Below are positions 1 through 24,000 of a DNA stretch of 24,000 nucleotides, piece after piece. The notes beneath the pieces were generated by a model, which made no database searches, had not been told where the DNA came from, and was given only the letters and a program-made list of their open reading frames with translations. The DNA is taken from NCBI GenBank assembly GCA_003151235.1, contig PLWZ01000027.1, positions 39,257 through 63,256 of the forward strand, in the 5' to 3' direction. A program made the position numbers and the translations under genes. Positions within the stretch are counted from its first letter, which is position 1. Every line of letters begins with the position of its first letter. Source of the DNA: Acidimicrobiaceae bacterium. GTDB taxonomy: Bacteria; Actinomycetota; Acidimicrobiia; Acidimicrobiales; RAAP-2.

Positions 1-1113
1 ACCCTTGACAAGAACGTCACCGACTGGGTCGTCTCCCGCAATCCGCACCTGATAACCCGTGAGCGAGCGGCCGGCAGAGACCGATTCCGCGCTCACTGCA
101 CCGTGACCAGTAGCACTCGACGGAGCTCGCACTGAGTTCCATTCCTCGCTCGGAGCGACCATCGAAACAGCAAGCGCCGCCTCTGCCAAGCCATAAGCAG
201 GGCAGAATGCTATGGGATCAAATCGTGCCGCAGCGAAAGCCTCAGAGAACCTTTGCAAGGTAGACGGTCTAATCGGCTCGCCCCCAATAATGCAGGCCCG
301 AACGGACTGCAGGTTGGGAGAAGAACCGCGGCGCTTCACTGCCATTTCCATTCCAAAGTTCGGCGTGCAGGTGATCGTCGACGAGAATTGCTCACACGCC
401 AGCAACCAGTTTGCTGGGCGCTTCAGAAAGGTTGAAGGACTCATGATGACAGTTTCCGTCCCATCGGCCCACTGGGGCCCACCCGCCACCAGTGACGACA
501 AAAGCATTCCAATCAGACCCATATCATGAGACAACGGTAACCAGGAGCAAGCCCCATCGCCGGGTCCAACTTCGAGCCGATTCAGGATAGCCAGAATGTT
601 GGCAACGATCATCCGTTGGGTAAGGCGAATTCCTTTTGGATTCGACGTGCTACCAGACGTGAATTGAACGAGCTCGAACTCGGTGCGTGAAACATCCCGG
701 CTGGGTCGACAATGAAGAACTGTTTCATAGGCCAGTATTTCGATGCCGGCCATCGGCGGAACCAGTGAGATCAGTTCCGCGTCTAAAACCAGTCGTCGCA
801 CCTGCGAAGATCGGCATACTGACTCCACAAACTTCTGATACCAGATCAGGTCCCCCCCTCGCGGGGGCAGCGGCAGAGAGACGACAGTCAAGCCTGATTG
901 GATTGCGCCAAGTAGACAAGTGACGCAGGCTACCGTATTGGACAAGAGCATCGCCGTTGGGCCGTCATTGATAGCGGAAACTCTGGCTCCGTGATCCCAA
1001 AGCTCTCCAACATTGACGTGCCGATTCTCGTCGAGAAAGTGAACAGCTGAGGAACCTAAGCCTAAAGAAATAAGATCAGCCAAGCTCGGCTCCCGAGCAA
1101 GTCGATCGCTCAC
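1..1113 (-). CDS. Fatty-acyl-AMP ligase / AMP-dependent synthetase (N-terminal ~370 codons; C-terminus lies beyond the left edge)
   Basis: Missing from the ORF track because it has no stop inside the window. My manual minus-strand translation from GTG 1113..1111 stays open to nt 1. It reads ...ELVQFTSGSTSNPKGIRLTQRM... (adenylation core motif, nt ~625-670), ...ACSWLPLSHDMGLIG... and ...CPAYGLAEAAL..., all typical of FAAL/FadD-type enzymes. The GTG start overlaps the TGA stop of the upstream gene (GTGA, 1110-1113). Confidence 0.75.
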   Translation of the reverse strand, partial: MSDRLAREPSLADLISLGLGSSAVHFLDENRHVNVGELWDHGARVSAINDGPTAMLLSNTVACVTCLLGAIQSGLTVVSLPLPPRGGDLIWYQKFVESVCRSSQVRRLVLDAELISLVPPMAGIEILAYETVLHCRPSRDVSRTEFELVQFTSGSTSNPKGIRLTQRMIVANILAILNRLEVGPGDGACSWLPLSHDMGLIGMLLSSLVAGGPQWADGTETVIMSPSTFLKRPANWLLACEQFSSTITCTPNFGMEMAVKRRGSSPNLQSVRACIIGGEPIRPSTLQRFSEAFAAARFDPIAFCPAYGLAEAALAVSMVAPSEEWNSVRAPSSATGHGAVSAESVSAGRSLTGYQVRIAGDDPVGDVLVKG

Positions 1114-2060
1114 GGGGAAAGAGAGCTGCAACGTCGTAGATATGCCAATGTGCTTAGAAGGCCAGCAGCCAATGATGTAGTTGGCTCCCAGTCCAAGATG
1201 CACTTAGCCCTCGAGACATCGGGACACCGACGGCGAGGGTCGTCAAGCGGCAGTTCGCTGTGCACGAGCGGAGACGGAGAGCCCGTCAGATCCAAAACCA
1301 TTTGGGCCAGTTCTAATATCGAATGCTCTTCCGGATTACCAAGATTGATTGCACCTACTACGTCTGAGTCTAAGAACGCTAGGACTCCTGAAACAAGGTC
1401 ATCGACAAAACACATACTCCGCGTCTGATTGCCGTCTCCATAAATCGTTAGCGGTTGGCACTGAAGGGCTTGCACCAAAAAATTGACCAATACTCGGCCG
1501 TCATCGAGCCTTTGCCGAGGGCCGTAGGTATTGAAGATTCGTAGGATCCCGACATCGGCACCTTTGTGCCTACACCAGGCCATCGACAGTGCTTCGGCAA
1601 AACGCTTCGATTCGTCGTAAACGCTTCTCGGACCGATGGGGTTTACGTAACCCCAGTAGCTCTCTGCTTGAGGGTGCTCTGTCGGATCTCCGTAGACCTC
1701 GCTGGAGGAAGCGAGCACAAATCGAGCCGCGCTACCTGCAGCCAATTCAAGAGCGTGCCGCGTGCCTTCACTGCCGGCAGCGAGGGTCTCCAATGGCCGA
1801 ACCAGGTACTCCGACGGGGATGCCGGGCTCGCAAAGTGGAGTACAGCGGCGACCGGCTCATCGACTGGCAGGTCGCGACTGACATCGGCCATAACAAACC
1901 GGAAGGCGGGGTGCCCCATCAGAGAGCTCAGGTTGTCCAACACGCCGGTCGAAAGGTTGTCGACACATACAACCCGGTCACCGCGAGCTACCAAGGCCTC
2001 GCATAGGTGGGATCCGAGGAAACCAGCTCCCCCAGTGACCACTACCGGCCGTTGACTCAT
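1110..2060 (-). CDS. UDP-glucuronate decarboxylase (UDP-xylose synthase)-like NAD-dependent epimerase/dehydratase
   Basis: 316-aa ORF. It has the N-terminal Rossmann motif VVVTGGAGFLGSHL and the SDR catalytic YDESK. The stretch SSSEVYGDPTEHPQAESYWGYVNPIGPRSVYDESKR is characteristic of the UXS subfamily. Confidence 0.85.
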   Translation of the reverse strand: MSQRPVVVTGGAGFLGSHLCEALVARGDRVVCVDNLSTGVLDNLSSLMGHPAFRFVMADVSRDLPVDEPVAAVLHFASPASPSEYLVRPLETLAAGSEGTRHALELAAGSAARFVLASSSEVYGDPTEHPQAESYWGYVNPIGPRSVYDESKRFAEALSMAWCRHKGADVGILRIFNTYGPRQRLDDGRVLVNFLVQALQCQPLTIYGDGNQTRSMCFVDDLVSGVLAFLDSDVVGAINLGNPEEHSILELAQMVLDLTGSPSPLVHSELPLDDPRRRCPDVSRAKCILDWEPTTSLAAGLLSTLAYLRRCSSLSP

Positions 2061-2180
2061 AGGAAAGTCCGATCGTCGTGATCGTGGCGATCACTCATAC
2101 GCATAGATCTTGCATTTGAGGTCCGGAGCGATTCAGTGACTGGGCTCTCGGATTCTGCCTGGCGCGCTGGACTGAACCAC

Positions 2181-3491
2181 TCACCTGCGCCCAATCCCGA
2201 AGTAGGTGAAGCCCAGATTTCGCAGCGCTACTCGGTCGAGCAGGTTGCGGGTGTCAAGGATCGTCGGTGCGGTTAGAAGATCCTGGATCTTTGAAAAGTC
2301 GATCGCACGGAACTCGTCCCACTCAGTAAGCAACAAGACAGCCTGAGCTCCATCGCAAGCGGCGTAGGCACTCGCCGCAATGCGCGCATGCTGACCCAGT
2401 TCTGGGAGCTCGTGACTCACCGTTGGGTCGTAGGCTTGCACGCGAGACCCTTCGCTGATGAGACGGCTAACAATTTCCATCGCCGGCGAGCCGCGTCGGT
2501 CGTCCGTTCCCGCCTTAAACGTGAGCCCCCAAACGGCGATCCGAGCGTCCCGTAGTTTCCCGCCCACGGCGAGCCGGACCCTATCGACGATTGCGGAAAC
2601 ATGGTCAGCGTTAGCTGCAATTGCCGCCTTTATTAGTTCGACATTGACGGCTGTCTGCTCCCCAGCCGATACCAGCGCCCGGACGTCCTTAGGCAGGCAA
2701 GAGCCTCCCCACCCAGGGCCCGGACTGAGGTATTCAGAGCCAATCCGCGGATCGTGTCCCATACCAAGGAGGACATCGCCTACGTCTCCCCCTAAGCTGT
2801 CACACAGGTCGGCGACCAGATTGACAAAGCTCAACTTGGTCGCCAGAAAAGCGTTGGAGGCAAGTTTTATTATCTCCGCGCTCTCCGGGTCTGTTATCAC
2901 CAGAGGGCAGCAAGAGAGGCCTGCGATTAGCTTGGCGACCTTTAAGACTGCCGTGTGGTCGCTTCCACCGACGACGACGCGCTCAGGGTGCAGGCTGTCA
3001 TAGACGGCCGAACCTTCCCGAAGGAATTCCGGATTACAGACGAGGGCGGCGCACGACTTGAAGAGTTGCTGTTCCATCCGCCGTGTCCAACCGATAGGCA
3101 CGGTAGATCTAACGGCAAGAATGGTATGCGGTTCTAGATTGCTCCGAACATCACCCAAAACGGCTTCAACCGTGGTGGTATCGACGGTGCCATCATCCAG
3201 GGCTGGCGTTGGAAGGCAAAGGAAGACCACCTCGGCGCCTGCTACTGCAGCGGCCGACCCGACAACGAAGCGCAGACGGCCGGTAGCGAGGCCCTCTCTA
3301 ACCAGCTCGCCAACGCCGGCTTCCAACATTACCGACTCGCCTTGGAGGAGGCGCTCGATCTTGAATCTATCGTGGTCGCCACAACAGACTTCGTGCCCTA
3401 GATGCGCTAGGCACACCGCGGTCGTGAGGCCGGCATAACCAGCCCCGATTACGGCAATTCGCGATAGATCCGGAGCTCGATTGGGGTTCAA
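2181..3491 (-). CDS. ugd: UDP-glucose 6-dehydrogenase
   Basis: 436-aa ORF with the N-terminal NAD motif IAVIGAGYAGL, NPEFLREGSAVYD and the catalytic-Cys motif GWGGSCLPKD. The apparent start is TTG at 3491; I saw no in-frame ATG nearby. Confidence 0.9.
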   Translation of the reverse strand: MNPNRAPDLSRIAVIGAGYAGLTTAVCLAHLGHEVCCGDHDRFKIERLLQGESVMLEAGVGELVREGLATGRLRFVVGSAAAVAGAEVVFLCLPTPALDDGTVDTTTVEAVLGDVRSNLEPHTILAVRSTVPIGWTRRMEQQLFKSCAALVCNPEFLREGSAVYDSLHPERVVVGGSDHTAVLKVAKLIAGLSCCPLVITDPESAEIIKLASNAFLATKLSFVNLVADLCDSLGGDVGDVLLGMGHDPRIGSEYLSPGPGWGGSCLPKDVRALVSAGEQTAVNVELIKAAIAANADHVSAIVDRVRLAVGGKLRDARIAVWGLTFKAGTDDRRGSPAMEIVSRLISEGSRVQAYDPTVSHELPELGQHARIAASAYAACDGAQAVLLLTEWDEFRAIDFSKIQDLLTAPTILDTRNLLDRVALRNLGFTYFGIGRR

Positions 3492-3562
3492 TGCATCACT
3501 TATAGTCGAACTAGATCGACTCTGCCCCGTTTCGCGATCTAGAGGGCCCTGAAGCCGAGAGC

Positions 3563-3694
3563 TTACGGCTTTGCTGCGTCAATCCACCTCTGAACCGGGG
3601 TATCGGCAATGCGCCGCGAGCCCGGCAGATGAGCCCATGATCGGAAACGAGACGTCTCATCCAGAGATAACAAACCCCATGCCCGCCTCGAGCT
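3563..3694 (-). pseudogene. Remnant of an Lsr2 C-terminal (DNA-binding) domain, with no credible start codon
   Basis: Manual minus-strand translation gives ...LSLDETSRFRSWAHLPGSRRIADTPVQRWIDAAKP*. This matches 23 of 35 positions of the C-terminus of the intact Lsr2 at 5278-5601 (LSPDEKSRFRAWAQLPDTRRIVDARVQSWIEAGKP*). An in-frame TGA at 3697..3695 bounds it upstream, and the only possible start is an internal TTG. Confidence 0.5.
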
Positions 3695-3772
3695 TCAGAC
3701 GCTAAGCGTTGCGGAGCCGTTCACCACGGTGAGCAGTGAAGTCGCCTTTCCGTGGAGGATTTCCCGGCTGCA

Positions 3773-5119
3773 TCAAAATGACGATAGATCGCGCCCAACA
3801 AACTCTAGGCAAGCACGCCATGCTGTCTTTACAGTGCCATCGGCCGGATCTCGAAACCAGACTTCCCCGAATTGGCGGTTTTGATTCCACTCCCACGAGA
3901 CCTCCTGTCCCGCTTGGTAGTCCGTTCGGGTTGTCGGAAAGATGCGCAGGGTCGACGTGCCATCAGGGCTAGCTGTTCGGAGAATCACTCCTCGCGCCTC
4001 GTCGATCTCCGATTGGCCGGCTTCGTCATTGAACAACGGAACGTCCATGAATTGAACGAAGTTGTGATCCCGAGGAGCCGACCGCAAAGCTCGCACTATC
4101 TCAAGTCCCGAGTCAACTGCGTCGCGGAGGACCGTAGGGTCAACGGCGCTTCCCTGCTGCGCAATGAGATTCTGAACTGTCGAGAACTGTCGAATCGCTT
4201 GAAGAGTCCCTGGCTCGAGGTTGGCGGCCTCCTCGATTGTTTGGATCATCTGATCGAGAGAACCGAGGACCGCATCGGCGTGGCCAGTAGCCGCCAGCAA
4301 ACGACGGAGCTCTTGCTCAATTTCGTCTGCAACTTGGTTTAGGGACGATCGTGGTAAGCCTGCCCCGGCAAGGTTGCTGATCAGGTCGAAGCTCATCGAT
4401 CGGGGGGCAAGCGCGAACTCTTCTACACGCTGGCCGATCGGACCGGTGGTGTCGATTGCTGTCTCTTGATTCTGCGACGGCTCGGTCGTTGGCCGCGACA
4501 GACCCTTTTTGATTGCCGCTACAGTTTGAGCCGTTTCACTCTTGAGTTGGTTCACTGCTTCGGCCGTTTCGGCCTTATCCAGGCGCTTGGGTAGTGAGAG
4601 CCGGCTCCAGAGGTACAGGAACACAAAGCCACACACGGCGTAGAAAAGGACCACGGCGAGCCCGAAGCCTGCGCTGGATGGGCCGCCGCCAAATCCATTA
4701 CGCAGGGCGTTGCCGAGCTCGCTGAGGGCTTTTGGAGCTCGGCCGAGCTGAACCAAACCGGCACCGACGAGGATTTTGGTCAGCCAATCCGAGACTTGGA
4801 CGAGGTTGTCGTTTCCCTGATAGCGCAGATTTGCCGACGTGACGCCAGAACTACCACTGGTGTCTTTCGTCATAGGCCGCGGTATTCCGAATAGAAGCCC
4901 CAGAAGTGCCCCCGCAAATCCAGAGGCACCAGCCGTGACTAAAGCTGTGCCCAGGACAGACCAGGCCTCGTGTCGCGGGAACTGCAGGATGTAGAAGACG
5001 CAAGCGACAATCCCGCATGCGGCGAGCAAGGGAATGACCAGCCACCAATCGAGCCCGCTAGGCCAGCCTTGCTTCGGCTTGTCAGCCATTAGCCGGAGTA
5101 TTGCAGGACCGGCGACCAA
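3773..5119 (-). CDS. Hypothetical integral membrane protein: four predicted N-terminal TM helices plus a soluble C-terminal region
   Basis: 448-aa ORF. Hydrophobic segments are WWLVIPLLAACGIVACVFYILQF, WSVLGTALVTAGASGFAGALLGLLFGI, ILVGAGLVQLG and GFGLAVVLFYAVCGFVFLYLW. The start is uncertain (TTG 5119 or ATG 5089, neither with a clear SD). I recognised no family. Confidence 0.6.
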   Translation of the reverse strand: MVAGPAILRLMADKPKQGWPSGLDWWLVIPLLAACGIVACVFYILQFPRHEAWSVLGTALVTAGASGFAGALLGLLFGIPRPMTKDTSGSSGVTSANLRYQGNDNLVQVSDWLTKILVGAGLVQLGRAPKALSELGNALRNGFGGGPSSAGFGLAVVLFYAVCGFVFLYLWSRLSLPKRLDKAETAEAVNQLKSETAQTVAAIKKGLSRPTTEPSQNQETAIDTTGPIGQRVEEFALAPRSMSFDLISNLAGAGLPRSSLNQVADEIEQELRRLLAATGHADAVLGSLDQMIQTIEEAANLEPGTLQAIRQFSTVQNLIAQQGSAVDPTVLRDAVDSGLEIVRALRSAPRDHNFVQFMDVPLFNDEAGQSEIDEARGVILRTASPDGTSTLRIFPTTRTDYQAGQEVSWEWNQNRQFGEVWFRDPADGTVKTAWRACLEFVGRDLSSF

Positions 5120-5277
5120 ATTACAACAGAGATCATAGGCGGCCGATGGTGATACCCCTTACTCACCAACTAGCTAATGTTCGCCCCGTTTACCGAGGAG
5201 TTCAATGCACGCCTACAACAGTGGATTTAGTTTGACTGTGGCCCGTGTCGCGACCTGGGGAGCCTAAGTCTTCGAGA

Positions 5278-5601
5278 TCAGGGTTTGCCTGCCTCGATCC
5301 ACGACTGAACCCGGGCATCGACGATGCGCCGGGTGTCCGGCAGCTGGGCCCATGCTCGGAAACGAGATTTCTCGTCCGGAGATAGCCTAGAGAATAGAGT
5401 GCTCCCCCGGCGGGCTGGAGAACTCTTACCGACGGTGCGAGCCTTTTCTACGTACGGCTTCAGAGCCGAACGAAACTGCTCAAGGTTGGACTCGCTTAGG
5501 TCGATCTCGTAGGACTTGCTATCGAGGGAAAAAATGACCGTGTGGTGAGCATCTCCACCATCGAGGTCGTCGATCAGTTTTACAACCACCGTCTGGGCCA
5601 T
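5278..5601 (-). CDS. lsr2: Lsr2-family nucleoid-associated protein (xenogeneic silencer)
   Basis: From ATG 5601..5599 the product starts MAQTVVVKLIDDLDGGDAHHTVIFSLDSKSYEIDLSESNLEQFRSALKPYVEKARTVG.... This parallels the mycobacterial Lsr2 N-terminal dimerisation domain (V.V.L.DD.DG...T..F.LDG..YEIDLS..N...). It is followed by a basic linker and a C-terminal FRAWA...RRI...V..W domain. The longer 158-aa track ORF is probably an upstream in-frame extension. Confidence 0.8.
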   Translation of the reverse strand: MAQTVVVKLIDDLDGGDAHHTVIFSLDSKSYEIDLSESNLEQFRSALKPYVEKARTVGKSSPARRGSTLFSRLSPDEKSRFRAWAQLPDTRRIVDARVQSWIEAGKP

Positions 5602-5614
5602 GGGCCAAGACTTT

Positions 5615-5688
5615 ACACAATGTGTGCGACCTCTCACAATTTGTACCAACTCTGACAATTTGTACCGACACCCACCGTGTGTACCGAC
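5615..5688. promoter_or_regulatory. Cluster of four related ACA(N)TGT-core palindromic half-sites directly upstream of lsr2
   Basis: acacaatgtgt (5615-5625), acaatttgtacc (5636-5647), an identical acaatttgtacc (5655-5666) and gtgtgtaccgac (~5677-5688). Spacing is ~19-21 bp in a locally AT-richer stretch starting 14 bp upstream of the lsr2 ATG. Confidence 0.35.
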
Positions 5689-5789
5689 TCGCCGGCGCTC
5701 CGATGCCAGCGTGGATTGACGTCGCCTGACCTGGGACAGGCGCCAGTCACACATGGCGCCGGGAACCGCAGGTAGAGGAGAACCCGTGT

Positions 5790-5960
5790 CTATCGGAAAG
5801 TCAATAAGTCGATACGATCAAACGCCCAGTCTTGGAGCAACTCGTCCGGAAGGTGATCGGCGTCCTCAGGCCGCAAATACGGAACGATGCGCACGGTGAA
5901 CACTTGGCCCGGCTCGACTAATTGCTGGAGCTTCTCTGTGACTACGACGCGAACGCTCAT
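5790..5960 (-). CDS. Possible small protein (56 aa), below the ORF-track cutoff
   Basis: Manual translation gives ATG 5960..5958 -> MSVRVVVTEKLQQLVEPGQVFTVRIVPYLRPEDADHLPDELLQDWAFDRIDLLTFR*, with TAG at 5792..5790. The composition is balanced, unlike the Arg/His-rich overlapping track ORF 5866..6051. A GGAG sits ~14 nt upstream. No homology recognised. Confidence 0.3.
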   Translation of the reverse strand: MSVRVVVTEKLQQLVEPGQVFTVRIVPYLRPEDADHLPDELLQDWAFDRIDLLTFR

Positions 5961-6063
5961 CAGCGTCAGCTGGTGCTCCAGCCTCGGGCGTAATAATCCA
6001 ATTATGCCAATCTATTGACTGCCAATCGGTGACCTGATTTGGCAGGCACAACCCGATCGCCGA

Positions 6064-6831
6064 TTACGAATTCAGCTGGAACGGGTCTGGCGATGGCCGG
6101 GTGACGTTCAGTTCACAGGCAAAGTGATCCGCCCCTCGCATCCCGGTGACAAAGAGGCGCCCGTCTGCTACGACCGGGACTCCCTCCTCGCTCATGTGCT
6201 GCAGCGTTGTTCGATACCCCTGGGCCACGGCGTCTCTAAAGTCGCTGCCCAAGATCTCGGTGTGAAACGAGACTTGCAAGCGTCGGCCTGCCGGCATGTC
6301 GAGCAGGGCCGCCGCCTGATCACCGGCTCCGTCGACGGCCATGACGACACCCGGTTCATTGATCGAAATAGTGACCACCGTGATCCAGTCCCGGGCTGGC
6401 ACTCCCACAAACTCGACCCCTCGCCACTTGAGTCCAGCTCGCATGGCCGGAGTCAGAGTCGACTCCGAGGGGAAGAAGAGGAGGCGATAGCCGACCGTCA
6501 CGCCATCTTCTGGAGCCGGGCGATCCCAGACCATCCAGGCACGATCCTGACCAGGACGTCGAAGATGCGCTGTCGCAGCGGCCTTCTCCCCCGTCACCCC
6601 GACTCTCCAGCGCTCACCGTGAAGGCTGACCTTCAGCTCCTTGTAGTTGTCGCGGCAAGCAATGTAGGCGTCTGGACCGTGCGCCCAGACCTTCCAAGAC
6701 AACGAAGAGAGTCCATGCTCACCACCCAGGGCAAATCGCAGTTCGGAGGCCATCGCACGATTGTGCCGGATCGGTGTGACGGCCAGCGGACTCGGATAGC
6801 CCGCTCGTCGGCTGAAGCGGCGCCCGCCCAT
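6064..6831 (-). CDS. Hypothetical protein
   Basis: 255-aa ORF with natural-looking composition (...SELRFALGGEHGLSSLSWKVWAHGPDAYIACRDNYKELKVSLHGERWRVGV...). The overlapping 303-aa plus-strand ORF (6124..7035) is Arg/Ser/His-rich shadow sequence. The start could instead be ATG 6753. Confidence 0.55.
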   Translation of the reverse strand: MGGRRFSRRAGYPSPLAVTPIRHNRAMASELRFALGGEHGLSSLSWKVWAHGPDAYIACRDNYKELKVSLHGERWRVGVTGEKAAATAHLRRPGQDRAWMVWDRPAPEDGVTVGYRLLFFPSESTLTPAMRAGLKWRGVEFVGVPARDWITVVTISINEPGVVMAVDGAGDQAAALLDMPAGRRLQVSFHTEILGSDFRDAVAQGYRTTLQHMSEEGVPVVADGRLFVTGMRGADHFACELNVTRPSPDPFQLNS

Positions 6832-6879
6832 GTCGAATGCCCAGTGGATCAGATCGGTAATCGGTGGTCGGAGGAAGTC

Positions 6880-7293
6880 CTAATCGTGGTTTATGTCATT
6901 GGGATTGACGCTGGTGATTGTATTGCCCAGGCCATTGCAAGCGGCCACCATGGCGGAGAGAGTCTTCAGTTGGGCCGGGTAGTCCTGCGAGACGTTTTCC
7001 GAGGCAAAGTCAGAATCCAGCCCAAAGAACGGTGATCCGGCGGCTTGGGCTTCGTCGCTCAGGGTTCCGAGGGTATCCGCAGCGTTTGGATCGAAGAAGA
7101 AGTTCGCCCCTTCGCTGTTCACTCCGATGACGACCTTATTGATCACGCCACAGATGGCCAGATGCTGCGGCATCGATACCGCTGATGAAGGTTGATTCGA
7201 GGACGAGTTCACGGGCGGCAAACTCGAACCACACCCCGTCAACAGACATGCGCAGCATGCGACGGCGATTGTCAGAATGGCCTTGAACTTCAC
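6880..7293 (-). CDS. Putative lipoprotein
   Basis: GTG 7293..7291 is preceded by AAGGA about 8 nt upstream. The product begins VKFKAILTIAVACCACLLTGCGSS, i.e. a signal peptide plus lipobox L-T-G-C. The longer 202-aa track ORF is an upstream extension. Confidence 0.65.
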   Translation of the reverse strand: MKFKAILTIAVACCACLLTGCGSSLPPVNSSSNQPSSAVSMPQHLAICGVINKVVIGVNSEGANFFFDPNAADTLGTLSDEAQAAGSPFFGLDSDFASENVSQDYPAQLKTLSAMVAACNGLGNTITSVNPNDINHD

Positions 7294-7366
7294 TTCGTTG
7301 CGTCCTTTCGTTGGGAGCTGTCGACGGGCCGCTGCTTGGAAGCTCTCCGTCGGGCAGCTCGCTGGG

Positions 7367-7843
7367 TTAGCCATTTGCCGACGAAGAAGTTCCCGGTGGC
7401 GGCCCGCAGTTCTGCAAGGTCCATTGGTTGACACTGTTAGCCGCCGCGTTGGTGGCGGCGCTGTCTTCCAGCCCGCCGAGCAAGCCACCGATCGGATCGC
7501 TAATCAGGTCGTTGGCTTCCTGTTGGAAGGCTTGCTGCAGGATGGCCACGTCGGGCTCGATCGACATCGGAGCGACGTTCTCGAGCTGTTGGAAGAACCC
7601 GGCAATCTGCGAAGGAGCGCTAAGGATGGCTCCCAACGAGTCGATTGGGTCGCTCTGAGAATTCAGGCCGGTGTACTCGGAACGGATCTGGCCACCCTCG
7701 CCGTAGAAGACCGCGCAATAGGCTTCCACCGAGCGGTCGTGGTGGAAATGCTCGTAAGCCCAAACGCCGCCACCGACCAAGACCGCCAGGACGAGCAACA
7801 GGGTTGCAACGCCAGCTGCTCCGGCAGATGACCGGGTAACCAT
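7367..7843 (-). CDS. Hypothetical membrane-anchored / secreted protein
   Basis: 158-aa ORF with one N-terminal hydrophobic helix (VATLLLVLAVLVGGGVW) and an acidic, Gly/Ser-rich extracytoplasmic-looking body. Confidence 0.6.
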   Translation of the reverse strand: MVTRSSAGAAGVATLLLVLAVLVGGGVWAYEHFHHDRSVEAYCAVFYGEGGQIRSEYTGLNSQSDPIDSLGAILSAPSQIAGFFQQLENVAPMSIEPDVAILQQAFQQEANDLISDPIGGLLGGLEDSAATNAAANSVNQWTLQNCGPPPGTSSSANG

Positions 7844-7849
7844 CAGGAC

Positions 7850-8296
7850 TTATGACTCTCGGCGGCGAGCAAAGTCCGCCTGGTGCACCGTCTTGAAGAA
7901 CTCGTCCCGTAGCGCTTCGAAAGCGTGACGCTCAGAGAGGACACCGTCCCGGGTAAACCACCGCAACAGCTGCAGTTGGATTGTCCGCTCGCCGGGGCCA
8001 GACTCAATGACTTGGAGGCCGGCTTGCCACTCCGCCTTTGCTTGCATCTTGCCGCCGGTGAGAGCCGCCCGACGGTGGCAGGAGATGGCCCGGCTGCCGT
8101 CCTGTCGCGTGCCGATCCGGTAGTGGTACCCGGCATCTGTCCACCAGGCACTTAAGCCTGAGTGCGGCACATAGTCGCCGATCATCTGGTCGGCGATGGC
8201 ATAGACCTCGGCGGCGGTGAGCTGGACTTGAGCCCGAACCGGAGCCGCTAGCTGGTCGGTGGTGCGCTGGTGAAGGCGTTTGCTGACAATGCCCAT
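7850..8296 (-). CDS. Hypothetical protein
   Basis: ATG 8296 (MGIVSKRLHQ...) lies 11 nt after the stop of the upstream membrane-protein gene. The product is soluble-looking and I recognised no family. The upstream part of the 186-aa track ORF overlaps the preceding gene. Confidence 0.5.
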   Translation of the reverse strand: MGIVSKRLHQRTTDQLAAPVRAQVQLTAAEVYAIADQMIGDYVPHSGLSAWWTDAGYHYRIGTRQDGSRAISCHRRAALTGGKMQAKAEWQAGLQVIESGPGERTIQLQLLRWFTRDGVLSERHAFEALRDEFFKTVHQADFARRRES

Positions 8297-8306
8297 CGCC
8301 GGGGAC

Positions 8307-8648
8307 TCAGCTGTCGGTCGGTGGCTGCCAACCACCGGTCGACCGGTGCCAACCGGATCCGGACTTGGCCCGATGCTGCAAAGCGACGGCGCCAATGACT
8401 CCGAAGGCAATCAGCACGCCACCGACCACAATCAACCAGTCGCTGATGTCCAGCCAGGCGTTGTACAGGCCGCAATGCGCTAGCCCACTTGGCACAACGT
8501 ATTGGCCGACCTGACCGACCGGCGAGATACAAGCGGCATGCAAAGGGTCATAGTGGGCATGCACGGCTATGCCGACGACCAGGAGGACAAACCCTCCCAC
8601 CACGCTCAGGATCAGCCGGCCGCCTGAGCTCTTTCCCGTTGTGGCCAT
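8307..8648 (-). CDS. Hypothetical small membrane protein (2 TM)
   Basis: 113-aa ORF. A strong SD (GGGAGGAGAA) sits immediately upstream of ATG 8648. The TM segments are LILSVVGGFVLLVVGIAV and WLIVVGGVLIAFGVIGAVAL. Confidence 0.6.
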   Translation of the reverse strand: MATTGKSSGGRLILSVVGGFVLLVVGIAVHAHYDPLHAACISPVGQVGQYVVPSGLAHCGLYNAWLDISDWLIVVGGVLIAFGVIGAVALQHRAKSGSGWHRSTGGWQPPTDS

Positions 8649-8799
8649 TTCTCCTCCCCTGCCCCAAAACAGGCGGCCGAAATCGAGGGCGTTCCTCCCA
8701 GCCCGGCCTAGCCGTGGGCGGTCACTGTACCAGGACGTACAGACATGGGATGTTTAGTCTCTGGATGTAGTCAGTTGGGGCGGCTGGGGTTGTTCCGAC

Positions 8800-9039
8800 A
8801 TGCCAGAACCCCTCTCAGTGGCCACCAAAGAATTCGGAGCTCGAGTGCGAGCCCGGCGCAAGGAACTCGGCAAGAGCCAAGAACGGCTGGCCGACGATTC
8901 CGGCTTGCATTGGACCTTCGTTGGCCAGGTCGAACGTGGCAGGCGGAACCTGACGCTGCACAACATTCTCAAACTGGCGGTGGGGCTCGAGATCGATGCC
9001 GGCGAACTTTTGCGAGATCTCACTGTCCCGAAACGCTGA
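8800..9039 (+). CDS. XRE-family helix-turn-helix transcriptional regulator
   Basis: 79 aa. FGARVRARRKELGKSQERLADDSGLHWTFVGQVERGRRNLTLHNILKLAVGLEIDAGELL is a classic Cro/C1-type HTH pattern. Confidence 0.85.
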   Translation: MPEPLSVATKEFGARVRARRKELGKSQERLADDSGLHWTFVGQVERGRRNLTLHNILKLAVGLEIDAGELLRDLTVPKR

Positions 9040-9155
9040 AGCAGGGCCTCAAGTGCGGGCAGGAGGCTTGCCCGGGCCGTGCCATTGCCGAAGCGGCGGT
9101 TTGAGTGTGTTCGAAGCCAGGGCCATCCACCAAGCTGGGCCAGATCATTGGAATC

Positions 9156-10259
9156 ATGGTTGTTCAAATGTCTCTTCAAGCCCGACTTCGCTCAGTCGAG
9201 ACCCAAGTTCTCGCCGAAAAGTTCCTGGTCTATGCCAGCAGCAATTGCACCGCTGTTGAGTGCCGAGCGCTCGCAGGTCGAGCCGATGGACTGGTCGTAA
9301 AGCAGGCGAACCGGACTGTCCTAAATGCTGCGAAATCGTCGGGATTTAGCGGACTCGTCCTCCTCGATCCCGCTGAATATGAACGACGGACAGGTCCGTC
9401 AGAGACAATCGTGCAAAGCCTTCTGGGCCAAAGAGACGCAATTTCCATTCAGCAGGAAGAAGAGGTCGACGCTTATCTCTCCCCGTCGGGCTACATCCCT
9501 GATGGAGATGTTGGTCTCCTCATGCGAGTGATCGAGGACGGTGCCGCTTTCTGTGCCGAGACAACCTCGGCATCTCACGTGGCACCAGCGTTCATCGTGC
9601 TTCCTGTGGGGAGCGCGTGGCTGGCACGAGACTCAGACCGTCGCGTTCTGATTGCAACTGCTCAAGCTTGTGGTTACCCCATCGCTATCGTCCTGGGTTC
9701 GGATTTCGACCCACTGAGCTCTCGAACCGCCGTTATCGGCTTGATTGACTTCGTGAGCGCTGTGAACAATGTCCTACTCCTTCGTGCTGACCTCAATTCC
9801 ATCGGTGGCGTCGCTTTAGGAGCCCTTTGCGCCGCGATCGGTGTCGGCACCGCCGGCCGCCACTTTCGCCCGCCGGGCGCACGGCCGAAACGGCGCGGGG
9901 CAACGACCGACAAATCGCCGTCCACACTTTGGATCCCGGGCGGCTCGTTCCATCGCGGATCGCTTTTCGAACACTCTTACGATGATCAGGGATTGCTCAA
10001 TTGTGCGTGCGCTGTCTGTGACGGACGCCACTTGCGACGGTTCGGAGACCCTGCCTCCCGTCCGGAGTCACGACTTCACAGTGTTGCCGGCTGGTACCAA
10101 ATTGCCCAGAATCTGATCGCTCATGATCCCGAAGACCGGCCCAAGGCTTGGCAAGCCCGATGTGAAATGGCGGTCGATGCCACGAAAGAACTGCGTCGCC
10201 GGACCCAGGTTGATTATCGGTCCCCGACGGCACAGATTTGGAAGAGCGTCCTGGGCTAG
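9156..10259 (+). CDS. TGT (tRNA-guanine transglycosylase)/DpdA-like protein; functional call is tentative
   Basis: The ORF is open from GTG 9105, with the first ATGs at 9156 and 9168. It carries a CxCxxC motif (NCACAVC, nt 10002-10019) and a His 20 residues later inside ...SRLHSVAGWYQIAQNLI... (His codon 10077-10079). Upstream lie SIGGVALGA and IGVGTAG, which recall the TGT GGLAVGE and MGVGTP motifs. The order and the GVG-to-CxC spacing resemble TGT; the GG-to-GVG spacing is shorter. Confidence 0.4.
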   Translation: MVVQMSLQARLRSVETQVLAEKFLVYASSNCTAVECRALAGRADGLVVKQANRTVLNAAKSSGFSGLVLLDPAEYERRTGPSETIVQSLLGQRDAISIQQEEEVDAYLSPSGYIPDGDVGLLMRVIEDGAAFCAETTSASHVAPAFIVLPVGSAWLARDSDRRVLIATAQACGYPIAIVLGSDFDPLSSRTAVIGLIDFVSAVNNVLLLRADLNSIGGVALGALCAAIGVGTAGRHFRPPGARPKRRGATTDKSPSTLWIPGGSFHRGSLFEHSYDDQGLLNCACAVCDGRHLRRFGDPASRPESRLHSVAGWYQIAQNLIAHDPEDRPKAWQARCEMAVDATKELRRRTQVDYRSPTAQIWKSVLG

Positions 10260-10864
10260 CCCGCAACCTCCGACACCGGGACGATGACGCCGGCTCTCAG
10301 CGCTTCGTCGAAGACTGTTTCGAGCAGGCGCCAATGTACGGGTCCGAGACGAACCGCCTTGGGTCGTGGTGGAAGCAGTTCGCTTGCAGGTCCCGTGAGG
10401 GGACGGTGCGCAACCCCAATACCGAGTTCGGCGGCCCAGTCCATGCTTGACCGCTGCGGTTTGCGAGCTGAGCAGACCACTACACCTCGCGGCGCCTGAG
10501 AAGCCAGGATCGCGACGTGGCGAACCCCCTCAACCAGAGATCGGACCTCGGAGACCACCCCTGTCAACTTGAGCGCCGGTCGCCAACGCCGACGAACCCT
10601 ATTGCCATGATGCTCGACTGCTCCACGAGGTGCGGCGTCCAACATCACTAAGACGATCGGATCAATCCGGGCACGCGGAATGGACACGCCAAGCGGCAGG
10701 GAAGCTAGGGCTTCCAGAGAACGGCGATCGGTAATCGAGTCGAGACCATGCTCGGCCCGCCTTTGAACCTCATCTAGGTCGAACTCGACCCAAGCGTCAA
10801 ACCGCCTGTCAAGGTAACGGACGTCCCCCACAAGGTGACTTGTAAACCCAAACGGCCCTCTCAC
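10256..10864 (-). CDS. Hypothetical protein, translationally coupled to the upstream XRE regulator
   Basis: 202-aa ORF. Its GTG start overlaps the TGA of the HTH gene (GTGA at 10861-10864). No recognisable motif. Its stop shares the tetranucleotide CTAG (10256-10259) with the stop of the convergent TGT-like gene. Confidence 0.55.
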   Translation of the reverse strand: MRGPFGFTSHLVGDVRYLDRRFDAWVEFDLDEVQRRAEHGLDSITDRRSLEALASLPLGVSIPRARIDPIVLVMLDAAPRGAVEHHGNRVRRRWRPALKLTGVVSEVRSLVEGVRHVAILASQAPRGVVVCSARKPQRSSMDWAAELGIGVAHRPLTGPASELLPPRPKAVRLGPVHWRLLETVFDEALRAGVIVPVSEVAG

Positions 10865-11130
10865 TGGGACAAGACCTCGTCAGCAAGGTCGTCAAGGCTC
10901 TTCCCAAGTCCGCGTACAACGATCTGCGCCACGATGCAGAACCCCGGGTCCGTAACTTTGCTGGCCTCGATGCTCCTGATGGTGTCGACCTGAACGCCGG
11001 ACTTGGCCGCTAAGGCATCTTGGGTGACTGCCTCGCCACTTCCCCCACCGGCGACCCGCCACTCGCGCACCCGAACCGCCAAGACCCGGCCTCGCTCTCG
11101 TTCATCGGCGGTACGCTGACGTCGACTCAT
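10861..11130 (-). CDS. XRE-family helix-turn-helix transcriptional regulator
   Basis: From ATG 11130 the 89-aa product is MSRRQRTADERERGRVLAVRVREWRVAGGGSGEAVTQDALAAKSGVQVDTIRSIEASKVTDPGFCIVAQIVVRGLGKSLDDL..., a Cro/C1-type HTH layout. There is no SD. A TAATAT/TATAAT -10-like box lies 4-7 nt upstream of the ATG. Confidence 0.75.
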   Translation of the reverse strand: MSRRQRTADERERGRVLAVRVREWRVAGGGSGEAVTQDALAAKSGVQVDTIRSIEASKVTDPGFCIVAQIVVRGLGKSLDDLADEVLSQ

Positions 11131-11134
11131 GAGG

Positions 11135-11143
11135 ATTATATTA
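11135..11143 (-). promoter_or_regulatory. Candidate -10 element for a leaderless XRE transcript
   Basis: The minus strand reads gTAATATAATcctcATG. The overlapping TAATAT and TATAAT hexamers end 7 and 4 nt before the A of the ATG, and no SD is present. Confidence 0.3.
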
Positions 11144-11419
11144 CTAGGTTTATTGTTCTCTGCCTGACAATAGATGCTTCTCGTACGAACACGAAGCCGA
11201 CGGTTTGCACCGGGTGGGTGCTCCAGCGTCGGGTTGATCTTCCGCACCTCACGCCCGAGCGGGTTTGGACCAGCCGGGCGGCGAAGAAGGGCCGCCGTGT
11301 TCGCCAGTCCGGAACTCGGGCCCGAAAAGGCTGGCGGTGACTAGCCGTCGCTCTGTCTGACCGTGTATCGTGGGCGAAGGTGAACTCGGGCTTCGAGTTC
11401 CAAACCGCAGAGGCAGTCC

Positions 11420-12829
11420 GTGCGGATTTTGTCGTCGGTCATACCGACCGCTGAACAGTTACCAATCCTCAACGACAGCCGACCGGGCTTTCGCGTCATT
11501 CGTGGCGCTGCCGGGAGCGGTAAGACCACAACCGCTCTCTTGCGCCTCAAGCAGTTGTGCGCGACCCGGCTCACGCGACGAAATCGCCTCGGTGAGACCG
11601 AGCCTGTTCGAGTGTTGGTTCTCACGTACAACACAACGCTTCAGGGCTATATCGCTGAGCTCGCTCGGTCCCAAGTGGCCGGAGATGCCGGCCTCATCCT
11701 CAACGTGAGTACCTTTTCAAAATGGGCCAAGGATCTCATCGAGAACCTCGCCATCCTCGATCACGGCCAGATCGAAGGGATCCTCCGCCCGTTGCTCCGT
11801 CCCGTCATTCCTGGCTCCGCGGCGATCGAATATTTTTTGCAGGAAGTTGAGTACGTCTTGTCGATGTTTCTTCCGGAGGACCTGCCTAACTACCTGGGGA
11901 TGCGAAGAGAGGGCAGAGGAGGTTCTCCTCGCATCGATCGATCGCTCCGAGAACGCCTTCTAAATGAGGTCATCTACCCGTACGAGGACGTCAAGCTGGC
12001 CCGAGGAAAAATGGACTGGAATGATCTCGCGCTTGAGGCCATCGGCGCTCCTGGCCCGGCTTACGACATCGTGATCATCGATGAAGCCCAAGACTTTTCG
12101 GCCAATCAAGTGCGGGCTGTTATCTCACACCTGGCCGATGATGCTTCTGTCACCTTCGTGATCGACGCCGTGCAGCGGATCTATCCGCGGTTCTTTAGAT
12201 GGAACGAAGTGGGCGTCACGATTCGGCCAGAGCAGAGCTACAGGCTCACCTGCAACCACCGCAACACACGCCAGATTGCTGCGTTCGCATTGCCGCTCGT
12301 CGAGAATCTTCCACTCGAGGACGACGGCTCACTCCCCGACTTCACTACCTGCGAGGAGGAAGGCCCGCTGCCCGAGGTCGTCTCCGGGACCTATAGCCAG
12401 CAACTCGATTACATGCTGGATCGTCTGATCGATCGAGTCGACCTGAATAGCGAGTCGGTGGCGATTCTCCAGCCAAAAGGTGGTGGATGGTTTGCTTTCG
12501 CGCGAAAAGCTCTGCAACTTAGGGGAATCCCATACTGCGAGCTAACGCGGCAGAGCGACTGGCCGGCCGGTCCGGCCAACGTAGGAATCTCTACGATCCA
12601 TTCGGCCAAGGGCTTGGAGTTCGACCACGTCCTCTTGCCGGGAATGAATCGTGAGGTGACCCCCCATGGTCTCGAAGAAGGCGACGGTTCGCTGGAGGGT
12701 CTTCAGCGCCTGTTTGCCATGGGAGTCGGAAGGGCTCGGCGGTCCGTGATCGTCGGGTGCAAGCCGGGTGAAGAATCCACGCTCATCAGCCTTCTCGACC
12801 CAGCGACTTACACGATGGTCAAACTATGA
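11420..12829 (+). CDS. UvrD/Rep-like SF1 helicase-family ATPase (compact, 469 aa)
   Basis: Walker A IRGAAGSGKTTTAL (nt ~11500-11535), Walker B/motif II IVIIDEAQDF (~12067-12096), YRLTCNHRNTRQI (motif IV-like), TIHSAKGLEFDHVLL (motif V) and GVGRARRS (motif VI). GTG start at 11420. Confidence 0.85.
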   Translation: MRILSSVIPTAEQLPILNDSRPGFRVIRGAAGSGKTTTALLRLKQLCATRLTRRNRLGETEPVRVLVLTYNTTLQGYIAELARSQVAGDAGLILNVSTFSKWAKDLIENLAILDHGQIEGILRPLLRPVIPGSAAIEYFLQEVEYVLSMFLPEDLPNYLGMRREGRGGSPRIDRSLRERLLNEVIYPYEDVKLARGKMDWNDLALEAIGAPGPAYDIVIIDEAQDFSANQVRAVISHLADDASVTFVIDAVQRIYPRFFRWNEVGVTIRPEQSYRLTCNHRNTRQIAAFALPLVENLPLEDDGSLPDFTTCEEEGPLPEVVSGTYSQQLDYMLDRLIDRVDLNSESVAILQPKGGGWFAFARKALQLRGIPYCELTRQSDWPAGPANVGISTIHSAKGLEFDHVLLPGMNREVTPHGLEEGDGSLEGLQRLFAMGVGRARRSVIVGCKPGEESTLISLLDPATYTMVKL

Positions 12830-13515
12830 GCGACACGATCGTAGAGGCGGTGCCCCGCGCTCTAAGGGACATCGCCCGGTTGCCGCAGCAGGACGAGGTG
12901 GTCGTCGCTGCCCGACAGCGCGGCATAACTGAGGTACTCCACTTCACAACCACGAAGAACCTCGTTGGGATCATTGCTTCGGGCTACCTCAAATGCCGCA
13001 ACCTCGTGTCTGAGGATCACTACGTCGAGAACGTTTACGACCCGAACTGCGGCGATCGCTCTCGAGACGCCATTTGGACTGGTTACGTCAATATGTCGAT
13101 CAGTCGAATAAATGCCTGGATGTTCCAGTCATCAACGCGATGGCATCTTTCTGACGGTAATAGCTGGGTGGTGCTGGCATTCGACCCGGTAGTCCTGGGA
13201 CACCCAGGCGTTATCTTCGCCACTACGAACAATGCGTACCGAGGCATATGTCTTCGGGCAGAGGGGAAGGCAGGCTTCGATCGAATGTTCGGGGACAGAG
13301 TGCGGGGCTACAACCGTGAGCTTTCTCGGGGGTCGCTAGATCCGAAGTATCCCACAGATAGGTGCGCCGAGGTTCTCTACCCAGAGCAACTCAGCATCGA
13401 ATATCTTACGAAACTTTACGTTCAGATCGAGACCGACCAGGATCACATTCCGGGGATCCTCACCAGTCTCGACTGCCGAATACCCCTTGAGTATGTCCCG
13501 GAGGTTTTCGCGTGA
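12826..13515 (+). CDS. DarT-like (DUF4433-type) ADP-ribosyltransferase
   Basis: 229 aa. VLHFTTTKNLVGIIASGYLK (nt ~12934-12993) parallels the Thermus DarT N-terminus IYHITHIDNLKGILRMGKLL. GYVNMSIS parallels DYVPFYF. RCAEVLYPEQLSIEYLTKLYV (nt ~13360-13422) parallels the catalytic-Glu segment KQAEFLVYKAFPWALIEEIAV. Its ATG overlaps the helicase stop (ATGA, 12826-12829). The comparison is from my memory of the DarT sequence, not from a search. Confidence 0.65.
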   Translation: MSDTIVEAVPRALRDIARLPQQDEVVVAARQRGITEVLHFTTTKNLVGIIASGYLKCRNLVSEDHYVENVYDPNCGDRSRDAIWTGYVNMSISRINAWMFQSSTRWHLSDGNSWVVLAFDPVVLGHPGVIFATTNNAYRGICLRAEGKAGFDRMFGDRVRGYNRELSRGSLDPKYPTDRCAEVLYPEQLSIEYLTKLYVQIETDQDHIPGILTSLDCRIPLEYVPEVFA

Positions 13516-15203
13516 CGGAGGAGCAACCGCGATCGGGTGTGACGCCGCCAATGTTTTCGATGTCCAGAGGCAACGGAGATCGACTCACGCGCACCGTACG
13601 TTCGGCCCTTTGGGCGGCGTATGGAGACGCGCTTGGGTTCATCAGTGAGCTAACTGACAACGAGGGTCTATCCCGCCGGACCAAGGGTCAACCGCTAGTA
13701 AGGCCGATGGCGTGGACTCGGTACGTCGGCGGACGCCAGGGTGTCAAGGTACTTCTGCCATCAGGCTGCTATTCGGACGACACCCAACTCCGACTCTGCT
13801 GTTCTCGTGCGATCGGACCCAGGGGGTTCGATGTCGAAGCGTTCGCAAAGGTGGAACTGACAGTTTGGCCGTCATATGCACTCGGCGGTGGCATCGGAAC
13901 TAAAGCCGCCGCGGCAAATCTGGTCAAAGATCAAGTTGCGTGGTATTGCAATACGTTCAAAGGATGGACGGAGGCTGGGGGTAACGGCGCAGCCATGCGC
14001 GTTCAACCGCATGTTTGGGCTGCCGCTGATCTGGAGTCCTTCGCAAGCTTCACTCCAGACGTCCTCAGAGACGCGATTTGCACGCACGGCAGTCCCACCG
14101 GGATCCTCGGAGCCGTCTTACACGCCATGTGTACCGCTCACGCGATCAGCCGAGGGGAACTTCCTCGACCGCCGGATGTTCTGACAATGATTCAAGCCTG
14201 TGAAGACATTCCAGAGATGCTCATGCGAAATGATCATGAGATTGGTGAGATCTGGCTGGGCCTTTGGAATCGGGAGGCTGGCAGACAGTTCGCTGAGGCC
14301 TGGAGTTCGACAGTCAGCACTGCACGAGAGGCGGTCGGACTGGTCGCAAGCGAAGCTAGTAGTGAGGCGACCAGCTACATGCGGGTTTTGGACATGCTCA
14401 AGCTCTTCGATCCGGCCATCCGAGGGAGCGGATTGTTAACTGCAATCGCAGCCATCGCGCTTTTGTGGATCGAGCCCGATCTGGCGAAGGCCTTGCCTGT
14501 CGCTGCCCAAGCACTGGGTTCGGACACTGACACAATTGCGACAATGGCCGGTGCCGTTGGAGGAGCTGTCGCAACTGGCGATCCGGACGGCAGCATCGCT
14601 GACGAGCGCCTAATCCGAGACGAGGCGACGAGACTGTTTAACTTGGCTGAAGGCGCGGAGCGCCCGGGGCACCGGTATCCGGATCTACTTCACTGGGCAC
14701 CTCCGCGCACACAAGCCGACGCATTGGTCGAGGGCCTGTCCGGCCTTGAGGTTGTCGGTCTGGGACCCGTACGCACTGGAAGTGAGCCAATCTTGGATGC
14801 GCACGGGAACTTCATGTGGCAATGGGTAGAACTCGACTTTGGTCAGAACCTGCTTGTTAAGCGGCGCCGAGTTCTGAACCCGGTCGACGGCCAACACCCG
14901 AAGCGCAGCGGTCCTCAGGTAATGAGAGCTACTGGCGCCAACACAAAACACCAGTCGAGATCGCCTAGACGGCCACGCGGCGAGGCAACATCAGCCGACT
15001 CGCAGGAACCATCTTCAAGCCAGGACCCGAAGCCGCTTCCAATCGATCGAGGCGTCGAACTTGAAACAGCTATTGGCTGGCTCGGTGAGAATGAACTGAG
15101 TGACAAGGCTATCGGGTATGCAATCCGACGAGTTGCTCGAGACGGATCTCCTGAACAGCTTCTGATGCTGATCGGCATCCTCCGCGAACGGCTGAGGCAC
15201 TAA
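13512..15203 (+). CDS. ADP-ribosylglycohydrolase (ARH/DraG family) with a ~190-aa C-terminal extension
   Basis: 563 aa. ARH signatures are ALWAAYGDALGF, CYSDDTQL (nt ~13767-13790), GGNGAAMRV (~13978-14004) and GSDTDTIATMAGAVGGA (~14518-14568). GTG 13512 overlaps the DarT-like stop (GTGA) and has GGAGG 7 nt upstream. The C-terminus has a basic, Ser/Pro-rich linker (KHQSRSPRRPRGEATSADSQEPSSSQDPKP) followed by a short helical module. Confidence 0.85.
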   Translation: MTEEQPRSGVTPPMFSMSRGNGDRLTRTVRSALWAAYGDALGFISELTDNEGLSRRTKGQPLVRPMAWTRYVGGRQGVKVLLPSGCYSDDTQLRLCCSRAIGPRGFDVEAFAKVELTVWPSYALGGGIGTKAAAANLVKDQVAWYCNTFKGWTEAGGNGAAMRVQPHVWAAADLESFASFTPDVLRDAICTHGSPTGILGAVLHAMCTAHAISRGELPRPPDVLTMIQACEDIPEMLMRNDHEIGEIWLGLWNREAGRQFAEAWSSTVSTAREAVGLVASEASSEATSYMRVLDMLKLFDPAIRGSGLLTAIAAIALLWIEPDLAKALPVAAQALGSDTDTIATMAGAVGGAVATGDPDGSIADERLIRDEATRLFNLAEGAERPGHRYPDLLHWAPPRTQADALVEGLSGLEVVGLGPVRTGSEPILDAHGNFMWQWVELDFGQNLLVKRRRVLNPVDGQHPKRSGPQVMRATGANTKHQSRSPRRPRGEATSADSQEPSSSQDPKPLPIDRGVELETAIGWLGENELSDKAIGYAIRRVARDGSPEQLLMLIGILRERLRH

Positions 15204-15218
15204 GAGCAAGCCTATCCA

Positions 15219-15785
15219 ATGTCAGTAGCCGATCAGATTCTGAACTTTGTAAAGACCCTCGTGTGGCCAGCGGTGGTCGTGACGGCCGTGCTTACATTTC
15301 GCCCGCAACTGGCCAGGTTGATTAGCAGAGTGACCGAGGTGAGCGCAGCAGGCGCCTCCGTGAAGTTCAGTGACGAAGTCGACGAACTGGCCGACACCGC
15401 GGATTCTGTGCTTCGCGAGGTGCGAGGTAACTTCGCGCCCGAAGAGACTCCCCCACTGCCGGTTTCGACGCTCCAGGTTGAGAAGGAGCCCACCGCAGCA
15501 TTTCTCGACGCTTACCGAGAGTTGGAGACAGCTGCCCGTGAAGTGGCAGTTGCCTCGGGCGCCACGTCACCCTTGTTGATCCCGGTCCTAAAGGGCCTGG
15601 CCGACAAGGACCTTCTGCCCGACGAGGCAGTGCATTTGGGAGAAGAGCTTCGTAGCATTCGAAATCGTGTCGCTCATGCGCTTCAGCACCTGACCCCGGA
15701 GGATGCAACAGGCCTAGTCGCAGCGGCGAATTCGTTGGCAAATGCTTGCCGTGCGATTACTGAAGGGATCGAGGACCCTGACTAG
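15219..15785 (+). CDS. Hypothetical protein: N-terminal hydrophobic helix plus a C-terminal Rx4H (HEPN/DUF4145-like) helical domain
   Basis: 188 aa. The hydrophobic segment is TLVWPAVVVTAVLTF. The motif ELRSIRNRVAHAL contains R-N-R-V-A-H (nt 15660-15677). It starts 16 nt after the ARH stop on the same strand, with no clear SD. Confidence 0.5.
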   Translation: MSVADQILNFVKTLVWPAVVVTAVLTFRPQLARLISRVTEVSAAGASVKFSDEVDELADTADSVLREVRGNFAPEETPPLPVSTLQVEKEPTAAFLDAYRELETAAREVAVASGATSPLLIPVLKGLADKDLLPDEAVHLGEELRSIRNRVAHALQHLTPEDATGLVAAANSLANACRAITEGIEDPD

Positions 15786-16307
15786 TCACCTCAGACGCCA
15801 GTACCAATACCCCTCGTCGACGTCAGATTCGAAAAATTCCAAAGTGCGTAAGAGCTCCAAAAGTTCCGGCCCGGGATTGTAGAAGGAGCCCACCTGCGTC
15901 GGGGGGTTGTTTAATACCAAAAGTCGCTCTTTCGCGAGGGCTATCAATTGACCCTGGACTTCTAGTCGTTCCGGAAGAGACCAGTTCAAACCATCCCTGT
16001 GGAGCCGGAGCAACCGAAACTCCCAGAATCCGGAGTGCGTCATTCCTGGAAAGCGGCGTTCAAGTACGACGCACGCTCCCCACATTTTCGAATAGCAACG
16101 AGGAAGCTCAGGATCGGGCTCAACTACGACGACGCGGAGACGAGATGTTGGAGCGGCCCCCTTGTCGAAGGGATCCTCCGGATCTAAGAAAAATAGACCC
16201 CGTACAAATTGGTCTATTCGGTCGTCTCCGGAAACAAACTCTTGTAGGACATCTGCGTGTTGGGCTCGGAGAAGGTCAACCTCGAGAGTCGGCCGGACCA
16301 TCGCCAT
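15786..16307 (-). CDS. Hypothetical protein
   Basis: The ORF is open to TTG 16319, with ATGs at 16307 and 16301 and GGGAGG 12 nt upstream of 16307. No family recognised. Its stop codon (15786-15788) directly abuts the stop of the convergent plus-strand gene (15783-15785). Confidence 0.5.
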   Translation of the reverse strand: MAMVRPTLEVDLLRAQHADVLQEFVSGDDRIDQFVRGLFFLDPEDPFDKGAAPTSRLRVVVVEPDPELPRCYSKMWGACVVLERRFPGMTHSGFWEFRLLRLHRDGLNWSLPERLEVQGQLIALAKERLLVLNNPPTQVGSFYNPGPELLELLRTLEFFESDVDEGYWYWRLR

Positions 16308-16713
16308 TCTTCGAGTCAACCTCCCCGATGTCCACGAGTACTTTTGGAACAGGCCTGAGATCGATCAGGCTTTGAGTCGCAGGATCGTAGCTGTAGTCCG
16401 GCCCCAGCGCACTAGGATCGGCCTCGCCCCGCCGGATCTCGTCAAGCAACAGAAGAACGGGGTCGACGTAACCCAGAAATTCGCCATCCACGTAGTCCGA
16501 ATAAGGATCTAGGTTTCCAGCTGGCTTACCGCAGCCCCCCGGGCCCTCGTTCGGAGGTGGCGTGATTGATTCGTGTTGCATAGATTTCTTGATGGCTATA
16601 CGGCCATTTCCATTTACATTGATTTTGTCGTTCTCAGGCTTAGGTGTCTTATTTTTACGTGGCGAAACACGCCCTCTTAGAGTATCAATTCTTGTTATTC
16701 CTAGCAACCCCAT
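16276..16713 (-). CDS. Hypothetical protein with a Lys/Asn-rich, AT-rich-encoded N-terminus
   Basis: 145 aa. A strong SD (GAGGGAGGTGAG) lies ~8 nt upstream of ATG 16713. The first ~50 codons (nt ~16560-16713) are visibly AT-richer than their surroundings. The 3' end overlaps the downstream gene by ~30-44 nt in another frame. Confidence 0.6.
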   Translation of the reverse strand: MGLLGITRIDTLRGRVSPRKNKTPKPENDKINVNGNGRIAIKKSMQHESITPPPNEGPGGCGKPAGNLDPYSDYVDGEFLGYVDPVLLLLDEIRRGEADPSALGPDYSYDPATQSLIDLRPVPKVLVDIGEVDSKNGDGPADSRG

Positions 16714-17163
16714 TTAGCCACTCACCTCCCTCTCGATTCTTGTCGGGCACCTACGCGAAAACGCCCACTCCACGGCAGGCGCTCGATGATTTCTAGCGGT
16801 TCGCGCGAAATGCTTCAACCGAAACGCATTTGACGTATAGATCCGCATGGTCTAGGTGCTCCCAACCCTACGTACTGATACCTACCCAAAAGGCGGACCC
16901 CGAAAATAGCCGCTTGACCTTGTGTTATTCCGCCGGCTCCGGCGGAACCCGGGAGCCGTGGACACCAGCCCGGCCCGCGACGCGCGCGAGCGCTTCGATC
17001 CAAACTCAGCCTCACCGTGGTTGACCAGAGCACTCCATACGCCGCCACGTATTCGGTCATGGACCTGGCGCAAGGCGTGGTCCTGTCGGACGACCACTTG
17101 ACAGTGATCGTCTATTTGGTCGAATAGTTGGCATCGGCGCTAAGGCGTAGGTGAGCGACTTAT

Positions 17164-17443
17164 TCAGCTCTTAGTCCATATGTGCTGCCGGATACGGGAA
17201 ATGAGTTCTTCCTCACGGGTGACGTCTGCTGGCGAAACGGCGGTGGGCGCATCTCCTGTCAGTTCAAGGGCTTCGACCGCCTGCTTGACCCTGCTCTATA
17301 GCGCATAAGACCTCGGCAGGCGGCCTCGGCGACCGCCTGGAGCCAGTTCAATTTGAACGTTTTATCTCTCGGCTATCCCCCCATCACTTCCGGCAGAAGG
17401 CGTATCTACCTAGACGGGAATTGTGGAGAAACTTTTCACTCAC
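17164..17443 (-). pseudogene. Decayed ~90-codon ORF with at least two frame disruptions
   Basis: A very strong SD (GGGAGGAGG, plus strand 17448-17456) lies 4 nt before GTG 17443, yet the ORF stops after 19 codons (MSEKFLHNSRLGRYAFCRK*). Protein-like segments continue in other frames: ...KTFKLNWLQAVAEAACRGLMRY... and ...RVKQAVEALELTGDAPTAVSPADVTREEELISRIRQHIWTKS*, ending at TGA 17166..17164. Confidence 0.3.
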
Positions 17444-17469
17444 GGTTCCTCCTCCCGGGTAGTCCTTGG

Positions 17470-17570
17470 GGTCACGGGATTGTGATCCTCACAACATCAG
17501 AGAGCGCCATAGTTACACGGTGCCACCGGCAATCCCGACACTCTTGAGCCACCCACCAATTCCCGTGACC
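17470..17570. repeat. Nested inverted repeats (possible structured RNA or relic element end)
   Basis: The outer arms ggtcacggga (17470-17479) and tcccgtgacc (17561-17570) are perfect 10-bp complements, extendable to ~13 bp with one bulge. Immediately inside is a hairpin ttgtga-tcc-tcacaa (17480-17494). A palindrome cggtg-c-caccg lies at ~17518-17528. Confidence 0.4.
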
Positions 17571-17929
17571 GAACGGAGCTGGTGCCAGGAGGTGGTGCCG
17601 GGTGCAGCCGTGACGATGTGGGGTGTGCTCATTCTCGACGCATTCCGTTCTCATGGACCGGCCTGAGCCTACGTGTCCCGGCGGCTATGACGCGGGGTGG
17701 TCGAGGCACCCCCGCCGACTGGCCCGAACGCGCGATGGGCACCCCGTCCTTCGCATCCCCAAGGTGCCGGTCGGTGGCAGGCAACGATCGCGAGCACGGA
17801 GGTGGCACCAGGCCGCGAGACCCCGCTGAAACCGGCATCACCGGTGATCTAGTTGGGTCCCGAGAGCGTGGTGTTGTCGAGTTGGGTTGACAAATCCGTT
17901 GACGACTCTCGATCTAGGCTTCACCTTCA

Positions 17930-18469
17930 ATGCGCCCCTCGTACGCGGTCCACCACGCCGCCATGATGCACTACCACTATCGGCCACCCATGATGGGAAC
18001 GCGACCTCGAGCCAACATTGCGGCGTTGGCGTCCACTCTCGACGCCCGGGCGACCGAGCTGCTGAATTCCTTCGACGCAGCCGCAGAAGACCAGCTCTTC
18101 GAAGCCGCGAACGGACTAGTCGAGCGATTGACCCCCGGAGAGAGGCTCACCGACGAGAGGGTCATTGCCGAGTTCAACGCAACCCTAGACGAGCATCTCC
18201 GAGAGCTTCTGAGTTCGGTTGATCAACAGGCCGTCGACCAAACCTTCAGTGAGATCGACGCAGAGCTCTCCGATCTCCCTGCGGACTTCGACCTTCCGCC
18301 GGACGAGAAGACTCATATACGGCGACGCTTGCTCGCTGGCTTTGTCCTTCTGGCTGCCGCGACCTGCACTGGTCTGGCAGCCGGCATGGCCGCCGGATCC
18401 GCCATGGTCGGTGTGTTGGCGGGTTTGGCGATTGTTATCTTGGCTTGGTTCCAGCAGTTGAACGGTTGA
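17930..18469 (+). CDS. Hypothetical protein with an acidic helical body and a C-terminal double-TM anchor
   Basis: 179-aa ORF. The C-terminus LLAGFVLLAAATCTGLAAGMAAGSAMVGVLAGLAIVILAWF is hydrophobic. The start is uncertain, with several in-frame ATGs in the first 22 codons. Confidence 0.5.
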   Translation: MRPSYAVHHAAMMHYHYRPPMMGTRPRANIAALASTLDARATELLNSFDAAAEDQLFEAANGLVERLTPGERLTDERVIAEFNATLDEHLRELLSSVDQQAVDQTFSEIDAELSDLPADFDLPPDEKTHIRRRLLAGFVLLAAATCTGLAAGMAAGSAMVGVLAGLAIVILAWFQQLNG

Positions 18470-18541
18470 ATGGTTGTACCTTCACTGATGGCTCGGGTGA
18501 TAGCCGCGCGAAGGGGACGGCTTCGACCCTCCCGTTTCGCG

Positions 18542-19375
18542 TTACCCGGCGGCCGGTGCGTTGGCCGCCACTACCTTGCGGTACTCCTTCACCACGTCCA
18601 CGAGGCCGTGCTCGTCAAGCCAACGACAGACATTCTCGATGTGCTCGCGTTCCAGGTAGGTGACCATCTGGCGCGACGTGACGAATCCTTCGCGGTGCGC
18701 CAGTTGAAGAAAGTCTCTGAATACCCAGAAGGTCCACGTTCGACGATCGGATAGAATCTCTTGTCCCTTCGGGTCGTCCTCCGGTGGGATCGGAACACCG
18801 TGGACGAGTTTGCCTCTCCATTCGTAGGCATCGCGGATCTCTTTCGGGTGAAAGAAAGGCTTCTCGATGGCAGCGTGGACGGCCACGCTTCGGACCGTCA
18901 CGATCCCGTCCTTTAGCCCGCGTGATTCCGGTACGAGCAAAGCCTCCATCGCGCTGAACAGGGCAGGCAGTGCGATCCGCCAGTTCTCACTCATCGCCCC
19001 GATATCGAGCCACTCCAAGCACGTGTCGACGCGCGACCGAATCTCACGGGTCGTTGACAGGTAACGCCGTGACCACTCAGCGACCGTCTCCCGCCATTCG
19101 ACAAAGCCGGGACCTGCGAACTCCATAGCAAGTGGCTCGCGGTCCCTCCACCGCCACCCAGACACTGAGCCGTCTGCGAATGCGTACCGGCCATCCGGCC
19201 CAAACTGGACTTGTATCTCGTAGATCTTCGCTCCAAACCCGTGCATCGCCGGTTGGCGCAATAGCGCCAACGCATGTCTTGCCTTGATAATCGCACGGTC
19301 GGCTATATGTCCGTTTGTTCCCCCAGTTGCTTCGGTGACGCAAAGCAACGACGGCGGTTCTTCCCACCGTCCCAT
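18542..19375 (-). CDS. Hypothetical protein with a C-terminal Rx4H (HEPN-like) motif
   Basis: The track ORF is 356 aa, but its first ~79 codons overlap the divergent HTH gene, so ATG 19375 (MGRWEEPPSLL...) is more plausible, giving 277 aa. The motif YEWRGKLVHG has R-G-K-L-V-H at nt 18817..18800, preceded by helical ALFSAMEALL and RSVAVHAAIE segments. Confidence 0.5.
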   Translation of the reverse strand: MGRWEEPPSLLCVTEATGGTNGHIADRAIIKARHALALLRQPAMHGFGAKIYEIQVQFGPDGRYAFADGSVSGWRWRDREPLAMEFAGPGFVEWRETVAEWSRRYLSTTREIRSRVDTCLEWLDIGAMSENWRIALPALFSAMEALLVPESRGLKDGIVTVRSVAVHAAIEKPFFHPKEIRDAYEWRGKLVHGVPIPPEDDPKGQEILSDRRTWTFWVFRDFLQLAHREGFVTSRQMVTYLEREHIENVCRWLDEHGLVDVVKEYRKVVAANAPAAG

Positions 19376-19402
19376 ATCTGCGATTATTTCAGCCGGGAGG
19401 TC

Positions 19403-19894
19403 ATGGGACGTTACTCGAACCTCTGTGACCAGGGAGAACGTCTTCGGGCACTGCTCGAAATGGTGCCCGAAGGCCCTTCGACGGCAATTCCGCGAACCAT
19501 CAAGCAAATCCAACGACGACTTCGTGGGGCCGAAATCGACCAGCTGGTGGCCAGCTACCGAGCAGGCGCCACGGTCTACGAATTGAGTGCCCAGTTCGGG
19601 ATGCACCGTCACACCGTGTCGGAGGTTCTAGAGCGACGCGGGGTGTCTCGCCGATACCAGAGGCTCTCCCTGGAGCAGGTCGACTTGGCATGCACCCTCT
19701 ACGAGAGTGGGCACTCCCTGATCAAGGTGGGTGAGCAACTAGGTCGGAAGGCAGAGACCGTACGACAGGCGCTGATGAAGGCCGGAGTTGAGATCAAACC
19801 CCGGAATGGGTGGCACAGCGAGCGAGGCGCTGACGGTAACCATCATCACCGGGATAACCCAGTCAATTTGTATATGCGACCGGAGCAATTGTGA
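19403..19894 (+). CDS. DNA-binding protein with two tandem resolvase/HTH_7-like helix-turn-helix repeats
   Basis: The repeats are EIDQLVASYRAGATVYELSAQFGMHRHTVSEVLERRGV and LEQVDLACTLYESGHSLIKVGEQLGRKAETVRQALMKAGV. The start is uncertain: ATG 19403 has GGGAGG only 2 nt upstream, and ATG 19460 is an alternative. The 3' end overlaps the convergent gene by 32 nt. Confidence 0.6.
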   Translation: MGRYSNLCDQGERLRALLEMVPEGPSTAIPRTIKQIQRRLRGAEIDQLVASYRAGATVYELSAQFGMHRHTVSEVLERRGVSRRYQRLSLEQVDLACTLYESGHSLIKVGEQLGRKAETVRQALMKAGVEIKPRNGWHSERGADGNHHHRDNPVNLYMRPEQL

Positions 19895-21500
19895 GTTCGA
19901 CTTGCTGTCTCCTACATTCATCGACGAGGCGCAGGAGCCGCATACGGCTGAACGAGAACAGGGACTCCGCGTCGATTTTCCTCCGGTTACCCATAACAAG
20001 AACCGCCTGACGCGGTATGTCGGGAATCCATGCCGGGTCACCACCTTGAGCTTCAACGACTTTGATCAACCCGGCGCGTGCCGAAGCATCCTCCCGAAGA
20101 GCTAGTGCCGAGACTCCGGCCTGAGCGAAGAGATGGCTTGCCCCAGTGCTTCTTCCCACGGCCTTCACGTGCACGAACACCCCTTCGGGTGTCAGCACAT
20201 CACAACTCTCAAATCCCCGTGGGTTCGTTTCGCACCGAACGAGTCGGCGGTCAAGATTTACCCCGCCAAGAGCATCAGCGAGAGACCGATTGAATTCAGG
20301 TTCACCCACACCCGTAGGCCACAGCGGCAAGCCATGGATCGGCGGCTCAGCGGCGAAGATACGAGCGAGACGCTCAGAGAGGCGGTGGTTGAGCCCGTCA
20401 TCAACCATGTACCACCGACCGTTATGCATACAGAAGCGGTGCCCAGCGGACGTCGTCTCAAAGGTCACCCACTGCCGGGCTGGAAGCAAGCTACTGGCAG
20501 CTTCATTGTCGTCCGAAAAAGCCTGGACCTTCATCCGATCGAAGCGCCGCAGCCGCTCGCCGTCTGGGAGTGAACGGAGCGGGTCAAGGAGCGCTCCCAA
20601 AGTCATTCCATTCGGATCGTCGTCGCCGCCGAGGATTCCAGACACTCTGAAGTGGGACAAAGGTACGGCTTCGTCGGCGAGCTCGGTGGGCCAAGCCAAA
20701 CCCAGCGTTGGCGCGTCAGAATCACCAAGCGCTGCATCGAGAGCCTGTTCCAGCTCGGGCACATGGGAATCGGAGGACTTCAGCGCTCGGAGTTGCTCGA
20801 TGATCGCCAATTGCGGCACTGGATCGCGTTCGAGTAGCGCCTCGATGGCATCCAGGTCCGCCAAAAGACGCATCCCGTCACGGGCTAAGGGAAGGCTTAT
20901 CGCGTCTGCTCCTCGGATCTCGACTGGATCTCCCCCATCTCCCGCAAGTACTCCGTCCAAATAGGCAGGGCCAACGAGTCGACTGATGAGATCGCCGAGC
21001 TCGCTTGCGCCGAATCCACCGATATCGTCTCCTCCGGGTATAGATGTCCGGGCGACGTAGGCACGCAAGTCGAGCCTGGAATGTGTGATGGACCTGAGGT
21101 TGTCTGGATCAGCACAACGCGCAGCAAGGCGACGACCAAGGCTGGGCACCATTCGGGCGGCTTCAATCAGGTGAAACCCCATACCGAAGCAAATCGCCCA
21201 CACGCAATCGGAGTCGGGATCCCGGGTCGGCAAAAGAAGAACCCCTGCCGCGGTCGTGTTGCCCAACCCAGCGGCGATGGAGTCGTCATTGGTCCAGGTT
21301 GCAACTACGTACGTCCACTTCGCTTGCTGCGATGCCACGGAACCACCCACGAAATAGCCATCCCTGTTTCCCACACGGACCGGAGTGCTCTCGAAGTCAT
21401 CTCGCTCCAGATACTTCGTGCGAAGAACCGTCCCCGGATCGAGAGGACCTTCAACTTGGTAAACGGAAACTCGGGTGTGTGGATTTGGCTGACGCGGCAT
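19863..21500 (-). CDS. TIGR04141/DUF6119-like 'sporadically distributed' protein with a C-terminal PD-(D/E)xK-type motif
   Basis: 545 aa. ATG 21500 has the SD GAGAAGGGGGG upstream. The C-terminal ...FESCDVLTPEGVFVHVKAVGRSTGASHLFAQAGVSALAL... (D ~20199-20201, VHVK 20163-20174) has a D...(x)K nuclease-fold layout followed by SHLF.Q..VS. I recall this layout from the TIGR04141 family, but that is memory-based and unverified. Confidence 0.55.
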   Translation of the reverse strand: MPRQPNPHTRVSVYQVEGPLDPGTVLRTKYLERDDFESTPVRVGNRDGYFVGGSVASQQAKWTYVVATWTNDDSIAAGLGNTTAAGVLLLPTRDPDSDCVWAICFGMGFHLIEAARMVPSLGRRLAARCADPDNLRSITHSRLDLRAYVARTSIPGGDDIGGFGASELGDLISRLVGPAYLDGVLAGDGGDPVEIRGADAISLPLARDGMRLLADLDAIEALLERDPVPQLAIIEQLRALKSSDSHVPELEQALDAALGDSDAPTLGLAWPTELADEAVPLSHFRVSGILGGDDDPNGMTLGALLDPLRSLPDGERLRRFDRMKVQAFSDDNEAASSLLPARQWVTFETTSAGHRFCMHNGRWYMVDDGLNHRLSERLARIFAAEPPIHGLPLWPTGVGEPEFNRSLADALGGVNLDRRLVRCETNPRGFESCDVLTPEGVFVHVKAVGRSTGASHLFAQAGVSALALREDASARAGLIKVVEAQGGDPAWIPDIPRQAVLVMGNRRKIDAESLFSFSRMRLLRLVDECRRQQVELTIAPVAYTN

Positions 21501-21672
21501 AGGGCCCCCCTTCTCGCCGATACGTGCGGCGGCCAGGTTCAGCGAATTTGGTCCCCCGGCTTCGGCACTGCATCATCTCGGCAATTGGCATGGCTTCCGG
21601 AGGCACGATTGCAAAACCTCGATATGGCCTCGGACCTTATTCTTGCTTGTTGCAGTGCCCTCGGGCCGAACT

Positions 21673-22053
21673 TCACTCCGAAAAGAGGATGAAAAACAAC
21701 AGAACGGCTCCGACAAGAGTCAAACCGGCAGCGACGCCTCGCTCGTTCTTCTGCTTCGCCTGTGCGGCCAAGGTGACTGCGTCAACAAGCAACTTGAACT
21801 CCGCACTCGCAGGCCAAGGCAGGATCCAACCCACGACCGTCTGGATCAGCTCGCCATCCGGACTCTTGAGCCAGCCCGCAAGTTTGATCTCCCCAAACTC
21901 CGCTTCGTCCAAGAGGCTGTCACCAACCGACCCAACGTTTCGAAGACCCATCGTCCAACCCTGGGCCTCGTAAGCCCAGTCGGGATGCTCTCGTACCCAG
22001 CGCACCAAGAACGCGTAGAGCCTCTGGGCAATCGGATCGTTCTGGTAGTTCAC
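21673..22053 (-). CDS. Hypothetical protein with a C-terminal TM anchor
   Basis: GTG 22053 has AGGAGG 7 nt upstream. The alternative GTG 22071 overlaps the upstream stop as GTGA. The C-terminus AAGLTLVGAVLLFFILF is hydrophobic. Confidence 0.55.
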   Translation of the reverse strand: MNYQNDPIAQRLYAFLVRWVREHPDWAYEAQGWTMGLRNVGSVGDSLLDEAEFGEIKLAGWLKSPDGELIQTVVGWILPWPASAEFKLLVDAVTLAAQAKQKNERGVAAGLTLVGAVLLFFILFSE

Positions 22054-22067
22054 GCGAGTACCTCCTG

Positions 22068-22517
22068 TCACTGGCTAGCGGCGTAGGCGAAGATGATGAG
22101 TGCAAGCGTGACGCCGATTCCGGCCATGAACGGCGCAAACTCAGTTCGGTTGACGGTTCCGCCGCTGTCCTGATCTCCGGCCATCAGACCAGACACCCCC
22201 TGGTTGCACTGCGGACAGCGTCCAGCGATCAAGAAGTCGTGACCGGTTAGAGCTTGACCACATTCACAGGTACCAAGGATCTGACCCAGTCGGCCATCCA
22301 GCGCGACAGCGGCATCGTGTACCCGGGTCAGTTCCAGCTGTAGCTCCTGGGTCCGTTGCTCCAGGACCCTGATCGATGACTCGTTGCCGGCGGCTTCTAG
22401 CCCGCGGGACAGCAGGTCAGAGACGGCCGACGCCAACGACATGCCGTTCTCCTTGGCGTACTGATCCGTCGCCGCCTTCAGCTCGGGACTCACACGGGCA
22501 TAGATGGTGTCGGACAT
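22068..22517 (-). CDS. Ribbon-helix-helix (Arc/CopG-like) protein fused to a zinc ribbon and a C-terminal TM helix
   Basis: From ATG 22517, MSDTIYARVSPELKAATDQYAKENGMSLASAVSDLLSRGLE shows the RHH strand-helix-helix pattern. It is followed by a coiled segment, CECG...(13 residues)...CPQC (four-Cys ribbon), and then FAPFMAGIGVTLALIIFAYA. Confidence 0.6.
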   Translation of the reverse strand: MSDTIYARVSPELKAATDQYAKENGMSLASAVSDLLSRGLEAAGNESSIRVLEQRTQELQLELTRVHDAAVALDGRLGQILGTCECGQALTGHDFLIAGRCPQCNQGVSGLMAGDQDSGGTVNRTEFAPFMAGIGVTLALIIFAYAASQ

Positions 22518-22537
22518 ACAAGCAAGCGTAGCCGAGG

Positions 22538-22564
22538 TTGCAAGCGATTGCAATCGCTAGTGCA
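22538..22564. promoter_or_regulatory. Palindromic operator candidate in a divergent promoter region
   Basis: A perfect 16-bp palindrome agcgattg|caatcgct (22543-22558) is flanked by ttgca / tgcaa, which extend the symmetry with a 2-nt bulge. TGCAA recurs three times (~22539, ~22549, ~22561). It lies between the RHH gene start (22517, minus) and the MerR-helicase start (22616, plus). Confidence 0.45.
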
Positions 22565-22598
22565 ATGAGTTACAGGCTACGATGGGAGGGTTGACCAA

Positions 22599-22609
22599 TG
22601 TTATATACT
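22599..22609 (+). promoter_or_regulatory. Candidate extended -10 promoter for a leaderless MerR-helicase transcript
   Basis: tgtTATATACT: a TG dinucleotide precedes overlapping TATATA/TATACT hexamers. TATACT (22604-22609) ends 6 nt before the A of ATG 22616, and no SD is present. TTGACC at 22591-22596 is too close to serve as the -35. Confidence 0.3.
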
Positions 22610-22615
22610 GTTAGT

Positions 22616-24000
22616 ATGAGTCCAGCAGAGTTAGATGACTTCCTACAGGTGGGCGACGCTGCCGAATATCTCGGAGTTTCACCCCAGACGCTGCGGCGAT
22701 GGGACCGGGAGGGCCGTCTGGCGGCGGTCCGGCGACCTGGCAGCAACTACCGCTTCTATCGCCGAGCGGACCTCGAACCATTCCGTCTGGAGTATCGACG
22801 AGCAGCCGGTCCCGACGAGCCGGGGCTGCTGTTCCAGACGGCACTTGTCGACGTCGAAGCCAACAACCTGCTTCGGGAGCCCCAACGCCAAGCCCATCAA
22901 GCCGTGCGTGAACACTTCGCCAGCGGGAGCCAGCCCGCCATCATCCAGATCCCTGTCGGTTGCGGCAAGACCGGGATCATCGCCACGCTCCCGTTCGGCA
23001 TCGCCTCTGGCCGTGTTCTGGTCATTGCACCCAACCTCACGATCCGCAAAGGAATATCCGACGCCCTCGACATCGCCAGCCGGGAGTGTTTCTGGACCAA
23101 GACCCGGGTGCTGTCTGACTTCACCCAGGGCCCCTACGCCGCTGTGCTCGACGGCATCGACGCGAACATCCACGACTGCCTTGAGAGTCATTTTGTCGTG
23201 ACCAACATTCAGCAGCTGGCCAGCTCGGCTGACCGCTGGTTGCCGCAATTCCCACCCAATTTCTTCGACATGATCCTCGTCGACGAGGGCCACCACGCCG
23301 CCGCCGAGAGCTGGCAGAAGGTCTTCCGGCGCTTCCCGAACGCCAAGGTCGTGAGTCTGACGGCGACGCCATTTCGCGCTGACGAACGTCCGCTTCAAGG
23401 TGAAGTCATCTACAAGTACCCGTTCGCACGGGCCATGGTAAACGGCTTTATCAAGCGGATTCACTCCCGTAACGTGGCGCCATCGGAGGTGTATTTCACC
23501 TACGACGGGGACACCCGCCGACACGCCCTCGACGAGGTTCTGGCGCTTCGCGAGGAGCAGTGGTTCCGCCGGAGCGTGGCCCTGTCGCCAGAATGTAACC
23601 GGCATATTGCCGAAGCGAGCATCCAGCGCTGCGACTCATTACGGGCGGCCACAGGGATCCAACACCAGATCATCGCTGCCGCCTGCTCAGTAGACCATGC
23701 CCGACAGGTTCGGGCCATCTACGAAGAATGCGGCTACCGCGCAGCTGAGATCCACAGTGGCATGGATGAGGACGAGAAACAGGTAGTTCTCGACCGGCTG
23801 CAGATCGGCCAGCTTGACTGCATCGTTCAGGTCCAGATGCTCGGTGAGGGTTTTGACCACCCTCGCCTAAGCGTCGCCGCCGTGTTCCGCCCATTCCGCT
23901 CACTAGCCCCATTCATCCAGTTTGTCGGTCGAGTGATGCGCGTCGTCATTCAGGAGAACCCTGATCATCCAGATAATCAGGGTTTCGTGATATCGCACAT
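22616..24000 (+). CDS. MerR-type HTH fused to an SF2 (DEAD/DEAH, ResIII-type) helicase; C-terminus beyond the right edge
   Basis: Missing from the ORF track because it has no stop in the window. Manual translation from ATG 22616 gives MSPAELDDFLQVGDAAEYLGVSPQTLRRWDREGRLAAVRRPGSNYRFYRRADLEPF (MerR/excisionase-type HTH). It continues with motif I IQIPVGCGKTG, motif II ILVDEGHHAAA (~23272-23304), motif III VVSLTATPFR and motif VI-region QVQMLGEGFDHPRL. The track ORFs 22635..23201(+) and 22679..23605(-) are shadow frames. Confidence 0.85.
   Translation, partial: MSPAELDDFLQVGDAAEYLGVSPQTLRRWDREGRLAAVRRPGSNYRFYRRADLEPFRLEYRRAAGPDEPGLLFQTALVDVEANNLLREPQRQAHQAVREHFASGSQPAIIQIPVGCGKTGIIATLPFGIASGRVLVIAPNLTIRKGISDALDIASRECFWTKTRVLSDFTQGPYAAVLDGIDANIHDCLESHFVVTNIQQLASSADRWLPQFPPNFFDMILVDEGHHAAAESWQKVFRRFPNAKVVSLTATPFRADERPLQGEVIYKYPFARAMVNGFIKRIHSRNVAPSEVYFTYDGDTRRHALDEVLALREEQWFRRSVALSPECNRHIAEASIQRCDSLRAATGIQHQIIAAACSVDHARQVRAIYEECGYRAAEIHSGMDEDEKQVVLDRLQIGQLDCIVQVQMLGEGFDHPRLSVAAVFRPFRSLAPFIQFVGRVMRVVIQENPDHPDNQGFVISH

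Follow-up and report, generated by a model that had tools for sequence, protein, structure and literature searches.

The window analysed here, a stretch of 24,000 nucleotides, contains two convergent genes, termed A and B, each of which is preceded by a gene for a small HTH protein. The features of the locus are as follows.

8748..8772, no strand assigned: direct repeat GGATGT(TT)AGTC, two copies, located 28-52 nt before the start codon of the XRE gene
8800..9039, + strand: HTH regulator of the XRE family (79 aa), resembling C-proteins and CapH, in front of A
9156..10259, + strand: gene A, 367 aa from 9156, encoding a putative TIM-barrel protein that carries a CxCxxC...H zinc module near its C terminus
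10002..10079, + strand: codons of the candidate zinc-module ligands of A, with Cys283, Cys285 and Cys288 at 10002-10019 and His308 at 10077-10079 (367-aa numbering)
10256..10864, - strand: gene B, 202 aa, convergent with A and conserved as its partner, no recognisable domain; its 3' end overlaps the stop region of A by 4 nt
10861..11130, - strand: small HTH protein that precedes B, with a length of about 89 aa if Met40 is the start; the ORF extends to 11247 and its stop overlaps the start of B by 4 nt

The longest ORF for gene A runs from 9105 to 10259 (+ strand) and comprises 384 aa when counted from its first GTG (9105). The true product is probably 363-367 aa in length because the N termini of homologues correspond to position 9156 (MVVQMS) or, as an alternative start, to 9168 (MS), and this homologue-based start agrees with the size of 368-384 aa given in a preliminary description of this DNA. 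The motifs SIGGVALGA, IGVGTAG, NCACAVC and LHSVAGWYQIAQNLI are all found in that order when read from the ORF, with His308 lying 20 residues past the last Cys of the cluster. This ORF and its CxCxxC...H motif, both of which had been proposed in the preliminary description, are confirmed, and in an alignment of 119 relatives (22-50% identity) the Cys and His residues are kept: C283 in 119/119, C285 in 99/119, C288 in 113/119 and H308 in 119/119. Asp71-x3-Tyr75, Gln99, Arg210-x-Asp212 and Gly229-x5-Arg235-His236 were also listed as invariant, the counts for D71 and Y75 being 107/119 and 99/119 respectively. Around the two genes, no sigma-70-like promoter was found between 8500 and 11500 and no tRNA gene was found to mark the locus. 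The direct repeat upstream of the XRE gene is a possible, if weak, candidate for an operator.

The gene A family and its convergent partner

When A was searched directly against the profiles of Pfam, NCBIfam, PADLOC and PHROGs and against the sequences in the PDB, there were no matches, and a tblastn search of phage genomes was likewise negative. A nevertheless belongs to a sizeable family of 485 cluster representatives at 50% identity (E<=1e-3), which occurs in over 100 species genomes, the majority from Actinomycetota. The family is unannotated: Pfam, NCBIfam, PADLOC and PHROG contain no model for it, and its members are labelled 'hypothetical protein' in both of the plasmid records inspected. 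Loci were collected with a hand-made degenerate DNA pattern, and A was encoded at 107 of the 120 species-genome loci scanned; a word-index homology search matched only 3-4 relatives of A or B, and no match of the A/B module to plasmids was found at the nucleotide level. The distribution of the family is patchy, with members on plasmids and beside integrases, transposons and defence genes.

It had been proposed that A is an orphan that stands alone behind its regulator. This view does not hold, because a convergent gene B of around 200 aa is conserved at related loci. B homologues adjoin A in L001, L003, L004, L005, L009-L012 and L025-L028, and an iterative HMM search detected B at 92 of the 123 A-family loci overall and in 75 of the 94 species genomes with sufficient downstream flank (~80%). 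The orientation is convergent in all 92/92 cases and the 3' ends mostly overlap by 4-50 nt. B still accompanies A at identities as low as ~28%, as on a plasmid of Tsukamurella. The remaining ~20% of informative loci have no detectable B, and in a Dactylosporangium-type subgroup a subtilase and an uncharacterised protein of 1072 aa are found as neighbours of A in its place. The survey of homologue neighbourhoods that was suggested with the preliminary description thus yields B, and no Dpd protein, as the recurrent partner.

B itself matched nothing in Pfam, PADLOC or the PDB, and no methyltransferase or other enzyme signature was found in it. R36 and E182 are its only invariant residues. The AlphaFold2 model of B, generated from a 4-sequence alignment, is poor (pLDDT 53), and the top matches of a fold search with this model, PD-(D/E)xK-type PA endonucleases, are weak and non-significant. 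The closest homologue of B (62% identity) has no A beside it; it closes a mobile-element operon that comprises four DNA methyltransferase genes.

Regulators and gene neighbourhood

The gene in front of A was recognised from the outset as an XRE regulator, and this is in agreement with its profile matches to Pfam HTH_3 (2.7e-10) and HTH_31 (7.8e-9) and to PADLOC Control_protein (4e-16) and capH (6.3e-6). No direct orthologue of this protein was found in other A loci. In 36 of 123 loci (~30%) A is immediately preceded, in the same orientation, by a gene for a ~370-aa fusion of HTH_3 and Peptidase_M78 (HTH-ImmA/IrrE), and the XRE protein of the window matches an HMM of the N-terminal HTH from these fusions (1.9e-5). 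It corresponds to their HTH half; the 79-aa HTH stands alone in the window and the M78 peptidase is absent. Modules of the CapH/CapP type switch on immune operons after DNA damage (10.1101/2022.04.27.489752). The A loci resemble them in having HTH and M78 peptidase domains directly before A in those 36 loci and in the capH match of the window protein, but differ in that the two domains are fused into one protein, or reduced to the HTH as in the window, and in that the A/B cargo is not a known system.

The length of ~89 aa given for the small HTH protein upstream of B comes from alignment with genes of 61-89 aa that lie upstream of B in L001, L003 and L004. Its match to Pfam HTH_3 is weak (0.02), and the homologue in L025 matches HTH_31. 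Such a gene precedes B in only ~12 loci, and in Tsukamurella an AbrB/MazE gene is coupled translationally to B. A conserved XRE/HTH partner of the A/B pair was considered and rejected, the HTH genes being subgroup-specific.

The large ORFs of the window yielded no queuosine/preQ0 or dpd genes, as had been noted previously. All ORFs of the fetched A-family loci were searched by phmmer with the FolE, QueD, Gat-QueC and QueE of 9g, phage DpdAs and ParB. FolE, QueC, QueD, DpdA, DpdB, DpdC and ParB were found near A at none of the 123 loci, and the sole preQ0-type match was a weak QueE-like radical-SAM protein in L102 (E=2.9e-4). No preQ0/dpd family was found among the recurrent neighbours of A. 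The phage DpdA genes fetched for comparison do adjoin preQ0/dpd-type genes, and DpdA and preQ0 genes are present in phages of Mycobacterium, Arthrobacter, Rhodococcus and Microbacterium. Neighbours of A include Bil, GmrSD, DarTG, HsdM, a STAND NTPase, integrases and TniQ/IS21, while no conserved metabolic neighbours were found. The window itself carries DarT-like, UvrD-like and DUF6119 genes. The position of A beside a DNA ADP-ribosylation-type (DarT) cassette, to which attention had been drawn, recurs in only 2/123 loci, and the two DarTs have no detectable mutual similarity; a functional link between A and DarT was rejected and the adjacency is co-location within an island.

Fold and zinc module of A

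An AlphaFold2 model of A (pLDDT 93.7, pTM 0.92) contains eight alternating β/α units and predicts, with high confidence, a (β/α)8 barrel. Foldseek searches of the PDB and BFVD with this model returned TIM barrels exclusively, with probabilities up to 0.99-1.0. The PDB matches are all metabolic barrels (best E 6e-3, TM 0.3-0.4), the best being IPP isomerase II, nitronate monooxygenase, epimerases and aldolases (E>=6e-3), and TGT is missing from the top 50. In the BFVD search, phage 'queuine tRNA-ribosyltransferases' stand at ranks 6 and 14 (E 0.019 and 0.052, TM 0.40-0.51), with two unnamed proteins ahead of them.

The zinc motif of A, CxCx2Cx19H, is a candidate Zn site from sequence and model. 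In the model β8 is followed by a short helix and a β-hairpin (256-267), then by the loop that holds the three Cys, and the His lies in the long helix after it (299-321). The structural Zn site of DpdA/TGT has the form CXCX2CX22H, with the Cys residues contributed by Ins8 and the His by α8 (PMC10164549), and the modelled zinc module of A appears to be laid out as the same kind of β8/α8 insertion, with a short helix and hairpin between β8 and the Cys loop in both. The CxCxxC...H of A can be aligned with the Tgt motif CxCxxC...HN from E. coli, and in both A and TGT/DpdA a CxCxxC trio is followed ~20-25 residues on by a His in the last helix of a (β/α)8 barrel. The spacing differs, at Cx19H in A against Cx22H in DpdA, and the N-terminal β-lid is missing from A.

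Similarity at the profile level is another matter. Pfam TGT (PF01702) matched 0/119 A members at E<=0.1, the TGT-type models of NCBIfam matched none of the 119, and PADLOC DpdA matched 1/119, at 0.0037, so that the profile comparison that had been proposed gave no TGT match and one DpdA match. An hhalign comparison of A with canonical TGT aligned the zinc module alone (54 columns, E=0.0039, probability 8.5%), and a PDB profile search placed its TGT signal at the same module (E=2-9). Matches to single sequences of 9g DpdA and E. coli Tgt and to purpose-built alignments were likewise limited to the Zn module, and an alignment of diverse phage DpdAs gave no signal (hhalign, probability 0.07%). 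When E. coli Tgt was used to search viral contigs, near-identical matches only were returned.

The active site of Tgt was mapped onto A by motif inspection and spacing, without superposition. On this basis D71-x3-Y75, which follows β3, is a candidate for the first TGT Asp (general acid/base), and an Asp-x3-aromatic after β3 is shared with Tgt (DSGGF) and phage DpdA (DSGAF). The β4 position, which holds the base-recognition Asp in TGT, appears to be Ser/Thr-Pro in A, with an Asp at 110 in 17/119. At the position of the TGT nucleophile A would have the invariant Gly229 (Gly229-x5-Arg235 against Asp264-x5-Arg270 in E. coli Tgt), with an invariant Arg-x-Asp on β7 instead. The structural prediction suggested with the preliminary description gives a TIM barrel with a Zn-type module and, by inspection, D71 as a candidate catalytic Asp. 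The proposed likeness had also drawn on equating SIGGVALGA with GGLAVGE and IGVGTAG with MGVGTP. These two correspondences cannot both hold: the motifs are 5 residues apart in A (β7-helix-β8) but ~30 apart in E. coli Tgt.

The likeness to TGT/DpdA originally suggested therefore stands as far as the modelled TIM barrel and the layout of the zinc module are concerned, and falls on the TGT/DpdA profiles and on any preferential fold match. A is not a DpdA/TGT orthologue. Most likely it is related to that superfamily, but very distantly, and it differs from it in the lack of similarity at the profile level and in having gene B as its conserved partner. The Zn module could be convergent with that of TGT, because Foldseek ranks TGT no higher than other barrels.

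Interpretation of the A/B pair

The reading that we favour, tentatively and at somewhat less than even chances, is that A and the convergent B form an undescribed, mainly actinobacterial effector/protector module of mobile or defence regions, with regulators of the XRE or XRE-ImmA/IrrE (CapH/CapP-like) type. It builds on what the analysis shows, namely the class of fold, the conservation of the Zn motif, the pairing of A with B, the types of regulator and the lack of preQ0 and dpd genes at the loci. For the substrate and chemistry of A, and for the assignment of toxic and protective roles, we infer the following. A would be the enzymatic half of the two-gene module, with its predicted (β/α)8 barrel held by a structural Zn knuckle in the form of a TGT/DpdA-type β8/α8 insertion, and its chemistry would likely be base excision or another hydrolytic attack rather than 7-deazaguanine insertion via a covalent intermediate. 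B may more likely be a protective partner (an immunity protein or inhibitor) than an enzyme, because just an Arg and a Glu are invariant; this role is a guess from its conservation and its one orphan occurrence. A repressor would hold A off until DNA damage or infection lifts repression. Against this reading count the similarity to TGT, which is not statistically detectable beyond the Zn module, the Foldseek ranking of TGT no higher than other barrels, the poor model of B, the ~20% of informative loci with no detectable B, the convergent orientation of the pair and, for a role in defence, the absence of the family from PADLOC.

The pair resembles type II toxin-antitoxin systems in being a two-gene unit on plasmids and islands, in the translational coupling of B to a small gene for a DNA-binding protein (of the HTH type, or AbrB/MazE in Tsukamurella), and in the lone copy of B in a mobile element. 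It differs from them in that A and B are convergent and not co-transcribed, are both larger than typical toxin-antitoxin proteins and match no known toxin or antitoxin families. Convergent orientation is unusual for toxin-antitoxin pairs. A convergent arrangement with a C-protein regulator is known in type II restriction-modification systems, and here the likeness lies in the XRE HTH (PADLOC Control_protein) before one convergent gene and a second regulator before the other, and in the mobility and defence-island context of the pair. The difference is that neither A nor B carries a methyltransferase or known restriction endonuclease signature, models of both enzyme classes having failed to match either protein despite the presence of the C-protein-like HTH, and that the HTH genes are not conserved in the family.

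These comparisons bear on the alternatives. The pair might itself be restriction-modification-like, with B marking host DNA covalently, A acting as a modification-sensitive glycosylase or nuclease on unmarked DNA and the C-protein-like HTH providing the timing. The overlapping convergent genes with an HTH before each would fit, as would the lone homologue of B amid four orphan DNA methyltransferases in a mobile element, a setting typical of protective modification genes. We consider this unlikely, given that no enzyme signature, of a methyltransferase or otherwise, was found in B, that its invariant residues are limited to R36 and E182, that it matches nothing in the PDB, Pfam or PADLOC, and that the HTH genes vary across the A family. 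It is about equally improbable that A is a metabolic or housekeeping TIM barrel acting on small molecules, or that A is the protector and B the effector, with the defence-island setting incidental. The metabolic folds that head the PDB matches of A agree with the former and the endonuclease-type fold matches of B with the latter, but a housekeeping role sits poorly with the patchy occurrence of A on plasmids and beside integrases, transposons and defence genes, with regulators of the XRE/ImmA type and with the lack of conserved metabolic neighbours. A toxin would not be expected to occur alone in a mobile element as B does, and the model of B is too poor for inference from its fold.

The reading that follows from the first description of the locus, in which A is a genuine DpdA-like DNA transglycosylase and inserts, as a self-mark, 7-deazaguanine supplied by genes outside the locus, we regard as very improbable. 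It is consistent with the TIM barrel and zinc layout, with the D71...Y75 motif that resembles those of Tgt and phage DpdA and with the two phage 'queuine tRNA-ribosyltransferases' in the viral fold search. Against it are the missing TGT/DpdA profile match, the apparent Gly and Ser/Thr at the nucleophile and base-recognition positions, the 123 loci with neither FolE, QueC, QueD, DpdB, DpdC nor ParB and with one weak QueE-like match, and the identity of the conserved partner as B.

Within the favoured reading of an effector/protector module, a more specific proposal can be made, which we hold to be speculative and improbable as a whole. A would be a TGT-derived hydrolytic nucleic-acid glycosylase that has lost the covalent nucleophile. 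It would act as effector in a new system of phage defence or addiction, mainly in Actinomycetota, maybe directed against the 7-deazaguanine-modified DNA of phages with DpdA and preQ0 genes, such as those of the four genera named above, and B would be its dedicated immunity protein, carried alone by mobile elements as anti-defence.

For annotation, the findings carry the warning that a CxCxxC...H motif by itself is insufficient to call a DpdA. They also bring to notice an unannotated family with 485 representatives, a recurrent gene partner and regulators of a damage-responsive type. If A is indeed an offshoot of TGT, it would enlarge the small set of TIM barrels that act on nucleic acids (TGT/DpdA, Endo IV, TatD) and would represent the re-use of a base-exchange scaffold as a conflict effector. 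If its zinc module is convergent, the pair would still be a candidate for a new two-gene system of defence or addiction in Streptomyces, Mycobacteriales and related groups, whose immune repertoires have received less study than those of Enterobacteria.

Sequence family and predicted fold of gene A

The features of the window that concern gene A and its convergent partner, gene B, are as follows.

8800-9039: XRE-type HTH gene, 79 aa (Pfam HTH_3, 2.7e-10)
9105-10259, + strand: gene A ORF, 384 aa counted from the first GTG
10002-10019, + strand: CxCxxC codons of the A Cys cluster
10077-10079, + strand: codon for the His of the A Zn motif
10256-10864, - strand: gene B, convergent to A
10861-11247, start probably at 11130: HTH ORF upstream of B, counterpart of small HTH genes in relatives

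The closest relatives of A start at positions corresponding to 9156 (MVVQMS) or 9168 (MS), so that its product is probably 363-367 aa long (residue numbers refer to the 367-aa form). The sequence motifs quoted in the preliminary description were all recovered in the same order and at the same coordinates, and the XRE regulator that it placed ahead of A is present. A direct repeat (GGATGTTTAGTC / GGATGTAGTC) at 8748-8772, 28-52 nt 5' of the XRE start codon, may be the operator of this regulator.

Used as a single query, A drew no hit, even at E<=1-10, in Pfam, NCBIfam, PADLOC, PHROGs or among PDB sequences. Exhaustive HMMER searching revealed a large family, with 485 representatives (at 50% identity) at E<=1e-3 and 285 at E<=1e-10, from which 119 full-length members were aligned. 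The proposed match to tRNA-guanine transglycosylase (TGT) and DpdA profiles was not found: none of the 119 matches Pfam TGT at E<=0.1, none a TGT-type NCBIfam model, and one matches PADLOC DpdA, at 0.0037. When the family profile was compared with solved structures, Zymomonas mobilis TGT gave non-significant matches (E=2-9) limited to profile positions 268-324 and TGT residues 317-379, the Zn subdomain. Two further alignments were built for profile-profile comparison, one of canonical TGTs and one of diverse DpdA (9g, Stenotrophomonas, Rhizobium, Mycobacterium, Streptococcus, Arthrobacter, Rhodococcus, Dinoroseobacter and Cellulophaga phages). With hhalign the phage DpdA alignment gave nothing (probability 0.07%), and from canonical TGT only the CxCxxC...H module and following helix aligned (54 columns; E=0.0039 for this single comparison, probability 8.5%).

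The TIM barrel with a Zn subdomain that had been anticipated is predicted with confidence (AlphaFold2 with the family alignment, pLDDT 93.7, pTM 0.92). The model has eight β/α units followed by a short helix, a β-hairpin (256-267) and the Cys loop (283-288), with His308 in a long helix (299-321). In DpdA and TGTs a β8-α8 insertion of short helix and hairpin supplies three Cys and α8 the His, in the motif CXCX2CX22H (PMC10164549). The modelled arrangement in A is alike, although its spacing is CXCX2CX19H, and the architecture can be called TGT-like as far as the model goes. Foldseek does not single out TGT. Metabolic TIM barrels make up the best 50 PDB matches (E>=6e-3, TM 0.3-0.4); in BFVD, two unnamed proteins top the list (E 6e-4 and 1e-3), and 'queuine tRNA-ribosyltransferases' of phages rank 6th and 14th (E 0.019 and 0.052).

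Conservation of selected residues in the alignment of 119 A-family members
D71: 107/119
Y75: 99/119
Q99: 108/119
W155: 110/119
D/N185-P186: 117/119 (D96+N21) / 110/119
R210: 113/119
D212: 118/119
G222: 114/119
G229: 119/119
R235: 119/119
H236: 115/119
C283: 119/119
C285: 99/119
C288: 113/119
H308: 119/119

The active site was mapped by inspection of motifs and not by superposition. Read in this way, D71-x3-Y75 after β3 resembles DSGGF of Tgt and DSGAF of phage DpdA, and the spacing G229-x5-R235 corresponds to D264-x5-R270 of E. coli Tgt, which would place an invariant Gly at the nucleophile position; A has instead an invariant R-x-D on β7. The earlier pairing of SIGGVALGA with GGLAVGE and of IGVGTAG with MGVGTP is impossible for both, as the gap between the two motifs is 5 residues in A and about 30 in Tgt.

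A conserved convergent partner and its regulators

A had been described as an orphan, a view that its neighbourhood overturns. In all contigs carrying 48-49% identical relatives, A converges on a ~201-aa gene that shares 4 nt with its end and is preceded by a small HTH gene; in the window the ~201-aa gene is B (202 aa). The pattern is repeated at 28-41% identity in three fetched loci (L025, L026, L027) and a Tsukamurella plasmid, the latter with an AbrB/MazE gene in place of the HTH. The GTDB species collection was scanned with a degenerate nucleotide pattern encoding R.D..[AG].[GD]....G[AG]..[AG][AS][IV]G.....RH, which matched at least 120 loci; hmmsearch found an A-family protein in 107/120 of the matches listed. 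Nearly all of those listed are from Actinomycetota (Streptomyces, Dactylosporangium, Amycolatopsis, Lentzea, Nocardiopsis, Actinosynnema, Frankia, Tsukamurella, Acidimicrobiia), with one Burkholderiales MAG. An iterative HMM detected B in 92 of 123 A loci, on the opposite strand to A in 92/92 cases and with ORF ends mostly overlapping by 4-50 nt. Of the listed scan loci, 94 extend 650 nt or more beyond A on its downstream side, and B is present in 75 of them.

The module often has an XRE or XRE-ImmA regulator attached. After clustering of all flanking ORFs and searching of cluster representatives against Pfam, a ~370-aa HTH_3+Peptidase_M78 (ImmA/IrrE) fusion was found directly 5' of A, on the same strand, in 36 of the 123 loci, and an HTH gene upstream of B in only about 12. 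The window XRE resembles these fusions in their HTH portion (match at 1.9e-5) and has no direct orthologue at the other A loci fetched. Upon DNA damage, repression of immune operons is lifted by HTH/M78 pairs, CapH/CapP among them (10.1101/2022.04.27.489752).

Departures from the pairing were seen. The closest relative of B (62% identity; L007, 8001-8606, GCA_030155765.1, JALYEP010000058.1) lacks A and ends an operon of four DNA methyltransferases (Dcm-type, MT-A70, N6_N4, D12), DUF5131, an AAA_18 kinase-like ATPase and a glycosyltransferase, within a mobile element with an FtsK-like gene near; this solitary B may serve in anti-defence. Conversely, a divergent A subgroup from Dactylosporangium spp. 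(L042, L064, L084, L091) lacks B, and here A is preceded by a ~1072-aa protein without Pfam domain and a Peptidase_S8 subtilase and followed by a further large uncharacterised protein.

Island neighbours

The A/B module resides in mobile or defence contexts, its neighbours being typical of islands and mobile elements: Bil, GmrSD, DarT-Macro, HsdM and STAND NTPase genes on the one hand, integrases, TniQ and IS21 on the other. At three loci (L003, 668-3474; also L004 and L010) a complete Bil operon (BilA-D, ubiquitin-like) stops ~80 nt 5' of the A homologue on the same strand. The window itself carries a + strand operon with overlapping stop and start codons (11420-15785) that looks like an atypical DarT system, encoding a UvrD-like helicase (PADLOC C3a187/GajB-like), a DarT-like ADP-ribosyltransferase (PADLOC DarT, 7e-9), a DUF4145 protein and a 563-aa ADP-ribosylglycohydrolase (Pfam ADP_ribosyl_GH, 1.5e-24) of ARH/DraG type rather than the usual macrodomain DarG. 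At L027, DarT (PF14487) and a Macro-domain DarG (1730-4221) lie directly upstream of B, 139 nt off on the same strand. The suggestion that a base-exchange enzyme beside an ADP-ribosylation cassette is an intriguing combination reduces to island co-location, since DarT adjoins the module only at these two of 123 loci and phmmer detects no similarity between the two DarT proteins.

Elsewhere in the window are sugar-nucleotide enzymes (epimerase and UDP-glucose dehydrogenase, 1110-3491), an uncharacterised 545-aa island protein matching DUF6119 over almost its full length (19863-21500, - strand, 6.6e-88) and an Lsr2-family nucleoid-associated protein (5278-5754, - strand, 1.8e-24), a sign that the window is of actinobacterial origin.

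Possible roles of the pair

[quoted passage not shown] B would protect, by inhibition or, less likely, by DNA marking, and the A:B balance would be set by overlapping convergent transcription together with the repressors.

That A is a true DpdA-type modification enzyme is less likely. The TGT/DpdA likeness first proposed holds for barrel and Zn architecture, but in profile comparison only the Zn module aligns to TGT; membership of the family is not demonstrable, the tie to TGT chemistry is weak and A is probably not a DpdA-type transglycosylase. Preliminary inspection had noted no preQ0 or dpd genes in the window, and none was found; nor did homologous loci supply such partners, there being no FolE, QueC, QueD, DpdA or ParB gene in any fetched A locus and a single weak QueE-like radical-SAM match. 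Also less likely is a division of labour between A and B like that of restriction-modification. The window XRE does match the PADLOC R-M 'Control_protein' (4e-16), besides capH (6.3e-6), and B matches nothing in Pfam, PADLOC or PDB. Reversed or non-conflict roles are likewise less likely than a harmful A with a protective B; in B only R36 and E182 are invariant, and its AlphaFold2 model from four sequences is poor (pLDDT 53), making a fold search meaningless.

The A family, a TIM barrel with a Zn motif that had gone unannotated, and its partner B are in no library searched, and a literature search found no paper describing either. Their architecture is related to known kinds, a TGT-like barrel and a two-gene conflict module, and the A/B module is a solid, testable and widely distributed candidate.

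Follow-up and report, generated by a model that had tools for sequence, protein, structure and literature searches.

Results of our analysis indicate that three consecutive plus-strand genes of the 24,000-nucleotide stretch of DNA analysed here (the window) very probably constitute a tripartite toxin-antitoxin and anti-phage module of the DarHTG type, in which a UvrD-like ATPase accompanies a DarT-family ADP-ribosyltransferase and an ARH-fold ADP-ribosylglycohydrolase. The verified open reading frames of darH (11420-12829, 469 aa), darT (12826-13515, 229 aa) and darG3 (13512-15203, 563 aa) have the same orientation and are translationally coupled. The ATG start of darT overlaps the darH stop in ATGA (12826-12829), and the GTG start of darG3 overlaps the darT stop in GTGA (13512-13515), exactly as an earlier note made from the letters of the window had described. 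A Shine-Dalgarno-like AGAGG read from the sequence (11409-11413, plus strand) lies 6 nt upstream of the darH GTG, and a GGAGG (13500-13504, plus strand), located within the 3' end of darT, precedes the darG3 GTG by 7 nt. The latter start is supported by the homologues of DarG3, which likewise begin with MT and have a leader of similar length. A search for a sigma-70-like promoter on the plus strand upstream of darH revealed none.

While the earlier note knew of no described combination of a helicase, DarT and an ARH hydrolase, the same trio of E. coli has already been named DarHTG/Liu-DS3 and characterised by phage challenge and mutants (Liu et al., NAR 2026, PMC13069673), and it is called TgaH-DarTG in a preprint of December 2025 (bioRxiv 10.64898/2025.12.08.692795). 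According to Liu et al., the system comprises DarH (UvrD-like, without the 2B domain), DarT and the ARH-like DarG3, which resembles archaeal and eukaryotic ARHs. It protects against phages T4, T5, T7 and SSL_2009a, the phenotype resembling abortive infection, and the defence depends on the DarT active site and on ATP binding by DarH; attempts to clone a DarG3 mutant failed, in keeping with the role of this protein as an antitoxin (PMC13069673). The remaining reading of the earlier note, namely a DarTG-like and probably anti-phage system with an ARH antidote and an added UvrD-like helicase, agrees with this description.

Among 5,426 E. coli genomes, we found the helicase-DarT-ARH arrangement in 21 (0.39%), as one allele only ('near' and 'distant' modes), in agreement with the published frequency of '<0.5% of E. 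coli genomes' (PMC13069673). We take this trio, shared with Salmonella (WP_000699006.1, WP_000151475.1, and WP_001087212.1), to be the system of Liu et al. on the basis of its architecture, uniqueness and frequency, and not of a matching accession number. Sequence comparisons identify the window proteins as full-length orthologues of this sole E. coli/Salmonella trio, with identities of 42% for DarH (E = 3e-133, full length), 36% for DarT (E = 3e-41) and 38% for DarG3 (E = 1e-95, aa 21-452).

The cassette is real and widespread, yet its architecture is already in the literature. Of 80 loci, taken from different species of many phyla, 78 have the order helicase-DarT-ARH and all 80 keep the DarT-ARH pair, so that the recurrent synteny which the earlier note proposed to look for does exist. 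The start/stop overlap of 4 nt is found at 41 of 78 helicase-DarT junctions and at 63 of 78 DarT-ARH junctions, whereas chance would place a start codon at this exact position in about 5%. The neighbours of the trio are not conserved, as the 143 neighbouring genes yielded 126 different Pfam families, each seen in three of them at most. The trio is found on plasmids and in IS- or integrase-rich islands, and plasmid-borne members of the DarH clade are always accompanied by DarT and ARH (4/4 records). It is a self-contained three-gene unit that travels across phyla. Neither a recognised defence system, searched for also with PADLOC, nor a phage or prophage signature was found around the cassette in the window; in other species, Shedu, TIR/Pycsar-like, HNH, methyltransferase, DrmD, and Olokun genes are scattered among the neighbours.

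It could be argued that the cassette serves its present host chiefly for addiction or growth control, stabilising a genomic island or tuning replication, and has no significant part in phage defence. DarTG2 of Mycobacterium tuberculosis reportedly plays such a role, and the location of the trio on plasmids and in islands, the absence of an adjoining known defence system in the window, and the existence of a decayed locus (P0385), where an in-frame deletion removed DarT and fused DarH to DarG3, would be consistent with it. We nevertheless consider this explanation unlikely. It leaves the strong conservation of the ATP-driven DarH motor unexplained (DarH is better conserved than the other two proteins, with 57-75% identity among top hits), it does not fit the defence genes adjoining the trio elsewhere, and the orthologous E. 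coli system gives protection from four phages, for which the activities of both DarT and DarH are required (PMC13069673).

The assignment of darT, made in the earlier note by eye, holds at the level of both profile and fold. Its product matches the Pfam DarT family (PF14487) with an E-value of 7e-24 and 85 bits (cut-off 22.5) and is also recognised as DarT by PADLOC. The best Foldseek match of its AF2 model (pLDDT 90) is DarT1 (8baq, E = 3e-12, TM 0.71/0.77), while the TM values for DarT2 structures are 0.55-0.69. The solved relatives are only the DNA-modifying DarT1 and DarT2, and the only sequence match in PDB is DarT1. The H-x-T and AE[FV]L segments pointed out previously correspond to H39-F40-T41 and A181-E182-V183-L184 and are invariant or nearly so. 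In 81 orthologues, H39, F40, T41, R58, R78, D81, S91, N135 and E182 are conserved in 98-100%, and M99 and F100 in about 85-88%. The active-site residues were mapped by means of the alignment with 8baq and the data of Schuller et al. (2023, PMC11543638). The set that in DarT1 serves base coordination and transfer catalysis (N135, R78, D81, M99 and E182) is kept, and the predicted active site is DarT1-like, i.e., of the guanine type, a point not found in the available text of Liu et al. (PMC13069673).

The product of darG3 belongs to the ADP_ribosyl_GH family (PF03747, 1.5e-24, aa 35-352), and its AF2 model (pLDDT 81) has an ARH fold, with MJ1187 and ARH3 as the best Foldseek matches (TM about 0.7-0.77 on target), a resemblance reported by Liu et al. 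as well (PMC13069673); its closest structures are those of ARH3, ARH1, MJ1187 and the Listeria ART-ARH immunity protein. In the catalytic domain (aa about 29-380, 13596-14651, plus strand), the metal-binding and catalytic motifs are intact and can be aligned to those of ARH3 and MJ1187. Invariant in 32 homologues are G38-D39-A40..G42..S45-E46, S88-D89-D90, G156-G157-N158-G159-A160-A161-M162-R163 and D338-T339-D340-T341. The SDDTQL, GNGAAMR and GSDTDTIA segments, by which the earlier note recognised the family, are all found and show little or no variation.

Behind the catalytic domain, DarG3 carries further modules. A conserved five-strand beta module (aa about 387-452, 14670-14867, plus strand; HRYPDLLHW..GLG..FxWQW..GQxLLxKRR), with strands predicted at 405-452 (pLDDT 80-90), has invariant Y389, P390, D391, L393, W395, P398, D403, G416-L417-G418, F434, W436, W438, G444, Q445, K450 and R452, and matched nothing in Pfam or among PDB sequences. 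It occurs also in E. coli DarG3 and in every inspected tail variant (P0489, P0432, P0430, P0211, and P0189). A variable linker (aa about 461-513, 14892-15050, plus strand), predicted to be disordered (pLDDT below 50) and devoid of conserved alignment columns, separates it from a C-terminal three-helix module (aa about 517-562, 15060-15197, plus strand; helices 517-526, 531-544 and 547-562, pLDDT about 83-88), in which G535 and R539 are invariant and for which databases gave no match. A description of the beta module and helical tail was not found in the part of Liu et al. available (PMC13069673).

In other lineages, NADAR, Mrr_cat or HTH_31 is appended behind the three-helix module, including one variant whose tail has an Mrr_cat nuclease fold and another with a HigA/XRE-type HTH tail. 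In one further variant, represented by a single 3.9-kb metagenome contig, degenerate ARH motifs are fused to NADAR beside a DarT of the same clade and a DarH fragment; this fusion was not found in the available text of Liu et al. (PMC13069673). It suggests that guanine-ADP-ribosyl DNA may be the substrate shared by DarG3 and the NADAR variant.

These tails bear on a further explanation, in which the DarT-like enzyme modifies protein or RNA, the ARH protein confers immunity as a protein de-ADP-ribosylase, in the manner of DraT/DraG, Tre1/Tri1 or the Listeria ART-ARH pair, and the helicase is a target or regulator. In its favour are the nearest structures to DarG3 listed above. The known substrates of all characterised ARH-fold enzymes are ADP-ribose linked to protein (Arg, Ser) or free ADP-ribose, and we know of no ARH-fold enzyme that reverses base-linked ADP-ribosylation of DNA. 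Human ARH3 has no meaningful activity on thymidine-ADP-ribosylated DNA, its activity being marginal on thymidine-ADPr and absent in a DNA gel-shift assay (PMC12879935). However, a true DarT with the DarT1 residues and solved relatives that all modify DNA, DarG3 variants whose tails (Mrr_cat, and NADAR as a hydrolase of guanine-ADPr-DNA) are related to DNA, and a DNA-type SF1 motor as a partner make a protein or RNA target decidedly improbable.

The product of darH matches UvrD_C (3.6e-12), UvrD-helicase (7e-7) and AAA_19 (1e-5) in Pfam, which completes the confirmation of the three domain assignments of the earlier note, and NERD+UvrD (5e-23), GajB and also C3a187 in PADLOC. The full SF1 motif set noted previously is present, and in 69 orthologues Q13, GAAGSGKT (28-36), DEAQD (221-225), motif III (249-255), NHRNT (279-283), SAKGLEFDHV (395-404) and RAR (438-440) are invariant or nearly so. 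The family profile aligns with PcrA at 18-301 and then 555-617, and with UvrD at 167-299 and then 551-616; the about 165 residues missing in between equal the 2B domain in size, and by this alignment 2B is absent. All three predicted active sites are complete, and their conservation in the respective families shows that purifying selection acts on them.

Among proteins of solved structure, the DarH family is closest in sequence to HelD, an ATPase that recycles RNA polymerase (6.8e-17), and its best NCBIfam match is HelD_BACSU. DNA lesions left by DarT are repaired by nucleotide excision repair, in which UvrD is involved, and by RecF. That DarH is a second, UvrD- or HelD-like antidote clearing ADP-ribosylated DNA or stalled polymerases to limit self-damage, in line also with the partial growth after infection that suggests regulated toxicity, is the least likely explanation, as immunity would not need a pure repair factor, whereas the ATP-binding mutant of E. 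coli DarH loses defence with no toxicity reported for it in the available text, the analogous ietH mutant being reported as cytotoxic (PMC13069673).

In the preferred reading of the cassette as a DarHTG-type module, DarT would ADP-ribosylate a base in single-stranded DNA at the expense of NAD+ and block replication. The base would most likely be guanine, at N2, given the DarT1-like active site with Ser for the Tyr of H-Y-E and Asn at the base-coordinating position; this proposal draws on active-site similarity and the NADAR-fusion contig. As a type IV-like antitoxin, DarG3 would keep erasing this mark by means of its binuclear-metal ARH site, and would probably be tethered to DNA, DarT or DarH by the beta and helical modules at its C-terminus. 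DarH, as an ATP-driven 2B-less SF1 translocase, may sense phage replication intermediates or supply DarT with single-stranded DNA, and its action on phage DNA would shift the balance towards modification. The more specific proposal of the earlier note is that the helicase could gate the effector upon detecting DNA ends or replication forks.

Of the known systems, E. coli DarHTG is the most similar, with the same three genes in unchanged order and of similar size (469/229/563 aa vs. 465/221/561 aa), the same 2B-less ATPase, DarT-family toxin and ARH-fold antidote, tight junctions, and a location in mobile, variable islands. The identity is only 36-42%, though, and the window member, from an uncultured, actinobacterium-like source of 57-63% G+C and not from Enterobacteriaceae, is known from sequence alone. 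The junctions are 4-nt overlaps here but gaps of 0 and 9 nt in E. coli, and the extreme C-terminal helical tail of the window DarG3 is not alignable by BLAST.

DarTG1 consists of DarT1, which ADP-ribosylates guanine N2 in single-stranded DNA, and the NADAR protein DarG1 (Schuller et al. 2023, PMC11543638). The window DarT shares with DarT1, its nearest solved structure, the Ser and Asn named above, the R..D pair, Met/Phe and the catalytic Glu, and both systems have an enzymatic (type IV-like) antidote and an anti-phage role. However, the identity to DarT1 is 22%, the guanine specificity is one that we infer here, the antidote has an ARH and not a NADAR fold, and the helicase is a third essential gene. 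DarTG2 combines DarT2, which modifies thymidine N3 in single-stranded DNA, with the macrodomain protein DarG. The DarT fold, the toxin-antitoxin logic, and an antidote with an extra C-terminal region beyond its hydrolase domain are common to it and the window cassette, but the latter has an added helicase and no macrodomain, its DarT is 12-17% identical to DarT2 structures, scores 21.9 bits against the NCBIfam toxin_DarT cut-off of 150, and has Asn in place of the thymine-reading His119.

DarH resembles GajB of Gabija, the NERD+UvrD candidates and Nhi/AbiO as a compact SF1 UvrD-like motor of a defence operon, but has no GajA/TOPRIM partner and no NERD or nuclease domain; from HelD, its best solved match, it differs by the absence of the N-terminal secondary-channel arm. 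An ADP-ribosyltransferase whose product is reversed by an ARH-fold partner is also found in DraT/DraG, Tre1/Tri1 and the Listeria ART-ARH pair (8za7), which act on proteins. The window transferase, however, is not of the DraT or Tre1 type but belongs to DarT and is as such a DNA-type ARTD relative; it is neither a secreted effector nor a nitrogenase regulator, being a cytoplasmic protein that shares its operon with a DNA motor.

The locus in the window is a divergent new member of the DarHTG family, whose architecture is already known. Its three plus-strand genes encode a 469 aa UvrD-like ATPase (darH, gene 1, 11420-12829, GTG start), a 229 aa ADP-ribosyltransferase toxin (darT, gene 2, 12826-13515, ATG start), and a 563 aa antidote of the ADP-ribosylglycohydrolase (ARH) fold (darG3, gene 3, 13512-15203, GTG start). 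Direct reading of the sequence gives caaactATGAgcg at the gene 1/gene 2 junction and ttttcgcGTGAcgg at the gene 2/gene 3 junction, which demonstrates that the 4-nt overlaps between these genes are real. The start sites of gene 1 and gene 3 are supported by the equivalent start positions of their homologues, which begin with "MRIL..." in the case of gene 1 and with "MT...", at a similar leader length, in the case of gene 3. The sequence AGAGG is located 6 nt ahead of the gene 1 start and GGAGG 7 nt ahead of the gene 3 start. The ORF coordinates and the junction sequences confirm the three coupled genes described in the earlier note, and the assignments to the UvrD, DarT, and ARH families made there by eye were all borne out by profile searches.

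While the biological reading proposed in that note was essentially right, its claim that the architecture had not been described is refuted, as the system has been named and experimentally validated in E. coli. Liu et al. described it as Liu-DS3, or DarHTG, in [quoted passage not shown] (NAR, April 2026, PMC13069673; preprint December 2025). It comprises DarH (TgaH in the preprint), which is a UvrD-like helicase without the 2B domain, DarT, and DarG3, which, unlike DarG1 and DarG2, resembles archaeal and eukaryotic ADP-ribosylglycohydrolases (PMC13069673). DarHTG protects E. coli against phages T4, T5, T7, and SSL_2009a with abortive-infection-like behaviour, is present in less than 0.5% of E. 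coli genomes, and is commonest in Thermodesulfobacteriota and Bacteroidota; the construction of a DarG3 mutant was not possible in that study (PMC13069673).

A tblastn search of plasmids with gene 3 led to Salmonella plasmid pIndS104-CTX, which encodes a helicase of 465 aa, a DUF4433 protein of 221 aa, and an ARH protein of 561 aa. At the DNA level, this trio is 99.8-100% identical to an island found in the chromosome of 21 out of 5,426 complete E. coli genomes (0.39%), and no second E. coli allele was found in these 5,426 genomes, also in sensitive mode. There is little doubt that this trio is Liu-DS3, judging from its architecture, its frequency, and its being the only one of its kind in E. 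coli. The window proteins are similar to it over their full length, with identities of 42% for DarH (3e-133), 36% for DarT (3e-41), and 38% for DarG3 (1e-95). In E. coli and Salmonella, DarHTG is followed by a gene for a 1,299-aa YobI-like/KAP P-loop NTPase (12081-15983 in the E. coli locus L087, NZ_CP021722.1), and the L087 island is bounded by tyrosine recombinases and IS elements and lies beside ychF. No published DarT-ARH or DarT-helicase system other than that of Liu et al. was found in the literature searched, and PADLOC-DB 2023 contains no ARH model. The apparent names "DarT3/DarG3" in a preprint on Vibrio DarTG are proteins followed by superscript citation numbers.

The family has a very large membership, distributed over many phyla. 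A scan of the DarT alignment against contigs of one genome per species confirmed 173 relatives, and each of the three proteins is represented by hundreds to thousands of protein clusters at 90% identity. The best 80 of the 173 loci, which we examined, come from Acidobacteriota, Chloroflexota, Pseudomonadota, Spirochaetia, Binatia, Planctomycetota, and many Actinomycetota. Among these 80, a full-length helicase orthologue (45-61% identity) is encoded directly upstream of DarT in 78 loci, and an ARH orthologue (37-49% identity, mostly over residues ~23-562) directly downstream in all 80, so the order helicase-DarT-ARH is recurrent. The overlap of -4 is found at 41 of the 78 helicase-DarT junctions and at 63 of the 78 DarT-ARH junctions, and the former junction falls within -4 to +7 nt in 74 of the 78 loci. 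The genes flanking the trio in the window do not recur across the 80 other loci, barring two weak single matches, one to a 384-aa ORF and one to a 132-aa ORF. The 143 immediate neighbours of the trio represent 126 Pfam families, none of them seen in more than three loci. Integrases are found among these neighbours, along with scattered genes of defence (Shedu SduA, HNH, TIR/Pycsar-like, methyltransferases, DrmD, OloA, and RmrA). Plasmid-borne copies occur in Salmonella, Cereibacter, and Streptomyces. The conserved order of the trio in the absence of recurrent neighbours indicates an autonomous, horizontally mobile three-gene module. A phage or prophage origin of the cassette was rejected, as the search with DarT gave no match in 50,697 phage records, ten genes of the island gave no match in PHROGs, and no tRNA was found. 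RNA elements were sought as well, and no Rfam family reached its threshold. Proteins identical to those of the window trio recur on several metagenome contigs in the same gene context, including a gene of Lsr2, which suggests that the host of the cassette is an uncultured actinobacterium.

Several neighbours of the window trio deserve a separate description. Gene 4 (15219-15785, plus strand), which starts 15 nt after darG3, encodes a 188 aa protein with an N-terminal hydrophobic segment and matches to DUF4145 (2.4e-6) and, weakly, to Swt1-like HEPN. Its absence from all 80 other loci places it outside the core and led us to reject a conserved fourth gene; it may represent an accessory specific to this lineage or an Abi-like gene in its own right. 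Neither the Abi_C tail of P0430 nor the extra tail of P0189, both of them DarG3 variants, shows sequence similarity to its product. Further downstream, a 545-aa DUF6119 protein (6.6e-88) is encoded at 19863-21500 on the minus strand, followed by small unknown genes and, at 22598-24000 on the plus strand, by a gene for a MerR/HTH_17-ResIII-SNF2-Helicase_C protein that runs past the window end. The DUF6119 and ResIII-SNF2 genes are not recurrent beside the trio in other species, and together with the small genes they may form an uncharacterised module of their own, for defence or mobility. In several other loci the trio is followed by ORFs of ~545 aa, which are related neither to one another nor to the DUF6119 gene. 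Upstream of the trio, a 384-aa unknown protein is encoded at 9105-10259 (plus strand); Arthrobacter sp. NPDC058130 encodes a weak homologue of it (25% identity, E = 1e-9), likewise ahead of the trio (2358-3095 in locus L075), and no other flanking gene was seen twice near the trio. A 111-nt direct repeat (3559-3669 and 5274-5384, 78-84% identity) brackets a gene of a 448-aa unknown protein (3773-5119). The second copy corresponds to the 3' end of lsr2 (5278-5754, minus strand), and the first encodes a 36-aa remnant, which we suspect to be similar to the Lsr2 C-terminus. This arrangement suggests an insertion into lsr2 or its partial duplication.

Of the three proteins, DarH shows the strongest conservation (57-75% identity in top matches). 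It matches Pfam UvrD_C, UvrD-helicase, and AAA_19, as well as the PADLOC models of GajB and NERD+UvrD. All its SF1 motifs, including Walker A (GAAGSGKT, residues 28-36) and DEAQD (221-225), show no or almost no variation among 69 orthologues. The profile of the DarH family is collinear with residues 18-301 and then 555-617 of PcrA, and with residues 167-299 and then 551-616 of UvrD. It has about 88 residues where UvrD and PcrA have about 252, and the ~165 missing residues correspond in size to the 2B domain, the boundaries of which we take to be ~378-550 in UvrD (Lee and Yang 2006). The closest solved sequence match of the family is HelD, the RNAP-recycling ATPase. PGAP labels DarH orthologues (e.g., WP_000699006.1) as "3'-5' exonuclease", which is probably misleading, as no nuclease domain could be detected in the window orthologue by domain scans. 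A search for helicase paralogues associated with other effectors yielded only close orthologues (57-75% identity) among the 120 matches listed.

The product of gene 2 belongs to the Pfam DarT family (PF14487, 7e-24, 85 bits vs. the cut-off of 22.5) and also matches the PADLOC DarT model. Its AF2 model (pLDDT 90) is predicted to have the DarT fold, closest to E. coli C7 DarT1 (E = 3e-12, TM 0.71/0.77), with DarT2 structures following at TM 0.55-0.69; DarT1 is also its sole PDB sequence match. The residues essential for DarT1 function were demonstrated by Schuller et al. (PMC11543638). In a phmmer alignment, used here rather than structural superposition, DarT1 F18, D54, M71, F72, and E152 correspond to F40, D81, M99, F100, and E182 of the window protein, S63, which takes the place of DarT2 Tyr71, to S91, and the base-coordinating N104 (His119 in DarT2) to N135. 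DarT1 R52 falls strictly in the column of R80, and the conserved residue is R78. Across 81 orthologues, conservation of all these residues, F40 included, lies at 85-100%, with values of 98-100% for R78, D81, S91, N135, and E182 and of ~85-88% for M99 and F100; the catalytic E182 is kept in 80 of the 81. From this conserved, DarT1-type active site, we infer a DarT1-like specificity of the window DarT for guanine N2.

The only Pfam family found in DarG3 is ADP_ribosyl_GH (PF03747, 1.5e-24, residues 35-352), with about 200 C-terminal residues giving no match. The predicted structure (pLDDT 81) consists of four parts: an all-helical ARH domain (residues ~21-380), a five-strand beta module (~405-452), a disordered linker (461-513), and a three-helix tail (517-562). 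The closest structural matches of the ARH domain are MJ1187 and ARH3 (TM ~0.7-0.77 on the target). Its invariant metal-binding and catalytic motifs, GDALG..SE46, S88-D89-D90, GGNGAAMR, and D338-T339-D340-T341, are intact, and the domain is thus expected to be an active enzyme. The beta module (HRYPDLLHW...GLG...FxWQW...GQxLLxKRR) matches the active site in its degree of conservation and has no sequence match in Pfam or PDB.

An exhaustive search with DarG3 residues 385-563 found this module in 320 representative clusters, nearly all of which are DarG3-type proteins of 540-600 aa. Short matches that might be taken for stand-alone copies start at Met345, a conserved internal residue, and seem to be gene calls that were truncated. 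In the exceptional variants whose sequence or alignment was inspected, the beta module is kept and the tail is changed or extended. In P0432, P0381, and locus L089 (JGI 3300037258, 3023-7070), where the order helicase-DarT-ARH is retained, DarG3 ends in a domain of the Mrr_cat/NA-iREase1 nuclease fold and an IS element adjoins. P0211 has an added HigA/XRE-type HTH_31 domain, which suggests autoregulation, and P0430 an Abi_C domain of HEPN type. P0189 carries ~130 extra residues with no Pfam match and represents a ~713-aa group, to which P0173, P0191, P0197, and P0236 were assigned by similar length. Two of the 80 loci lack the helicase: in a Vicinamibacteria MAG (L033, 4540-6669) its place is taken by Schlafen AlbA_2/HATPase_c_4 in the same ORF as DarT (a stop-free stretch of 710 residues), and in L063 a short-chain-dehydrogenase-like ORF lies upstream of DarT. 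P0385, in which an in-frame deletion fused DarH up to residue ~245, its N-terminal half, to DarG3 from "NAIGTDTDT" on, with DarT gone, looks like a decayed locus that lost its toxin, the expected route of toxin-antitoxin decay.

The most informative variant is P0489, encoded in locus L088 (GCA_039821165.1, JBCBOT010000530.1, 54-2931) together with a C-terminal fragment of DarH and a DarT of the same clade (41% identity, catalytic residues intact). This DarG3 carries an additional NADAR domain, closest to the solved NADAR 8bau and YbiA, and its ARH motifs are degenerate (SDD to SSD, GGNGAAMR to SGSEVATR, DTDT to GCDG, and E46 lost). NADAR enzymes are known erasers of guanine-linked ADP-ribose on DNA, and judging from these sequences NADAR seems to have naturally taken over the catalytic role of ARH in this protein. 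Such a replacement supports DNA as the target of DarT and guanine as the modified base, although the weight of this evidence is moderate, as it comes from a single 3.9-kb contig. A protein or RNA target, with the ARH protein acting as a classical immunity protein, appears unlikely.

We thus consider it highly probable that the family assignment is correct and that the overall logic of the mechanism is as follows, with lower confidence in its details. DarT would attach ADP-ribose to a base of single-stranded DNA and block replication, while DarG3 would remove this mark in uninfected cells. ATP-dependent activity of DarH would be required for immunity, and DarH may recognise phage replication intermediates, translocate on them, or generate single-stranded DNA for DarT. 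Experimental backing concerns the writer role of DarT and the eraser role of DarG3, and the E. coli orthologues only. It seems improbable to us that the cassette serves only addiction or growth control, with no part in defence, in the window host, and we also give little credence to DarH being a repair factor or a second antidote. Anti-phage activity and the neutralisation of DarT toxicity by DarG3 have been reported for the E. coli system only (PMC13069673). The more detailed form of the DNA-targeting mechanism is tentative: DarT would modify guanine N2 in single-stranded DNA, DarG3 would be the first ARH eraser with base-linked DNA ADP-ribose as its physiological substrate, its beta module and exchangeable tail (three-helix, Mrr_cat, NADAR, HTH, or Abi_C) would dock it on DNA, DarT, or DarH, and the motor without 2B would set when the writer outruns the eraser. 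If this is true, the degenerate ARH with the fused NADAR is a natural complementation experiment pointing to guanine-ADP-ribosylated DNA.

The trio represents a major, mechanistically opaque branch of DNA ADP-ribosylation immunity, and the only branch of DarT systems with an ARH-fold eraser. The chemistry proposed for DarG3 would widen the known substrate range of the ARH family, which includes human ARH3, and a toxin-antitoxin pair that needs an ATP-driven DNA motor is a tractable model of the coupling of sensing to effector release. With the architecture published, the remaining interest lies in the ARH-fold eraser of a DarT1-like writer, the modules of DarG3 and its tail variants, and the role of the motor. 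The DarT1-like site, the conserved beta module, the exchangeable tails, and the ARH-degenerate NADAR fusion are offered here as hypotheses for DarHTG.

Comparison with known systems sets the window cassette apart from several of them. It differs from Gabija in that gene 1 matches GajB models only partially and no gene of GajA (ATPase-TOPRIM nuclease) was found adjacent to it. It differs from DraT/DraG and Tre1/Tri1 in that its ADP-ribosyltransferase is of the DarT family by both Pfam and predicted fold. In contrast to DarTG2, whose antitoxin DarG is a macrodomain protein, no macrodomain was found in the cassette, and its DarT has no PDB sequence match to DarT2, reaches 21.9 bits vs. the cut-off of 150 in the NCBIfam toxin_DarT model, and has Asn135 in place of His119, which reads the base in the thymine-specific DarT2. 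With DarTG1, in which DarT1 adjoins the NADAR antitoxin DarG1, it shares the equivalents of the DarT1-type active site, but NADAR was not found in gene 3 or in the window neighbours, and the one place where it appears is the C-terminus of a rare variant in a different organism. The likeness to DarHTG extends to every component. The co-directional order helicase-DarT-DarG3 is common to the window, E. coli, Salmonella, and 78 of 80 species; gene 1 encodes, like darH, a UvrD-family SF1 ATPase without the 2B domain and with the ATP-binding residues needed for defence in E. coli; gene 2 encodes a DarT-family ADP-ribosyltransferase with the catalytic glutamate; the antidote is of the ARH fold, closest to MJ1187 and ARH3, and neither macro nor NADAR; and all three proteins are homologous to those of the E. 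coli prototype trio.

Follow-up and report, generated by a model that had tools for sequence, protein, structure and literature searches.

Three genes on the minus strand of the window (the whole 24,000-nucleotide stretch of DNA analysed here) very probably belong to two independent mobile cassettes, which have come to lie side by side only in the defence island of this actinobacterial lineage. The first, cassette A (about 22566–21673, ∼0.9 kb), would be a self-contained bicistronic unit: an RHH protein of 149 aa is encoded at 22068–22517 (ORF opening with ATG 22517), followed by a tail-anchored partner of 126 aa at 21673–22053, whose GTG start at 22053 is supported by alignment of homologues. 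The second, cassette B (about 21507–19863), would comprise a DUF6119/TIGR04141 gene standing alone, furnished with a Shine-Dalgarno sequence of its own and encoding a cytoplasmic two-domain protein of 545 aa (19863–21500; ORF and family HMMs). Between them lies a junction of 172 bp (21501–21672).

A preliminary description of this DNA had placed the three minus-strand ORFs correctly and all are real, as is the 172-bp gap upstream of the 545-aa gene. The defence-island setting that it described is also borne out, with DarT, a GajB-like UvrD helicase, a DUF4145/HEPN protein and a MerR-SF2 helicase in the surroundings. None of the three proteins matches any model of PADLOC-DB v2 at E ≤ 0.1.

Synteny and the junction between the cassettes

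The same description had joined the three genes into one operon and suggested an abortive-infection-type module combining a membrane sensor or regulator with a nuclease-like effector. Among the loci that pattern-based scans could reach and that lie outside the window's lineage, none of 62 with DUF6119 has an RHH or TM gene and none of 37 with RHH/TM genes has DUF6119; both counts derive from profile HMMs and tblastn agrees with them. The closest DUF6119 relatives (75, 73, 65, 64 and 57% identity) have unrelated genes upstream and lack the small genes. The RHH and TM genes are found as a pair in at least eight different neighbourhoods: in one of them an AAA_15/21 ATPase with DUF429 and a type I R-M system lie alongside, another is a PycTM/PhD-YefM region, and in a third an integrase is close by. 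Homology detected by blastn is confined to 22566–21673 for the pair and to ∼21507–19873 for DUF6119, and the gap falls outside both. At the loci reached in other lineages the small genes do not accompany the 545-aa gene, an outcome set beforehand as deciding the matter; on this the single-module interpretation fails, and so does a conserved operon. The homology breakpoints and the fold searches described below lend the module no support either.

The 545-aa protein is a full-length member of the DUF6119 (PF19614)/TIGR04141 'sporadically distributed protein' family and does not differ from it as a protein; its adjacency to the RHH/TM pair is limited to this lineage. In other Actinobacteria the gene either stands by itself or immediately follows that of an XRE-HTH/Peptidase_M78 (ImmA/IrrE-type) regulator, which is the only recurrent partner elsewhere. 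Xre-COG2856 combinations of XRE-HTH and ImmA/IrrE Peptidase_M78 were reportedly put forward by Makarova and colleagues in 2009 as predicted toxin-antitoxin-like or mobile stress-response modules. DUF6119 resembles such regulator-plus-cargo modules in about 9–10 of ∼48 non-redundant loci, where an XRE-HTH/M78 fusion gene in the same orientation directly precedes it, separated in the tightest cases by 44–56 bp. The copy in the window differs: no XRE-HTH/M78 gene is present and the RHH/TM cassette precedes it instead. Further DUF6119 neighbours include R-M, Abi_2, SLFN-helicase and dCTP-deaminase-like genes.

At least in the window's lineage, the three genes could conceivably work as one abortive-infection-type system, in which infection would be sensed by the membrane-anchored RHH protein together with its partner, and these would control or switch on a nuclease-like DUF6119 effector, but this is very improbable. 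The genes are co-directional, they sit in a defence island, and the 172-bp gap holds no terminator-like site or stable hairpin (its RNA fold is unremarkable, z = 0.43). One exact operator core, TTGCAATCG, lies within the gap at 21606–21614 on the minus strand, 106 bp upstream of the DUF6119 start; exact copies of this 9-mer in the 24-kb window are restricted to the junction and the operator palindrome of cassette A. The trio moreover recurs in identical arrangement on five contigs from different samples. Those contigs, however, carry 100% identical DUF6119 proteins, and thus count as one lineage and not as independent support. The box in the gap is single and unphased, with no TAnnnT 17–19 nt downstream, and the system is further opposed by the nil co-occurrence outside the lineage, the missing small genes beside the closest DUF6119 relatives and the breakpoints on both sides of the gap. 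The junction DNA is a lineage-specific spacer and shows no homology to either RHH-anchored or DUF6119-anchored relatives. Given the co-directional genes, the lack of a terminator-like site and the operator-core copy, co-transcription or co-regulation may nonetheless occur locally in this lineage.

A bicistronic unit of two predicted tail-anchored proteins

The 149-aa protein had been described as an RHH N-terminus followed by a coiled segment, a four-Cys ribbon and a C-terminal TM helix, and this architecture holds up in homologues, invariant cysteines and hydropathy. From the N-terminus, on the minus strand, the protein comprises a beta-alpha-alpha RHH-like motif (about aa 4–42, nt 22392–22508), a central heptad-like helical segment (about aa 46–80), the cysteines C84/C86/C101/C104 (nt 22206–22268) and a tail anchor (aa 127–145, nt 22083–22139), the only hydrophobic segment in its 149 residues. 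Its 32 homologues are ∼150 aa in length, and clustering at 50% identity gives 223 clusters for the family in a set of 1.84 billion representatives. The four cysteines do not vary in 29 close homologues; in distant ones the first three are invariant and the fourth is sometimes replaced by a GH motif. This two-pair pattern (CxC ... CxxC), conserved in the family, supports a predicted zinc ribbon: the ribbon-like DUF7837 is matched by 19 of 30 family members, and other members match HypA, LapB or DZR ribbon families. The window's protein itself is without a Pfam match at E ≤ 0.05. Within the family, RHH_1 is matched by 2 of 30 members (best 1.7e-6) and RHH_5 by 6 of 30; the family profile aligns with the RHH motif of E. 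coli DinJ over residues 3–44 (hhalign, P = 8e-4, probability 24%), and the N-terminus matches small PHROG families at about 1e-4. Combined, these profile matches support an RHH assignment at the level of the family.

The start of the second gene had been left between a GTGA overlap with the RHH gene and a GTG behind AGGAGG. The latter stands: GTG 22053 lies 7 nt past the AGGAGG ribosome-binding site (22061–22066, minus strand) and 14 nt past the upstream stop, and homologues begin with MNYQNDP. The overlap is discounted by these N-termini and by the spacing of 9–12 nt at other loci; the two small genes are indeed tightly coupled. The expected C-terminal TM helix is present as a single hydrophobic segment at residues 106–124 of 126 (nt 21682–21738, minus strand; hydropathy). 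The preceding ∼100 residues form a soluble domain in which AEF, WL..DGE.I, GW.LPWP and LAA.AKQ motifs are conserved; the partner has no matches in Pfam, NCBIfam, PADLOC or PHROG. Outside the window's lineage the partner gene is directly 3′ of the RHH gene in 29 loci, and even an RHH relative at 38% identity retains a homologous partner alongside. The pair is not obligate, as the intact, conserved partner persists on five contigs beside only the last ∼36 codons of an RHH gene, and some related RHH genes precede an unrelated short hydrophobic peptide ORF.

The upstream region of cassette A carries an operator-like array at 22538–22566 on the minus strand, delimited by sequence and box conservation. 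It contains three TTGCA(A) boxes (22565–22561, 22553–22548 and 22543–22538) spaced by 12 and 10 bp, the middle one forming the core of a perfect palindrome, GCGATTGCAATCGC (22544–22557), at the expected −35 position. Across 19 non-redundant upstream regions TTGCA/TGCAA reaches 3.2 per 80 bp against a background of 0.13, an enrichment of about 24-fold, and one box is held at −36/−35; the box layout also recurs upstream of the RHH relative at 38% identity. In 16 of the 19 loci a TAnnnT hexamer is placed exactly −13/−12 from the start codon. In the window this −10-like hexamer is TACGCT (22525–22530, minus strand), which ends 7 nt before ATG 22517 and thereby suggests a leaderless mRNA; no Shine-Dalgarno sequence is found ahead of this start codon. 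A leaderless promoter of the form TTGCAA, 17–18 nt, TAnnnT, 7 nt, ATG would drive the RHH gene and then the partner 14 nt on. RHH dimers would occupy the phased TTGCA boxes that overlap the −35 region, thereby repressing the operon that encodes them, and such autorepression is probable.

This organization invites comparison with type II toxin-antitoxin modules that use RHH antitoxins, such as RelBE, DinJ-YafQ and ParDE. Cassette A might be such a pair in the strict sense, with a membrane-damaging toxin as the partner, neutralized by direct contact in the membrane by an autoregulating RHH antitoxin, and with DUF6119 unrelated; this is rather unlikely. The likeness is considerable: a small bicistron with the RHH gene first, products of 149 and 126 aa and a spacing of 9–14 nt shows the typical order, sizes and coupling, the promoter repeats are suited to autoregulation, and the unit is a sharp-edged mobile cassette that travels among variable islands. 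The antitoxin DinJ has an RHH motif with which the one in cassette A can be aligned, and at locus L056 an intact RHH gene is found beside a frameshifted partner. The differences are that both proteins are tail-anchored, that the RHH protein adds a coiled coil and a zinc ribbon, and that the partner, for which no toxin family is matched, can be retained where the RHH gene is lost. A toxin dependent on its antitoxin should not tolerate the loss of all but ∼36 terminal RHH codons, and the pairing of related RHH genes with unrelated hydrophobic peptides likewise speaks against this explanation.

A second parallel is offered by the membrane-bound one-component regulators ToxR, CadC and TcpP, which have a winged-helix domain and, after the TM helix, a periplasmic sensor domain; ToxR is encoded next to a small membrane partner, ToxS. 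Cassette A is alike in its predicted cytoplasmic DNA-binding domain tethered by a single TM segment and in the adjacent small membrane partner, but the predicted DNA-binding fold of the 149-aa protein is RHH instead of winged helix. Because only about 4 residues follow its TM segment, the protein has no external sensor. For cassette A as a self-contained unit, the C-terminal tail anchors would keep both proteins at the membrane on its cytoplasmic side, where the two may act together. In a conflict-type module serving exclusion or defence, the RHH protein would be devoted to regulation and the partner would be the cargo or effector, a predicted role that is possible but doubtful.

The DUF6119/TIGR04141 protein and its signature

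The family membership of the 545-aa protein, suggested in the preliminary description, is confirmed by HMM search with both curated cut-offs exceeded: PF19614 is matched at 296.1 bits (cut-off 27, E 6.6e-88, residues 34–539) and TIGR04141 at 248.8 bits (cut-off 35, E 9e-74, residues 13–539). The gene is preceded by an SD-like GAAGGGGGG of its own. In the full-length AF2 model (pLDDT 86.4, pTM 0.80) a beta-rich N-terminal half is joined by a linker at about aa 272–300 to an alpha/beta C-terminal domain, and hydropathy detects no TM segment. The literature searched reports no function for the family, the one relevant mention being that it is 'associated to mobilomes'.

The CDVL-x9-VHVK...SHLF.Q motif singled out in the preliminary description is present and strongly conserved. 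It is part of an active-site-like signature, delimited by residue conservation (20121–20303, minus strand), of the form E..D..ExxD-x9-(H)xK..SHLxxQ. The signature residues E400, N404, D417, E431, D434, (H444), K446, S455, H456, L457 and Q460 are invariant or nearly so among members down to 21% identity, alphaproteobacterial plasmid copies included. E400, N404, D417, E431, D434, K446, H456, L457 and Q460 are strictly invariant over this range, and the invariant residues are common to Streptomyces, Paracoccus and Rhizobium plasmid copies. The signature is most simply read as a putative metal-dependent phosphodiesterase (nuclease-like) site, and a nuclease-like protein is, by a modest measure, the favoured prediction.

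The preliminary description went further and likened the motif to a restriction-endonuclease-fold active site. An analogy can be drawn with PD-(D/E)xK nucleases of the lambda exonuclease/RecB type, which have D-x9-ExK spacing. AF2 models place the DUF6119 signature on the same alpha-beta-beta-beta-alpha-beta order of elements, with D434-x9-H444-x-K446 on a beta-hairpin; the helix before it carries the invariant E400 and the helix after it a conserved Gln, and all of this fits the PD-(D/E)xK core. The middle acid is missing, its position being taken by His or, in one member, Cys; the invariant E431 and E400 could stand in for it. Searches gave the suggested fold no confirmation. Neither the full-length nor the C-terminal model (pLDDT ∼86) has a Foldseek match in the PDB at E ≤ 1e-3, no PDB sequence is matched, DUF6119 itself is the sole Pfam match common to all 31 members scanned at E ≤ 1, and hhalign gives the HsdR N-terminal nuclease domain a probability of 0.2%. 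The best viral structural match is an RdgC-like 'recombination associated protein' (E 0.011). These results and the His or Cys in the would-be triad suit a protein outside PD-(D/E)xK, either another enzyme class or a nucleic-acid- or nucleotide-binding site on a fold without a solved relative, which has a substantial though less than even chance of being correct. Against it, in addition to the fit to the core, CdiA-CT 4g6u_A (E 0.06, prob 0.77), which we take to be a nuclease with a restriction-endonuclease fold, BglII (E 0.51) and XPF (E 0.94) keep appearing below threshold, albeit at noise level, and the PD-(D/E)xK superfamily is difficult to detect.

A possible membrane-coupled conflict module

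Any role in defence makes either cassette a candidate only. The joint reading, in which cassette A is a new membrane-coupled defence or exclusion module and DUF6119, separately, a new single-gene defence effector, is unlikely. Were it true, a repressor would share the membrane's inner face with its effector, and perturbation of the envelope or membrane, for example by phage entry, could lead directly to derepression, to activation of the partner or to both. A family of ∼220 clusters without description in Pfam, PADLOC or the literature would then constitute a new system, and DUF6119 would contribute a fold without a solved relative.

Two adjacent cassettes

The three genes under study lie on the minus strand between 22517 and 19863, and reading of the ORFs in the window finds them where a preliminary description had placed them. 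The first two, here termed cassette A, encode an RHH/zinc-ribbon protein of 149 aa (22068–22517) and a partner of 126 aa (21673–22053). The third, cassette B, is a solitary DUF6119/TIGR04141 gene of 545 aa (19863–21500), which is separated from the partner gene by a gap of 172 bp (21501–21672). The three had been interpreted as a single abortive-infection module, in which a membrane regulator is combined with a nuclease-like effector.

For comparison, reference genomes contributed 50 DUF6119 loci and metagenomes 22 loci anchored on the RHH gene, to which loci retrieved by exact-protein look-up and plasmid copies were added; co-occurrence was tested by tblastn and by profile HMMs on all six-frame ORFs. 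With both methods, the RHH and partner genes are absent from 62/62 DUF6119 loci outside the lineage of the window, and DUF6119 is absent from 37/37 loci harbouring the RHH gene, the partner gene or both. The three-gene arrangement is kept only on contigs with a 100% identical DUF6119 protein, that is, in the same lineage. Relatives of this protein at 75, 73, 65, 64 and 57% identity have unrelated genes upstream, including XRE-HTH/Peptidase_M78, unknowns of 347–359 aa, DndB and RES/Xre. At the DNA level, homology to the RHH loci extends from 22566 to 21673, from the promoter through the partner stop codon, and homology to the DUF6119 loci covers ∼21507–19873. In neither locus set does the 172-bp gap have a DNA match. 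Given this lack of co-occurrence (0/62 and 0/37) and homologies that end at the edges of the gap, a three-gene system is not supported. On the evidence available, the three genes are not one system: the supposed operon divides cleanly into two cassettes, and the gap is their junction. The practical outcome is a correction: being neighbours and co-oriented in a defence island is not enough to make genes a system.

The RHH gene, its partner and its putative operator

The RHH gene is best started at ATG 22517. An alternative TTG at 22553 (161 aa) was discarded because it falls inside the conserved operator palindrome and because the homologues are ∼150 aa long (32/32). The N-terminus displays a conserved beta-alpha-alpha motif (TIYARV..ELK..TD.YA...GMSLASAVSDLLSRGLE), followed by a helical, heptad-like segment, and four cysteines (C84, C86, C101 and C104) are invariant in close homologues and mostly retained in distant ones. 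As its one hydrophobic segment spans residues 127–145 of 149, the protein is predicted to be tail-anchored, with the entire soluble part on the cytoplasmic side. The window protein itself has no match in Pfam. Among 30 diverse family members, RHH_1 was matched in two (best 1.7e-6), RHH_5 in six and zinc-ribbon families in most, and the family profile aligned with the RHH motif of E. coli DinJ (P = 8e-4). The gene and domain observations made earlier are largely borne out by the ORFs, the four cysteines, the hydrophobic tail and these family-level RHH and ribbon matches. The family is small: among 1.84 billion representatives, it accounts for 223 clusters at 50% identity. Neither the family nor the window protein was found among sequenced phages, plasmids or scanned IMG/VR viral contigs, a search of the family profile against PDB chain sequences returned only noise, and no functional account of membrane-anchored RHH proteins was found in the literature searched.

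The partner gene begins at GTG 22053, 7 nt past an AGGAGG and 14 nt past the upstream stop. The GTGA-overlap start (132 aa) was dropped in its favour, as partner homologues begin MNYQNDP and the two genes are spaced by 9–12 nt in other loci. The product is a predicted tail-anchored protein with a hydrophobic segment at residues 106–124 and has no match in the Pfam, NCBIfam, PADLOC or PHROG libraries. The two genes are found together in at least 8 distinct neighbourhoods, of which one holds PycTM and PhD/YefM genes and another lies near an integrase. A relative at 38% identity retains the pairing, and the loci compared share no third gene with it. In a single lineage (comparison loci L087–L090, 3718–8816) the pair has an AAA_15/AAA_21 ATPase and DUF429 gene pair on one side and a type I R-M operon on the other, with an unknown gene of 310 aa just 35 bp downstream.

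The promoter of cassette A becomes visible only through comparison between loci; a scan for consensus sigma-70 promoters detected none. In 16 of 19 non-redundant RHH loci a TAnnnT hexamer is located exactly 12–13 nt ahead of the start codon, a spacing which implies a putatively leaderless mRNA. A TTGCAA box lies 17–18 nt upstream of the hexamer, at the -35 position, and is flanked on either side by further TTGCA boxes phased at 10–12 bp. Such boxes number 3.2 per 80 bp upstream of RHH genes vs a background of 0.13. In the window they occupy 22565–22561, 22553–22548 and 22543–22538 on the minus strand, the middle box being within the palindrome GCGATTGCAATCGC. RHH repressors and RHH antitoxins generally act by autorepression, and by analogy the RHH protein would repress its own operon via the TTGCA boxes.

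The layout of cassette A is like that of a type II toxin-antitoxin module, but its genes do not behave as an obligate couple. In L072 (1434–1955) and L104/L105 (about 4890–5399), the partner gene, here the most divergent homologue (132 aa, 49% identity), is intact and well conserved, but the RHH gene upstream of it is cut down to the last ∼36 codons, a state found on five contigs. In place of the 126-aa partner, the RHH-ribbon-TM genes of L066, L069 and L070, at 50–57% identity, have short peptide ORFs of hydrophobic or glycine-zipper-like character downstream (about 5080–5200, about 8445–8600 and 7198–7563, respectively; e.g. MQKLIIGAIIGAVVGEIAKDALKAIGLSKHAATVAGGIIGALA). Because the partner outlasts the RHH gene and some RHH genes have other downstream ORFs, we prefer to read cassette A not as a toxin/antitoxin pair in the strict sense but as a dedicated membrane-tethered repressor, which would act with a cargo or effector that is itself membrane-anchored. 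A divergent 68-aa gene and a Peptidase_M48 gene adjoin the partner with the RHH remnant in L072 and L104/L105.

The DUF6119 protein

The assignment of the 545-aa protein to TIGR04141/DUF6119, made in the preliminary description, proved correct: it is an unambiguous, full-length member, whose scores of 296 bits (DUF6119) and 249 bits (TIGR04141) exceed the respective cut-offs of 27 and 35. No functional description of this family was found in the literature searched. The AF2 model of the whole protein is of good quality (pLDDT 86.4, pTM 0.80), as is that of the C-terminal half (pLDDT 86.2).

A restriction-endonuclease-type fold had been proposed for the C-terminus, and conserved features of the domain agree with it. 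The elements follow the order alpha-beta-beta-beta-alpha-beta, and in members down to 21% identity E400, N404, D417, E431, D434, K446, H456, L457 and Q460 are invariant, with H444 nearly so. A beta-hairpin bears D434-x9-H444-x-K446, and the helix before it carries an invariant Glu. Structural and profile searches, however, provide no match. Foldseek returned nothing at E<=1e-3 for the full-length model and the C-terminal half against PDB, or for the full-length model against BFVD viral structures; restriction-endonuclease-fold proteins appear in the list at noise level only (BglII, XPF and CdiA-CT 4g6u_A, which we take to be a nuclease of this fold). The family profile gave only noise against PDB chain sequences, a Pfam scan at E<=1 gave no consistent match but DUF6119 itself for the 31 members searched, and hhalign of the C-terminal domain with HsdR nuclease domains drawn from the comparison loci was negative. 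The domain is compatible with a PD-(D/E)xK variant: the conserved motif and element order fit, but do not prove the fold. Sliding-clamp matches in Foldseek were disregarded (probabilities 0.01–0.04), and a supposed resemblance to KwaB(DUF4868)/RdgC was dropped, as the Kiwa paper makes no mention of RdgC and PADLOC gives no KwaB match.

The only recurrent neighbour of DUF6119 is a fusion of XRE-HTH and Peptidase_M78 (ImmA/IrrE-type) of ∼325–400 aa, found directly upstream on the same strand in ∼9–10 of ∼48 non-redundant loci, in genomes of Blastococcus, Mycolicibacter and Acidimicrobiia. It is immediately upstream in L013, L026, L027, L028, L031, L033, L041 and L086, and divergent in L083. The remaining neighbours include R-M components, Abi_2, an SLFN-type helicase and a dCTP-deaminase-like protein. 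In IMG/VR, DUF6119 has one distant match, and in plasmids eight distant ones. The regulator and the defence-type neighbours therefore point to a solitary defence-island or mobilome gene, sometimes under an ImmR/ImmA-type switch.

The junction and the surrounding island

No terminator was found in the 172-bp gap; a terminator or riboswitch-like structure was considered and set aside, the fold being ordinary (z = 0.43) with no stable hairpin. Since terminator and hairpin are lacking, read-through from the RHH promoter into DUF6119 could occur in the lineage of the window. Within the gap, at 21606–21614 on the minus strand and 106 bp ahead of the DUF6119 start, the operator core TTGCAATCG recurs once as an exact copy; elsewhere in the 24-kb window, this 9-mer is found exactly only in the operator palindrome. 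The gap copy has neither phased partner boxes nor a -10-like hexamer at promoter distance, and may be a remnant, a chance occurrence or a co-opted operator.

At its 3' end, DUF6119 overlaps by 32 bp a converging HTH_38/HTH_23 gene (19274–19894, plus strand), called as a shorter product of ∼163 aa on sister contigs. This gene conflicts with the long form of a 356-aa ORF (18542–19612, minus strand). In L056 and L063, homologues of it at 35–37% identity are found behind the RHH+TM pair, and L059 gives a short, weak match. By gene order, it looks as if DUF6119 had been inserted between the pair and the HTH_38/HTH_23 gene.

The window is an actinobacterial defence island. An Lsr2 homologue (5278–5754, minus strand) marks the edge; its dimerisation domain covers residues 52–109 of the 158-aa longest ORF, so there is apparently an N-terminal extension of ∼50 aa. 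At 11420–15203 on the plus strand, genes for a GajB-like UvrD helicase (469 aa), DarT (229 aa; Pfam 7e-24, PADLOC DarT 7e-9) and an ADP-ribosylglycohydrolase (ARH/DraG-type, 563 aa, no PADLOC match) are translationally coupled by 4-bp overlaps. The DarT partner appears to be this ARH-type hydrolase, not macrodomain DarG. Right behind lies the gene for a protein of 188 aa (15219–15785, plus strand), which contains DUF4145, weakly matches a Swt1-like HEPN and is kept on sister contigs. Divergent from the RHH gene and 100 bp away, a MerR-type HTH fused to an SF2 helicase (ResIII/Helicase_C, DEGHH) runs from 22616 past the window end at 24000 on the plus strand (694 aa in L074). Its PADLOC matches, to helicases of type IV restriction, PbeA and DpdF, are weak; in full contigs it is followed by a 75-aa and then a 330-aa gene.

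Cassette A represents a compact, uncharacterised family of unusual design, in which a putative DNA-binding repressor is itself predicted to be tail-anchored, as is the partner encoded with it. The conservation of the promoter and putative operator of cassette A is clear, and its regulation is directly testable. DUF6119/TIGR04141, so far named just 'sporadically distributed', gains a confident structural model and a short set of invariant residues that are candidates for catalysis; an XRE/ImmA-type regulator recurs as its partner, and its genes are consistently placed in defence islands. Both cassettes remain usable as leads, and if either is protective against phage, it would be a new entry in the defence-system catalogue for Actinobacteria.
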